NCBI GenBank assembly: GCA_016931055.1
Contig: JAFGFL010000072.1
Coordinates: 1-57,700, forward strand
Direction of reading: 5' to 3'
DNA length: 57,700 bases
From: Candidatus Omnitrophota bacterium
GTDB taxonomy: Bacteria; Omnitrophota; Gorgyraeia; Zapsychrales; Zapsychraceae
The position numbers and the translations under genes are program-made. Positions 1 to 57,700 of this stretch are shown here, piece by piece (positions within the stretch are counted from its first letter, which is position 1; each line of letters begins with the position of its first letter). The notes beneath the pieces were generated by a model that had not been told where the DNA came from, made no database searches, and saw only the letters and a list, made by a program, of their open reading frames with translations.

Positions 1-106
1 AAAATGGATCGAGCTTCAGTTTAAAATCATTCAATCAGTACAGTGTAATGGCTTTTAATTATCAACCAAATTTCCGTGTCATAACCACTTAATTAGGTAA
101 TTAAGT

Positions 107-240
107 GAGGGGTCGGGGAGTTTTTTCTCAGATTCGACCCCTCATCCTGACGAGCAAAGCGAGGAAGGATCTCATGGGATCCTTCGTCACTGCGTTCCTC
201 AGGATGAGCCCCCCCGAGTAGAAAAACTCCCCGGGGGCTC
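107..240. mobile_element. MITE copy A (TIR GAG-N4-CGGGGAGTTTTT, 8-bp TSD AATTAAGT)
   Basis: Imperfect terminal inverted repeats; AATTAAGT at 99-106 and 241-248; homologous copies at 36596 and 40969. Confidence 0.85.
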
Positions 241-260
241 AATTAAGTTTGTGTCCCGTT

Positions 261-360
261 ATTCAGCTCATTTCAAATTTTTATGATAGAAGCGACCCGT
301 TAAGGCCGCTTCTTTCGGAAGCTTTTGAAACGTCTGGGGTTATCTGGAAACGGTTTGATT
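261..360. repeat. ~100-bp structured direct repeat, copy 1
   Basis: Aligns by eye with 1697-1790 and 2568-2667; internal hairpin AGAAGCG(288-294)/CGCTTCT(307-313). Confidence 0.9.
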
Positions 361-428
361 GGTTTACTTGTTTGTTGTTGTTTCCTGTAAGCGTGGGTAA
401 TTTTGTTGGCGTAGTGTTCGCAGAAATT

Positions 429-1052
429 CTAAATCCATCCATCCCTTTCAAGACAAACCCTCATACAAGGAGGACTAACAAGGAACGTATCTGCCAGAAA
501 TCCGATTATTAATCGTTTCTTTAAATCACTACTGGTAATTCTGTGCGCTTTCATAACTTCATCAGCTTTTTGAATTGCTTTCTCAAATTCTTCTTTCAAA
601 GGAGTGGCAGGAACCAAAACAAGTCCAGCAAAATCATTGGCTTCATATTCAATAACCTTTACAGGCCAATCAGATATATCATTTACAATTATTTTCCAAT
701 CATCAATTGTTTGGATATCAAATTGTTCAAAAAAGTATTGGTGGAGTTCTCTATGTGCAATTTCGTGGGCCAACGTAAACCTATAGCGCGTGATAATTGT
801 TCTTTGTACATAATCATCAACACTAATACTGCTAAAATCTGCAGCAATAAAACCGTCGATTTCTAACTCAAAACCTTGTAGCGCTTGCTTCAATCCGGGA
901 ATGGGGATAATGTCTATTTTCAGTTGATTATCAATTATCTCTTCAATTGGAATAGGAAGCGTATAGGAAGGATGGTGAGTTTTTAAAAATAATTCAGCTT
1001 TAGTTTTTATTTCATCAAAACTAATAGGAATTGGCACAATTTCCATTATCAA
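429..1052 (-). CDS. ImmA/IrrE-family metallopeptidase
   Basis: RFTLAHEIAH (HExxH) and EYEANDFAG motifs; ATGA overlap with upstream XRE gene. Confidence 0.9.
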   Translation of the reverse strand: MIMEIVPIPISFDEIKTKAELFLKTHHPSYTLPIPIEEIIDNQLKIDIIPIPGLKQALQGFELEIDGFIAADFSSISVDDYVQRTIITRYRFTLAHEIAHRELHQYFFEQFDIQTIDDWKIIVNDISDWPVKVIEYEANDFAGLVLVPATPLKEEFEKAIQKADEVMKAHRITSSDLKKRLIIGFLADTFLVSPPCMRVCLERDGWI

Positions 1053-1411
1053 GATTCTTTGATCTTCCTGATTATTTCGTTTAATTCATCCTCGGAAAAC
1101 TTTCCGTCCCTCATTTTCCGAAATAACACAGGTAATCGGACAAGAGTATCATGGTCTTTTAAATCAGCAGGTATTTTGCCAGCACTAATGGCAGCTAAAT
1201 CTTGGAAATGTTGCCACTCTTCGCTACCAATTTCAATTTTTAAATATTCTGCATATTTACGCAACTTTTCCTCATTTGTCGGGGGGGCCATTTTGCTTCT
1301 TTCAATCTTACTGATGTTGCCCGGGTCTAAATCATGCAGCTCACAAAACTGTCTTAATGTTAACCCTATCGCAATTCTCTTTTCTTTAAAAAATTCTCCA
1401 AAGTTTTCCAT
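1049..1411 (-). CDS. XRE-family HTH transcriptional regulator
   Basis: FGEFFKEKR..LTLRQFC..ISKIERS HTH; GGAGG RBS upstream. Confidence 0.9.
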   Translation of the reverse strand: MENFGEFFKEKRIAIGLTLRQFCELHDLDPGNISKIERSKMAPPTNEEKLRKYAEYLKIEIGSEEWQHFQDLAAISAGKIPADLKDHDTLVRLPVLFRKMRDGKFSEDELNEIIRKIKES

Positions 1412-1445
1412 TAGATTTTACCTCCTTCCTTCTGTCTTTATTAAA

Positions 1446-1505
1446 TTGTATTCTTTTTACAACGCTTCTCTGATATAAGTATGACACATTGTAACAAAAT
1501 TACAA
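1446..1505. promoter_or_regulatory. Two TTGTA-N7-TACAA palindromes, candidate XRE operators
   Basis: 1446-1462 and 1489-1505, directly upstream of the xre gene. Confidence 0.6.
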
Positions 1506-1696
1506 CAGTAAAAAGCAAGCCATTAAAATTTCATCTTGACTTAACCTACTGCTATTAAATAAGTTAAGATGCTTTTTATAAGTTCAGAAATTGAAATTTC
1601 GGAAATATAACAAATAAATCCCAAAATGTCAAGTTTTTTTAATTGGATTGAAATGCTCATAATTTTGTTCATTTATTTAACACGGGTACTTTTCTG

Positions 1697-1790
1697 CATA
1701 ACTCAGCACATTTCAAATCTTTATAATAGAAGTGGACGCTTTAGCCAGAAGCTTTTGAAACGACTGGGGTTATCCAGAAACGGTTTGATT
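1697..1790. repeat. ~100-bp structured direct repeat, copy 2
   Basis: Same repeat family, with a shortened central hairpin. Confidence 0.9.
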
Positions 1791-1804
1791 ATTTTTTATT
1801 AGTT

Positions 1805-2491
1805 CTAAATTTCGAGTTGCCATGCCCGATCAAGATGGCTTCCTTTCAGTTCAATGATTCCGCTTGTGGTGACAACTATCTTGATTGTTGGGTTCCCAGC
1901 AAGCGGATTGAAAAAAACCTTAGCACTTTTTTTGTCGTCCGAAACCTCACCCACACCACCTACCATAGCGTGATGATCCACTGATCCCCCGAATGAGACA
2001 ATAGTCAAATCGCCTTCGATTACTCTTGCGTTGAATATATAGCCATCTACACGGCTATTATTGGATGGACGAAATTGCACGATTGCTTCGTAACCTAAAC
2101 TCGTTTGCTTGATTTGCTTACCTAGAGGAACAAGAATTGGAGGGCCATATAGTTTCTTTGTTTGATCCACTTCGCTCTGAAGTTCCCCAATCTGTTTGGT
2201 TTGTTCAGCATCCTTTTTCTGCAGCTCGACTACATAGTCAGCAAGTTTTTGAAGAGCTTCTTTTTCATCACCCGTGTACTTCTCGAGGGCAATTGTCCGA
2301 AAAGGCATGAGAAGTGTCTCAAGACGTTGAATCTCAGCACTCTTGTCTACAATCTCACGTTCTAACATCTTATTATCTTGTTTAAGTTGGGATCGCTGAT
2401 GCCAGATAGTAACCAGCGTCATTATAATAAGACCTATTGCAGTCACTATCGCAACTTGAACGCTTGCTTTATGATAAAATTTCTGATTCAT
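1805..2491 (-). CDS. Hypothetical protein: N-terminal TM helix, coiled coil, beta-rich C-terminal domain
   Basis: Long ORF; start chosen at ATG 2491 (MNQKFY). Confidence 0.75.
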   Translation of the reverse strand: MNQKFYHKASVQVAIVTAIGLIIMTLVTIWHQRSQLKQDNKMLEREIVDKSAEIQRLETLLMPFRTIALEKYTGDEKEALQKLADYVVELQKKDAEQTKQIGELQSEVDQTKKLYGPPILVPLGKQIKQTSLGYEAIVQFRPSNNSRVDGYIFNARVIEGDLTIVSFGGSVDHHAMVGGVGEVSDDKKSAKVFFNPLAGNPTIKIVVTTSGIIELKGSHLDRAWQLEI

Positions 2492-2567
2492 ATCACATCT
2501 TTCCACTATTCCTCTAAAGGTTAGCCAGTACCTAGCACCGGAAAACAAGCCAAAACGTTTCTATATG

Positions 2568-2667
2568 ATTCAGCACATCTCAAATCTTCATGATAGAAGT
2601 GACCCGTTAGTGACACTTCTGTCAGAACCTTTTATAACTTATGGGATTATCTAGAAACGGTTTGACT
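2568..2667. repeat. ~100-bp structured direct repeat, copy 3
   Basis: Hairpin AGAAGTG(2595-2601)/CACTTCT(2614-2620). Confidence 0.85.
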
Positions 2668-2689
2668 AGTTCTATTATTTTATTTTTTG

Positions 2690-3073
2690 CTAGGCATTTT
2701 TTATAATCTTATTTGCTACACTCACAATATCAAATCCAACATAAAAAGATAGTAAGCTAACTAATCCAAAATTTGGCGTTACTATATGATATTTATCACT
2801 GAATATAAATACTAAAATAAACACTACCGCTACCAGAAGAGGATAATAAAGGAAATAGTTCACGAAGCAGTCTCTCACAGCTATATTTTTTAATTTTTCT
2901 TCCTCTTTCCATTTTATGTATACATATGTAAAAGCTCTAAGAGATAATCCTAATGCTGAAAATCCTATATAGCCTGATATGTTTGAATCATTGCGGTATC
3001 CAGCATCGAAAAACATCAAAGATAATAAAATATAAAATATCCCTGCTATTCCTTTTACCGTTCGTTCTCTCAT
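2690..3073 (-). CDS. Hypothetical membrane protein (about 4 TM)
   Basis: Hydrophobic segments; AAGGGG RBS; very AT-rich. Confidence 0.7.
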   Translation of the reverse strand: MRERTVKGIAGIFYILLSLMFFDAGYRNDSNISGYIGFSALGLSLRAFTYVYIKWKEEEKLKNIAVRDCFVNYFLYYPLLVAVVFILVFIFSDKYHIVTPNFGLVSLLSFYVGFDIVSVANKIIKNA

Positions 3074-3228
3074 TAATAATCCCCTTTCATCACCTGATCA
3101 GATTATTAACTACTGCAACACCGGGTGTTGCCGACAGAATAAGCGGCTTTTCGTACCACTTAACTTGAAACCCCTTGCTTAATAGCAGTTTGCCGGTACC
3201 CGGTAATGTATTTTTTTCAGTGCGCCTA

Positions 3229-3471
3229 TTAATGCTTACGATCCCTTGGCGGATTCGGATCATGTCCAGGCGGAACTGTGTCGCTGTCGCGAATTGGTCC
3301 ATTTGGGCTGTGTATTCTCACTTCGCCTCCACCGCTATTTGCTGCCATTTTCTTCGCTGCTTTCTCTGCTTCAAACTGCGTATCATAGTAACCAGCAACA
3401 CGGTCGGTCTTTTCTCGCTTCGCGCGCCAATCACCTGACTCTTTATCTTTTGAAACGTGATAGTTTGCCAT
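3229..3471 (-). CDS. DUF2188-like small protein
   Basis: YHV..W..KRE...TQxEA...GEVRIH..G.IRDSDT pattern; GGAGG RBS before ATG 3471. Confidence 0.85.
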   Translation of the reverse strand: MANYHVSKDKESGDWRAKREKTDRVAGYYDTQFEAEKAAKKMAANSGGGEVRIHSPNGPIRDSDTVPPGHDPNPPRDRKH

Positions 3472-3572
3472 AGGAATCCTCCATAAATAAATAACCATAG
3501 CCCTTGAACTCCCTTAGGACTATGGTAAAGTATTTACAAGGGTTAAAATAATAGCCGTTTTTTACTGCCCTA

Positions 3573-3602
3573 GCCCAGAGTTCGCGCTCTGGGCTTTCTT
3601 TT
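3573..3602. terminator. Hairpin AGCCCAGAG/CTCTGGGCT, probable terminator
   Basis: GC stem at the end of the MTase/nuclease cluster. Confidence 0.55.
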
Positions 3603-3799
3603 CACTTTTCAACGGCCTCTTCAATCGCGGCCTTAAAAACTGTGTCAATGCCGAAAGTCAGACCTGATTCAATACATTTTTCGGCTGTGCGCATCTCATA
3701 ATCAGTTAATCTGCGCTCAAGCCTGTTTACTGCGACACCTTGCACATCCTCGGCAGTTATAGCGAAAACTATTCTATCGTCATCACGATTGAAATTCAT
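3602..3799 (-). CDS. Hypothetical 65-aa protein
   Basis: Co-oriented, 17 bp downstream of the nuclease gene. Confidence 0.65.
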   Translation of the reverse strand: MNFNRDDDRIVFAITAEDVQGVAVNRLERRLTDYEMRTAEKCIESGLTFGIDTVFKAAIEEAVEK

Positions 3800-3816
3800 A
3801 ATTGCGCTTCCATTCC

Positions 3817-4299
3817 TTATAATTTCGGTATTAATGAACCATAATCAATTGATCCTGATCTGGCGTTCCATTTACATACCTTCATCATATTGCTGTGCCC
3901 GGGGCCATACCTTAATAAATCTTCTCTCTTGTAAATCTTGAAGATCCTCTCTAATGCTCCCAGTCCCTTTGATGAAATTAAAAAGGATTCGACCGGATTT
4001 AAGAGCTGAGTGTAACCCCAGAGTTGTCCTAAATCTTTTAACGTTAAAGGAGCATCTTTCACCTCAACAAAAACCAACCTAACATTGTGCCCTCGCATAA
4101 GAATGCCAACAATATCAACCTTAATCGATAATCCAACAGCTTCCTTAATTTCGATTCCTAATTCCTTGAGACAACCATCTAAATTCTGTCTGGATGTTTT
4201 GTGTGTTGTAATAATTTTATTTGCCGGATATTTTTCCACCAAATATACCTTGAGCCATTCTTCAATATCTGGATATAATTTTTCTTCCTCTTTGCTCAT
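3817..4299 (-). CDS. PD-(D/E)xK nuclease-like protein (putative restriction subunit)
   Basis: VDIVG...VFVEVK...LGQLWGY motif order of Mrr/NucS-like nuclease folds; start ATG 4299. Confidence 0.7.
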   Translation of the reverse strand: MSKEEEKLYPDIEEWLKVYLVEKYPANKIITTHKTSRQNLDGCLKELGIEIKEAVGLSIKVDIVGILMRGHNVRLVFVEVKDAPLTLKDLGQLWGYTQLLNPVESFLISSKGLGALERIFKIYKREDLLRYGPGHSNMMKVCKWNARSGSIDYGSLIPKL

Positions 4300-4301
4300 A
4301 T

Positions 4302-5261
4302 TTATCGTGGTTTGTAGCCTAAGATTTCGGCTATTTCGGTCCAATGATTAAAATGTTTACCTCTGATTTCGGCAGGCAATAATTCACTTTTTTCCATTGG
4401 ATGTGCCGGCCTGGATTTTCTTACCAGCTTCTTAACTTCCCAATAAAATTTCTTATGTTGTTGTTCGATCGTTCCTATTTGGGAAAGGAATTTTTCTTTA
4501 GTTTTTTCGTTCTTGGCATGTGATGCTTTTTTTCTCCGATCCTTATCCCATTCACTACGATTTATATCAGCCAGTTTCTTTAAGATTTCCATCTTGTGAA
4601 TGATTCTGAATCCAATTTTCTCATAAAGATCGGCAAAGATTTTTATTTGATGTTCTTTGTTCCAAAAATTTTTATTTCCTTCTTTATATTTTTTGAGGTT
4701 ACCATCCCTCATATTCGGATGACCCCAATCAATATTTTGAACTGGAATATCCAAATCAGCCAATAAGTTGCAAATGTCAACAGCTAGAAACCAATTAACC
4801 GGTATTTCGACAAAAACTCTATGTGCGTAAGAGTAGCCATAGGCTTCGCCCCCATGACCAATATGAGCAGTGACATCGGATAATCCAATTAGGAACTCTT
4901 TTTTCATATCTGTAGATGCCAAATAAATATCTTTGGGGATCCTAAATTCTTTCCACGTGTTTTTATTTTTAAAATGTCGATTAATTTCTCTTATTAAGAA
5001 ATCCTCGTTGGGTTTAGAAAATTTGATGATTGTCTTTGTTCGCTCTTGAATAGTTCTGACGGAAACACTGATCAACGGCTCGATATTGTTTCTGAAGTCA
5101 TCTAGGCTTGCCTTTACAGAGAGCTGTGCGTCTTTGCCTTCTACAATTAAATTTTTATGAGGAATCTCGATTAAGATATCGGTTGTTGATTCCCCTCTCT
5201 TAATTATACCCTTTCCTGCAATCATTCCTAAAAGGTAAGCTAGTTCTGGGTTATCCACCAT
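4302..5261 (-). CDS. LAGLIDADG-like double-motif protein with degenerate catalytic residues
   Basis: ELAYLLGMIAGKG and KEFLIGLSDVTA, about 115 aa apart. Confidence 0.6.
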   Translation of the reverse strand: MVDNPELAYLLGMIAGKGIIKRGESTTDILIEIPHKNLIVEGKDAQLSVKASLDDFRNNIEPLISVSVRTIQERTKTIIKFSKPNEDFLIREINRHFKNKNTWKEFRIPKDIYLASTDMKKEFLIGLSDVTAHIGHGGEAYGYSYAHRVFVEIPVNWFLAVDICNLLADLDIPVQNIDWGHPNMRDGNLKKYKEGNKNFWNKEHQIKIFADLYEKIGFRIIHKMEILKKLADINRSEWDKDRRKKASHAKNEKTKEKFLSQIGTIEQQHKKFYWEVKKLVRKSRPAHPMEKSELLPAEIRGKHFNHWTEIAEILGYKPR

Positions 5262-5265
5262 ATAA

Positions 5266-6066
5266 TTATTTGCGTTTCCTAAAAATTAAAACATATTCAT
5301 GTACTTTATTTACCCTGAAAACCGAAGGCCAGCCCAATGGTTTCATATTATTATATTCGTGTTGTCTGTCCCAAATGATAATATCTTCAAAAATGAATCC
5401 AACGCCTTTCATTTTCTCAGCTAAATCAGAATGAAGCGGATAAAATCTGTCCTTTTTCCTAATATCCATAACCACAACCACACAATGACCGCCGATTTTT
5501 AAAACATCGTATACGGCTGAAAAGACTTGAATTAATTCAGATAAAAATTGTTCATAATTATCGATATTGCCTAAATTGGTTTTATCTTTACCATAATTCT
5601 TGATTCTCTTTCCATCAGCCGTTCTTCGCATATTGAGAATATCCCAATAGGGTGGAGATGTAAGACAAAGATCAATTGTTTGATCTTTTACGTATTCTTT
5701 TAAGAATCGAGCATCTGCATTGATAATTTCTATTTCTTTATCACTCAAAGCTCCATTCAGCCCTTTCAAACGCAGGTTTGCTAACTTTACAAATTCCTTT
5801 GATAAATCTATACCAATTGCCCGTCGATCTTGATTGTACGCGGCTATAATGGTACTGCCTATGCCCATAAACGGGTCTAACACAATATCATTTTTGCAGG
5901 TATAAGTTTTGATAATTTTCTCAGCAAGTGCCGAAGGGAACATGGCTGGGTGTTTAAAACTTCTTTCATCATCTGTCTTGCGGATATCCCGCCAAATGCT
6001 GAAGGAATGTTGAAGCCACTCCTTACCTGTTAAATCGTTATACCTAGTAGGGGGTTTTGTCACCAT
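5266..6066 (-). CDS. Amino DNA methyltransferase, probably N4-cytosine
   Basis: HPAMFP, DPFMGIGS (motif I) preceding TSPPY (motif IV). Confidence 0.9.
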   Translation of the reverse strand: MVTKPPTRYNDLTGKEWLQHSFSIWRDIRKTDDERSFKHPAMFPSALAEKIIKTYTCKNDIVLDPFMGIGSTIIAAYNQDRRAIGIDLSKEFVKLANLRLKGLNGALSDKEIEIINADARFLKEYVKDQTIDLCLTSPPYWDILNMRRTADGKRIKNYGKDKTNLGNIDNYEQFLSELIQVFSAVYDVLKIGGHCVVVVMDIRKKDRFYPLHSDLAEKMKGVGFIFEDIIIWDRQHEYNNMKPLGWPSVFRVNKVHEYVLIFRKRK

Positions 6067-7796
6067 AAGCTCCTTGGGGACAGCATTTTATTCACAGCAT
6101 CTTCAATCAATTTGATCTCTTGGTTGCTTAGATCATAAATGTCATATACAATTTTATCAATCTCTTTATTGTTCTCCTTCTGCGTTTCCTTATCATTAAT
6201 TTCATCAAGCGAATCAATAATCCGTATTAACCGGTTAAGGGATGCCTGATTCGGATTGGGAATAACCGGAATTGAGCCAATGTAAGATTTATCAAGATGC
6301 ATCGTCAATTTTGATCTATTAAACAGCGCATACATAATATAGAAATTGATTAATTTTGAATTTAGTAAAGCGAGGAAATATTTCCCTTCATCATCGTCCT
6401 TAACGACAATGTTTGTAACAGTATCAAGATTGAGCAGCTTGTGGGGGTCATAAGCAGCTATTACTCCAGCTTCCGACGAGAAAATGTTCTGTAAAACAAC
6501 CTTCTTTTGCTTGAGTTCATTTGTCTTTACTTTACTTTGTTTTTCCAATAACTCCTTCTTCATAAATGGAAGGTTCTTCAACCTGAATTTTGCAATATCT
6601 CTACCGCGAATTATTTTTTCGTATCCGATATCATTTTCCTGTTCTGCGCGATTCCCCCCTATAGGTAATCCTCTAAATATTTTATCATCCACAAGATTTT
6701 TTAATTCTATTCCAGCGTCAGACAGATTGGCGATTAAATTATAATGCTCCTGTAATTCGTATGTATAAAATCTCGGCATGTGAATAAGTTTCTTGTGGGA
6801 AAGAGTCATGCACGGCTGTTGTACCATTGTCTTATTTTTATCAGCAAATACGCAGATTCTTACATAGCTGTTGGCAATGCTTAGTTTCTTTCTGACAAAT
6901 AAAATAAATTGTTCCCCCCGAACATCTTTAAATTTTGATCCCAAATCATAAATCTGTAAAATATCTGTATTGTGGCTTAAATAGCTGCGTAGTTTCTGGT
7001 AAGAATCGACATAAAGAATAGACTTAGGTAATAAAAAGGCAAGCACACCTTGCTTCTTTAGTAGCTCCAGTGAACGTCCGATCATAAGAGTAGCGGCATT
7101 GACCGGGCCTTCTACAATTTGTCGATATATTGATTCTGAAGAATCAAAGTCTTTCAAATTTCTCAAGGTCACATAGGGGGGATTCCCGATTATAAAATCA
7201 AACCCGCCTCTTTGCATGACATCGGGATATTCATTCTTCCAACTGAACGCATTTTTATTTAATGCCGGATTTGAAACTATGCTGTTTCCTGATTTTATAT
7301 TTTGTTTAATAAAAGGAATGTATCTTCTATCGAAATCTGCTTTCATGTATATACATAGCCGAGTCATATTTGCGGCATCTTCATTAATATCGACCCCATA
7401 AATATTCCTCACAAATTCAGAAGAGTATCTCTCTTTGAATTTATCAAAAAGAGTTAAAAGGAATGAACCGCAGCCACAGGAAGGATCTAATATTTTTGAA
7501 TCTTCTTGGATATCGAGTTGAGAAATAATGTACTCGACTATGGTTTTAGGGGTATAGTATTGCCCCATGTCTTTACGCTCAAATTTTTCTAGAGAATGCT
7601 CAAAATGATCTATCATCGACTCATAAGAATAGCCCTTTCTTAAAGAATCAATAAAAAAGTTTTTTATATATCGATTACGAACATCAATTAAACTATCCGC
7701 TTCAACCAGGACTGAATTCAATGTTCCAACCTCTTCTTCAATTGATTGATTGACTCGATTGACATCCCCAATGGTTGTTGTTGATTCTAAACTCAT
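6060..7796 (-). CDS. N6-adenine DNA methyltransferase, gamma class, with TaqI-like C-terminal TRD
   Basis: GQYYTP, DPSCGCGSF, GNPPY, ALLNSKL motifs. Confidence 0.9.
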   Translation of the reverse strand: MSLESTTTIGDVNRVNQSIEEEVGTLNSVLVEADSLIDVRNRYIKNFFIDSLRKGYSYESMIDHFEHSLEKFERKDMGQYYTPKTIVEYIISQLDIQEDSKILDPSCGCGSFLLTLFDKFKERYSSEFVRNIYGVDINEDAANMTRLCIYMKADFDRRYIPFIKQNIKSGNSIVSNPALNKNAFSWKNEYPDVMQRGGFDFIIGNPPYVTLRNLKDFDSSESIYRQIVEGPVNAATLMIGRSLELLKKQGVLAFLLPKSILYVDSYQKLRSYLSHNTDILQIYDLGSKFKDVRGEQFILFVRKKLSIANSYVRICVFADKNKTMVQQPCMTLSHKKLIHMPRFYTYELQEHYNLIANLSDAGIELKNLVDDKIFRGLPIGGNRAEQENDIGYEKIIRGRDIAKFRLKNLPFMKKELLEKQSKVKTNELKQKKVVLQNIFSSEAGVIAAYDPHKLLNLDTVTNIVVKDDDEGKYFLALLNSKLINFYIMYALFNRSKLTMHLDKSYIGSIPVIPNPNQASLNRLIRIIDSLDEINDKETQKENNKEIDKIVYDIYDLSNQEIKLIEDAVNKMLSPRSLW

Positions 7797-7868
7797 GGCT
7801 TTCTCCTCTTCTTGCCAATGTGCAGAGGGGAAATTTCTTTAAGGGGATGCTACACATTGAAATTGTTA

Positions 7869-8492
7869 TTAAAATTCTGGAATCGTTGTTACCACCACAC
7901 CCTGAATCTGAAAATCTTTTGTCAGCACAATGGGCTGATGCGTTTTATTGGTTGATCTCGGTCTTAAAACATACGTCTCTTTGCCTATACGGAATTCCTT
8001 AATAGTTGCCTCATTATCAATTAATGCTACCACTATATCTTCATTTTGGGCTGTTGTCTGCTGACGAACAAGAACTAAATCACCATCGTTAATTCCTTTT
8101 TGATCCATCGAATCGCCTTTGGCCTTGAGTAAGAAATAACGATATGGCGGTTTGGCTAATTTGGTACTAACGGGGATATTGGCCTGTACATTTTCTTCAG
8201 CAAGCATTGGCACTCCGCAGGAAACCATCCCAACCAAAGGAACGTCTACAGTCTGGGCACGGGTGGTATCATCGCCTAAGCTCTTAACAAACTGAAGACC
8301 GCCATCTTTTTTGCGGCGCAGAACGCCTTTTCTGATTAATTTATCAACAATTAATGACGCTGAGCGTGGAGATTGGTAGCCAAGGGATGACATCAACTCG
8401 CGCATGGAAGGAATGCGACCAACGTGCATCAGGGAATTCCGGATTTCGCGGATGGCTTCTAATTCTTTATTGGTTACTACAGCTGCTTGCAT
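7869..8492 (-). CDS. lexA: LexA-family repressor
   Basis: wHTH (PSMREL..LGYQS), VPLVGMVSCGVP cleavage region, GDSM serine and ATIK lysine; start ATG 8492. Confidence 0.88.
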   Translation of the reverse strand: MQAAVVTNKELEAIREIRNSLMHVGRIPSMRELMSSLGYQSPRSASLIVDKLIRKGVLRRKKDGGLQFVKSLGDDTTRAQTVDVPLVGMVSCGVPMLAEENVQANIPVSTKLAKPPYRYFLLKAKGDSMDQKGINDGDLVLVRQQTTAQNEDIVVALIDNEATIKEFRIGKETYVLRPRSTNKTHQPIVLTKDFQIQGVVVTTIPEF

Positions 8493-8527
8493 GTATACAG
8501 TATTATACAGTTTATATAATTTGTCAA
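8493..8527 (-). promoter_or_regulatory. Probable lexA promoter with tandem ACTGTATA repeats
   Basis: Minus strand reads TTGACA-aattatataa-ACTGTATA-at-ACTGTATA-c-ATG; no SD sequence. Confidence 0.5.
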
Positions 8528-8607
8528 TGTTTTTCTTTCTTTTGGGGAACATTTCCGAGGTTTGTGGAAATAGTAACTACGGCAACTCCGGCTGTTGTAG
8601 ATATCCT

Positions 8608-9600
8608 TTAATCCTTCCAAACTTCCGCCAGGCCTTCATCCAGCAACCGCTGGTTCAAAAACGTTTCTTCCGGGCCGTAAAAGATATCCACAAGGTAGCG
8701 ATCATATTTATCCGACGTTGACGTCCGGACCAGGATAAACTCCAAACCCTCAAGCGCCTGCTCAACGAAGCGCTTGGCCTTTTGGCCCTCTGCCGTTTTC
8801 AATTCCGGCGCGTCGATGCCGCGCAGGCGCAGTTTCTGGCGGACAAAGGTATTGAAGCCCAGGCCGATCCGGGCCCACAGCGTGTCGCCGTCAATGACCT
8901 TCTTGACCTCGGCTTTGTAATAGTAGAGGTCCTCGGCCGTCCTGCCCGAGGGCCCCATTAAAAAAGCGCCTGACTTTTTTACGACTTGCACAATGGTACC
9001 GGCGGCTGACTCTTTTAGGCCTCCCCGAGGCCGGTACCGGCGGGTCACGTCAAAGCCAAGGTCCAGGTCCAGGGCGCCGTTTTCAACCGCGTCGACTTTG
9101 CAGGTATAAAGGATCCCTTTTCGGGCGGTGAGTTTCGCGGCCGGCGGCTTGTTGGCCGTTATGGTGACCGTCCGACGCGCTGCGTCGGCTTGCCGCCACT
9201 GGGCAATTTCCGCGCGCAATTCGTCACGGTTCAGCCCTTCCTTGTCCGCGCGTTTCTGCAGTTCCCGCCGCTGGATCTTGTTGGAAACATTCAACAGCTC
9301 CACATAATGCGACCAGGACAATGCCGACGCCCGCGTCGGCATTTGGAACTGCCGGTAAAATTGGACGACACGCTCAACGGACCGGTAGCACATCCCCAGG
9401 TCCCCTGCCAGGCGATCGTAGAGATACTCGCCGTAGCCTGAGCGTTGTTTGTTCTTTAAGATGTCTTCGTTGATGTCCTTCCCGACGTTCCAATAGGTGA
9501 GGGCCCGGGTGTGTTCGATCTTCCTGCGGCCGGAGTCGATCTCGGTTTTGATCCGGTGCAGGAGTCGGGGGTAGCTATCTTGGGCAGGCAATTTAGTCAC
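8608..9600 (-). CDS. DUF1016 N-terminal domain fused to a thermonuclease (SNase) domain
   Basis: YWNVG...LSWSHY (DUF1016_N); VIDGDT, RLRGIDAPE, DKYDRYL (SNase). Confidence 0.85.
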   Translation of the reverse strand: MTKLPAQDSYPRLLHRIKTEIDSGRRKIEHTRALTYWNVGKDINEDILKNKQRSGYGEYLYDRLAGDLGMCYRSVERVVQFYRQFQMPTRASALSWSHYVELLNVSNKIQRRELQKRADKEGLNRDELRAEIAQWRQADAARRTVTITANKPPAAKLTARKGILYTCKVDAVENGALDLDLGFDVTRRYRPRGGLKESAAGTIVQVVKKSGAFLMGPSGRTAEDLYYYKAEVKKVIDGDTLWARIGLGFNTFVRQKLRLRGIDAPELKTAEGQKAKRFVEQALEGLEFILVRTSTSDKYDRYLVDIFYGPEETFLNQRLLDEGLAEVWKD

Positions 9601-9665
9601 GATGCCGATATTCTACACACCTCGTGAAAAGATGACAAGGGAAATCCGGGACGGGCCTTAAGAGA

Positions 9666-9833
9666 TCAAAGATCTTTTAACCGGCTGGCCGGGATCCTGA
9701 CAACCTTCCCATTTTTCCAGACAATAAGAGGCTGTCCAGTCCTTTTCCGTTCGAGGATCACGTTCTTCACCGCTTGTCGCATGGCTCGTACGGCCTTATT
9801 GAGGATCACAGCATCGCTTTTTGATTTTATCAT
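9666..9833 (-). CDS. 55-aa basic protein downstream of the zeta-like ATPase (not in ORF track)
   Basis: MIKSKSDAVILNKAVRAMRQAV...GQPLIVWKNGKVVRIPA; ATGA overlap with upstream gene. Confidence 0.8.
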   Translation of the reverse strand: MIKSKSDAVILNKAVRAMRQAVKNVILERKRTGQPLIVWKNGKVVRIPASRLKDL

Positions 9834-10399
9834 TTTATTTGACCCTGGAATTTCTCAAACAAATCCTTCTCCATTATATTTAAACGTTCCTGATCATACC
9901 GGGCTATTTCTTTCGGTTCCGCGCCGGAATTATCAAAGAGCAACCAAGAATCGCACAAGCTTTGATAAAGTTGCCCGAAATTATCCCTGCTCCTTCCAAA
10001 CCTCCGCACAACATCCTCCCGCGGAATATCATGCCCTCCCTGCTTTACCCGTTGACGAATCCGGGCATGGGCCAATTGAGCGTTCGGTATCCACAGAAAA
10101 AAGATCGTCAGAGAATAACCGTTCTTCTTTGCTTCTTTAATGAGGGGAACATAAGACCGGCCCGCCAAGGTGGACTCAAAGGCAAAATCGGCCTTAGCAT
10201 CCAGAAACGTTTGTATTTGTCCCAGCAGCAATCGCCCCGCTTTGATACTCATCGACGCCGGGGAAAAAGGGGCCAATCCCGAAGCAATCAAGTCCGCGTT
10301 GACGAATTTGGAACAATGAGCGTAATGGGGTAAGAACTCTTTCGCGAAAGTCGTTTTCCCTGCGCCATTGGGCCCGGCAACAATATAGAGTTTTGGCAT
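9830..10399 (-). CDS. Zeta-toxin-like P-loop ATPase/kinase
   Basis: AGPNGAGKTT, FVNADLIA, FESTLAG, RVKQGGHDIP. Confidence 0.9.
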   Translation of the reverse strand: MPKLYIVAGPNGAGKTTFAKEFLPHYAHCSKFVNADLIASGLAPFSPASMSIKAGRLLLGQIQTFLDAKADFAFESTLAGRSYVPLIKEAKKNGYSLTIFFLWIPNAQLAHARIRQRVKQGGHDIPREDVVRRFGRSRDNFGQLYQSLCDSWLLFDNSGAEPKEIARYDQERLNIMEKDLFEKFQGQIK

Positions 10400-10425
10400 A
10401 GGTACAGTTTAACATTCCCATTGGT

Positions 10426-10468
10426 TAAAAACAATAGAACCCTCAGGAATTCTCACCGGAGGGTTTGG
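10426..10468 (-). terminator. Probable intrinsic terminator after clpB
   Basis: AACCCTC/GAGGGTT stem followed by a T-rich tail on the minus strand. Confidence 0.5.
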
Positions 10469-10544
10469 GGTTACGGCACGCCGTGCCCCTATGTCGTCAT
10501 TCTTCCACCCCGTCTGTCGTACGATGGGGTGTCAGATGACGAAA

Positions 10545-13151
10545 TTATCGCACAGCGGCGGATTTGCGCTTGGCTGAGGAAAAGGTCATTTTGCCTTTCT
10601 CTACATCCACGCGGATTGAATCGCCTTCGTGGAATTCGCCTTTGAGCAGTTTAAGCGCGATCGGGTCCTGGATATATTTTTGCACGACGCGTTTCAGCGG
10701 CCGGGCGCCGTACGACGGGTCATACCCTTCCTCTCCCAGATAGTCCCTGGCCTCTTTCGTTAATTCAATCGACACCTTCTTTTCCTTAAGCCTGGCCTGT
10801 AAAACCGACAACTGGATATCGACGATCTGACGGATATCCTCTTTGCTCAGGCGGTTAAACACGATGGTTTCGTCGATCCGGTTCAAGAATTCCGGACGGA
10901 AGAAGATCTTCATCGCGTCCGCGATCCTCCGCCCGATTTCCGCGGCATCCTTCGCGTGGGCGATCACGTCGGAACCTATGTTGGACGTGAGGATGATGAT
11001 CGTGTTCCTGAAATTGATCACTCTCCCCTGTCCGTCGGTCAAGCGCCCGTCATCCAGGATCTGCAAGAGGGCGTTAAAGACGCCCTTGTGCGCCTTCTCG
11101 ATCTCATCAAAGAGGACCACCGAATATGGGCGCCTGCGGACCGCCTCGGTCAGCTGGCCGCCTTCCTCATACCCGACATAGCCGGGCGGCGCGCCGATCA
11201 AACGCGCGACACTGTGCTGTTCCATATACTCGCTCATGTCGATCCTGACCATCGCGTTTTCGTCGTCGAACAGGAACCACGCCAGCGATTTGGCCAGCTC
11301 GGTCTTGCCGACTCCCGTCGGCCCGACAAAAATGAATGACCCGACAGGGCGGTTCGGGTCGCTTAAGCCCGTGCGCGTACGGCGAATGGCGTTGGCGACC
11401 AAATCAATCGCCTTGTCTTGCCCCACCACCCGCTTTTTTAAGTATTCCTCCATATGAATCAGCTTCTCGGTCTCGCCTTCCATCAATTTCGAGACCGGGA
11501 TCTTGGTCCACTTGGCCACGACCTCGGCGATATCCTGGTCGTCCACTTCCTCTTTGAGCATCGCGCCGCCCTTCTGAAGGGCGATTAGCTCTTTATTGCG
11601 CTGCTGAAGCTCTTTGTTCAGCTCAACCAGAATGCCGTATTTGATCTCTCCGGCCTTGTCCCAATTCCCTTCCTTCTCGGCCTTCACTTCTTCCAATTTC
11701 TTCTGCTCGATGTCCGTCTTGATGCGGCGGACCGCGTTGATCTGTTCCTTTTCCTTTTCCCATTTCAGGCGCATTTCTTTGTTGGCTTCCTTAAGGTTGC
11801 CCAACTCCGCTTCGAGCTTCTTCAGGCGGTCTTTCGAGGCCTCGTCCTTTTCCTTCTTCAAGACCTGTTTCTCGATCTCCAGCTGCCTGATCTTGCGCTC
11901 GTTGACGTCCAGTTCCTGCGGCATACTGTCAATTTCGATGCGCAGCTTTGACGCGGCCTCATCAATCAAGTCAATCGCCTTATCCGGCAGGAACCTCTCG
12001 GTAATGTAGCGCTGGGATAAAGCCGCCGCGGCGATGATGGCGGAGTCCTGGATGCGCACGCCGTGGTGGACCTCATATTTCTCCTTTAGGCCGCGCAGAA
12101 TCGCGATTGTGTCTTCGACCGTCGGCTCGTTAACAAGGACAGGCTGGAAACGCCTCTCTAATGCCGCGTCCTTTTCAACATGCAACCGGTATTCGTCTAA
12201 CGTGGTGGCGCCGATACAGCGCAGCGTGCCGCGGGCCAAGGCGGGCTTGAGCATATTCCCCGCGTCCATCGAACCTTCGGCCTTTCCCGCGCCGACAATC
12301 GTGTGCAGCTCATCAACAAACAGGATGATGCCGCCGTTTTTGCTTTCAATCTCTTTGAGGACGGCTTTAAGCCTGTCTTCAAATTCACCCCGGTATTTTG
12401 TGCCGGCAATGAGCGATCCCATATCAAGCGCGATCACCTTCTTATTCTTCAATCCTTCCGGCACGTCTTCGGTAAAAATCCTTTGCGCCAGGCCTTCGAC
12501 AATCGCTGTTTTCCCAACGCCGGGTTCGCCAATCAAGACCGGATTGTTTTTTGTGCGCCGGGACAGAACTTGGATAATGCGCCGGATTTCCTCGTCACGG
12601 CCAATGACAGGATCCAATTTTCCTTCCTGCGCGAGTTTGGTCAAATCGCGGCCGTATTTATCCAGCGCCTGGTATTTTTCCTCCGGATTGGCGCTGTCGG
12701 CCTTCTGCCCGCCGCGCAGCTGCTTGAGGATATTGACGATGTCGTCTTTGCGCACACCGTTTTTCCTCAACTCTTGCGCGACACAATTATCCCCGTTGTC
12801 AAAGACAGACAGGAAAACATGTTCCTGGGAGACAAAATCATCCTTCATGTCAGCGGCGATTTTCTGAGCGTCAGTCAATATTTTGTTGGCTTCATTGGAA
12901 AGCGCCGGGGCTGAACCTCCTTCGACGTTCGGTTTCTTCTCTAGCCCGGCCTCCAATTGGCCCAAGATTTCCTCAACCGGAATATTAAACCGCTTCAGAA
13001 AAGAAGAAAACATGCTGCCGTCTAATTTCATGAAGGCATAAATTAAATGTTCAACCTCAATTCTTTGATGCCCCAACTCCGCCGCCAAGTCGACAGACCT
13101 TTGGACAGCCTCCTGGCATTTCTGCGTGAATTTTTCAAATCGAATAGTCAT
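10545..13151 (-). CDS. clpB: ATP-dependent chaperone ClpB
   Basis: Two AAA+ domains ([16 protein letters not shown]), coiled-coil middle domain, GARPL; 868 aa. Confidence 0.97.
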
Positions 13152-13220
13152 TCTGCATCAACCCTTTCGTATGTATTTTATCGCGCTTCTTCTTTTCTTG
13201 TTAATAGGAACCTGTTCCTG

Positions 13221-13841
13221 TTAAAACACTTTTTTGGGAAGCTTAATAACCAAACGGTTTGCCTCTTTCTCCGTTTTGACTTTTGAGGTATCAGCATCAT
13301 CGGGTAATGGAATCGTTTTTAAGAACGATCCGTATGACTGCAATTGGAACATCCTGTTTTCGCCCTCTTCTCTGTCTTCCCGTTGACGCTCTCCTTTGAC
13401 CGTAATCGAACTTTCGTTGACCTGAATATCCACTTTTTCCTGGTCAAATCCCGCCATATCAAAAACGATTTCATAACCCTCCTCTGTTTCTTTAAAATCG
13501 AAGTCATAACCGAAGCTCATGTCACTGCTGAACATGCCTTTTCCGAGATTCCCCCTGTAATCGAATGAATTCTGGAACATGCGGTTCATCTCTTCCTGGA
13601 TGCGGTTGATCTCTGAAAAAGGGTCCCATTGCCGGTTTTGCCTGCTTTGGAAGAATCCCCAGGGATCACTCCAACCTTGAGACGGTTTCGATGCCTCTAA
13701 TTCATCCACTCGTTTTTGTAAAGCTTCTATCCGGGCTTTCAAGTCGGCAATGTTCTCTTCAGCTTGTGACGGATCAACACCGGAAACAACCATTGCTAAA
13801 ATAAATAATCCGATTACGTTTAAGATAATCTCTTTTCTCAT
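13221..13841 (-). CDS. Hsp20/alpha-crystallin protein with predicted signal peptide
   Basis: WDPFSEI, YGSFLKTIPLP, LVIKLPK; hydrophobic N-terminus ending SQA-E. Confidence 0.85.
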   Translation of the reverse strand: MRKEIILNVIGLFILAMVVSGVDPSQAEENIADLKARIEALQKRVDELEASKPSQGWSDPWGFFQSRQNRQWDPFSEINRIQEEMNRMFQNSFDYRGNLGKGMFSSDMSFGYDFDFKETEEGYEIVFDMAGFDQEKVDIQVNESSITVKGERQREDREEGENRMFQLQSYGSFLKTIPLPDDADTSKVKTEKEANRLVIKLPKKVF

Positions 13842-13939
13842 TTCGTACCTCCTCTCTTATCACCGCCCAACTTGTGCCATTTAAAGCCCGAAGGGCAAAG
13901 TATGACAGAGACCTCGCAATACTCCTTAATTGGCGGTGT

Positions 13940-14188
13940 TTAAATCCAATCATAAAACTCATTGCTGTAATTCCCGCGCTCTTTGGCTAAATGTTTCAAT
14001 GTCCAGGCTGAACTGATTAGGAAAAAACCGATCAGGATAAAGACGGACGCCGCCATCGCCGCCAAAATCTGCGGAAAAACAATGATCATCACGCCAAAGA
14101 AGACAAATAGCAGCCCGTGGACAAACTGATGTTTCCACGGATAAAATAACCTGTCTCTAAATATGTCAAATAAGCTGTTTCGATACAT
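13940..14188 (-). CDS. Small two-TM membrane protein in the heat-shock operon
   Basis: AAAGGAG RBS; two hydrophobic helices. Confidence 0.75.
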   Translation of the reverse strand: MYRNSLFDIFRDRLFYPWKHQFVHGLLFVFFGVMIIVFPQILAAMAASVFILIGFFLISSAWTLKHLAKERGNYSNEFYDWI

Positions 14189-14230
14189 CGGCCATTTCTC
14201 CTTTACTGGCTTACAATAAAACCCCCGAAG

Positions 14231-14256
14231 TAGGGGCACGGCACGCCGTGCCCCTA
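14231..14256. repeat. REP-like palindrome TAGGGGCACGGC..GCCGTGCCCCTA
   Basis: Perfect stem; partial copy at ~10474-10491 and a related one at ~29499-29524. Confidence 0.75.
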
Positions 14257-14264
14257 CTCCATTA

Positions 14265-14732
14265 TTATTTCACGTCAATCGTGATCTGTTTCGGTTTGGC
14301 CTCTTCTTTCTTCGGCAACGTCAATTGAAGAACCCCATCTTTAAACGTCGCGTTGACTTTGGCAGCATCAACTTGGCCCGGCAATCTCAAGGCCCTGTGA
14401 AAACTGCCGTAATAACGTTCGGTCCGGATGTAGTCCTCTTCCTTAACTTCCGACTCCTTCTTTTTCTCCCCGCTGATCGTCAAGAGATCATCCTGGACAG
14501 AAACATTGATGTCCTCTTTCTTCAATCCGGGCAGGTCGGCCTTGATCACGATGTTATCCTTGGAATCGTGAACATCAATCGCCGGCGTCCATTGCCCGCT
14601 CATCAAAGAAGTTTCTCCATCCCAATGCGGGAAAGAAAAATCAAAAAGCCGGTTCATCTCGTTGTGGAGATTCCGGATTTCACTGAACGGGTACCACGAT
14701 TCATTTTGTTTGCGTAACGGATAGTTTTTCAT
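14265..14732 (-). CDS. Hsp20 small heat-shock protein
   Basis: PAIDV..ADLPG..ERYYGSF..DGVLQLTLPK. Confidence 0.95.
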   Translation of the reverse strand: MKNYPLRKQNESWYPFSEIRNLHNEMNRLFDFSFPHWDGETSLMSGQWTPAIDVHDSKDNIVIKADLPGLKKEDINVSVQDDLLTISGEKKKESEVKEEDYIRTERYYGSFHRALRLPGQVDAAKVNATFKDGVLQLTLPKKEEAKPKQITIDVK

Positions 14733-14756
14733 TGTTCATTCCTCCTTTATTTTTGG

Positions 14757-14843
14757 TTACTTTTGTTTGGCCCCTTTGACCTTCCTCATCACTGATGAGA
14801 GCCAATCACGAATTTTAGGGACAAGTTTTTTTATTTTTTTCAT
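14757..14843 (-). CDS. 28-aa basic microprotein (not in ORF track)
   Basis: MKKIKKLVPKIRDWLSSVMRKVKGAKQK; strong SD AGGAGGTG; lies between CIRCE and hsp20. Confidence 0.55.
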   Translation of the reverse strand: MKKIKKLVPKIRDWLSSVMRKVKGAKQK

Positions 14844-14866
14844 TGTCCTTCACCTCCTGTTTGAAG

Positions 14867-14893
14867 TTAGCGCTCTCGGCTTAAGACTGCCAA
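14867..14893. promoter_or_regulatory. CIRCE element (HrcA operator)
   Basis: TTAGCGCTC-N9-GACTGCCAA versus consensus TTAGCACTC-N9-GAGTGCTAA, upstream of hsp20-clpB. Confidence 0.85.
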
Positions 14894-14910
14894 ATTCTGG
14901 GTAAAAAATT

Positions 14911-15207
14911 TTATGAAATTTCTTTCTCTTCTATTTTTAAAATAACTTTCAGGCCATTCATATTCACACCGCGTTCGCTAATGTAATACCAGCAATGTTT
15001 GACCATTTTTAATTCCCTTTGCGAATAAAGCCTTGCCTTCCCTTCTTTTTTCCGGGGCGGGCTGACGATCTGTTCACGGTCGAGCTGTTTTAAGATCCAC
15101 ACCGGAATGTCGAGCAGCCGGCAGACAACGCCTGTCGTAAATACCGGCTCGTCCAAGTCAAGGATGAACTCGTCAATATCGTCATTAGGATTCTTCTTGG
15201 CTGCCAT
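14911..15207 (-). CDS. MerR-family regulator, HspR-like
   Basis: EPVFTTGVVCRLL...RLYSQREL...GVNMNG; adjacent to heat-shock genes. Confidence 0.8.
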   Translation of the reverse strand: MAAKKNPNDDIDEFILDLDEPVFTTGVVCRLLDIPVWILKQLDREQIVSPPRKKEGKARLYSQRELKMVKHCWYYISERGVNMNGLKVILKIEEKEIS

Positions 15208-15232
15208 GACTCCCTCTCCTTTATCCGCTAAA

Positions 15233-15261
15233 AATATACCATATTTCGATATTTTTGTCAA
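15233..15261 (-). promoter_or_regulatory. Sigma70-type promoter of the hspR-like gene
   Basis: TTGACA-N17-TATATT. Confidence 0.65.
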
Positions 15262-15306
15262 TACTTTCGTAAATATTTTTTCGTTTTTCGAATCAACACT
15301 ACGCGC

Positions 15307-15479
15307 GTCATCCTGGGACCGAACGCAATAAGGGCGAAAAACCTCGGCAGTCCAGATCCTTCCCCTTCGTGCCCCTTTGTGTTCCGCTGGGGTACGTAAT
15401 GTTTTCCTCTGAATATATTTGAGGAAAAAACATACGCCGAAGCAATTTGACTGTAGCTGTGGCTCAGGGGCAGGATAAC
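15307..15479. repeat. GTCATCCTG...CAGGAT(G/A)AC stem-loop repeat
   Basis: Same termini at 141-208, 28047-28138 and 28654-28681. Confidence 0.65.
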
Positions 15480-15512
15480 AGAAGTTAGTAAAGTGACAGT
15501 TTAAGGTGGGTT

Positions 15513-16058
15513 TTAACTTGGAAAGACGCCCCTGTTAACAGAGCGGATATCTTCAATGGTATAAAACGCGTTGGGATTAAATTTCTGGATAGCGGATATG
15601 ATTGCCTTGACATCCGTTCTTTTGGCGATCGTGTAGATGACATTGACCGCGCCGGTGCTTCCGTTGGCCGCGATATTCGTCACACCGTAGCCTTTCACCC
15701 GCAGATGGTCAATCAATTCCGCCGCTTCTTTCTTGGTGATGATCCGGACAACCTCGGTCCCTATGGCCAGTTTTTCCTCAATGACCATCCCCACGTACGT
15801 GCCGGTCGCAAACCCGCCGGCAAAGGCGATATAACAGGCGACATTCGAAAGATTCAAGAACACCTGTTGAATGGCCAGCAGCCAGACCATGATTTGGATA
15901 AAGCCCAGAAACGGCGCCAGGTTTCGTTTTCCCTTTGTTAAAAGCATGATGCGCACCGTGTCCAGCGAAACATCACAGACGCGGGCAAAGAATATGAACA
16001 ACGGAATGATGACCCATTGATAAATTTGTGTTTCATTTGAAAGTAACGCCGAAATCAT
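15513..16058 (-). CDS. DUF2179/UPF0316 membrane protein
   Basis: IFFARVCDVSL..R, GFATGTYVG, NPNAFYTIEDIR. Confidence 0.9.
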   Translation of the reverse strand: MISALLSNETQIYQWVIIPLFIFFARVCDVSLDTVRIMLLTKGKRNLAPFLGFIQIMVWLLAIQQVFLNLSNVACYIAFAGGFATGTYVGMVIEEKLAIGTEVVRIITKKEAAELIDHLRVKGYGVTNIAANGSTGAVNVIYTIAKRTDVKAIISAIQKFNPNAFYTIEDIRSVNRGVFPS

Positions 16059-16215
16059 TCTTCTCCTTTTTGCAGAAGCTGCCCTGCCTGCCGGCAAGCA
16101 GACGGCCGGTCAACTCTACTGTCCTTATATGAACAGGGCTTGGCCATTTCCGGCCAAGCCCCGTCAATCTCAATCGCTATGACGCGATTATAACATCCAA
16201 ACTTTTTATAAACGC

Positions 16216-16653
16216 CTATTCATCTATTTCAATTGTCGCGGGCTCTTCCATTACCTCTTCCGCCGGTGCTTCCATTACCTCTCCTGCTGTCTCTTCAATC
16301 ACTTCTCCCGTTGTTTCCTCTATCGCAGAACTAACCGTCTTAAACAGGTTTTTAACGACCTTCTTTCCGTTCATTTCGACATATTCGACATCAGCTTCAT
16401 CGCCGCCCATCAAATCCGCGGCAGAAGCGACACCTTCGTAAACGGTCTCTGTATTCACATCATAGGCAACTTCAATCTCCTGGTCCATTTCATAATCATA
16501 AACCATAAGATAGATGGTGTCCCCTTCCACTCTTGATACTTTCCCATAAGCAAAATCCAAATCTTCAGCTTCCTGGGCCATGCTGACAGAAACAATGCCT
16601 GCCATCAGAAATGCCGTGATAACAAACATCCGTACTAACCGTGTGATTTCCAT
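16216..16653 (-). CDS. Hypothetical exported acidic protein
   Basis: Signal peptide; Glu-rich repeated tail; GGAGG RBS. Confidence 0.75.
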   Translation of the reverse strand: MEITRLVRMFVITAFLMAGIVSVSMAQEAEDLDFAYGKVSRVEGDTIYLMVYDYEMDQEIEVAYDVNTETVYEGVASAADLMGGDEADVEYVEMNGKKVVKNLFKTVSSAIEETTGEVIEETAGEVMEAPAEEVMEEPATIEIDE

Positions 16654-16900
16654 GCTTCCTCCTCTTTTTGTTAATAAAGTTATCTTTTGATCATATACAA
16701 TAAAGCGCACTTAAGATATCTGCCGCCAGGCCCCAAAAGATCAAACAACCAAAACCTAAATGCGTCAATCTTTTTTCCCCATCAGCCTTAGAATGCCGTT
16801 TCTCGGCCTGGCACTGCATAGCAACTCATGGCTCTTTGGGGACATCTCCTCCTGAGTGTTTTGTAATCAATAATAGCAAATTTTCCGCTAAAAGAAAGCA

Positions 16901-18109
16901 TTATTTTCCCTTCCCGATTGCGGCCTGAACAAACTCAGAAAGTTCTTCGGCAAGCAGCCGGTGCCCTTCGGGCGTCAGATGGCCGTCTTCCTTAGAATAG
17001 AGGCCTTTATCTTTATTGGGTTCAAAGGCCGGAAGCATGTCCAGGAAGCCTATATTTTGCTGCTGGGCGAATTTTGACAGCAGGTCATTGAGGTATCTAT
17101 TGGCCGGCCGCCTGAATTCAGCCGGCGCATCCTTGCCGTATTCCAGGATCCCCAACTGGTTCATACGGGGAATATAAAAAAAGGCCAGCCTGGCATTATG
17201 CTCCTCTGCCAAGCTTTTTATGGCCAGCAGATATTTCCGGGTATTTTTCCATGTCGCGTTGCGGAACGTCGCGTCCTGAAAAAGGGGACTTTCTTCCTGA
17301 ATGATAAAAAATTGTTCTTCGTCCCTATATTGCCTTAATTCCGACATGGCTTTGTTATGGGCCGAATCTTCATTGGCCTTTTCCGCGCGGGTATACATAT
17401 ATTCGATATACCGGCTGTGACTAATGGCTGCCGTGTGTAACTTTTCAAAAAGAGATCTCTTTTGTGTCTTTTCAAAGGAAATAGCCGGGTAATCCTTATA
17501 TTTCTTTGAGAAGTATCGATTGATCATTACAGGAAGGCCGTCTTTATCCAGAACGCTCATCGCCCTTGTCTTATGATCCTCAAACACATCATTTGCGGAA
17601 AGCTGCACGATAATCAAATCCGGATTAAGCTGAAGAAGTTCCCTTTTAAGATAGAGATACTCGCTGATCGGGGAATATCCAGGCACGCCGGCGCCGATAA
17701 CCTCATAATCGTGGCTTGGGTCATCATTCCCGGAATTTAAATGCCTCTCCAGAAGCGCGCAGAAGTTCTCATAAGGAGAAACTTGAAGGGCTTCCGTGAA
17801 AGAATCCCCTAAAACCAATATGCGTGTGACTCCATAGGGTTTGCGAATCTGGACTTCTTCTCCCAGCAAGCCCAGGGAATTCGTTTCATGCCAAACCGAA
17901 CTTTCCTCGCCCGGTCTCTTTCGGTAAAGAAATTTGTTGTTGGGAGCATGAACCACCCCCAGATAGGGATCCGGGACCCAAATCTGCCGGTCCCGGTTTT
18001 CCGACCCGTTATAAACCCTGATAACGATCTCACAGACCGAGAAGATGAATACAACGGCCAACAATCCAGCCATTGATAAAAATAAGGCTCTTTTTTCCAA
18101 ATCGTTCAT
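16901..18109 (-). CDS. SGNH/GDSL hydrolase-family membrane-anchored protein
   Basis: LGDSFT, GYS, ANDV and DGHL blocks. Confidence 0.85.
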   Translation of the reverse strand: MNDLEKRALFLSMAGLLAVVFIFSVCEIVIRVYNGSENRDRQIWVPDPYLGVVHAPNNKFLYRKRPGEESSVWHETNSLGLLGEEVQIRKPYGVTRILVLGDSFTEALQVSPYENFCALLERHLNSGNDDPSHDYEVIGAGVPGYSPISEYLYLKRELLQLNPDLIIVQLSANDVFEDHKTRAMSVLDKDGLPVMINRYFSKKYKDYPAISFEKTQKRSLFEKLHTAAISHSRYIEYMYTRAEKANEDSAHNKAMSELRQYRDEEQFFIIQEESPLFQDATFRNATWKNTRKYLLAIKSLAEEHNARLAFFYIPRMNQLGILEYGKDAPAEFRRPANRYLNDLLSKFAQQQNIGFLDMLPAFEPNKDKGLYSKEDGHLTPEGHRLLAEELSEFVQAAIGKGK

Positions 18110-18167
18110 GATGATTATAATAAAAATGTTAGGTTCTTTGGAAAAATGAATGGGTAATAAGAAATAT

Positions 18168-18251
18168 TCCCTCCCCCTTGTGGGGAGGGATAGGGAGGGG
18201 GAATCCGACGACAATGACACCCCCACCTAACCTCCCCCATAAAGGGGGAGG
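18168..18251. repeat. Paired CCTCCCCC/GGGGAGG palindromic repeats
   Basis: Two inverted G/C-tract hairpins in an intergenic region. Confidence 0.7.
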
Positions 18252-18486
18252 AATAACAGGAATTTTTACCAACTAAAATTTCCAAAGAAACAAATGTTAT
18301 TGTGTTACCAAAGTCATTCGCTTGTACTCCGGCAATAGGGAGCATTGTACACCGAAAACGCAAACACAGTCAATAACTGGCCCATTTACTTTTCCGAATA
18401 AGACAAGCAACGTTCTTTTCTTTTTAATGAAGAAGATGTAGAATTATACGGACTGACGGTCATATAGTTCTTCGGAGAATTCTTCA

Positions 18487-19548
18487 ATGAAAAAATGGAC
18501 AAGAAGAGACTTTATTAAGAGCGGATTTCTAGCCTTATTAGGGACAGGTGCGGCTGTTTCTTTACGCCGGCTGGGCTTTGGCCGGGAATCGAATGAAGAT
18601 CTCGCCTCATCCCCAGGCCCTGATTTTGTCCCTTCTTACCTAAAATTGCATAAGCGGGGAGAATTGAAGAAACGCGGCGAGGCGCTTTGGGCAATGATGA
18701 GCCAATGCCGGCTTTGCCCGCGCGAATGCGGGACAAACCGTTTTGAGAATAAAGGGTTCTGTCATTCAACCGACCAACTGCAAATTGCCTCGTATCATCC
18801 GCATTTTGGCGAAGAGCGGCCTTTGGTCGGCCGCGGGGGTTCGGGGACCATCTTTCTCTCTAATTGCAGCCTGCGGTGCGTCTTCTGCATCAATTGGGAA
18901 ATCAGCCAGGGCGGCGAAGGGGGAATTGTCTCTCTCGATGACATGGCCGGGATGATGCTTGCCTTGCAAAGCCGCGGCTGCCATAATATCAATATCGTAA
19001 CACCTACGCATTACTCCCCTCATATCCTTCTCGCGCTTGACAAGGCCGCGGCCAAAGGATTGCGGATTCCTCTTGTCTGGAACACCTGCGGCTGGGAAAA
19101 GGTCGAGGTCTTAAGGAAACTGGACGGGATTGTCGATATCTATCTTCCCGACTTTAAATACGCGGACAGCCGTATGGCCGCGAAATATTCAAGCGACGCC
19201 TCATTCTATCCTGAGGTAACTAAACAGGCTTTACTGGAAATGCACCGGCAAGTCGGGGTCGCTAAGCCGGCCAAGAACGGATTGATGCGCCGCGGGCTCA
19301 TGCTCAGGCACCTGGTCATGCCCAATAATGTCAGCGGCACTAAGGAAGTCCTGCAATGGGTCGCGGCCAATCTGCCGAAGGACACCTACATCAACTTAAT
19401 GTCCCAATACACGCCCATATATAAAGCGCACCAATACCCTGATATCTCCAGGACCATTACCGAGCGGGAATACAGCGATGCCGTCCGCTGGGCAAAAGAA
19501 GCCGGACTGACCAATGTGGATTATCAATGGCGGTCATTTGCAGGATAA
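18487..19548 (+). CDS. PflX-like radical SAM protein with Tat-like signal
   Basis: CSLRCVFC, CRLCPREC, HFGEE, YLPDFKY; N-terminal TRRDFIK. Confidence 0.9.
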   Translation: MKKWTRRDFIKSGFLALLGTGAAVSLRRLGFGRESNEDLASSPGPDFVPSYLKLHKRGELKKRGEALWAMMSQCRLCPRECGTNRFENKGFCHSTDQLQIASYHPHFGEERPLVGRGGSGTIFLSNCSLRCVFCINWEISQGGEGGIVSLDDMAGMMLALQSRGCHNINIVTPTHYSPHILLALDKAAAKGLRIPLVWNTCGWEKVEVLRKLDGIVDIYLPDFKYADSRMAAKYSSDASFYPEVTKQALLEMHRQVGVAKPAKNGLMRRGLMLRHLVMPNNVSGTKEVLQWVAANLPKDTYINLMSQYTPIYKAHQYPDISRTITEREYSDAVRWAKEAGLTNVDYQWRSFAG

Positions 19549-19610
19549 AAAAAGGGACGGGAAGTAAATCTCCACACTATCAATGAGTTTCGAGCTTTTT
19601 TACAAGAAAC

Positions 19611-21077
19611 TTAAATATGTTTCTCCCCTTTAACTGCGCCGGCTTCCCATTTTCCAACGCCGTTCATAACATCCTTGAAACATAATTTAGCCAATTCATC
19701 GAAATTGCTTTGAAGGATCCGTTGTATGCGTCCGGGTTTCGAATAAAACTCCCGCATGCCCCATGCACCCAATCGACCCAATTCTTCAATGGTTAAATGG
19801 TCAGTTGGAACAACTGGGTGAAGAAAATCCCATTTGAGCATATCGATATTCTTTGGGTCAACCCATCCTTTTTTAATGCAGTCGCTCCAAAGAGGAGAAC
19901 CTGGTGGTGGCGTTAAATATCCGACCCACATGACATCAGGGTCAACTTGATCGGCAAATTCAAAACGTTGCTTAATGATCGCCTCCGTATCATAATCGAA
20001 CCCGATCATTATATCCCCCACAATCGCTATGTCATTCCTTCGCAAGACTTCAATCGTCTTGAAAATTTGCTCAACCGTAATCCCCTTGTCGAGTTTGCGT
20101 AATTCCCAATCATTGGCAACCTCAATGCCAAATACCCCCATGAAGAGTCCGGCCTTTTTCATGAGCGGAATATCTTTTTCCATTCTGACCCAGTCGCTCG
20201 CGCAGCCCAAGCTGACCCACTTCATCTGCAGTCCCCGCCGTATCTTCTCTTCACAGAATTCACGGACACGGGCAGGATTTAAGTTAAAATTATCTTCTTG
20301 AATGACCATCACTCTTGTGCCAAATTTTTTTTCTAACAACTCAACTTCTTCAATGACCTTTTTTGCGGATTTAGCCCGCCACCGCCTGAAGTTCTTGAGC
20401 GCTCGCGGGTCATGCTCGCTCCATTCATAGCAAAACGTGCATCCGTGGGTACAACCCCGCGAAGTAACAATCTCGACAAAAGGTTTCCAATAGGTATGTC
20501 CGACATATTGATCCATCGGGAAGAGGTCATACGCCGGTAAAGGCAACAGGTCGAGATTCTCCAAAAGCGGACGCACCGGGCCTAAAACGACCGAACCATT
20601 GCGCCGAGAAGATAACCCAGGAATGTTACTGAAATCCGTTTTTCCTTCGTTTAATGCTTCCATTAAATCATTAAAGGTAAGCTCCCCTTCGCCCATCACA
20701 ACAAAATCAATGGCTGAATTGTTTTCAAGCGTTTCTTTACCAAAAAAAGAATACCAAAGCCCGCCCACAACAATCTTCGTTTGAGGAAGAATCTTTTTTA
20801 TTGCTACTGCCGTATCATTAAAATATTTTTGTACCGCAAATCCGCCATAGGAATGCAGAATATCCCCCAAAACAACCACATCGGGGTTTTTTTCTTTGAC
20901 CTGATTGAGCATGACATCAAACGGAATTTCAAGTGCCTTGCAGTCTAAAACCTCCGGTTCGATTGTTCCCTTCTCACGAGCATAAGCCGCCCATTGCGCG
21001 TGCATTTGATTGGGGGCGACATGATGGCCGTGCGTCGCCCAAGAGCCCAAAAGCGGAGTTAAAAAAAGAACCTTCAT
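19611..21077 (-). CDS. B12-binding radical SAM protein
   Basis: GEGE and SRGCTHGCTFC motifs. Confidence 0.9.
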   Translation of the reverse strand: MKVLFLTPLLGSWATHGHHVAPNQMHAQWAAYAREKGTIEPEVLDCKALEIPFDVMLNQVKEKNPDVVVLGDILHSYGGFAVQKYFNDTAVAIKKILPQTKIVVGGLWYSFFGKETLENNSAIDFVVMGEGELTFNDLMEALNEGKTDFSNIPGLSSRRNGSVVLGPVRPLLENLDLLPLPAYDLFPMDQYVGHTYWKPFVEIVTSRGCTHGCTFCYEWSEHDPRALKNFRRWRAKSAKKVIEEVELLEKKFGTRVMVIQEDNFNLNPARVREFCEEKIRRGLQMKWVSLGCASDWVRMEKDIPLMKKAGLFMGVFGIEVANDWELRKLDKGITVEQIFKTIEVLRRNDIAIVGDIMIGFDYDTEAIIKQRFEFADQVDPDVMWVGYLTPPPGSPLWSDCIKKGWVDPKNIDMLKWDFLHPVVPTDHLTIEELGRLGAWGMREFYSKPGRIQRILQSNFDELAKLCFKDVMNGVGKWEAGAVKGEKHI

Positions 21078-21087
21078 GATTATCCTC

Positions 21088-21657
21088 CTATTTTACGATG
21101 CCTTTTGACCACATATCCATTACGGTTTCCAACGCCTGCTGAAAACTCACCCCTTCTTGCTGCAAAATCTCCGGGTCAATAATATTATTAACCGCCCCAA
21201 GATAAGCCCGAACCGCCAATGCGGGATTAACAGAACGGAATTTACCTTTCTTAATACCTGAAGCAACGAGCTTTTCTAAATCCATGACTTTTTCGGAACG
21301 GAAATCAACAAATTCCTGCCACAATTCCGGCAATTCAAGTTGAATATCTTTTAAAAAATGTTCAAACCAGGGGGCCAATTCCTGCTGCAAAAAGAGAACA
21401 TTCAGCGAAATAATTTTCAATGGGTCTTTTTCCGTCTTTTCAACCTTAATTTGATAATCGTTAATCTTATTTTTTATTTTCGCAACCAAACCTTTTGCAA
21501 TATCTATTTTGCTCGGGAAATGCAGATAGATCGTGTTTTTGCTCATCCGAAGGTCAGCGGCAATTTCATCCATGGTGACCTTGTGGTATCCAAAGCGAAC
21601 CATCCGGGTCCGTGCAGCAGACAGGATCTTGTCAGCGGCAGGATCAGTCTTTTTCAT
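21088..21657 (-). CDS. TetR/AcrR-family regulator
   Basis: GYHKVTMDEIAADL.MSKNTIYLHFPSK. Confidence 0.92.
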   Translation of the reverse strand: MKKTDPAADKILSAARTRMVRFGYHKVTMDEIAADLRMSKNTIYLHFPSKIDIAKGLVAKIKNKINDYQIKVEKTEKDPLKIISLNVLFLQQELAPWFEHFLKDIQLELPELWQEFVDFRSEKVMDLEKLVASGIKKGKFRSVNPALAVRAYLGAVNNIIDPEILQQEGVSFQQALETVMDMWSKGIVK

Positions 21658-21670
21658 AAAAGGCCTCCAT

Positions 21671-21687
21671 AATACTAGTTTAGTATT
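21671..21687. promoter_or_regulatory. Candidate TetR operator AATACTA-N3-TAGTATT
   Basis: Perfect palindrome just upstream of the tetR RBS. Confidence 0.55.
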
Positions 21688-21722
21688 TAAAGTATTGTAT
21701 CAAAGAAATCTGCCCTGTCAAC

Positions 21723-21758
21723 AAAAAAGCCCTTGTGACAATATAATCACAAGGGCTT
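21723..21758 (-). terminator. Intrinsic terminator of the nik operon
   Basis: AAGCCCTTGTGA/TCACAAGGGCTT stem plus T-run on the minus strand. Confidence 0.75.
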
Positions 21759-21892
21759 AAAAAGGGAAGCGGCAAAAAAATCCTCACAACCGCCCTCAAT
21801 GAACTCCCGCCCGTCATCGGATTCGGACTTTAGCTTGTCCCATAATATAAGTCTTTATGATGCGACTGTCCGGGGACCCCTGACAATGGCCT

Positions 21893-22624
21893 CTAACCGC
21901 CAAAAGCGAAAGTGAAGCCCGTGGACACTTTGTAATCCGGTTCGGCTTCTGAAATCCCTGAAGCCAAGCCCAGATCATACGTTACAGCATCGTTGATCGC
22001 ATAATTAAGACCGACCAGGCCTGATGTCGCGTTGTCATCGAACTTCCCGGATAATAGCGTATCTCCGAAGATTTCCCCGACAAGATTTATTTTCTCGTTT
22101 AAAGAATATTCCAGCGCGAAGCAGTAATTAAACGTATCTTCAAACTCTTTTTTAACCGAACAACCTAAATTCCCATAATACGTGATCTTATTAAATTGTT
22201 TTGAAAAGATGCCGGTGAACGTATATTCCGGCCTTCCCGTTCCCAGGGATTTCTCGTCATTTCCCGATTCGGTTTTGTATGCAAAAGACAGGGCAAAATC
22301 CGGCAAACGCTCTTGTTCATGAAGGATATTCCATTTTGACATGATCACAATATCAGAAAATCCATTTGTATCACCCTCATCTTCTAAATCAATAAATTGA
22401 TACGGAATCTCAACGCCAAGGTCAAGGTTCTTCAATACACCCGTCTTAAGAACAACGCTGTGATTATATTCCTTATCTGTGGCGTTGACATATTCATAAC
22501 CATATTCTAATTCTAAGGCACCAACATCAGCCGCTCCCGCATCGTCTGTCGCAAGAGGACGGGCCGCATAGGCATTTGAAACAAAAACAAGGCTCATGAT
22601 AAAAAGAGAAATATATTTTTTCAT
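21893..22624 (-). CDS. Outer-membrane beta-barrel transporter (ARPL.TDDA family)
   Basis: Signal peptide AYA-ARPLATDDAG; amphipathic strands; aromatic C-terminus. Confidence 0.75.
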   Translation of the reverse strand: MKKYISLFIMSLVFVSNAYAARPLATDDAGAADVGALELEYGYEYVNATDKEYNHSVVLKTGVLKNLDLGVEIPYQFIDLEDEGDTNGFSDIVIMSKWNILHEQERLPDFALSFAYKTESGNDEKSLGTGRPEYTFTGIFSKQFNKITYYGNLGCSVKKEFEDTFNYCFALEYSLNEKINLVGEIFGDTLLSGKFDDNATSGLVGLNYAINDAVTYDLGLASGISEAEPDYKVSTGFTFAFGG

Positions 22625-22649
22625 AATTCACTCCAAAGTTGAAATAATT

Positions 22650-23555
22650 TTAGGCTGAAATTTTAATTTTCGACTGCTCCAGGCTTTTACCTATGACCCA
22701 TGTCAGACCATAAACCAGGGCGATCCCCGCCCAACCGGCAAAAATCGTGGCAGCCGCGGCATTTGTAATAAATCCGGCTTGATAATCAGGAAACATGGCC
22801 GATATTTCAAAACCGCCGAATTCTAAGAAAGACAGTTTTTGCGCGACCCATTCCAATCCATCAGGAAAGCCGCTTGCAAAAGGACTTAATGTTACCGCCA
22901 CACCAGCCAACATAAAAGAGCCTAAGGCGAACTGCGGTTCTTTTTCCTGCCATAAAGCCGCATAAAAGCTCAAGACAGAAACCACGGCAACTGTCAATAA
23001 AGATTCACCGAGGCCAATAAGCGCGTGAACAGAAAGCATCGCCGGTAAAACCTTGTTAAACGTAACGGCCCCTGAAATGCCTACTTCTAAAGAACAGGCA
23101 AAGGCGCCGATCAATACTGAAAAGAAAGCCGCGATGCCCAAAGAAACGTGTTTATTTATTTTTTTGGCCTTGAGCGCAGAATAAACAACGCCTCCTAATC
23201 CCGCCCCCAAAAGCGACATATTAAGGATGTTGGCGCCCAACGCATTGATGCCTCCGTCCCCAAAGAACACGGCCTGGACGGCAAGAACAACAGCCGTCGA
23301 CAAAATGGCAAAAGGTATGCCCAATAGACTTACTCCTAAGAGAGCGCCTACAAGATGCCCGGATGTTCCGTTTTGAACAGGATAATTCAGCATCTGAAGA
23401 GCGAACATAAGCGCTGTTACCGCAGCAAATTTTGCGGCAGACGGCTTATTTTCATTCTTTTTGGCAACTGTTGCAGCAACTCCTAATCCCAAGACCGAAA
23501 CTGCTGCGGTGACCGGACATATCGCCCCGTTTAACATGGATGTTGGAATGTGCAT
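22650..23555 (-). CDS. nikM: ECF nickel/cobalt substrate component NikMN/CbiM with PDGLE domain
   Basis: MHIP N-terminus, GTSGHLVG, DGG, PDGLE. Confidence 0.88.
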   Translation of the reverse strand: MHIPTSMLNGAICPVTAAVSVLGLGVAATVAKKNENKPSAAKFAAVTALMFALQMLNYPVQNGTSGHLVGALLGVSLLGIPFAILSTAVVLAVQAVFFGDGGINALGANILNMSLLGAGLGGVVYSALKAKKINKHVSLGIAAFFSVLIGAFACSLEVGISGAVTFNKVLPAMLSVHALIGLGESLLTVAVVSVLSFYAALWQEKEPQFALGSFMLAGVAVTLSPFASGFPDGLEWVAQKLSFLEFGGFEISAMFPDYQAGFITNAAAATIFAGWAGIALVYGLTWVIGKSLEQSKIKISA

Positions 23556-23575
23556 GTTTCCCTCCCTCGTTTTTT

Positions 23576-23602
23576 GTATTACGATTTTAATTTTCGTGCT
23601 AC
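23576..23602. promoter_or_regulatory. NikR operator upstream of nikM
   Basis: GTATTAC-N13-GTGCTAC. Confidence 0.7.
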
Positions 23603-23626
23603 CAACTGACAAAAAAATAATACGGC

Positions 23627-24043
23627 TCAGCTTAAATTCTTGCCTGTGGCGGACATGCTTAATGTCCCGTGTTTAACACCCTTGACGGCTTTCAACAAAT
23701 CAGCCAATTTCAAGACCTCTTGAGGAGATCCTTTGACCGCAATGATCTCTAAACAGTTATCATGATCCAAATGGACGTGTTGAGAGGAAATGATCACCTT
23801 CTGGAAATCATGCTGGATATCCGTGATTGTGTTCATCAGCTCTCTTTTGTGGTGATTATAAATCAGAGTGACGGCGCCGGCAATTTCACTCCCTTCCTGC
23901 CACGCCTGTTCAACCAGATCATGCCGGATCAAATCACGGATGGCTTCCGAACGGTTGGTATATCCTTCGCGCTGGATCCTCTTATCAAACTTTTTAGAAA
24001 GCTCTTTTTCTAATGAAATGCCAAATCTGATCAAGTCAGTCAT
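23627..24043 (-). CDS. nikR: Nickel-responsive regulator NikR
   Basis: RFGISL, NRSEAIRDLIR, HVHLDHDNCLE. Confidence 0.96.
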   Translation of the reverse strand: MTDLIRFGISLEKELSKKFDKRIQREGYTNRSEAIRDLIRHDLVEQAWQEGSEIAGAVTLIYNHHKRELMNTITDIQHDFQKVIISSQHVHLDHDNCLEIIAVKGSPQEVLKLADLLKAVKGVKHGTLSMSATGKNLS

Positions 24044-24055
24044 ATCGCTTGTCCT

Positions 24056-24082
24056 GTGTTACGATTTTTAGGATTTTAACAC
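24056..24082. promoter_or_regulatory. NikR operator upstream of nikR
   Basis: GTGTTAC-N13-TTAACAC. Confidence 0.75.
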
Positions 24083-24230
24083 AACAATTATCAGAGTCAA
24101 CTGATTTTTAATTTTTGAACACGAAACCGGGAGCATTTCGCCATTTTTGCTTCGAATGCTCTCGAATTCCTCAACGGAGATTTAATATTTTAGGGAAAAA
24201 ATATGGGCACAACCTTTTATGACGTTAGGT

Positions 24231-24265
24231 CAAAAAAATCCCCAGAGTTTATGGCTCCGGGGATT
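24231..24265 (-). terminator. Intrinsic terminator
   Basis: ATCCCCGGAG/CTCTGGGAT stem plus poly-T on the minus strand. Confidence 0.7.
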
Positions 24266-24377
24266 ACTTATAACACTTTATCTTCCGAGCACGTACACAA
24301 GACTGGGGCCCCTTAAGAGAGCCTCCCTGCCAGATCAACTATTCAGCATCACTTTCTTCGACCTTCCTATTCCATCG

Positions 24378-24770
24378 TCACCGGCCCTTCTTCATCATCT
24401 TTTCCTTCTTCATCGCCTTCCTTTCCTGCACGGCCTCTTCTTTTTCCGCCTTCCACTCATCATACTTGACTTTCTGATCGTCCGTCAAGAGGGCCTTGAT
24501 TTTGGCGGAATATTCCTCGGCAATACTCTCCTTCTTGGCACGGCATTCTTCCATAACCGCTTTTTTCTTCTCGGCCTTTTCCGTGATCAATGCCTTTACT
24601 TCATCCGCTTGTTCCTGCGTTAACCCGAGTCTTTCAGTCATTTTCGCGGCCTTCTCCTGAACCGACCCTTCGTTCATTTTTGCCTTGGCACCTTTACAAT
24701 TGCTGCATTCGGCATAAGCCATCGTTGCGGCGAATAACAAGGCTACAGTTAACAAAATTACTCTTTTCAT
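24378..24770 (-). CDS. Exported helical protein, Spy/CpxP-like
   Basis: Signal peptide AYA; LGLTQEQ and LLTDDQ (LTxxQ) motifs. Confidence 0.7.
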   Translation of the reverse strand: MKRVILLTVALLFAATMAYAECSNCKGAKAKMNEGSVQEKAAKMTERLGLTQEQADEVKALITEKAEKKKAVMEECRAKKESIAEEYSAKIKALLTDDQKVKYDEWKAEKEEAVQERKAMKKEKMMKKGR

Positions 24771-24907
24771 TTATCCCTCCTTTTGTTCTCTTATTCCTTT
24801 TATCCCATTTGTTAGTCGCAATAACTGTAAAGCGCTTACAAAGGTTATTGTCTTAATCTAGAAACCAGCCACTGGTGCCGGTGAGAGAATCTATCAGAGC
24901 CGTTGCC

Positions 24908-27900
24908 CTATTTTGTCTTCTTTGCCTCTTCCCGTTCCTGGATGATCTTCTCCTGGATCGCGCGGGGGACCGGCGCGTAAAAGGCCGGTTCCATAGAAAA
25001 GGACGCGCGCCCCTGGGAGAGCGACCTGAGGGCGTTGGCGTAATTGAACATCTCGGAAAGCGGGACCTCGCATTTGACCGTTTTCAACTTTCCCTGAACG
25101 CCCATATCAACAATCTTGGCCCTGCGGGAATTCAGGTCACCCACGACCGCCCCGTTATATTCCTCCGGCACGGCGCAATCGACGACCATGATAGGCTCCA
25201 AGAAGATGCATTTGCCCTGCCTCAGCGCCTCGAGCAGCGCCCTTTTGGCCGCTGTCTGGAAAGCGATGTCGCTTGAGTCCACCTCGTGGAACGAACCGTC
25301 AATCAGGGTCACCGTAAAATCCGTGACCGGATATTGCGCCAAGACCCCTTTTTGCGACTGGGCCGCGATGCCCTTCTTTATAGAAGGGATATATTCCTGC
25401 GGGATCGCACCGCCTTTGATCTTGTCAATGAATTCAATCCCTTTGCCCGGTTTCTCGGCAGGTTCGACATTGATCACACAGTGCCCATACTGGCCGCGGC
25501 CTCCGGTCTGCGAAATGAACTTGCCTTCGATCTTCTCGACCTTCTGTGTCACCGTCTCCCGGTAGGCCACCTGCGGCCGGCCGATATCGATGTTCAGGTC
25601 ATGCTCGCGTTTCATCCGGTCGACCACGATATCCAAATGCAGCTCGCCCATCCCCGAGAGGATGGTTTGGCCCGTCTCCTCATCGTAACGGCTGGTTAAG
25701 GACGGGTCCTCATCCAGGAACCTGTGCAGGATCTCCCCCATCTTGTTCTGGTCGCCTTTTGACTTGGGCGAAATGGCCATCGAAACCACCGGCTCCGGGA
25801 TGTTCATGCTTTCCAAAACGATCTGCCGCTCGGCGTCGCTGATCGTATCGCCGGATTTTGTTTCCTTAAGGCCGACCAAGGCAATAATGCTTCCGGCAGA
25901 GGCCTTGTTAACAATCTCCTGCTTATTGGAATGCATGACCACAATTTTCGCGATCCGTTCCTTTTTGCCGCGCGTCGTGTTGTAGACGGTTTCGCCGGAA
26001 TCGATCCTGCCCGAATAGATCCTTGTATAGAACAATTTGCCGACGTAAGGGTCAGAGGCGACTTTAAAGACCAGCGCGCTTAAAGACTCCGCGTAAGACG
26101 TTTTGCGCTCCACTTCCGCTCCGTCTTCGGACATAGGGTCCTTGCCCTTGACCGGCGGGACGTCCAAAGGCGACGGCAAATAATCGATAACGGCGTCAAG
26201 CACCAGTTGCACCCCGCGGTTGTGCAGGGCCGTCCCGACCAAGACCGGGAAGAAAGAATTCTTGCAGACGCCTCGGCGTATCGCCGCCTGGACCTGCTCG
26301 ACCGTGATCTCCTTCTTGCCCGCCACATGCTCCATAATTTCTTCATCAACCTCCGACAGCCGCTCAAGAAGGACATGCCTCAGCTGCTCGCACTTTTCTC
26401 TTAAAGGTTCGGGGATATCCTGACGCTGTAATTTCAGGCCGTCCTCATCCAGGTAGGTGATATATTGCCTTTGAATCACATCGACAATCCCTTTAAATTC
26501 ATTTTCCGTCCCGTCAGCAAACTGGATCGCGGCCGCGTTGGCCCCCAGCCGGTCATGGATCTGCCCAATCACGCGCTCGGCATCGGCGCCCAGCCGGTCG
26601 ATCTTGTTGATAAAGAAGATCCGCGGCACATGATAACGGTCGGCCTGCCGCCAGACCGTTTCGGTCTGGGCCTGCACCCCGCTTGTGGCGCACAAGACAA
26701 CGACCGCCCCGTCCAGGACCTTCAGGGAACGTTCGACCTCAACGGTAAAATCAACGTGGCCGGGCGTGTCGATAATATTGATCCTTTTCCTGTTCCAAAA
26801 ACACGTTATGCTCGCCGCCGTGATGGTGATCCCGCGTTCCTGCTCCTGGGGCATCCAGTCCATGACGGCGTTGCCTTGGTCGACCGTCCCCATTTTATGG
26901 ATGACCCCCGTATAATAGAGGATGCGTTCCGTGGTCGTGGTCTTTCCGGCGTCAATATGCGCGATGATGCCGATATTCCTCGTGTCTTTTAATTTTTCCT
27001 CTTCTTCGGCGTCGGTTTCTTCGGGTGTCTGAGCTTTCGGCTGTTCTGCGGCAGCTTCCGTGGCGGGTGATGCTGGTGGGACTACGGATCCTTCTGATGC
27101 CGGAAGCGCCGATCCGCTGGAAGGTGTCTCTGTTACGGCGCTTTCCTCTTTCTTCGTTTCCCCCGCCGGTTTGGCTTGCGCCTCAAGAGGCCCTGGTTCC
27201 TTTAACTCTTCGGCTTTCGCCTCGGTTATGAGTTGAGAGATTTTCTGGATTTCCTCCGGGGACAATGTCCCGCCTTCCTTCAGTTTCTGCGCCAAAACGG
27301 CTATCTGTTTATCTTTTTCCTTGATCAGGGCCTCTCTCTGGTTTAATTGCCCTAATAAAGTCTCAGCCCTCTTCTTTTCATCCTGAAATTCCTTGCGGGC
27401 CTTTTCAAGCTCATTTTCCTTCTCAAGGACTTCTTTTTGGCGCCGGTTGATTTTCTGTTCCAATTGATCGGCCCGCCGCTTCCATGATTCCACTTCTCTC
27501 GTTGCATCATCACTTTTTTTCTCGATCTCATAGTGCTTGTCTTTGGCGTCCTTGACCTCTTTCTCAAGCGCATTCTTGACCTGATTAAACTCTTTGCGTT
27601 TTTTTGTTTCTTCCTTTAAAACTTGCCGGTGCTTTTCCAACTCGGCTTGGTTTTCATCAAAATGTTTTTGAAGTTCCGCATATTTTTCCTGCAGCTCGCT
27701 CAACTGGAGAGACAGATGAATTTCTTCCTCAAGATCTTTATGTTCGGCGGGGGTAAGAGGTTTGAAAGGAGATTCATCGGGTATTTCAACAAGGGCGTTT
27801 AACTCTTCATGTTTCGGCTTTTCTTTCGTCTCTTCCCTTGGCGCTTGCGCAGGGCCTTCTTCCTTTATAACCGTTGTCAAAATGTCCACCAGGGGTTTCC

Positions 27901-28000
27901 TGCTTCTTGAGTTCTGCTGTTGTTCATCCCGGAACACAAGGAATAACGCGGCCCCCATGCCGAGGAAACATATCACCGTTACAAAAAGCAATGCCCCCAT
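24908..28000 (-). CDS. fusA: Elongation factor G fused to an N-terminal TM helix and coiled coil (about 335 aa)
   Basis: Full EF-G ([50 protein letters not shown]) in the last ~695 aa of a 1030-aa ORF. Confidence 0.92.
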
Positions 28001-28046
28001 AAAAATGTTCCTTTTTTAAAAAAGGTGACAGCCACTTTCTTATATA

Positions 28047-28138
28047 GTCATTCTGACACCGAACGAAGTTCGGTGGAAGAATCTCGACAGTTTAGATCCT
28101 TCCACCCAATTGTTTAACACTAGAGGCGTCAGGATGAC
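28047..28138. repeat. GTCATTCTG...CAGGATGAC stem-loop repeat
   Basis: Contains GAAGAATCT/AGATCCTTC; same family as 141-208. Confidence 0.75.
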
Positions 28139-28178
28139 ACGATAAAAAAAAGTGACCGCCACCTTATAAGAGTCTTCT

Positions 28179-28562
28179 TTACAATCCTAACTGTTTTTTC
28201 GCGATTTCGTTACTGAAGGCATACAGCAATTTCGCATAGATCGTTCTGGCCCGGTCAGACATGTGCTCGATCGTAACGACCGTCTCAAAAAATATCGAAC
28301 GGGCTTTACAAGCCGTGCAACGCAGAACCTTGCAATCATATAATAATTTCTCGTTTTCCAGAGGGGTGGAGATAAGCAATTGCATCTCGGTCTCCTCAGG
28401 AAATTTCTCAGTGGTAAGAAAACAGATGCCGGACTCGCTCATATTGATGGGGGTCACCGCATCCCAGGTTTCCTTGCTTCCAGGGGCATTGCTGCGGAAT
28501 TTCATCGTGTACGGCAACTTCACGCGCTGGTGACGCCTTTTTTCCATACCATCCATTTCCAT
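28179..28562 (-). CDS. PilZ-domain protein
   Basis: EKRRHQR (RxxxR) and NMSESG (D/NxSxxG). Confidence 0.85.
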   Translation of the reverse strand: MEMDGMEKRRHQRVKLPYTMKFRSNAPGSKETWDAVTPINMSESGICFLTTEKFPEETEMQLLISTPLENEKLLYDCKVLRCTACKARSIFFETVVTIEHMSDRARTIYAKLLYAFSNEIAKKQLGL

Positions 28563-28739
28563 CGCAACCCCTTTCCCTGTTACGTTAAGTATATCACACG
28601 AAGGAACATGAAAAAACAATTGAACGCAAAAAAAGAATAGCCGCTTTTTCACCTGTCATCTTTCCCTTTGCCCAGGATGACGGTGATAAGCGGCTATTGT
28701 TTTTTATCCTGTTACCTCGTTCCCTTTTAAGCGATGCCC

Positions 28740-29063
28740 TTAGCGTCTATGCCGATCCAGATAATCCGGATACCGAAACCTTTCGTTCTTGCTCAGTTCG
28801 CAACAATATCCTTTATACCGTCCCAGCCGGCGCGGCCCACGGCGGTAGCAAACCCCTTTCGGGGGATGACACGTTTTGACAATAACATGGGTCTTTCCCC
28901 TATGATGGCCGTCATTAATAAGGACATCCATGACCCGGACAATTTTCTTAAATGCCCTGTAATCATCGTTGTCATTGCGCCCTTTGTCGCTGGCCCAGAC
29001 CTGCTGCCCTCCCGCTAAAAGCAAGATCGAGGTTGCCGCGGTTAAGATGATGAGTTTTTTCAT
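28740..29063 (-). CDS. Hypothetical exported basic protein
   Basis: MKKLIIL signal peptide; AAGGGGG RBS. Confidence 0.6.
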   Translation of the reverse strand: MKKLIILTAATSILLLAGGQQVWASDKGRNDNDDYRAFKKIVRVMDVLINDGHHRGKTHVIVKTCHPPKGVCYRRGPRRLGRYKGYCCELSKNERFRYPDYLDRHRR

Positions 29064-29155
29064 GATTCCCCCCTTTTTGTGAACATGCGTTGATCTGTCA
29101 ATTCCCAGTCCATCAAACACATGTTGCGCAAAAAGGTTTCGTGGGAAAACAAAAA

Positions 29156-29184
29156 CCCACGGCAACTCCGGGAGTTGCCGTGGG
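29156..29184. repeat. REP-like palindrome CCCACGGCAACTC-CGG-GAGTTGCCGTGGG
   Basis: Family copies at 3115, 8577, 47106, 49446, 52784, 55105, 56801 and 56827. Confidence 0.85.
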
Positions 29185-29195
29185 GACAGAAACCG

Positions 29196-29267
29196 CGTCC
29201 CCGGCTGGAATCGAACCAGCATCTATGGCTCCGGAGGCCAGCACTCTATCCGTTGAGCTACGGGGAC
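29196..29267 (-). tRNA. tRNA-Arg(CCG)
   Basis: GTCCCCG acceptor stem, TAGCTCAACGGATAGAG D arm, CCG anticodon, GTTCGATTC T loop; CCA not encoded. Confidence 0.95.
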
Positions 29268-29526
29268 AAATTACCACAAACCAATAATGTGTTTGTTCCC
29301 AACAGGAACAAACACTAATATTCAGAGAAAATTGTCCCAGTACTTTTTTCAACAAAAAAAGTACGGGGATCATCTTCCTCAAACCAATAACGTGTCCGTT
29401 TCTAACAGAAACGGACACTACCATCCAGAGAGATTTGTCCCCGTCCTCATTTTGTTAAAATGAGGACGGGGAATTATTTGCAATAATCAAACATCTACCG
29501 GGCGGCCGTAAAGGCCGCCCCTACAA

Positions 29527-30288
29527 TCAAATTTTTTCTTTATATTCTTTCCAGATTCGTTCCAGCGCCTCCCCCGCCTTCATCGGGATCTTGATATCCA
29601 CCTCACCCGAAAGAAGCGTGTCATCCGGATTAATCTCAACCGTCGTGCTGCCGGAATGTTTCGCATCCACTAACGGGCCTTGGATATACGGAAAAACTCC
29701 CGTTGTGCCGATCCAGAAATAGATATCGAAGCCTTTTTCGACCTGATCCGTAAGCGTCTGATACTTATCGAAGGGAAGCATCTCCCCAAAGAGGACGACA
29801 TCCGGCCGTATAATAAATCCGCATTTAGGGCACTTGGGGGGAATGGTCAAGCCGCTAAAATCTTTCACCGTCTTGCGCCAATAGCACTTCATGCATTTCA
29901 GATGGTGGAGATTGCCGTGGATCTCGATAACATGTTCCGCCCCGGCGTCCGTGTGAAAACCATCGACATTCTGGGTCAGCACCCAGACGCGGTTAAACGC
30001 GCGCTCCATTTCGGCTATGATCTGGTGAGCGCGGTTAAAGGTCGCGTTGCGGCAATTGCGCTCAATCTGCAAAAGATATTTCCAGGTCACGGACGGGTCT
30101 TTATAAAGCATTTCCCCGGCCAGCGCCGTCTCAACCGGGATCCCGTCTTCCGTATCCTGTGATTCATACAACCCGCCGATCCCCCTGTAGGTCGGCAGTC
30201 CAGACTCCGCCGATATTCCGGCCCCGGTAATGAAGAGGATGCTCCTGCAGCTCTTCAACAATTCACTGACTTTGGGAATATTTTCCAT
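29527..30288 (-). CDS. cobB: Sir2-family NAD-dependent deacylase
   Basis: GAGISAESGLPTYRG, TQNVDG, HG, two CxxC, RPDVVLFGE. Confidence 0.93.
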   Translation of the reverse strand: MENIPKVSELLKSCRSILFITGAGISAESGLPTYRGIGGLYESQDTEDGIPVETALAGEMLYKDPSVTWKYLLQIERNCRNATFNRAHQIIAEMERAFNRVWVLTQNVDGFHTDAGAEHVIEIHGNLHHLKCMKCYWRKTVKDFSGLTIPPKCPKCGFIIRPDVVLFGEMLPFDKYQTLTDQVEKGFDIYFWIGTTGVFPYIQGPLVDAKHSGSTTVEINPDDTLLSGEVDIKIPMKAGEALERIWKEYKEKI

Positions 30289-30458
30289 CGGGGAAACCCT
30301 GACACGTTAGGGATTATAGCATAAGTGTGAGGCTTTGTATTCTATTTCCTGGCAGAAAAAAGGACGGATGCTTATGCGCCCGTCCCAAAACGTTCATTCC
30401 CTGTCGTCTGTCAGGACTCATGAATTCAGGGGAAACAAAATTTCATTTAAGCTGCTTC

Positions 30459-30719
30459 TTATGGGGTGACTTTAAAAACCTTATCGCCTTCATGCACCTT
30501 TTGAGCGACTTTGATCCCTGCCGCCTCGCCGGCCCCGGCTTCCTCGACATTTTCGTGTTCAAGCTGGATCGATTCCACCGGTTGGGTAAAATCATCATGA
30601 GCGCCTTTAATATGGATCGTGTCTCCGACCTTAAGCTGAGCCGAAAGATTTATTATCCCGACGCTCAAATGGTTGTAATAATGGGAAATTTTTCCGATTT
30701 GTTGTTCAGCCATTTCCAT
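30459..30719 (-). CDS. Small beta-barrel protein (translation-factor domain II / U32 C-terminal-like)
   Basis: IGKISHYY..L.VGDTIHIKG...KVHEGDKV. Confidence 0.75.
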   Translation of the reverse strand: MEMAEQQIGKISHYYNHLSVGIINLSAQLKVGDTIHIKGAHDDFTQPVESIQLEHENVEEAGAGEAAGIKVAQKVHEGDKVFKVTP

Positions 30720-30733
30720 TCTCCTTTTTTGAA

Positions 30734-30928
30734 TTAACGGCCGTAAGGATTTTCTTCCGGCTTGACTTCGCCTTGAACAGCTTCAGCGCCGCCTTCAGTG
30801 ACCGACCCGACCGCATTGGCCGTCGCACCGACCGCCGTTCCAACAGCATTACCGGCCTTGTGGACCGTTTCGCATCCGGCCAATCCCATGGAAAGAATCA
30901 CAAAGGAAATCATGAAAGATTTATTCAC
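30734..30928 (-). CDS. Small lipoprotein
   Basis: LAGC lipobox; GTG start with GGAGG RBS. Confidence 0.75.
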   Translation of the reverse strand: MNKSFMISFVILSMGLAGCETVHKAGNAVGTAVGATANAVGSVTEGGAEAVQGEVKPEENPYGR

Positions 30929-30969
30929 TAACGCCTCCTTTAAAAAGGAATGTGTCCCTTTTTTACAGT

Positions 30970-31917
30970 TTATTGGACAACCAGATCACCGGCCACAACC
31001 GCGCTTGTGGCAGCGCCCCAGATTTCAGCTTTCGAGAACTTCGGCTGCACCTCAATGACCTTGATGTCGGCTACTTTGGTCGCTTCGCTCCCTAAATCCA
31101 TTCCCGTGTCAGGATCGATGAGCGCTTCCCCTTCCCTAAGGACCTCGAACCGGTCACCTGCATGGACATTCGCGTTCTCCCCGGCATTGATAAAGACAAC
31201 GCCGTCTTTGAAAGACACCACTTTTCCTTTCCACGGGACTTCTGACAATTTCTGTGCAATATATTCGACAGCCCGGTCGATGGTCATCTGCACAGCTTTT
31301 CCAAGAGGGGTCGATTTGAAATTCGATGAAGAAAGGTCAAAGCTGCCGCTGTAGCCGATCGACAGCCCGCCGGAACGCGCTTCGCCTTCGACCCTCCTGG
31401 AATCGATCACCTCTCCCGTCGTTGAGTCAATCAATTGAACGATCACGGCCATGCTCGCCGTGGACTTCTTTGTGCCGAGAGATACGCCCGAGATGCTGAA
31501 CCCCTGCCCGCCACCGGAGGTATTCTCTTCAAATTCCGTGATCTGCCCTTTGATCAAGATCTGGGCAGGAATGGCCTTACCCTTCTGCGCGGTTGTCGAT
31601 TGGGCCATACGGCCTGAAGCCGCCAGGTCCTGCTCGGCAAAGACGACATCCAGGTCGGCGCGCGTCAAGACATTGAACTTCCCGCTCTGGACCAAGGCAT
31701 CGGTCAATTGGGTGGTAAAATCATTCCCCAACCGCACTTCGCCCCTATATCCAGAATCGTTCTCGAAATCAAAGACCGCGACGGTCTTCTTTAAGTTCTG
31801 CAAAGACGGGGATTCGCTGGCAGCCTCAGAGCCTTTCTTCAAATTGCCAGACGCCAGCGCATCGCTGACAGGCAGGATACTGATAGCTAAGCATAGAAAC
31901 AACGGCAGCATTTTCAT
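30970..31917 (-). CDS. CsgG/HfaB-family protein with FlgT-like C-terminal domain
   Basis: VAVFDFEN..LVQSGKF...GQITEF; INAGENANV..GDRF. Confidence 0.85.
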   Translation of the reverse strand: MKMLPLFLCLAISILPVSDALASGNLKKGSEAASESPSLQNLKKTVAVFDFENDSGYRGEVRLGNDFTTQLTDALVQSGKFNVLTRADLDVVFAEQDLAASGRMAQSTTAQKGKAIPAQILIKGQITEFEENTSGGGQGFSISGVSLGTKKSTASMAVIVQLIDSTTGEVIDSRRVEGEARSGGLSIGYSGSFDLSSSNFKSTPLGKAVQMTIDRAVEYIAQKLSEVPWKGKVVSFKDGVVFINAGENANVHAGDRFEVLREGEALIDPDTGMDLGSEATKVADIKVIEVQPKFSKAEIWGAATSAVVAGDLVVQ

Positions 31918-31932
31918 AGAGTTTCTCCTTTT

Positions 31933-32529
31933 TTAGTAGCAAATAACATTTTTTAGATCATTAACATCAGCCGGCATGTCAGGCAGGACGACCGACTCCC
32001 CATCCAAATCATACACCGAATACCCTCCGGCTTCCTCACTGTCAAGAACAACCAGGTAACTCGCGCCGGCATCCTCGCAGGTTTCGATATAGAACCGGTC
32101 AATATCCTCGTTCACGGGAAACCTCTTTTGGGATTCGACGTTAAACCCTCTTAATCGATGCCTTCCATCTGGCGATATTTCCACATAATACACAAAATCT
32201 TCATCCGGGGAGAACACGATCCCGGCATTCTGGTCATTGGTCATGAAGCTTAAATAGGACTCATTGTCTTCATTTAACGTTTCATAGATCCAGAATCTTC
32301 TCTTGTATAAAGAAGAGGATTTGCTTTTTCTTTTAAAGACATCCAGGGCCCGCTTCACAATATCCGTTTCTTCCTTGACCGTATAACGTTTCGTATTATA
32401 TTCCTTTTTTGTCCCGGCTGTGTTTGCCTCAAGACCTTCATCCTTTTTAGGGACAGAGGCATTCTCCTGCGCCAAACCCATTGCCGCGGTGCAGATAAAA
32501 ATAATGAAGGTCAGAATAAGATTTCGCAT
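31933..32529 (-). CDS. Hypothetical exported protein
   Basis: Signal peptide MRNLIL...GLA-Q. Confidence 0.7.
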   Translation of the reverse strand: MRNLILTFIIFICTAAMGLAQENASVPKKDEGLEANTAGTKKEYNTKRYTVKEETDIVKRALDVFKRKSKSSSLYKRRFWIYETLNEDNESYLSFMTNDQNAGIVFSPDEDFVYYVEISPDGRHRLRGFNVESQKRFPVNEDIDRFYIETCEDAGASYLVVLDSEEAGGYSVYDLDGESVVLPDMPADVNDLKNVICY

Positions 32530-32644
32530 AGGTCTTCTGGTGGCGGAACTGCCTGTTGGGTTAACCGTAAATAATGGGATTATTCTACCCTGAAATGAAG
32601 TAACTGACAATATTTAATTGAGAGCAAGTCCAGTACCTGCCAAA

Positions 32645-33373
32645 CTAATGATCAACCGGCGCAAAAATATCCGCTGAATCATTCTTCGGCGAATTGACTA
32701 ACGTTGAAATCTCATAGGCATCCATCTCTTTATCGTCATAAGGCTTTAGAAGGCGCTTGACATCCTCGATCCCAATTTCGCTAAGCCAGGCATCCTCTTT
32801 GTCCTGCGGCAGGATCACGGGCATGCGCTCGTGGATGCCTTTCAATAACCGGTTCGATTCCGTCGTGATGATCGAACAGGAATAAATGCCTTTCTCTTTC
32901 TCCCCCCACAGGTCCCATATGCCCGCGAACGCAAAAACACCTTCGTCTTTCATCATGATCCTGTACGGGCTTTTTTTGCCGTCGGCGCGCCCGCCTTGCC
33001 GCTTTTCGTGGCTGGCGAGGCTTCGCATCCCGCTGGATTTCCTGCCGGGTGCGAGTTTCCATTCATAAAAGGAATCGGCCAGGATCAGGCAGCGCTTGTG
33101 GCGGACGGGGCCGCGGTAGGCCGGCCTTTCGGTCAGTGTCTCGGCCTTGGCGTTGATCATGCTGTACTGCGTGTTTTCCTCTTTGGCCCAATGCGGGATC
33201 AATCCCCACCGGATCATGGAGATTTCATGCGGCGATTCATTGAGGATCGCGGGGACATCCTGGGAAGGTGCGATATTATAGTGAGGCTCCAGCTTCTCGG
33301 GGACTTTGGAAAGCTTGAAACGTTCTTTCAGTTTTTTACCATCTGTTTTTGTAAACGCATAGCGTCCGCACAT
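32645..33373 (-). CDS. SOS response-associated peptidase (SRAP/YedK/HMCES)
   Basis: MCGRY N-terminus, WGLIP, INAKAE, FYEW, IHERMPVIL. Confidence 0.95.
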   Translation of the reverse strand: MCGRYAFTKTDGKKLKERFKLSKVPEKLEPHYNIAPSQDVPAILNESPHEISMIRWGLIPHWAKEENTQYSMINAKAETLTERPAYRGPVRHKRCLILADSFYEWKLAPGRKSSGMRSLASHEKRQGGRADGKKSPYRIMMKDEGVFAFAGIWDLWGEKEKGIYSCSIITTESNRLLKGIHERMPVILPQDKEDAWLSEIGIEDVKRLLKPYDDKEMDAYEISTLVNSPKNDSADIFAPVDH

Positions 33374-33426
33374 GATGGGATATCATAGCGCGGAATGAAC
33401 CGTAGGTCAATAAACGGCTGGTCACT

Positions 33427-34605
33427 TCACCGTTCATACGTCGCGTTCTTCAAAGAGGCCGGATAGACCGTCCACTCGCCGTATTGATCATTGACCCGGT
33501 CCACAGAGCGGATCAATCGGTCGCGTCTATCCTGACGGTCAAACAAGTAATGATGATCAGCGAAAGATAAATGGGAAACGCTCACCCCCAAGACCCGCGC
33601 GCAAAGGTCGGAAAGCCCCATCTGCTCAACAATATGCAGGCACCGCTGGTAGATTTCATAACCGTCATAGGTCGGCTCGGTAAATGTCTTGCGCTTGGCT
33701 GAGCCGCCGCCGATCCCATCACTGATATAAAAATAAACCGTCCTGGCCATCAGGGCCTTGTGACGCAGCCGCATCGCCACCATCTCGGACAGAAGATAGA
33801 TCCAGTCCTTGATATACTGCTGGTCACAGCTCGCCTGCCGCAGCGTCTGCGAATGCCCGATGGATTTAGGCGGCCCGTCCCCTTCGGCAAAATAGTCAAT
33901 GTCGCTGAAATCCTCCACGCGGCAGGCGGCCTTAAGCCATAAGCCGATCACGCCGAAATGTTCTTTCAGGACACGGTCGGGATACTTCGCCAACTGGCCG
34001 CACGTTTGAATCCCCAGCAGATGGAACCGCTTTTTTAAGCGCTCGCCGATGCCGCAGATCTTCTCGACCGGCAAGCCTTCAAGGATCGCCAGCGCCTCGT
34101 CGCGCCCGATGACATAAAGCCCGTCCGGTTTTTTCATTTTCGCCGCGAGTTTCGCCGTGATCTTGGTGGGCGCGGCCCCGACCGAGCAGGTGATCCCGAA
34201 TTCCTCCCTGATCTTCTCTTTGACCGACCTTCCCATCTCCTCTTCGGACCCGAACAGCTTCCGGCAGCCGTCCGCTTCAAGGAAGAATTCATCGACGGAG
34301 AACTTCTCGATCTTCGGGCTGAAAGCCTTTAAGATCTCAAAGATCCGGTTTGATGTATAGATGTATTTCGGCGTGTCTGCCGGGACAAAAATGGCCTGCG
34401 GGCAAATCTTCAAGGCCAGCCACGAAGGCATGGCGCTGGTCACCCCCAGCCGCTTGGCCTCATAGGACGCCGCACAGATGATCGAGCGGTATTTATAATC
34501 GCGGCCGCCGATAATGACGGGTTTGCCCCTTAAGGAAGGGTTGACCTGCTGCTCGACCGAGGCGAAAAAAGCGTCCATGTCGATATGCATTATTCGAGAG
34601 GACAT
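33427..34605 (-). CDS. dinB: Y-family DNA polymerase IV
   Basis: HIDMDAFFASVE, SYEAK, SVDE, AKLAA, KPDG. Confidence 0.93.
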   Translation of the reverse strand: MSSRIMHIDMDAFFASVEQQVNPSLRGKPVIIGGRDYKYRSIICAASYEAKRLGVTSAMPSWLALKICPQAIFVPADTPKYIYTSNRIFEILKAFSPKIEKFSVDEFFLEADGCRKLFGSEEEMGRSVKEKIREEFGITCSVGAAPTKITAKLAAKMKKPDGLYVIGRDEALAILEGLPVEKICGIGERLKKRFHLLGIQTCGQLAKYPDRVLKEHFGVIGLWLKAACRVEDFSDIDYFAEGDGPPKSIGHSQTLRQASCDQQYIKDWIYLLSEMVAMRLRHKALMARTVYFYISDGIGGGSAKRKTFTEPTYDGYEIYQRCLHIVEQMGLSDLCARVLGVSVSHLSFADHHYLFDRQDRRDRLIRSVDRVNDQYGEWTVYPASLKNATYER

Positions 34606-34877
34606 GACCCCGCCAGCCTCCAATACAAATGCTTGGTGTTAAAGTAAATCTTGTAGAGATTGGCTCCATCGGTCACGGAATAATAATGAAGGACCTCCGC
34701 GCCGCGGGCCTCCGCCCAATGATAAGTCACTTCCTTGACCGGGTATTTTCTCCCTTTATGAAAGAAAGATTGCGGAAAGACCTTTCCCTCTTTAAAGATG
34801 ACCGCGACATCCACGGGCTCCTCATGGCGCGATTGCTCGGGCGTGTGCCTGTCCCAACGGGAATCGTTGCTGAACAT
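34590..34877 (-). CDS. Small protein preceding dinB (DUF6504/YolD-like accessory)
   Basis: Overlaps the dinB start; P.SF..KGRKY.V..V.YHW...W.L pattern. Confidence 0.7.
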   Translation of the reverse strand: MFSNDSRWDRHTPEQSRHEEPVDVAVIFKEGKVFPQSFFHKGRKYPVKEVTYHWAEARGAEVLHYYSVTDGANLYKIYFNTKHLYWRLAGSCPLE

Positions 34878-35044
34878 AATCGTGACCTTAAAAACAGGAT
34901 AATGCGCAGTTTTAAGTTGATTGGAATATACCACACGGATGTGTGGCTGTAAAGAGGAAAAAGGCCAAGAAAAAATCTTGGCCTTTTTATTTGAATCAAA
35001 AACAAAGGACAGATCTTCTGGCAATGGGATCCCTAATTGATCAT

Positions 35045-35782
35045 TTAATCGGCGTAGCCGACCGGCACCATGTATAGCGGTTCACGGTCTGCAGGGAGGG
35101 AAAGGAGCTCCTTTACTTTTTCTTCATCAAAAGCGCCCATCGGGACCGAGCTTAAACCCAGCGCCACCGCCTGAAGATGGACGTTCTGGGCAATGTGGCC
35201 GGCCTCCATGTGCGCATACATCCTGCCGCGCTCGCCGTATTTGGAGGTCACGCGCGAGTAGACGGCGGTGATCACCATCGTCATGGGCGCGAATTTGACG
35301 ATCTCCTGACGGAAGGTCATTGCCGATAACGACGCGCGCAAATCTTCTTTTTTAACCACTTCCAAGCAATGCCCTTCAGGGACATAGTGAAAGAGTCCTT
35401 CGGGTGTTAAAAGATAAAGCTCCATCGGATATGTCGCCCCCGCCGACGGCACCGCCCGCAGGTCAATGTCATCCCGCCTGCCGGTCGCCCCCTGCGCCGC
35501 CCAGAGGAGCTGGCCGATCTGCTTAAGCGTCAATTCCGTTTGCAGGAACGTGCGCTGCGACCGCCGCTTCACGATCGTTTCCTCCAAAGGGACCTTGCCT
35601 TTGCGGTCGGGCTGGGGCAGCTGGATCTGTTTCGCCTGATTGGATAAATTCGATTGCGCCATAAGGACACTCCGTTCTCCGGGGACCAATAACATCCCGA
35701 TGAATAAAAGAATTAGACTGAAAGATGTTTTATAAACCCACTTCAACCTGCGAGGTTGAAGTGGGTTCAGATACAGCGGCAT
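35045..35782 (-). CDS. SagB/ThcOx-family nitroreductase
   Basis: RRSQR, LLWAAQG, PSAGATYP, EAGHIAQN; start position uncertain. Confidence 0.9.
   Translation of the reverse strand: MPLYLNPLQPRRLKWVYKTSFSLILLFIGMLLVPGERSVLMAQSNLSNQAKQIQLPQPDRKGKVPLEETIVKRRSQRTFLQTELTLKQIGQLLWAAQGATGRRDDIDLRAVPSAGATYPMELYLLTPEGLFHYVPEGHCLEVVKKEDLRASLSAMTFRQEIVKFAPMTMVITAVYSRVTSKYGERGRMYAHMEAGHIAQNVHLQAVALGLSSVPMGAFDEEKVKELLSLPADREPLYMVPVGYAD
35735..35767. repeat. 33-bp palindrome AACCCACTTCAACC-N5-GGTTGAAGTGGGTT
   Basis: Identical inverted copy at 36551-36583. Confidence 0.9.
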
Positions 35783-35795
35783 TTTTTCCCTGTCC

Positions 35796-36545
35796 TTAGA
35801 AATCAGGAGAATCGTCCCTGGAAAATTTCCTGAGGCCGGCCTGGACATCGCCGAATTTCCGCATAAATTCCAGCTCTTGGTAGGTGTACAAGTTGCTGAT
35901 GCTGTCAAGAGGATCTTGCCGACCGCGCAGCCTCTTGCGCAGATTGACATACTCCCTGTTCCAGGCGGAATATGCCGGTTTAACCATCCGTTCCAACGCT
36001 TCCCATAAGCTGGGAATCGTCCACATTTCCTCTTCAGATGTCAACAAAGCGCCATACGCCCTGATGAGGCGCAGATAATATTCGGCGTCGGGTTCGCTCG
36101 GGCCCGAAGAAAATTGAGCAGACTCCTCAACAATCTTCTTGTTCAAGTTATCCGAGATTTCCCGGCAGTTTTTTAGATCGGATTTTTTTATGGCCCCTAT
36201 TTTCCAGGCATATTGATCATTGGCCAGTCTCTCGATGTTGGCCAAAAGATACGCCATGCCGTTTTTATCGTTTTCAACCTTGCGCGTTATTTTCCCGGAC
36301 AGTTCCCGCAGATCCAAAATGCCTTGTTCATCCGGAGCGACCCCTTCGATAAATCCAGCCAATGCCTCCCTTTCCGCAGGCGTCAAAATCCTGACCAAGT
36401 TCAGCCATTCTATCACCTGTTCAGGACCGGCATCTTCCTCAGCGGCATAAACGGGTTTGGCCGGCGTTCCCCTTCCCAAGACAAGGCCGCAACCCAAAAT
36501 CATCACGGTAACGGTAAATGTCCGCTTATCCATATTCTTTTCCAT
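35796..36545 (-). CDS. Hypothetical exported helical protein
   Basis: Long ORF with signal peptide. Confidence 0.7.
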   Translation of the reverse strand: MEKNMDKRTFTVTVMILGCGLVLGRGTPAKPVYAAEEDAGPEQVIEWLNLVRILTPAEREALAGFIEGVAPDEQGILDLRELSGKITRKVENDKNGMAYLLANIERLANDQYAWKIGAIKKSDLKNCREISDNLNKKIVEESAQFSSGPSEPDAEYYLRLIRAYGALLTSEEEMWTIPSLWEALERMVKPAYSAWNREYVNLRKRLRGRQDPLDSISNLYTYQELEFMRKFGDVQAGLRKFSRDDSPDF

Positions 36546-36550
36546 AGGAG

Positions 36551-36583
36551 AACCCACTTCAACCTCGCAGGTTGAAGTGGGTT
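36551..36583. repeat. 33-bp palindrome, second copy
   Basis: Loop TCGCA is the reverse complement of the TGCGA loop in copy 1. Confidence 0.9.
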
Positions 36584-36595
36584 AGCTAAATAATT

Positions 36596-36657
36596 GAGGG
36601 GTCGGGGAGTTTCCAATTGTCTTCGACCCCTCATCCTGATCGAAGCCCCGAGGACTC
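36596..36657. mobile_element. MITE copy B (short), inserted in the cstA 3' end
   Basis: TSD AAATAATT at 36588-36595 and 36658-36665. Confidence 0.85.
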
Positions 36658-38280
36658 AAATAATTTGTTTTGAGATTTTTTCTTCCGGCGAAACATCCGG
36701 ATCACTTCCACGCCCAGATAAAAAGCCGAAACCAGAAGCACCAGGGAAATGACGATCAGCAGGATTTGCTTGTTCTGCCAGTACGTCACGATCTGGAAAC
36801 AAAGGGCCGTTACCGAAGTGGCCAACATGAATATGGCGGGGATGAACGAATATCGGATCGGCCTGTCCTTGCTTAACAACCAGCAGGAAATCACGAGAAA
36901 CGCAAGGGCGGCAACCAATTGGTTGGAAGCGCCGAACGCCGGCCAGATCAACTTCCACAACGGGGTGTTGGCGCTGTCTTTGCCCAAGGCCAGCCAGCCG
37001 GCAGAAACAGCAACAATCAGCGTCGCTATATAACGGTTCTTGATCCCGAAAAGCTCCTGGGCGACATATCGCGCGATGCGCGTGGCCGTATCAAGCGTGG
37101 TCAAGATAAACGCGTTAAGGATCGTCAGCGCGATGAACATCCCCCACGGCCCCAGCAAAGGCGCAGTTACGTTCCCGAACCCCAAGCCGTACATGTTGAT
37201 CGGGCTGGTTTGCGCGGCGATATGCCCGTTGAATTCCGCCAGGGAAAACCCCCCGACAATAAGAATGACCACGATAGCCGCCAAGAACCCCTCCATCAGC
37301 ATGCCGCCGTACCCGATCAGCTTGGCGTGACTTTCATGGGACAACTGTTTCGATGTGGTGCCTGAGGCAACCAAACAATGGAACCCCGAATTCGCGCCGC
37401 ACGCGATCGTGATAAACATCATCGGCCATAAATACCCCAAAGATCCCTTATTGGCGATGAAGGCGGGCGCGTTCATGTCAGGATGGCTGACCAAGATCCC
37501 GACGAAAGCCAGGAGGATCCCTGCCGCCAACAAAAAGCTGGACAGATAATCGCGCGGCTGCAGGAGGATATTGACAGGAATGACGGAAGCGATATAACAA
37601 TAAACCAACAAGACGACCATCCACGTGGCCGTACTGTTTGCGTTGAGTTCAACCGGTAGCCAGTTTCCGGCAAAGATCATGCCCCCGACAGCCGCTAGAG
37701 CGGCAACAGTGACCGCCGCCGCGTTCCATTGGAAACGGTAGAGCGCCAGGCCGACAACTATGGCCAACGGGATGATCCCGAAAGACGGCACAACGATTTT
37801 AGGCTGCTGCACAAATGTATCGGCCCCCAAAAACGCGAAGACGGCAATCACCAAGATCAATGCCAAGAGCGTGAAGATCGAAAGGACCAATTTGGCTTTC
37901 CGCGAAATCGAAATCGCCGCGACATCACCGATGGTTACCCCTCCCTCCCTGACCGAACACATCAGAGCCCCGTAATCATGCACGCCGCCCAGAAGGATCG
38001 ACCCGAATACGATCCACATGAGCGCAGGGACCCATCCCCAGATGCACACGGCAATTGCGGGCCCCACAATGGGGCCGGCCCCGGCGATTGAAGAAAAATG
38101 GTGGCCGAACAGGACAAGCCAGTTCCTCGCCGGGATGTAATCCACCCCGTCCTGCCTTGTGTGTGCGGGTGTCTGGCGCTGAGGGTCGATGCCAAATAGC
38201 GCTTCGATCTTACAGGCGTAAAAAATGTAACCCAGGATCAACGCCGCGGTGCACAATAATAAAATAATAACGGAATTCAT
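36631..38280 (-). CDS. cstA: Carbon starvation protein A (peptide/pyruvate transporter)
   Basis: GHHFSSIAGAGPIVG, LLQPRDY, IACGANSGFH, LTTLDTATR. Confidence 0.95.
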   Translation of the reverse strand: MNSVIILLLCTAALILGYIFYACKIEALFGIDPQRQTPAHTRQDGVDYIPARNWLVLFGHHFSSIAGAGPIVGPAIAVCIWGWVPALMWIVFGSILLGGVHDYGALMCSVREGGVTIGDVAAISISRKAKLVLSIFTLLALILVIAVFAFLGADTFVQQPKIVVPSFGIIPLAIVVGLALYRFQWNAAAVTVAALAAVGGMIFAGNWLPVELNANSTATWMVVLLVYCYIASVIPVNILLQPRDYLSSFLLAAGILLAFVGILVSHPDMNAPAFIANKGSLGYLWPMMFITIACGANSGFHCLVASGTTSKQLSHESHAKLIGYGGMLMEGFLAAIVVILIVGGFSLAEFNGHIAAQTSPINMYGLGFGNVTAPLLGPWGMFIALTILNAFILTTLDTATRIARYVAQELFGIKNRYIATLIVAVSAGWLALGKDSANTPLWKLIWPAFGASNQLVAALAFLVISCWLLSKDRPIRYSFIPAIFMLATSVTALCFQIVTYWQNKQILLIVISLVLLVSAFYLGVEVIRMFRRKKKSQNKLFESSGLRSG

Positions 38281-38396
38281 GGGCCTCTGCCTTTCTTGGG
38301 TATCATTCCCAGCCTTTCTTGGGAAATATGAATACTAATAACATCAGGTTTATGATACCTTAATTTCCTGTCTTTGCAAAGGAATCCGTTGTTTGA

Positions 38397-40229
38397 TTAA
38401 GGCGCTTTTTTAGAACGGTATGGTTTAAGAAGTGCGGCGAGAGCGGGATTTTCAAACCCTAAGGCTGCTGCCTTTTCATAATACTCGACCGCCAGGTCAT
38501 AGGATTGCTCATAATAGTAAAGAGCGGACAAATTATTGTATCCCTGCGCGAAGAGAGGATTTTGTTTAACGGCTTTCGTGAAGAGCTGAATGGCCTTTTC
38601 CTTTTCGCCCCTCATATTGTAAACGACACCGAGGTTGTTATACGCTTCCGTATAATACGGGTCAATCTCGATCGCCTGCTCATACAGCTTAACGGCATCT
38701 CCCAAACCACCGAAATCTTTATACACATTCCCCAAATTGTTATAGGCCTCCGCGTATTCCGGTTCGTGGTCAACCGCCTTCTGAAATAACTCTCCGGCAT
38801 CCTGCTTTCTCCCCTCATTGTAATAAATAATGCCCAAGTTATTATTGACCCTTGAATTATCCGGCGCATATTTCAAAGTCTCTTCATAGAAGGCCTTGGG
38901 CTCTTTCCAATATGCGTTTTGACGGAAGGTTAACAGGGAATAATATGCCAAAGCGCCAACGACAACCGCAATGGCCGCAGCCCGGAACTTGTCAATCGTA
39001 TAGGCGCGTTTAAGCCACCGCGAAAGCATAATAAACAAGCCGACCGATGGCAAATACAGCCAGTGCTCGGCCATGAACGCGTTAATGGGATACAGGTTCG
39101 CATGGGGAAAAAGGGTTGTGAGAAACCACACGATGCAAAAAAACGCCAGCCCGTCACGCTTCCTGACCCTGAACGCATAAACAATCAAACCGCATAAAAT
39201 CATGATCCCTCCGATTGCCCGCGGGTCGGCAAAAGAAAATGTGTCATTCCCGTAGGCCATGTGAAGCGGAAAGGGAAACAGCAAGAACCGGGCATAATGC
39301 AAGACGGCAACCAAAAACCCTGGCGCCCGTTCCCATATCGTAGTCGTATAATAGGTATGCGCGAGCAAAAATTTAAGCGCCGTTACCCTCAGGATGATAT
39401 AGACCAAAGAAAGCGCCAACACCGAAATAAACGCCTTGGCCTCCATTCTTTTATTGAAACTGAAATGGTAAAGCAGGATTAATGCGGGGAAAACAAGGCT
39501 GTTTTCTCTAGATAATAGCGCCAAGACATAACAGAATAAGGTCAGAGCCAATGAGCCGGCCTTTTGGGAGTCAAGATATCTGATATAAAAAATAACGGCA
39601 AGAAGGAAAAACGCGGCTGATAATGAATCCGCCCTTCCGGCAATATACGCGACCGCTTCGGTATGAAGCGGATGGACAACAAAGAATAGCGCCGACAGAA
39701 GGGCTGTTCCCCCACTGCCCGTCAGGAGATGGGCGAGCCAGAACACGGCCATCGCCGCCAGGACATGCCATAAGATACTGGCCATGTGGTAACCGCGGAC
39801 ATCCGATTTCCACAACGCATAATCAACCGCGTAAGTCAACTCCTGGATGGGACGGTAAAACGCGAAAGTCCTCTCTCCTTCGTCTGTCCTTCTTTTTAAG
39901 AAAAGCTCCGGGACTGTTGTCATACTTTTGATCTGGCGGTTGTTCTCAATGAGATGTTCGTCATCCCAAATGAATTGGCCGTTAATGGCGCTTCCGTAGG
40001 CCCCGAATCCCAAAAGCACGATTAAAACAAGAGACATTCCTATGGCGCGAAAATCAGAAAATGCCCGCGTCTTGCGGCGGAGATTTTGGGCATCCCCTTT
40101 TTGTTTCTGTTTCCCAAGGACTTTCCAGACCTTCTGCTCCTTGATGCCGAGCTTGTGGGCGATATCTTTGGCGGACATCCTGCTGCTATTTTCTAAAATA
40201 TATTTTCTATCTTTATGGTCCATTCCCAT
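38397..40229 (-). CDS. TMTC-like GT-C membrane protein with TPRs and an N-terminal HTH-like segment
   Basis: FIWDD, YRP, HPLHTEAV, AEHWLYLPS; C-terminal NNLG TPRs. Confidence 0.85.
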   Translation of the reverse strand: MGMDHKDRKYILENSSRMSAKDIAHKLGIKEQKVWKVLGKQKQKGDAQNLRRKTRAFSDFRAIGMSLVLIVLLGFGAYGSAINGQFIWDDEHLIENNRQIKSMTTVPELFLKRRTDEGERTFAFYRPIQELTYAVDYALWKSDVRGYHMASILWHVLAAMAVFWLAHLLTGSGGTALLSALFFVVHPLHTEAVAYIAGRADSLSAAFFLLAVIFYIRYLDSQKAGSLALTLFCYVLALLSRENSLVFPALILLYHFSFNKRMEAKAFISVLALSLVYIILRVTALKFLLAHTYYTTTIWERAPGFLVAVLHYARFLLFPFPLHMAYGNDTFSFADPRAIGGIMILCGLIVYAFRVRKRDGLAFFCIVWFLTTLFPHANLYPINAFMAEHWLYLPSVGLFIMLSRWLKRAYTIDKFRAAAIAVVVGALAYYSLLTFRQNAYWKEPKAFYEETLKYAPDNSRVNNNLGIIYYNEGRKQDAGELFQKAVDHEPEYAEAYNNLGNVYKDFGGLGDAVKLYEQAIEIDPYYTEAYNNLGVVYNMRGEKEKAIQLFTKAVKQNPLFAQGYNNLSALYYYEQSYDLAVEYYEKAAALGFENPALAALLKPYRSKKAP

Positions 40230-40291
40230 TTTTCCGCTTTTTTAAAACAGGGGACTGGCACTTAAGGGCCTGTCCCCTTGGGCATTGCGTT

Positions 40292-40885
40292 TTATTGGCC
40301 GAATATTCTCATGACGCCTTTCCTGATCATCATGACCCCGATCGCGGCCAGAAGAAGCGCCATGACTTTGGAAAGCGCGTTCGCCCCGGCTTTCCCGAGC
40401 GCGCGCATTAGAATATCGGACCAGCCAAAGATCAAACCAACTATGATCAAGTTGAGAATGACCGCCGAAACCGTAATGATGACCCCGAACTGATCGATCA
40501 GCATCAGGCATGTGGTCAGGACAGCCGGCCCGACAATCAAAGGCGTGCCGATGGGCACGACCCCCGTGTCTTCGTCGGGAATCCTCCTTTGTTTGCCCGG
40601 GGCGGCCAAATCGATAACGGCAATGCAAAAAAGAATAATCCCACCGGCGATCATAAAATCGCCAATGGTTATGCCCAGCGCTCTGAAAATGGCCTTTCCC
40701 AGAAAAATAAAGACCAACGCCAGGCACAATGCGGTAATCATCGAATACAGAATGATTTTCTTTTTGTGCCCCTTCTCTAGATTGGCCGTGAGGGCCACAA
40801 AGATCGGAAGAACCCCCAGAGGGTCAACTGCCACAAAAAGAGGGATAAAGGCCAGCAAAAAGTTATTAAGGAAATTTCCCATCAT
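40292..40885 (-). CDS. MarC-family membrane protein
   Basis: VDPLG, IAGGIILF, PIGTPLIVGP. Confidence 0.92.
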   Translation of the reverse strand: MMGNFLNNFLLAFIPLFVAVDPLGVLPIFVALTANLEKGHKKKIILYSMITALCLALVFIFLGKAIFRALGITIGDFMIAGGIILFCIAVIDLAAPGKQRRIPDEDTGVVPIGTPLIVGPAVLTTCLMLIDQFGVIITVSAVILNLIIVGLIFGWSDILMRALGKAGANALSKVMALLLAAIGVMMIRKGVMRIFGQ

Positions 40886-40968
40886 AGTTCTCCCTTACGC
40901 ATGTTTAATTTTTTTCGGTTTAATTATAACACAAGGCAATACGGTGACGATTTTATTTATAAATAAAT

Positions 40969-41152
40969 GAGGGGCCGTGGAGTTTTTAATTGTCATCGAC
41001 CCCTCATCCTGCCCTCGCTTCCTCTAAATTTTTTAAGGAAAGCGAGGACTATACTTGTTTCCTCTATCAAATTTAAGGAAAACAAATATGAGCGGAGCCC
41101 CGAGGCGTCGCTGAGGGTGAGCCCCTCGAGAGGAAAAACTCCCCGGGGGCTC
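40969..41152. mobile_element. MITE copy C
   Basis: TSD AAATAAAT at 40961-40968 and 41153-41160; same TIRs as copy A. Confidence 0.85.
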
Positions 41153-41175
41153 AAATAAATGCGGGCATTCCCTAA

Positions 41176-42141
41176 TCACAAATCAATCCGCCAAGAGCGG
41201 TGGATCAGCTTGTTGCGGTAGTCCTCCGGGATCGTCGCAGGCGTGAGCTCTTGGATGCTGTTTACTTTAAGCCGGCTGAACTTCGGGTCGAAACGCTGAT
41301 GGTTTGTGGAGAAAACCACCGTTGAGCCTTGGGCCATGACCGAAAAGACTTTTTGAAGAAGCTCGGGATGGTGGCAGTTAATGTCAAACCTCCCTTTGCC
41401 GCGGCGCTGGGAAAATGAGGGGGGATCAACAAAGGCCAGCGTGAACCTCCGCCCTTCTTGGCGCAGGCGCTGTAGATATGCCTCTGCATCTGACCGCACA
41501 AATTCATAGGCAGGATCATTTATGTTGTTGAGTTTAACATTATCTTTAGCCCAGGCAATATACGCCGCTGACCTGTCGACGGTCACAATCGATTTCGCCC
41601 CGCCTTTTGCCGCCGCGCAACTGAAGGCGCCCGTATAAGCATAAAGGTTCAGGAAATCCCGGCCGCGCGCCATCTCGCGGATCAAAACGCGCGTCTCGCG
41701 GTGGTCGGAAAATAATCCCGTATCAAGGGACCGGTCCAAGTTAACCCAGAACTTCAGGTCGCGTTCGGATACGACGAAGCGTTTGCCTTTATCCTCCGCG
41801 CGCGCGTATCGCACTTCCCCGCGGCTCTGCGTCTGCCTCCGCTTTAAGAATATTTTATCCGGTGGGACATTAAGGGCCTCGCCCGCGGCCTTGGCTATGC
41901 GCGGCAGCCATTCGGGCCCCGTCTGCAGTCGAACGTATTCGCCGATCACAAGATGGCCTTTGTACCAATCGACGACCGCGCGCACCTCAGGGATATCACG
42001 GTCGTAAAGGCGGAAGACATCGATATGCGCGCGCCTGAAGCGGCGCGCCAGGTGCCTGTAACGGTTCTTCAGACGGTTGGCGAAAATCTCGGCGTGATGC
42101 TCGGCCTTCCCGGCCGTGACATAATGTTTCGGCTTGTCCAT
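41176..42141 (-). CDS. Class I SAM methyltransferase, RlmK/RlmI-like
   Basis: RLYDRDIPE, DTGLFSDHR, FLNLYAYTG, DPPSFS. Confidence 0.88.
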   Translation of the reverse strand: MDKPKHYVTAGKAEHHAEIFANRLKNRYRHLARRFRRAHIDVFRLYDRDIPEVRAVVDWYKGHLVIGEYVRLQTGPEWLPRIAKAAGEALNVPPDKIFLKRRQTQSRGEVRYARAEDKGKRFVVSERDLKFWVNLDRSLDTGLFSDHRETRVLIREMARGRDFLNLYAYTGAFSCAAAKGGAKSIVTVDRSAAYIAWAKDNVKLNNINDPAYEFVRSDAEAYLQRLRQEGRRFTLAFVDPPSFSQRRGKGRFDINCHHPELLQKVFSVMAQGSTVVFSTNHQRFDPKFSRLKVNSIQELTPATIPEDYRNKLIHRSWRIDL

Positions 42142-42172
42142 TTTCCTTCTTGCTGCGCGGGTTAGGATTTGG

Positions 42173-42988
42173 TTAGATGAATAAAAGGAGGCTTAGCGCC
42201 ATGACCGCCATGCCGGCCACAAAACCGTAAATGCAGTAGTGGTGCTCGCCGTACTCCTCGGCAGACGGCACAAGCTCGTCAATGGAGATAAAGACCATGA
42301 TCCCGGCGACACCGGCAAATATCGTCCCGAAAACGACCTGATTGAAGAACGGCCTTAAAAGCACATAGCCGATCAAGGCGCCGACGGGTTCCGCGAGCCC
42401 CGAAAGAAAGGAATAGACAAAGGCCTTCCTTCTTTTGCCGGAAGCGTAATAGATCGGCACCGAAACGGCAATGCCCTCGGGAATATTATGGACCGCGACC
42501 GCCACAGCGATCATGACCCCCAGTTTCGTGTCCCCCAAAGCGCTCATGAACGTCGCGATGCCTTCGGGGAAGTTGTGGATCGCGATCGCCAAGGCCACGA
42601 ACGTCCCCGTGCGGTGAAGAGACGGTATGGACCTTCCCTCCCCGTTCTCGGGAAGATGATGGATCTCGTGGGGATTTTCCTCTTTGGGGATAAGATTGTC
42701 GATCATGGCGACCAAGGCGATGCCGCCGAAGAAGGCCCCAACGGTACTCCAAGACCCCGCTTTCACGCCAAGCACTTCGACCAAACTGTCCTTCGCCTTA
42801 AAAAAGATCTCAACCAGCGAAATATAGATCATGACCCCGGCCGAAAATCCCAGCGCCGCCGACAAAAAACCCTTGTTATAACCTCTGGCAAAGAACGCGA
42901 TCGTGCTTCCGATCCCGGTCGAAAGCCCGGCAAACACCGTCAGGCCAAAGGCAATCATCACCTGGTATGTGGAAATATTTTCAAACAT
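42173..42988 (-). CDS. zupT: ZIP-family zinc transporter
   Basis: HNFPEG, HNIPEG, SGLAEP, GIMVFISIDEL. Confidence 0.93.
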   Translation of the reverse strand: MFENISTYQVMIAFGLTVFAGLSTGIGSTIAFFARGYNKGFLSAALGFSAGVMIYISLVEIFFKAKDSLVEVLGVKAGSWSTVGAFFGGIALVAMIDNLIPKEENPHEIHHLPENGEGRSIPSLHRTGTFVALAIAIHNFPEGIATFMSALGDTKLGVMIAVAVAVHNIPEGIAVSVPIYYASGKRRKAFVYSFLSGLAEPVGALIGYVLLRPFFNQVVFGTIFAGVAGIMVFISIDELVPSAEEYGEHHYCIYGFVAGMAVMALSLLLFI

Positions 42989-43071
42989 TCTTGATCCCTT
43001 CAGGAAATGGGAAGATTTTAGGGACGGTTACTTTTGAAGCAGGCGCAAATCCCTTCAGGTTCGATTACGCA

Positions 43072-44283
43072 TTAAAAGCGGAGGCCCATCTTGACGCCGT
43101 ATTCCGTGGTATTATTGGCCGGCTCGATCCAGAGGCTGTCCGGGGTGCCGTAAATGGTCAAAATATCCATATCCGAATCATCGATGTTCCAGTACCTGAC
43201 AAACGGCTCGATAAATAAATGATAACCATTGTTCTGCTTGATAAGCTTGAAAGAGCCCCTGGCGCCGTAACCTGAATCCTGGTCGTTTATCAGCGTATTG
43301 TACGCGGGATGGGCATCCTCAAAATGGCTTCTTTGCGTCCCGAACAAGAAGTAATCATACTCAAAGGTCATTTCAAATAACCAGCTGTTGCCGATCCTTG
43401 TCCGTGTGTCAAGCCCCAAAGGAAGGTAATAATAAAACGATTCCCGGTCATAGCTGGCGGCACCCGTCGTCGTTAACTTCCCGCCGGAATCATCCTTCAG
43501 GTACCGGAAGCCAAAACCAGCATAAGGCGTCAGGCGGGACGAACTGCGCACAGGAATATCGTAGCCCACGGTTCCCCTGGTCTCGAACATATAATGCCTG
43601 TCATCGTAGCTCTCTCCCGAGCCTTCCGACCTATAATCGAGGTCACCGCCGCTGAATTTCGCGTCCAACCGGAACACGTTAATGCTGTTGTCATCGGAAA
43701 AAATGTCGCCGATCTTTTGAATATGCTTGTTATCCGATGTCCTGAACGTGACGACGCCGTAAATGCCATACATACTCCCTTTGGTCCGCATCAAATCCGG
43801 CTCCGCATATCGATAGTTCGAGACCTCCGCGCCAATATCAACAGTGGTTAATTTTGATTTAATCCAATCAGAAGAATCATCCGAAGGCTTATCGCGTAAA
43901 TCCCCAATATCCTTTGCATAATCATATTCATTGTCGAGACTGGAATCAACTTGCGTTTCCGCTCTTGAATAAGCCCTTGGCCCTTCCCACGTGTCACTAA
44001 CAACCGTTGCGTCATAATAATGATCCGCTTTGGCAATTCGGGCGAGCTCATCTGCGCCGGAATATCGGGAAGTACACGTGCTGCCCCAACTAATGCCCCC
44101 CCCTGAGCTGATTTGCCGGCTGATGCAGTCCATTTCCTGGTCCATAAGGGTCTCACGGTAATCCCCATCCAATGTCTGTCGAGCGTCAGTTGGAGTTGAT
44201 GTGAATATCCAAAGGCATGCCATTACAATCAATGGTATGAATTTGTGGATAGGCCTGTAATGATGCTGAATATGAATTTCCAT
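43072..44283 (-). CDS. Outer-membrane beta-barrel protein
   Basis: Amphipathic strands and C-terminal F; start position uncertain. Confidence 0.75.
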   Translation of the reverse strand: MEIHIQHHYRPIHKFIPLIVMACLWIFTSTPTDARQTLDGDYRETLMDQEMDCISRQISSGGGISWGSTCTSRYSGADELARIAKADHYYDATVVSDTWEGPRAYSRAETQVDSSLDNEYDYAKDIGDLRDKPSDDSSDWIKSKLTTVDIGAEVSNYRYAEPDLMRTKGSMYGIYGVVTFRTSDNKHIQKIGDIFSDDNSINVFRLDAKFSGGDLDYRSEGSGESYDDRHYMFETRGTVGYDIPVRSSSRLTPYAGFGFRYLKDDSGGKLTTTGAASYDRESFYYYLPLGLDTRTRIGNSWLFEMTFEYDYFLFGTQRSHFEDAHPAYNTLINDQDSGYGARGSFKLIKQNNGYHLFIEPFVRYWNIDDSDMDILTIYGTPDSLWIEPANNTTEYGVKMGLRF

Positions 44284-44550
44284 ATCCATAGAATAAAGGC
44301 AATTTCTCATCAACACAATAAAAATCCATATTTTTTATACTGCTCAATGTAGAAACCCCAAACCAGCATTTAAGATATGCCTTTCATAACGGCATTAGAA
44401 TATCGTATGCGGGATTGTTTGTAACTTTTAAAATAACTTTCAGGATGCGCCGCAATTTCATACAGGCCTCTGGAAAGGCGCGCGATCAGCCCTGTTTTTT
44501 TTAACAGAGACCTGTTGACTCGCGCTTGAGGATATATAGAATAGAAGATA

Positions 44551-45369
44551 ATGGAAACGGCCTGCACATTCAAAAATTCCCAAAACTGTTTTTACGTTTT
44601 CTTTTTAATAGCCGCGCCTCTATTGCTGAGCTCATGCGTGGTCATCAGGACGGCACCTAAAATCGAACAGCCGCCTTCTGCGGTCAAGTCTCCGGCAAGA
44701 CCTTCGGCTAAACCCGAGATCCGTTCCGCAGCACGTCCATCGGCCGCCTCGCGCGGATTTAGAACACATATTGTCGCCCCGGGGGAAACGCTCTGGCGCA
44801 TTAGTAAAATCTACGATGTCCCTCTGGCCTCGATCATGAGCACAAACCGCGTTAAAGGTGACCAGGATTTGCAGTTAGGGCAGACATTAAACATCCCCTC
44901 CGCCAAAGAGCCCGAGCAGATCATCACCTTATACCCATCGCATAAATGGAAATATATTGTGGTCCACCACAGCGCAACGGATGAAGGCAGCTCGCTTCAA
45001 TTTCATTCATACCACCAAAACAAAGGCTGGGACAGCGTCGGTTATCACTTTGTGATCGATAACGGAAAAAGCGGCAAGCCGGACGGCTTTATTGAGATCA
45101 CCCCGAGATGGTTGCAGCAACTGGACGGCGCCCATTGCAAGGCCTCGGAGATGAACACCAAGGCCATCGGCATCTGTTTGGTCGGGGATTTCAATAAAAG
45201 TGAACCCACAAAAGCCCAGAAGGATTCTTTGGCCTTTCTCGTCAAAAAATTACAACGGTATTATAAAATTCACGCCCATAAAATTTTGGGGCACAAGCAG
45301 GTGCCGGGAAGCAATACGGAATGCCCTGGGAAAAATTTCCCTTGGAGTTGGTTCAAAAAACAATTGTAA
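44551..45369 (+). CDS. LysM plus amidase_2 N-acetylmuramoyl-L-alanine amidase lipoprotein
   Basis: LSSC lipobox, GETLWRIS LysM, VVHHSA, GYHF, GHK, TECPG. Confidence 0.9.
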   Translation: METACTFKNSQNCFYVFFLIAAPLLLSSCVVIRTAPKIEQPPSAVKSPARPSAKPEIRSAARPSAASRGFRTHIVAPGETLWRISKIYDVPLASIMSTNRVKGDQDLQLGQTLNIPSAKEPEQIITLYPSHKWKYIVVHHSATDEGSSLQFHSYHQNKGWDSVGYHFVIDNGKSGKPDGFIEITPRWLQQLDGAHCKASEMNTKAIGICLVGDFNKSEPTKAQKDSLAFLVKKLQRYYKIHAHKILGHKQVPGSNTECPGKNFPWSWFKKQL

Positions 45370-45437
45370 TTATTCATGAAGGAATTGAGTCACGCGTCCC
45401 CTTAATTCTTAATCCTTCTGAGGCTACAATAAAATTT

Positions 45438-47099
45438 ATGCACCGGCCGTTTGCCCTATTGATTATCTTGCTCTTGATCGCCGTTTGTTACGGACAGTGC
45501 CTTTTTTTCGATTTCCTGAATTGGGATGACCCTTCCCATTTTCTCGACAACCCATCGGTCCAGTCATTAAGCCCCAAGAACATCCTTGAAATTTTTCGAA
45601 CGACCGTAGATCAAATTTACATTCCTCTTTCGGTTCTTTCCCATGCCGTGGAACATCATTTCTTTTCCTTCAACCCGATGATCTATCATTTCCACAATAT
45701 CCTTCTGCATATCGGGGTAACGATCCTTGTTTTTTTCTTCGGCCGGCAATGCGGTTTGACAGAAAACGCTTCTTTGATCGCAGCCCTCATCTTCGGCATC
45801 CATCCCATGCACGTGGAATCCGTCACCTGGGTGACAGAGCGCAAAGGCATGCTTTACGCGCTTCTTTATATGGCGTCCCTCTGCGCTTACGGCTCCTACC
45901 TGAAACGCAAGAAATTTACCCTTTATGGAATATCTCTGTTATGCGGAATATTGAGCATCCTGGCAAAACCAACGGCCCTGAGTTTGCCTTTAGTCCTTTT
46001 TGTTTGCGACTGGATTCATAACAGAAAGATCAATATCCGGATCCTGGCCGAAAAATTGCCTTTCTTTCTTTATTCCGGCGCCATCGCCTGGATCACCTTT
46101 GTCCTTGTCTATAACAGGATCCCCGTCGAAAATTTCTCCAAAGGCGCGCTTGTTTGGATCTGGACGTTTTCTTTTTATATTTTCCAATTCTTTTTGCCGT
46201 CCCGCTTATCCCTGATTTACCCGATCCCGGAACCCATAAGCCTTGGGAACCCCGCTTACTTATTTTCCGTCATACTGGTTGCAATCTTGGCTGGAGGATT
46301 AATGATCCTTAAATCCCGGCGATGGCACATGATTGCCCTTCTCTTGTATTTTTTTCAGATTTTTTTCCTTTTGCGTTTTAATGACAAAACCGGGGTGAAT
46401 GTCGTCGCGGACCGGTTTATGTATTTGCCGAGCCTTGGCTTCTGCCTGCTATTGGGTTATCTGTTTGACTCACTCATCACCGCCTCAAATGATCCTGAAC
46501 ATTTTCGGCAAAATAAAGCGGCCAAGGCCGCTGTTATCCTATACCTGGGCGCGCTATCCATCATGACGTTCATCCAGGTCCAGGTGTGGAAAAATGATAT
46601 GACTTTGTGGTCTTCGGTCCTGCGGATCAATCCCCATTGCGATATCGCCTACCATAACCGGGGGTATGCCTTCATGCAGAAAGGTCAATATGCCTTGGCC
46701 CTGTCGGATTTTCAAAGGGCGCTGGATCTTAATCCCCGTCGGCCTGAAACATATAATAACCGGGGAATGATTTTTGCGAAGCTTGGCCAGTCCCAAAAGG
46801 CTTTGGCGGAATTTGAAAAAGCGCTGCTGATCCAGCCCGGATCAAGCGCTGTCTTCATCAACCGCGGGAACCTTTATCGGGATGAAGGAAAATTATCCGG
46901 CGCGATAAAAGAATATGACCGAGTCCTTCATCTGCCAGAAACTGACCCGCTGATGCGGGCCCTGGCATATGCCGAAAAAGCTTACGCGTTGTATCTCAAA
47001 GAAGATCCCGCGGCGGCGCTTCAGCACATCGGTCAGGCTCTTGCTATCTTCCCCGACCTGGACAAAGCCCTCAAATACCGGGCCCTGATCAACCGATAG
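45438..47099 (+). CDS. TMTC-like GT-C membrane protein with TPRs
   Basis: NWDD, HPMHVESV.W..ERK, ADRFMYLP, NRG TPRs. Confidence 0.85.
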   Translation: MHRPFALLIILLLIAVCYGQCLFFDFLNWDDPSHFLDNPSVQSLSPKNILEIFRTTVDQIYIPLSVLSHAVEHHFFSFNPMIYHFHNILLHIGVTILVFFFGRQCGLTENASLIAALIFGIHPMHVESVTWVTERKGMLYALLYMASLCAYGSYLKRKKFTLYGISLLCGILSILAKPTALSLPLVLFVCDWIHNRKINIRILAEKLPFFLYSGAIAWITFVLVYNRIPVENFSKGALVWIWTFSFYIFQFFLPSRLSLIYPIPEPISLGNPAYLFSVILVAILAGGLMILKSRRWHMIALLLYFFQIFFLLRFNDKTGVNVVADRFMYLPSLGFCLLLGYLFDSLITASNDPEHFRQNKAAKAAVILYLGALSIMTFIQVQVWKNDMTLWSSVLRINPHCDIAYHNRGYAFMQKGQYALALSDFQRALDLNPRRPETYNNRGMIFAKLGQSQKALAEFEKALLIQPGSSAVFINRGNLYRDEGKLSGAIKEYDRVLHLPETDPLMRALAYAEKAYALYLKEDPAAALQHIGQALAIFPDLDKALKYRALINR

Positions 47100-47225
47100 G
47101 GCGAACCCGCTTCAACTCCCGGAGTTGAAGTGGGGGTTGCTTCCCACCCGTTCCTAAAAGATTTATTGTGATTTAAAGAATCTGTTTTATAATAGACGCT
47201 CAGACGGATTGATAGGAAACTGACC

Positions 47226-47435
47226 ATGCCCATCGATGGCTATATGGATTACCAACGGCGCGAATACTGCAAAGACATCCGCTGCCCGCTTCAGATCGAA
47301 TTGGATTTATATCCGCAGGGGTCTGACGGCTATGAACGGACCCGGCGGGAATGCCGAACCCATTGCCGCTTTTCAGCGCATCAATTCCATCATTGGCTGA
47401 CCAATAAAGGATACCAAATCGTCCGGCCGGAATAA
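47226..47435 (+). CDS. Small Cys/His-rich protein
   Basis: YCKDIRC...CRTHC...FHHWL; first gene of the lsrF operon. Confidence 0.75.
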   Translation: MPIDGYMDYQRREYCKDIRCPLQIELDLYPQGSDGYERTRRECRTHCRFSAHQFHHWLTNKGYQIVRPE

Positions 47436-47466
47436 AGCTAAACGCTTATCAACAGGAGGGAATCAC

Positions 47467-48279
47467 ATGGACTGGGGAATGAAAAACCGGTTAAACCATC
47501 TTATGCCAAACGGCAAATGCTTTTTTATGCCGATCGACCACGGCTATTTCCAAGGGCCGACTACAGGATTAGAAAGACCAGGCGACACCGTCCGGCCGCT
47601 ATTGCCGTATGTGGACGCGCTTTTCTGCACGCGCGGCGTCCTGCGTTCCGCGATCGACGCGGCGATCAGCAAGCCCATCGTCTTGAGGGTCTCGGGCGGC
47701 GCCAGCATCATCGGGGCGGATTTGGCCAACGAAGAAATAACGACATCCATTCGGGAAGTGATCCGCGTCAACGCCGCCGCTGTCGGCATGTCGATCTTTG
47801 TCGGAAGCGCCTACGAGCGCCAGTCGCTTTCAAACCTTGGGAAGCTCGTCAATGACTGCGAAGATTACGGCATCCCGGTCATGGCCGTGACCGCCGTCGG
47901 CAAGGAACTGGTGAAGCGCGAGGCGCGCTATCTGGCCTTGTGCTGCCGCATTGCCGCCGAGCTTGGCGCGAGGGTCGTCAAGACCTACTGGTGCGGAGAA
48001 TTCGAGAAAGTCGTCAACGGATGCCCCGTTCCGGTCATCATGGCCGGCGGCCCGAAGTGCGATACACAGAAGGAAGTTTTTGAGTTCGTCCATGACGGAA
48101 TGCAGAAAGGCGCGGCCGGGATTAATTTAGGCCGTAACGTCTGGAAAACGCCCCATCCTGTCGCCGTCGCCAAGGCCCTGCGGGCCATTGTCCACAACAA
48201 TGCCTCTGTGAAGGAAGCGACGGAGATCTTCAAGGAAACAACAGAAGACAAGACACCGGCAGGCGTCCGGCAGGAATAA
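47467..48279 (+). CDS. lsrF: LsrF-like class I aldolase/thiolase
   Basis: MDWGMKNR, DHGYFQGPT, ELGA.VVKTY, AGGPK, GRNVW. Confidence 0.9.
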   Translation: MDWGMKNRLNHLMPNGKCFFMPIDHGYFQGPTTGLERPGDTVRPLLPYVDALFCTRGVLRSAIDAAISKPIVLRVSGGASIIGADLANEEITTSIREVIRVNAAAVGMSIFVGSAYERQSLSNLGKLVNDCEDYGIPVMAVTAVGKELVKREARYLALCCRIAAELGARVVKTYWCGEFEKVVNGCPVPVIMAGGPKCDTQKEVFEFVHDGMQKGAAGINLGRNVWKTPHPVAVAKALRAIVHNNASVKEATEIFKETTEDKTPAGVRQE

Positions 48280-48458
48280 TGACAAATGAAAAATTCCAAA
48301 TGCCAAATGAAATCCAAATAACCAATGTCAAATATGTCATCAACCCCTTTGGATTTTGTCATTTGACATTTATTTGCCCCTCGCGTTGCTCGGGATTATT
48401 GCGAGGAGTACTTGCGCGAAGCGCAATGTATCATTTGCCATTTGTCATTTGACATTTA
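48279..48458. repeat. Inverted arrays of degenerate heptamers (AATGNCA / TGNCATT)
   Basis: atgacaa-atg..tgccaaa..tgtcaaa on the left; tgtcatt-tgacatt on the right. Confidence 0.7.
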
Positions 48459-48460
48459 AA

Positions 48461-49438
48461 ATGCTAGTTGCCAAATATTATAACAACAGCGACATCCGTC
48501 TGGAAGAAATGCCGGTGCCGAAGATCGGGCCCGGCGAGATCCTGGTCAAGGTGGCTGCCAGCGGCATCTGCGGGACAGACGCCATGGAGTGGTACCGCAT
48601 CAAAAAGGCCCCTCGGATCCTCGGCCACGAGATCGCCGGCGAGATCATTGAGTCCCAATCGCGGCGATACAAGGCCGGCCAACGGGTCTTTGTCAGCCAT
48701 CATGTCCCGTGCAACACCTGCAAATACTGCCTCGCCGGAAACCACACAGCCTGCCCAACCCTCCATCAAGGCAATTACGATCCCGGCGGATACAGCGAAT
48801 TCATAAGAGTCCCCAAGATCAACGTCGATCACGGCGTCTATGTCCTGCCGCGCGGGGTCACCTATGACGAAGGAACGATGATCGAGCCGCTGGCGTGCGC
48901 CGTCAGGGGGTTGAGGCTTATTGACGTCCGCGAAGGCCAGACTGTTTTAATCCTCGGCAGCGGCGTCTCGGGGATCCTCAATATCCAACTGTCGAAACTC
49001 AAAGGAGCCAGGGTCGTCGCCACCGACATCAATCCCTACCGGTTGAACAAGGCCAAAGAGTTCGGCGCCGACGAAGTGATTAGCGCCGATAAGAAACTCG
49101 ATATTTTAGCGGATAAGGTCATTGTTTGTACCGGGGCGTTTAAGGCCGTCGAGCAGGCCTTTCAATGCATCGACAAGAAAGGAACGGTCCTTCTGTTTGC
49201 GATCCCCGACAAAGACATTCCGCTTCCCATCCCGGACTTTTGGAGGAATGAATTGACCGTGACATCATCGTACGGCGCGGCCCCAGCCGATCTAAAAGAA
49301 GCCCTCCGGCTGATCGCGGATCAAAAGGTCAACGTCAAAGACACCATCACGCACAAGCTGCCGCTCTCGAAGATCCAGGAAGGATTTAACGTGGTCGTCG
49401 AGGCCAAGGAATCTTTAAAAGTCGTGCTCGTCCCGTGA
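48461..49438 (+). CDS. Zn-dependent alcohol/polyol dehydrogenase
   Basis: GICGTD, GHE, CNTCKYC...C, GSGVSG. Confidence 0.92.
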   Translation: MLVAKYYNNSDIRLEEMPVPKIGPGEILVKVAASGICGTDAMEWYRIKKAPRILGHEIAGEIIESQSRRYKAGQRVFVSHHVPCNTCKYCLAGNHTACPTLHQGNYDPGGYSEFIRVPKINVDHGVYVLPRGVTYDEGTMIEPLACAVRGLRLIDVREGQTVLILGSGVSGILNIQLSKLKGARVVATDINPYRLNKAKEFGADEVISADKKLDILADKVIVCTGAFKAVEQAFQCIDKKGTVLLFAIPDKDIPLPIPDFWRNELTVTSSYGAAPADLKEALRLIADQKVNVKDTITHKLPLSKIQEGFNVVVEAKESLKVVLVP

Positions 49439-49477
49439 TCTAGACCCCACGGCAGCTCCGGGAGTTGCCGCGGGTAC

Positions 49478-51055
49478 CTAGGAGTTCTTTAAATGTTGCT
49501 TCGCCTTCTTCAGCTTTTTCGCGAACATGTCTTTTTTGTAGGCCTCGCCCCATCCCTTAACGATAAACCATCCGCTGAAACGCACAAGGTCATTGCGCCA
49601 TGGCCGGTACCATTTCCTCCAACCGGAGCGGATATTACTCAGATAGAATAATAGCGCCGGAAAAAAGAACACATTCAGGCCGATCTTGAACATATACCGG
49701 AATTGGTAGAAACCTTTCATCAGTGTGCGCTCGGCCCAAAGGACTTCCTCAGCGGTCATGGGTTCATCGGGCTCAAAAAGCGGAAAGTTGCCGTCATAAT
49801 ATTCCCATCCGACATCCGAAAGCGGATAGATCCGGTTGCTTTTCATTAACCGCTCGCGCAGTTCTGTCCCGGGAAGCGGGACCGGCAGCAAGACCTGGAG
49901 GGTATCAATGCGGGCCTTGTGGATGAATCGCTTGTAACGTTTGATCCGCTCGCGCACCGGCATGTGAAAGGCGGCACCCTCCTGCACAGGGTAACCGAAG
50001 ATAAACATTCCGTGCACCAGGAAACCGAATTTATGAAAGACCCTTGTCATCGCGATCATGTCTTCGGGCTTGATCTTCTTTCTCATGGCCTCTAACTCCT
50101 CGGCGATGGGCGATTCGTAGCCGATGGCGACCATGTTGACCCCGGCCTCGCGCATGGCGCCGAGCAGTTCCGTGTCTTTTGATTTATCCAACCGGATCTG
50201 GACAACGGTATCGATCCTCTTCTTGATCCTCTGTTGATAACTTTTCAGCATCCGGCAAAATCGCATCGTTTCACTGCGCTGCTGGCCGAAAAGGTCATCC
50301 ACGATGAAAAAATGCCCGGCCCCCCTGGTTTCCACGATATGACTGATCTGCTCCAGGAGCCGCTCCGGTGAGGCGCACCGCGGCTTTCCCTTGACCGTGC
50401 AGAATTCGCAGTTCATCCCGCATCCGCGGATCCTCCCGACGGGATAAATCTTGATCTTGGCGTAACGCACCAATGAGAAATCGGGCAGCGGCAAATGCTC
50501 GAATTCCGAAAGCAGGTCCCGCTCGGGGGTAAAGACGACCTGGCCGTTTTTAAGATACGCGATGCCCTTGACTGATCCCGCGTCGCCTCCGGCCTCCAGG
50601 ACATCCAGCAGCTCCCTGACCGTTTCCTCGCCTTCATGGCGCACAACGTAATCAATGCCCGAACGCAAGGCCTCCGGGATCGTTTCCTTGACAAAATGCT
50701 GGCCGCCGGTGATTGTGATAATATCTTTATTCGTGTTCTTATAAAACTGCGCTAACTGATATAGGCGGGGAATCGTGCTGGTTAACCCGCCGTACAGCCC
50801 GATCACTTGGGCCGGCCTTTCTCCCTGCAGGAATTTGTGGTCAGCACCGCGCGCCGTGCCTCTGGGGCCGAACCAACGGAGATTGTTCTCATCGATCACC
50901 TCGACGTCCCAACCGGGCCTTTCCTTCACAACGCTGGCGATCGTCACCGCGCCCAGGGTCGTCGTTCGATCGGCCATCCTTGAATAGATATTAAAGGCAG
51001 GATAAGCGGGAATGATGATCCGGAACCGAAGCCTTTTGCCAGATATTTTTATCAT
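49478..51055 (-). CDS. B12-binding radical SAM protein
   Basis: HEGE, RGCGMNCEFC, PLPGT. Confidence 0.9.
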   Translation of the reverse strand: MIKISGKRLRFRIIIPAYPAFNIYSRMADRTTTLGAVTIASVVKERPGWDVEVIDENNLRWFGPRGTARGADHKFLQGERPAQVIGLYGGLTSTIPRLYQLAQFYKNTNKDIITITGGQHFVKETIPEALRSGIDYVVRHEGEETVRELLDVLEAGGDAGSVKGIAYLKNGQVVFTPERDLLSEFEHLPLPDFSLVRYAKIKIYPVGRIRGCGMNCEFCTVKGKPRCASPERLLEQISHIVETRGAGHFFIVDDLFGQQRSETMRFCRMLKSYQQRIKKRIDTVVQIRLDKSKDTELLGAMREAGVNMVAIGYESPIAEELEAMRKKIKPEDMIAMTRVFHKFGFLVHGMFIFGYPVQEGAAFHMPVRERIKRYKRFIHKARIDTLQVLLPVPLPGTELRERLMKSNRIYPLSDVGWEYYDGNFPLFEPDEPMTAEEVLWAERTLMKGFYQFRYMFKIGLNVFFFPALLFYLSNIRSGWRKWYRPWRNDLVRFSGWFIVKGWGEAYKKDMFAKKLKKAKQHLKNS

Positions 51056-51204
51056 CGAAGCCCTTTCTGATATTGGTATTATATCACCAACAATTTATCC
51101 AGTGGCAGCAAAAAATATATCCGGGTTACAATGCTGCAAATTCTTTCTTGGTTACCTAAAGGAACATCTTTACTGATCTTCATTGTCTTATTCTTAACAT
51201 CCGC

Positions 51205-52302
51205 CTAAGGAACGAACTTGTTCCTGATATTTAAGAAATATCGTTCTATGGTAACCGTGGTCAACATTCCCAACATCAAGGAACAAACAATGTAAGCGGC
51301 GATGATTTCGATTCTCCGGCATTCGGCCGGTTCTCCCACGAGCGCATACAACAGGATATAGTGCCATAAATAGATCCCGTAAGAATTTTGTCCCACCCAC
51401 CGCAAAAACGGATTCTGTAACACGTCATTTAAAGGCCTGAATCCCGTAAGCGCGGAAACAATCAGGATCCCCGATGAAATATAGATGAGCGTATACCAAA
51501 ACCAAACATACCGGTTGAAACCTTTAAGCACATAGATAAAAAGGGCTGTTCCCGCAACAAAACTAAGCGCCGACACCCAACGCCTGTTGTGAGCCGCGCC
51601 GTACAGATAGGGTTCCGACATTTTCAATAACCCGCCGAAAAGTAGGGCGTCGAACCGCACGTGCGTCATTTGAACAAGCTGATAACCGGGATGACGGAAA
51701 AAGAAATAGCGCAACGCATTGCCGGCAATGATCAGCAAGATCAGCCCCTTTGTCAACAAAGCCCGCCTTGATGCCGCGCTTTTCTGTGCCGCGCATACCC
51801 CTATGATAACCAGCGGATAATACAGATAAAAATGCGCCTCAACGGCGACAACCCACGTGTGCCCTAAAATCGGAACAGCCGGGATATAATTCTGATAAAA
51901 GATCAATGGGCTTATGACTGAAGGGAAAGTGAATAATTCTTTCGGGCCCATCAGGGCCGTGAAAACTATTCCCGCAAACACGGCAAGCAGATATTGGGGC
52001 ACGATTTTCAGCGCCCGCCGCAGGTAAAACCGTTTTAATGGGATGTCCTGCTCGAGATTTTCGGCCAACAGGCCTGTGATCAAAAATCCGCTGATGACAA
52101 AAAAGATATCGACCCCTAAGTAACCGACCTTAAGGACCCGGTCGAGCGCGTGCGCGAAAGGAATGTTTAAAGCATTCGCCTGTAAGAGCGCCCCCCATTT
52201 AAAAAAGGTCCTGGCATGATGCAATAAGATCCAGAATATGGCAATAGCGCGCAACCCATCCAGAAACGAATAATATTTCTTTACTGTGAGACCGTTATTC
52301 AA
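51205..52302 (-). CDS. Acyltransferase 3 (OafA-like)
   Basis: LDGLRAIA, GVDIFFVISGFLIT, HTW...E, SYGIYLWH. Confidence 0.92.
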   Translation of the reverse strand: MNNGLTVKKYYSFLDGLRAIAIFWILLHHARTFFKWGALLQANALNIPFAHALDRVLKVGYLGVDIFFVISGFLITGLLAENLEQDIPLKRFYLRRALKIVPQYLLAVFAGIVFTALMGPKELFTFPSVISPLIFYQNYIPAVPILGHTWVVAVEAHFYLYYPLVIIGVCAAQKSAASRRALLTKGLILLIIAGNALRYFFFRHPGYQLVQMTHVRFDALLFGGLLKMSEPYLYGAAHNRRWVSALSFVAGTALFIYVLKGFNRYVWFWYTLIYISSGILIVSALTGFRPLNDVLQNPFLRWVGQNSYGIYLWHYILLYALVGEPAECRRIEIIAAYIVCSLMLGMLTTVTIERYFLNIRNKFVP

Positions 52303-52361
52303 ACCTCATCCCCAGCAGATAATTATTGACCAACTTCAACAGCCAATGTTGAAGGGGATAA

Positions 52362-52751
52362 CTATTGGCCTTCTTTTGCCTCGCTTCCCTGTTCCATCAC
52401 GCCCTCTTTCATCATGGGGCAGTCTTTCATCATCTCCATCATGTCCTTGTGCATGGCCTTCATATCCACCTTGATCTCCACCTCTTTGATCAGGTTAAGA
52501 TCCTTGTCGTATTTGAACAGCTTGTTGCCAGCCAAGACGATGACGCCGCCATCGGAAGTGGCCACCATTGACTTTTGCATCATTTGCCCCATCATATTAG
52601 GCATTTGACCCTTCATCATCAGGCCGCCCTTCATCATCCCCTTTCCCATCATCGGCTCATCCTCCGCCGCTGGCTGCGCGAACGACACCGCGCACAAACC
52701 TATTGCGACAATCACTGCCGTTACGATTGCAACTATCGCTTTTCTGTTCAT
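52362..52751 (-). CDS. Exported Met-rich protein
   Basis: Signal peptide; repeated MM-rich tracts. Confidence 0.8.
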   Translation of the reverse strand: MNRKAIVAIVTAVIVAIGLCAVSFAQPAAEDEPMMGKGMMKGGLMMKGQMPNMMGQMMQKSMVATSDGGVIVLAGNKLFKYDKDLNLIKEVEIKVDMKAMHKDMMEMMKDCPMMKEGVMEQGSEAKEGQ

Positions 52752-52907
52752 GTTCTCCTCCTGTATTGTTTTGATTTGTAATTACCGACAGCAGCTCCGG
52801 GAGCTGCCGTGGGTGATTTTTTTTGGATAATGGTGTTTATTATAGCAGGAACAGGCCGGTCACTCTACTTCAATCCTTGGTGTTGGATTGGCATGAAGCG
52901 GTTATCA

Positions 52908-53945
52908 TTAAAAGATCATGTTGGCGATGATCCCGAATAAAATAACCTGCGGCACGGCCACGACCGGCAGCCAAATGGCCGTGCGCCTTCCTACGTTATG
53001 CCATAGCAATCCGATCTCAGTGTAATCGGTCGCGACACCGGCCATCAGGAAAACAAAACTGTTCCCCAACGCGCCGGTCTGTCGGAAGATCTCGAAGGCC
53101 AAAGGAGCCGTCCCTTCCGAGCACACTTCCATGACCGTCGCCGCGACCAACGTCACCAAGAGCCCGACCGCCGTCGGCCCCATATATTGGACAAAAAATC
53201 CTTGCGGAATATACGCTCCCGCCAAACTGGCCAGCCCGATCCCGACCAGGATCCACCACAGCACCATATTCGCCAAGGAAACCGCGCCGCGATAAATGCC
53301 TTTAATATCTTTCTTGGTTTGGTCGATGCTCCAACGATAAGCTTTCCATCTTCTCTTGAAGTCGTCTTTAACCGAAAAACCTTCGTCCAGCTCAAAACTG
53401 TTCTTGTTCTTCTCAATGAGACCTTTCGATTCCAGGAATTGGAAAATAAAACCGGTGATGACGGCAATGACGACCGCGCCCGTGATGATATAAAGCGCTT
53501 TAACGGGGCCGAAAAAACCGATCAGCATAATGGTCAGCGGCAGATTCGCCCACGGGCTTGCCAGGAGAAAAGCGACAACCGCGGGCGTGGATGCCCCTTT
53601 TTTATGCAACTGAATGGCCAAGGCGAGAATGCCGTGACTACAGACGCTCATGAAAAAACCTAGGATCACGGCCGAAAAGATATTTCTCTTCTTTTCTGAC
53701 CGTGCCAGAATGCCGGAAACGTATTCCCTGGGGACATAATGATCGATCGCGCCGCCCAGGACAAGCCCCAATAGGATCGCCCACCAAATGGACCCGACAT
53801 ACATAAACAATGACATCCGGAAAGTCTCCAAAAAAGGGACCGCGTATGAGATCAGTACAGCAAAAACAAGCGCCAAAAAAACAACAAAAGTCTTATTGAC
53901 CTTCTTTCGGGATTGCTGGCTATGGCAATGTTCGCAATTTTCCAT
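52908..53945 (-). CDS. DUF318/ArsP-type permease
   Basis: VCSHG, AFLLASPW, EVCSEG; N-terminal CEHCH. Confidence 0.85.
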   Translation of the reverse strand: MENCEHCHSQQSRKKVNKTFVVFLALVFAVLISYAVPFLETFRMSLFMYVGSIWWAILLGLVLGGAIDHYVPREYVSGILARSEKKRNIFSAVILGFFMSVCSHGILALAIQLHKKGASTPAVVAFLLASPWANLPLTIMLIGFFGPVKALYIITGAVVIAVITGFIFQFLESKGLIEKNKNSFELDEGFSVKDDFKRRWKAYRWSIDQTKKDIKGIYRGAVSLANMVLWWILVGIGLASLAGAYIPQGFFVQYMGPTAVGLLVTLVAATVMEVCSEGTAPLAFEIFRQTGALGNSFVFLMAGVATDYTEIGLLWHNVGRRTAIWLPVVAVPQVILFGIIANMIF

Positions 53946-53960
53946 CGTTATCCTTTCCAC

Positions 53961-55019
53961 CTAGAAACAACGCTTCTTCTGCGTTTTCACGCATTCGGAG
54001 GGGTCCGCGCCGCACTGATAACAGACTTCATTCTCCAGATACTTTCCGTCAAAATAATCCTCGATGTTCTTTAAGGTCGTCATCGCGATATTCGTCATCG
54101 CTTCGCTCGTAAAAAACCCCTGATGCGAGGTCACCAGCACGTTCGGGAACATGATCAGGCGCGCCAGGGTGTCATCGCTGATCATCTCTGACGAAAAGTC
54201 CTCGAAGAAATATTCGCTTTCTTCCTCATAGACATCGAGCCCGGCCGAGCCTATTTGCTTGTCTTTCAGCCCCTTGATCAGGCTTTCCGTCTCAATGATC
54301 TTGCCGCGGCTTGTGTTAATCATCATGACCCCCTTTTTCATTTGGGCGATGCTCTCTTCGTTGATCATATGATAGCTCTCTTTTGATAAGGGGCAATGAA
54401 GAGAAATGATATCCGAATTTCTGTATAATTCATCAAGAGTCACGTATGTGAACCCTCTTTTTTTCGCGTAGTTTGCATCATTATATTTATCGTAGGCGAT
54501 CACTTTCATGCCGAAGCCGAGAGCGATATCGATCAGGCACCGTCCGATCTTTCCCGTCCCGACGATGCCGATTGTTTTGCGATGCATGTCAAATCCCATT
54601 AATCCGTTGATCGAAAAATTGCCGTCCCGGGTCCTGTAATACGCCCTGTGCGTTTTCCTGTTGAGGCTCAGCATCAAGGCGACCGCGTGTTCCGCCACCG
54701 CGTAAGGCGAATACGCAGGAACGCGGACCACATGGATATTCTTGTAGGCCGCTTTCAAGTCGACATTGTTGTATCCGGCGCTCCTTAAGGCGACCAACTC
54801 CACGCCGCATTGCTTTAAAATTTCTATCGTTATGCGGTCAATGGTATCGTTGACGAATGGGCAGACGACACTGTATCCCTGGCTTAAACGCGCCGTGTTC
54901 TCGTTCAAATGGCCGTTAAAGTATTTGATCTGAAAACCATATTTCTCGTTCGCCTGATCGAACGCCTGCTGATCATATGGTTTTGTATCATAGAAGAATA
55001 TTTTCTTTTGCTCGCTCAT
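53961..55019 (-). CDS. ldhA: D-lactate/2-hydroxyacid dehydrogenase
   Basis: RVPAYSPYAVAEH, GTGKIG, INTSRG, DVYEEE, TSHQ. Confidence 0.9.
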   Translation of the reverse strand: MSEQKKIFFYDTKPYDQQAFDQANEKYGFQIKYFNGHLNENTARLSQGYSVVCPFVNDTIDRITIEILKQCGVELVALRSAGYNNVDLKAAYKNIHVVRVPAYSPYAVAEHAVALMLSLNRKTHRAYYRTRDGNFSINGLMGFDMHRKTIGIVGTGKIGRCLIDIALGFGMKVIAYDKYNDANYAKKRGFTYVTLDELYRNSDIISLHCPLSKESYHMINEESIAQMKKGVMMINTSRGKIIETESLIKGLKDKQIGSAGLDVYEEESEYFFEDFSSEMISDDTLARLIMFPNVLVTSHQGFFTSEAMTNIAMTTLKNIEDYFDGKYLENEVCYQCGADPSECVKTQKKRCF

Positions 55020-55149
55020 GATATCCCCTTTTAGGTCAAAACGTAATCAATTATCATTCATTGGTTAGTCGCTCAGCAACAGGGAAACTGACAAGAGCCA
55101 AATTCAACACCGGGCATTGCCGTGGATAATTTGCCAATTCGGACGGCTC

Positions 55150-55836
55150 TCATCTTTTCTTGAAATATTCGTAAACGGTTGTGTTGAGCAACAGCAACAG
55201 CATTGAATATATGAAATCCTCAACCGGGATATTCAGTATCCGGAAGGAAAGGTTCTCTGTATTGTCATACCAAACGACCGGCCCCGCATCAATGAAGCGG
55301 AGGCCGTTAGTCAATATGCCGTTAACAATCAAAAACGGGATTAAGCTGATCAAATACATCTGGAAGAAATAACCCAAATAGTCCGGCTTGATGACATACA
55401 GATGCACGGCCAGAAGAACAGCCATAAGTAGAAACGTTGTCGACGTATAAACCCTGTCCACATTCCATACGGCAGTAAGCAGCAGCATGCCTATGAGAAC
55501 ATTTGTAAAGGGTTTAAGGATCCCCCCCAAGGCATCCTGTTTCTGCAAATAACGTACAACCTCGTAGATAAAAAGGCATGAGAAAGGGATGCAAAAGAAG
55601 AACAGGATTTCTTCAAGAGGGAGCCCTAAAAAATACCGGCCGATGACATACTTGGGATTAAAACCCCAAACACCTCTTCTTGTAAAATATTGATCCCAGG
55701 TGACAAACACTGCCGCCACTATCAGTATCGAAGGCAGGACATATTTCCATTTTTTCGCAAAGCCAATGCGTTTTTCAAAAGAGAAGACAAAAGGCAGGGA
55801 TATCGTTAATAGGTCAACTAATAAATATGTATACAT
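55150..55836 (-). CDS. Membrane lycopene cyclase (fused CrtYc/Yd type)
   Basis: WD...GVW.F, LPLEE and IPVED motifs, NGILT. Confidence 0.88.
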   Translation of the reverse strand: MYTYLLVDLLTISLPFVFSFEKRIGFAKKWKYVLPSILIVAAVFVTWDQYFTRRGVWGFNPKYVIGRYFLGLPLEEILFFFCIPFSCLFIYEVVRYLQKQDALGGILKPFTNVLIGMLLLTAVWNVDRVYTSTTFLLMAVLLAVHLYVIKPDYLGYFFQMYLISLIPFLIVNGILTNGLRFIDAGPVVWYDNTENLSFRILNIPVEDFIYSMLLLLLNTTVYEYFKKR

Positions 55837-55922
55837 GGATGGATGTCAAGATGGTCATGGCTCAAGGCTGCCGCCCGCCAAAATAAATTGCATTTTCGGG
55901 ATTTCAGGTTAAAATCATTTTT

Positions 55923-56801
55923 ATGAACACGCCGAAAGATACCGCAGCCCAGAAGGGTTTTGCCGAGTCCCGTGACATAACAAAGAAATGGGCAAAAAGT
56001 TTTTATTTCGCCTCTTTATTCCTTCCGAAGGAGAAACGATACGCGTCTTACGCGGTATACGCCGTGTGCAGGGCGTGTGACTATTCGGTTGATAATATCA
56101 CAGATACCTCAAAATCACAAAATTTATCACGGATCAAGGAAATAATTAAAGAGGCTTATGAGGATATCCCCCTAACCCAGAATGTCGCCTTGGCCTTTAG
56201 AGAAACCATAAGAACATATCAGATCCCCAAGGAATATTTTGATAACCTGATTGACGGCATGTCCATGGACCTCACGAAGAACCGGTATGAAAATTTTGAG
56301 GAATTGCACGCTTATTGCTATAAAGTCGCGGGCATCGTTGGGCTTATCATGCTGAAGATACTGGGGCACAATCATAAAGAAGCTGAACATCACGCAGTCG
56401 ATTTGGGGATAGCCATGCAGCTGACAAACATTCTACGAGATATTAAGGAAGATTATTCTTTAAACAGAATTTATTTGCCAAGAGATGAAATGATATCGAA
56501 CCATTTAAACGACCAAACAATCGCTGAAGAACAATGGAATGAAGATTTCCGGAATTTTATGAAGTTTCAGATCGCAAGAGCCAGAAAATATTATGAAAAT
56601 TCCGCAAAGGGCATCCCCATGATCAGCAGCGCGCGTTCACGGCTTGTTGTCTTGATGATGAAGGACATATACTCCGGTATATTAACAGCCATCGAAAGAA
56701 CCCGATACGACATATTTGCCAAACGAGTCCGTGTCAGCATGCTTCGGAAGATTTTCTTGTTATTGCGAATTTTGCTTAAAGGCCAATTTATGAACCCCTG
56801 A
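55923..56801 (+). CDS. crtB: Phytoene synthase
   Basis: KSFYFAS, YCYKVAGIVG, LGIAMQLTNILRDIKED, RIYLP. Confidence 0.9.
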   Translation: MNTPKDTAAQKGFAESRDITKKWAKSFYFASLFLPKEKRYASYAVYAVCRACDYSVDNITDTSKSQNLSRIKEIIKEAYEDIPLTQNVALAFRETIRTYQIPKEYFDNLIDGMSMDLTKNRYENFEELHAYCYKVAGIVGLIMLKILGHNHKEAEHHAVDLGIAMQLTNILRDIKEDYSLNRIYLPRDEMISNHLNDQTIAEEQWNEDFRNFMKFQIARARKYYENSAKGIPMISSARSRLVVLMMKDIYSGILTAIERTRYDIFAKRVRVSMLRKIFLLLRILLKGQFMNP

Positions 56802-56857
56802 TCACACCCCGGGAGTGTGATTTTTAATCACACTCCCGGAGTGTGATAGGATTTATG

Positions 56858-57136
56858 CTATCCTACCAACTTGTCAAATTCTTCTACCGCAATGGCCGGT
56901 GAGGAAGAAAATCCAATCCCCGTCATCTTGGCCAGTTCAACAGACGCCTTGAGCGCTGCCTTGTTGTCCGGGAAATCCGCGTTAATAAGAAGGTCAAACC
57001 TTCCCATGAGGACATACATGGAGTTGACCTTTCCCTTTAACTTTTCAACCGCTGCCATGGCTTTTTTAGTTCGGTCTGAGCTAATCCCTTTGAGAGCATC
57101 TTGGGTATACTTCCCTAACATAATGTAGGTTGCCAT
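56858..57136 (-). CDS. GYD-domain protein
   Basis: MATYIML..YT..G...GRFD pattern; strong RBS. Confidence 0.85.
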   Translation of the reverse strand: MATYIMLGKYTQDALKGISSDRTKKAMAAVEKLKGKVNSMYVLMGRFDLLINADFPDNKAALKASVELAKMTGIGFSSSPAIAVEEFDKLVG

Positions 57137-57700
57137 TTCTCCCTTCCTTTCGTTTGTGGTTGACCTTGATAGGACAGTTGCAAACCGCAAACGCGCCTGT
57201 CCCTATTAGTGTTCGCTTTTGGTTGGACAATATTGTAGCAAATTTTAACAAGAAATGGGAAAGAAAAAATTATTGTAACTAACGATTTCTTCATTCGCTC
57301 GGCTGCGGTTTCGCGCTTTCGAATTATGGCCACCTCTCCTATCCCATATCCTGTCGGGGGCAATCGAGCCTTCGGACTTGATAACATAGGTTGACTGGTT
57401 GCCCCCAATCCTCAAACGATATTTCATAATGGCCTATAGCCTGATTGAATGATTAATGATCAGCTTTTAGGCTGTAAGCCTCTAAACTCTTTATTTCCAG
57501 CCATTTCCATTGTTGGCTAATGTCTTATTATTATTGAAATTATGAAGATAGTTACTCTTATTAAATTCTTTCAATCGTCTTGTCGATTGCATTGTTAATC
57601 AGATTTTGATCAACCTTAAATCACCGACTTGGCTTATCTCTTTATTGTTTTGGAAAACTGCCCTCAAAAATTTTTCTTGACAATTGCCACAAAATGTGAC

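Follow-up and report, generated by a model that had tools for sequence, protein, structure and literature searches.

A gene in the window, the 57,700-nucleotide stretch of Candidatus Omnitrophota DNA analyzed here, encodes a protein of five parts: an N-terminal transmembrane (TM) helix, a disordered spacer, a coiled coil, an acidic linker and a complete elongation factor G (EF-G). Few proteins are as conserved or as well studied as EF-G, which is regarded as a freely diffusing cytoplasmic factor. The product of the gene described here is probably a genuine additional EF-G, kept by selection, which is attached to the cytoplasmic membrane and acts near it. What was originally predicted is a further EF-G on a coiled-coil stalk at the inner membrane. 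Its architecture holds against misassembly, an internal start and separate coding of the parts; its function is only predicted, and membrane insertion, topology, dimerization, catalytic activity and the purpose of the tethering are what we infer from the architecture.

Architecture of the fused protein

The features of the gene are listed in Table 1. The reading frame is uninterrupted, as first described: it starts with ATG, has no internal stops and encodes 1030 aa. The public gene call (P0002, 1016 aa) begins at Met15, a start that would cut the TM helix. Met1 is the better candidate, because a Shine-Dalgarno-like AGGAA lies upstream of it, residues 1-14 are conserved among orthologues, and position 15 is Thr in one orthologue (G004/P0003). 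The sequence upstream of the Met15 ATG holds no comparable motif. The NCBI entry for one orthologue is a 702-aa EF-G that begins at an internal Met, so that its N-terminal extension is hidden.

Table 1. Features of the fused gene and its surroundings, in window coordinates.
Feature	Position	Strand	Basis
Whole CDS of the fused protein	24908..28000	(-)	ORF listing and translation (P0001), 1030 aa plus stop
N-terminal transmembrane anchor (aa 2-23), predicted N-out/C-in	27932..27997	(-)	Kyte-Doolittle peak 2.68; AF2 helix; conserved
Variable, mostly disordered spacer (aa 24-83)	27752..27931	(-)	AF2 pLDDT 46-55 over aa 40-80; variable length in alignment
Coiled-coil stalk, 158 residues without a break (aa 84-241), about 23 nm	27278..27751	(-)	AF2; heptad register; dimer model
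K-K-R-K-E-F-N, most conserved module motif (aa 133-139)	27584..27604	(-)	Fused and family alignments; motif regex
Acidic Pro/Ala/Glu-rich flexible linker (aa 242-335)	26996..27277	(-)	Composition; AF2 disorder; length varies among orthologues
Complete EF-G (aa 336-1030)	24911..26995	(-)	Pfam; TIGR00484; 1dar_A alignment; motifs
EF-G domain G	26171-26989	(-)	
EF-G domain II	25835-26083	(-)	
EF-G domain III	25580-25801	(-)	
EF-G domain IV	25214-25576	(-)	
EF-G domain V	24947-25204	(-)	
Shine-Dalgarno-like AGGAA	28008..28012	(-)	7 nt upstream of the ATG at 28000; supports Met1 over Met15
PilZ-domain gene, co-directional, upstream	28179..28652	(-)	Pfam PilZ 38.8 bits; neighbor only

The hydrophobic helix originally placed at aa ~3-23 is confirmed. 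Among the 19-residue Kyte-Doolittle windows of the protein, only those starting at aa 1-7 exceed 1.6, AF2 models a helix at residues 2-33 (pLDDT 85-96), and the TM helix is conserved across all fused orthologues. Among 113 Met-started members of the family to which the N-terminal part belongs (see below), K+R residues number on average 0.035 ahead of the helix and 2.1 over the 15 positions that follow it. By the positive-inside rule this distribution predicts an N-out/C-in topology with EF-G in the cytoplasm, and EF-G requires cytoplasmic GTP and ribosomes. The periplasm-spanning proteins TolA and TonB also have a TM helix plus a long helical or Pro-rich region, a layout compatible with the reverse topology, in which an N-in signal anchor would leave EF-G exposed on the outer side, moonlighting as a surface protein, for instance in contact with host or prey. 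Omnitrophota have been proposed to be predators or parasites in one published account (PMC10066038), which would suit such a role. The reverse topology is nevertheless highly improbable: there is no positive n-region, as the family charge means show, and the conservation of GTPase and ribosome-contact motifs at very low dN/dS fits only a place where GTP and ribosomes occur.

The E/K-rich coiled coil was essentially correctly located at aa ~88-245. AF2 predicts one unbroken helix over aa 84-241 (pLDDT 96-98), and a single heptad register runs across all 158 residues, with L, I, V, M or F at 23 of the 45 a/d positions versus a fraction of 0.08 elsewhere. This periodicity was matched by 0 of 2000 shuffles. 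The stalk was modeled as a homodimer only and scored 0.52, versus 0.00 for the best of 3 controls, although the score may pass since coiled coils resemble many solved complexes. Of 30 proteins solved as pairs, 20 attain the mark applied, as does 1 of 23 solved as single chains. Contact agreement in the model is at least 96% and partner pLDDT at least 84, and its i-to-i contacts indicate that the modeled dimer is parallel and in register. The model supports a parallel dimeric stalk. K133, R135, K136, E137, F138 and N139 of the K-K-R-K-E-F-N motif are invariant among 5 fused proteins. The Pro/Ala/Glu linker is evident from composition (aa 246-335: 22% E, 17% A, 12% P and 10% S, net charge -14) and from AF2 disorder, which begins at about residue 266.

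The EF-G part is intact, with the GTPase motifs and domain IV loops originally reported. Pfam matches cover GTP_EFTU (aa 338-610), D2 (640-722), EFG_III (734-807), EFG_IV (809-929) and EFG_C (933-1018), and all these families (GTP_EFTU, EF-G_D2/GTP_EFTU_D2, EFG_III, EFG_IV, EFG_C) score above cutoff. The TIGR00484 equivalog is matched with 959.3 bits (cutoff 659.4) over model positions 6-690 of 691, and QTGGRGQYG and HEVDSS are found. The P-loop, the switch I Thr, DTPGH, NKxD and both domain IV loops are kept in 10 of 10 fused sequences; the same motifs occur in 14/14 and 19/19 canonical EF-Gs, except that domain IV loop 2 is found in 17/19 of the out-group. The fused clade is set apart by only 6 positions, and none of these lies in the GTPase or domain IV motifs checked. 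By motif retention the fused protein is most likely a fully equipped, active EF-G, a working factor most likely capable of ribosome-stimulated GTP hydrolysis and translocation. Three other assignments were rejected on score: EF-G2 (NF009377, 510.1 bits versus a cutoff of 890), Bacteroidetes EF-G2 (NF058620, 480.5 versus 1000) and tetracycline ribosomal protection protein (NF012153, 392.8 versus 775).

Occurrence of the fusion and integrity of the junction

A second EF-G1-type match (E ≤ 1e-250) is present in 13 of 151 genomes, an evenly drawn subset of one Candidatus Omnitrophota order, and in exactly those 13 genomes it sits in an open frame of 1003-1125 aa. The fusion architecture was verified in all 13 by ORF listing or script. 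These genomes represent two families and 8 genera, with 7 of 45 genomes in family f1 (including G000, the window's own) and 6 of 29 in f12; metagenome proteins provide two further fused members, P0004 and P0005, the latter a fragment. Three genomes of the window's genus (G001-G003) yielded no fused copy, but they are 74-78% complete and may have one in the missing part. The patchy distribution indicates that the fused protein is dispensable for most of the order.

All 13 genomes also hold a canonical EF-G. In the window's genome, the expected canonical fusA lies in an intact rpoC-rpsL-rpsG-fusA-tuf cluster on contig C90, and contig C47 carries an EF-G2-like gene. The fused gene, proposed as a second EF-G, is the second of the EF-G1 type but the third EF-G-family gene of the genome. 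No unfused extra EF-G1-type copy was found among the sampled genomes. The possibility that relatives always encode the two parts separately fails, as the extra EF-G is fused in 13 of 13 cases; the N-terminal module does also form a separate family.

An artefact, whether a chimeric assembly, genes joined by a frameshift or a run-through open frame ahead of an ordinary EF-G, is effectively refuted. The source is admittedly a metagenome-assembled genome of 94 contigs, 89% complete, and public gene calls differ on the start (1016 aa, and 702 aa in the orthologue). The same junction, however, recurs in 13 genomes and 2 metagenome proteins, and identities of 60-86% among assemblies exclude one shared erroneous reference. 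An independently built Logan contig spans 26840-28300 across the junction with 0 differences. The TM helix and the motif are conserved, and coding-type selection is detected in every extension segment.

As first noted, the EF-G boundary has no start codon. The junction reads GAA AAA TTA AAA GAC ACG AGG, so the Leu of KLKDTRNIG is TTA, and no in-frame ATG, GTG or TTG occurs in the 40 codons preceding R-N-I-G. An internal start giving only free EF-G is not supported, since 6 of the 13 fused genes, the window's included, have no start-type codon there. The other 7 have start-type codons within 40 codons of the EF-G domain at positions that are not conserved, preceded by a Shine-Dalgarno-like motif in 2 cases, and the window gene has an in-frame TTG at Leu246 with GGAAGG ahead of it. 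Given these codons, a minor soluble EF-G product may accompany the full-length protein.

There is little chance that the membrane form is mainly a precursor or store from which free EF-G is released, for example under stress, by linker proteolysis or internal initiation. The long disordered acidic linker would be a protease-accessible segment, G004 and G005 retain an ATG at the ancestral EF-G start (the Met from which the NCBI 702-aa protein begins), and the Leu246 TTG could serve the window gene. No cleavage motif was identified, however, and internal starts are missing or unconserved as described above. A canonical soluble EF-G is already present. The TM helix and the coiled coil evolve under clear purifying selection, which speaks for a function of the protein in its tethered state.

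A search of sequencing runs listed no RNA run holding the fused gene. Metatranscriptome data from the same study (two runs) yielded only loose-ended pieces of 31-47 nt from the EF-G stretches of highest conservation. Consensus scans found 5 promoter-like sites (2.6 expected) and 3 terminator-like sites (6.2 expected), none positioned to define a transcription unit.

As stated originally, rpsL, rpsG and tuf do not adjoin the fused gene. Its neighbors are genes for the PilZ protein, a 130-aa protein (hydrophobic stretch at its N-terminus, no Pfam match above cutoff), NikR, CbiM, Sir2 and tRNA-Arg. G004, a genome of the same genus, retains the PilZ neighbor (L008 has a similar upstream ORF of 155 aa), which is not conserved beyond it. 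The f12 context contains fmt and a galT-like gene, and the neighbors are different again in G005 and G009. Because the neighborhood is not conserved between genera, context gives no functional clue.

Phylogeny and selection

All 14 fused EF-G domains form one clade (UFBoot 99, SH-aLRT 92; all of 200 bootstrap trees, 100%), which is nested inside the order's own canonical EF-Gs (quick tree, SH-aLRT 100). The fused EF-G part therefore had a single origin within the lineage. Every segment of the protein is under purifying selection, with dN/dS of 0.05-0.18 for the TM helix, 0.09-0.25 for the spacer, 0.08-0.11 for the coiled coil, 0.29-0.42 for the linker and 0.03-0.09 for EF-G. By dN/dS and tree branch lengths, the fused EF-G part shares the slow evolution of canonical EF-G.

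The tree of the N-terminal module (14 fused and 61 standalone sequences, 303 columns, quick search) unites the fused modules of f1 (SH-aLRT 94) and splits those of f12 in two, with long-branch and composition warnings. Forcing all 14 fused modules together costs 32.1 lnL units, and such a single clade is not rejected (AU p = 0.108).

A standalone family sharing the N-terminal module

Residues 1-335 belong to an unnamed family of standalone proteins that is restricted to the order. A profile of this region matched 223 clusters at E ≤ 0.001 and 187 at E ≤ 1e-10 in a 50%-identity library. Among the best 150 of the 223, which omit fused f12-type proteins and give no count of fused clusters, 148 are proteins of 140-696 aa without an EF-G-sized extension. 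The window's genome itself encodes a 458-aa paralogue (contig C1) with the same TM helix, core motif and acidic tail. In a 40-row family alignment, E131, K136, E146 and K147 are invariant and F138 and N139 are at least 90% conserved, and a K-x-R-K-E/D-F-N regex fits 99 of 149 representatives. A single N-terminal TM helix without preceding charged residues is found in 113 of 129 Met-started representatives, and in the window protein too. The tail of the window protein (aa 242-335) runs on into EF-G, which makes it a fused derivative rather than a typical family member.

None of 10 standalone members tested has a Pfam family above its cutoff. For the fused protein and these 10, the Pfam names obtained are all sub-threshold (CALCOCO1, 16.6 versus 36; ATG16, 21.5 versus 33.7). 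A PDB profile search of the module returned 3 weak coiled-coil matches (E 0.0014-0.006) that name no family, and the ESM Atlas returned unnamed clusters at 0.87-0.89, under the lead level of 0.9.

Comparison with known proteins

The fused copy resembles canonical EF-G (fusA, TIGR00484) in having five domains and all GTPase and domain IV motifs. It is 65% identical to the genome's own canonical EF-G, and aligns end to end and gap-poor with T. thermophilus EF-G (1dar_A, residues 9-689, 780.9 bits). It differs in its 335-aa N-terminal extension and its location, canonical EF-G usually being a soluble protein of ~700 aa encoded in the str operon. Specialized paralogues (EF-G2, the Spirochaete-Planctomycete-deltaproteobacterial pairs, mitochondrial EF-G1/EF-G2) are likewise extra genes beside a canonical one, and such pairs divide labor between translocation and recycling. 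Unlike EF-G2-type paralogues, the fused copy is a recent in-lineage duplicate of EF-G1 with few clade-specific substitutions. Its novelty is the added anchor, not divergence of the factor.

RNase Y and EzrA have a single N-terminal TM helix followed by a cytoplasmic coiled coil. The fused protein has the same layout and predicted topology, a very short outside N-terminus and one TM helix, with a coiled coil bearing the functional part, but its cargo is a translation GTPase, whereas theirs is a nuclease or a division regulator. No Pfam family of RNase Y (including its KH and HD domains) or EzrA was matched at E ≤ 0.01 by the window protein or 10 standalone members, and the analogy with RNase Y extends to layout only. 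The SRP receptor FtsY contains an acidic A domain and in some bacteria is anchored in the membrane at its N-terminus. It is likewise a translation-associated GTPase brought to the membrane by an N-terminal anchor and an acidic disordered region; unlike the fused EF-G, it is an SRP-type GTPase with a targeting function and no long coiled coil. The standalone family is the closest in its N-terminal features, sharing the TM helix, the K-x-R-K-E/D-F-N core and the acidic tail composition, but its tail is disordered and ends without a globular domain.

Engineered N-terminal L9-EF-G chimeras, which serve ribosome crystallography, are identified by molecule name in the PDB (4wpo and 4wqf; 4wpo plus 5 more entries), and were presumably solved on ribosomes, in which case an N-terminal fusion need not block ribosome binding. 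They too carry a polypeptide on the EF-G N-terminus; theirs is an artificial tether to a ribosomal protein, whereas the fusion described here is natural and its predicted tether is to the membrane. A full-text search of a library of papers found no description of a membrane-anchored or TM-bearing EF-G. In the searched text of a trGTPase survey (PMC4342817), "membrane" and "transmembrane" have 0 occurrences and a membrane form of EF-G is not mentioned.

Discussion

We propose that an ancestor within one Candidatus Omnitrophota order duplicated its canonical fusA, and that one of the copies became fused in frame, at its own start, to a single-pass membrane protein of a lineage-specific family. 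The helix would insert N-out/C-in, the coiled coil would form a parallel dimer about 23 nm long, and the acidic linker would let the two EF-G heads move freely in the cytoplasm, up to roughly 25-35 nm from the membrane. The tethered EF-G would work in translocation, and possibly recycling, on ribosomes near the membrane, and the canonical soluble EF-G would serve bulk translation.

The EF-G part might instead be mainly a GTP-gated ribosome handle, not a source of translocase activity. The protein, perhaps with the standalone family, would then hold or organize ribosomes at the membrane of very small cells, in a zone of cortical translation or for their storage or partitioning. That family is large and its members have no catalytic domain, so that a structural role for the module itself is likely; the conserved coiled-coil core is common to the family and the fused proteins, and the two could co-assemble, and the dimer model gives two heads per stalk. 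A docking handle, however, needs no intact catalytic or domain IV tip residues, yet all are kept at the low dN/dS of the EF-G part, and EF-G binds ribosomes only transiently in its normal GTPase cycle. Omnitrophota cells are described as mostly ~0.2 µm in the same account (PMC10066038), and in such cells a tether of ~25-35 nm covers about 58-74% of a spherical cytoplasm. On balance a mere handle is distinctly unlikely. A broader version, in which the fused protein and the standalone family form a cortical membrane-anchored scaffold organizing membrane-proximal translation in these nano-sized bacteria, is still rather doubtful. The dimeric EF-G would there mark an elongation/recycling zone, and the standalone family would itself be translation or ribosome-positioning machinery, with the fusion as its "Rosetta stone".

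A tethered, working EF-G remains the preferred reading. The 702-aa deposit of one orthologue carries a warning for annotation, as model-guided start-site calls can trim such extensions. The fused gene also offers a first way into the function of a sizeable Omnitrophota family of membrane coiled-coil proteins that is lineage-specific and unannotated. Its product would be a naturally membrane-anchored, apparently fully competent EF-G kept by selection in several genera. If this is true, some bacteria control where in the cell elongation or recycling factors are available, which bears on how bacteria organize the translation of membrane and secreted proteins.

Domain architecture of the fused protein

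As originally predicted, the fused gene is one uninterrupted frame: it starts with ATG, runs for 1030 codons without a stop, and is the longest ORF of the window. The C-terminal 695 residues comprise a complete EF-G according to Pfam (Table), and the NCBIfam EF-G equivalog model TIGR00484 matches with 959.3 bits (cutoff 659.4). The alignment of this region with Thermus thermophilus EF-G (1dar_A, 780.9 bits) runs from one end to the other. EF-G2 and tetracycline ribosomal protection proteins were considered as alternative identities, but the scores fall far under both NCBIfam cutoffs.

The N-terminal 335 residues consist of a hydrophobic segment, a variable spacer, a long helix and an acidic Pro/Ala/Glu-rich stretch (net charge -14 over aa 246-335). 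Within them, Kyte-Doolittle 19-residue windows exceed 1.6 only at starts aa 1-7 (peak 2.68). AlphaFold2, given a 40-row family alignment, recovers the claimed N-terminal helix, long coiled coil and flexible linker (mean pLDDT 77.4; Table). The long helix keeps one heptad register throughout its 158 residues, and its a/d positions are LIVMF at 23 of 45, versus 8% elsewhere; 0 of 2000 shuffles equal this. The helix is therefore a true coiled coil, with a length of about 23 nm.

Features of the fused protein and of related or neighboring loci. Positions are in the window unless a contig, locus or aa range is given. dN/dS values are pairwise Nei-Gojobori estimates from pairs with unsaturated dS only.
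Feature	Location	Strand	Basis or remark	dN/dS
Fused EF-G gene	contig C16, window 24908..28000	(-)		
Canonical fusA	contig C90		within rpoC-rpsL-rpsG-fusA-tuf	
EF-G2-like gene	G000:C47:46586-48517		677-aa frame	
Helix	aa 2-33		AlphaFold2	
Disorder	~aa 47-83		AlphaFold2	
Unbroken helix	aa 84-241		AlphaFold2, pLDDT 96-98	
Short helix	aa 248-265		AlphaFold2	
Disorder	after aa 265 up to residue 335		AlphaFold2	
GTP_EFTU	aa 338-610		Pfam	
EF-G domain 2	aa 640-722		Pfam	
EFG_III	aa 734-807		Pfam	
EFG_IV	aa 809-929		Pfam	
EFG_C	aa 933-1018		Pfam	
TM helix				0.05-0.18
Spacer				0.09-0.25
Coiled coil				0.08-0.11
Linker				0.29-0.42
EF-G				0.03-0.09
Standalone paralogue	contig C1 (L043 1248..2624)	(-)	458 aa	
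Nickel/cobalt uptake cluster	21893..24043	(-)	directly downstream of fused gene	
PilZ-domain gene	28179..28652	(-)	immediately upstream of fused gene	
tRNA-Arg(CCG)	29195..29267	(-)		
86-aa ORF	30459..30719	(-)	PF03144, sub-threshold	
Low-GC region	1..8000		GC 35-39%	

Distribution of the fusion

The genome (G000; 2.2 Mb, 94 contigs, 89% complete) has three EF-G-family genes (Table), among them the canonical fusA sought in the str operon. The TIGR00484 match of the EF-G2-like gene is split (positions 3-164 and 207-690), which indicates a diverged or shortened G' region; most genomes of the order have similar genes.

A census with TIGR00484 (E <= 1e-250) covered 151 genomes of the order, which are sampled subsets and in many cases incomplete. 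Two matches were found in 13 genomes, and in exactly these 13 one of the matches lies in an open frame of 1003-1125 aa. The carriers fall in families f1 (7/45, including G000) and f12 (6/29) and in eight genus codes. The fusion was not found in the sampled members of f14 (0/46), f13 (0/8), f9 (0/8) or f5 (0/5), nor in six more families with 1-2 genomes each. None of the 151 genomes has an unfused extra EF-G1-type copy, and elsewhere in the phylum (45 genomes of other orders and classes) all EF-G frames are 687-748 aa long.

On inspection, all 13 long frames begin with a hydrophobic helix from residue 1, followed by a spacer, a coiled coil and an acidic linker (together 310-410 residues) and then by EF-G, which is joined at the same point, ...L-(K/A/N)-(D/N/E)-x-R-N-I-G, in every case. 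Metagenome proteins add P0004 and a contig-end fragment, P0005. A Logan contig from a sediment metagenome spans 26840-28300 with 0 differences and crosses the junction at 26996, within the stretch where a misassembly had been considered; it is weak as independent support because its source sample may be that of the genome. An assembly artefact is rejected given the same architecture and junction in 13 genomes and two metagenome proteins, and a contig that bridges the junction.

Translation start and internal starts

The public call of the ORF (P0002, 1016 aa) starts at Met15, a start that would cut the hydrophobic helix in half. Met1 is better supported, because AGGAA lies 7 nt 5' of it with nothing comparable before Met15, residues 1-14 are kept among orthologues while residue 15 of the same-genus orthologue is Thr, and dN/dS of the TM segment is low (0.05-0.18).

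The junction Leu is encoded by TTA, as stated in the original prediction, and the window gene has no ATG, GTG or TTG in the 40 codons preceding R-N-I-G, consistent with the claimed lack of a start at the EF-G boundary. At the ancestral EF-G start the same-genus genome G004 has ATG where the window gene has ACC. Start-type codons are absent from those 40 codons in six of the 13 fused genes; the other seven have them at differing positions, with an SD-like motif in only two. An in-frame TTG at Leu246 of the window gene is preceded by GGAAGG. A minor soluble product is possible, but it would not be a conserved feature. One fused orthologue (P0154, NCBI MCK5014068.1, in the cluster of the orthologue P0003) was deposited as a 702-aa 'elongation factor G' that begins at the internal Met of the ancestral start. 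This annotation and that of the window gene hide or shorten the membrane anchor.

The N-terminal module belongs to a standalone family

A profile of aa 1-335 matched 223 clusters in a library of 1.84 billion proteins, 187 of them at E <= 1e-10; 148 of the best 150 clusters are proteins of 140-696 aa. Among 401 Omnitrophota genomes 33 matched, all of the window's order (12/15 in f1, 13/13 in f12), with 0 matches in the other orders sampled; the family is order-restricted. These unannotated proteins have a single-pass TM helix, a spacer, a coiled-coil core with K-x-R-K-E/D-F-N and an acidic Pro-rich tail. The N-terminal hydrophobic helix is present in 113 of 129 Met-started representatives, which show no second hydrophobic segment. 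Tails contain 16% P, 15% E and 9% K, and no Pfam family scores above cutoff in ten members tested. The 458-aa paralogue in G000 has the same helix, the core ...EVKNRKDFNKVKDLLEKE... and an acidic Pro-rich tail. The fused gene thus belongs to this family, its tail now continuing into EF-G. In a poorly resolved module-only tree the f1 fused modules form one clade and the f12 modules two; the tree does not recover a single origin, nor does the AU test reject one (AU p = 0.108).

Origin and conservation of the EF-G part

A maximum-likelihood tree was calculated from 50 EF-G domains: 14 of fused proteins, 17 of canonical copies in the order and, as outgroup, 19 canonical ones of the rest of the phylum. 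All fused domains group together (UFBoot 99/SH-aLRT 92), and do so in 100% of 200 bootstrap trees. In a quick 43-row tree the fused clade is nested among the canonical EF-Gs of the order (SH-aLRT 100), with the f12 canonical copies as its neighbors (support 97); f12 and f1 sequences split apart within the fused clade, and its branch lengths are similar to those of canonical copies. In the window's genome the fused EF-G part and the canonical EF-G share 65% identity. The nested single clade and this identity indicate that fusA was duplicated once within the order and then inherited vertically, with losses or some transfer.

Each of the 10 fused sequences examined keeps all GTPase motifs and both tip loops of domain IV, in agreement with the claim of an intact EF-G. 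Only six positions (F462, L781, C942, V968, E1024, K1028) distinguish the fused clade from 33 canonical EF-Gs, none of them in the checked GTPase or domain IV motifs. The EF-G part thus has the appearance of a functional EF-G rather than of a degenerate or retargeted paralogue.

Topology and geometry

Across the family, Lys/Arg average 0.035 ahead of the helix and 2.1 over the 15 residues that follow (R24, R32, R34 and K35 in the window protein). By the positive-inside rule this skew predicts an N-out/C-in anchor, not a cleavable signal peptide, which would place EF-G on the side of GTP and ribosomes. Engineered N-terminal L9-EF-G chimeras are present in the PDB and were reportedly solved on ribosomes; if so, N-terminal attachment need not prevent ribosome binding.

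A two-copy model of aa 85-250 scored 0.52 (best of three controls, 0.00), with at least 96% contact agreement between runs and partner pLDDT of at least 84. Of proteins solved as pairs, 20 of 30 reach the mark used for such models, against 1 of 23 solved as single chains. The model supports a parallel, in-register dimeric stalk, although the pass may stem from the general resemblance of coiled coils to solved structures, the homodimer being the sole arrangement modeled. A parallel arrangement is in keeping with a pair of anchors at one end and a pair of EF-G heads at the other. The stalk and flexible linker would put the heads roughly 25-35 nm from the membrane. Most Omnitrophota cells are reported to be about 0.2 um (Seymour et al. 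2023, PMC10066038); in a sphere of this phylum-level size, which may differ in the window's lineage, 58-74% of the cytoplasm is calculated to lie within 24-35 nm of the membrane.

Gene context

Gene context is not conserved between genera and does not help with function. PilZ lies upstream in the window's genus only (shared with G004 alone), fmt and a galT-like gene flank the fused gene in f12, and neighbors differ elsewhere. In f12 (L044 379..5770, L045, L046; genomes G377, G231, G281) the fused gene lies between a ~310-aa ORF, read by eye as a putative methionyl-tRNA formyltransferase (fmt), and a galactose-1-phosphate uridylyltransferase-like gene, with Pfam matches obtained for L044 only; in G377 the putative fmt ends 57 nt ahead of the fused-gene start. 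The nickel/cobalt cluster of the window includes a NikR repressor, CbiM with a PDGLE domain, and a MetA-pathway-type outer-membrane protein. The 86-aa ORF (EF-Tu domain 2, 26.7 bits versus cutoff 30.3) could be a small standalone beta-barrel protein. The low-GC region compares with 43-56% in most of the remainder (a few later 1-kb bins, 42-43%) and may be foreign or otherwise compositionally distinct.

Comparison with known systems and proposed role

By every sequence criterion tested the fused protein is a member of EF-G, but it differs from canonical EF-G in architecture, genomic location and accessory-copy status. Its anchor would work like those of RNase Y and EzrA but is unrelated in sequence (neither Pfam family among the matches at E <= 0.01). 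A full-text search of the literature and term look-ups in Omnitrophota genome papers found no description of a membrane-anchored EF-G; the word 'membrane' does not occur in the searched text of a survey of translational GTPases (PMC4342817).

The features described make it fairly likely that the protein is a tethered and active EF-G. Membrane-tethered and probably dimeric, it would serve ribosomes near the membrane, and the canonical copy would serve bulk translation. Tethering may provide a local supply for co-translationally inserting ribosomes, position ribosomes jointly with the standalone family, or keep a releasable store of EF-G.
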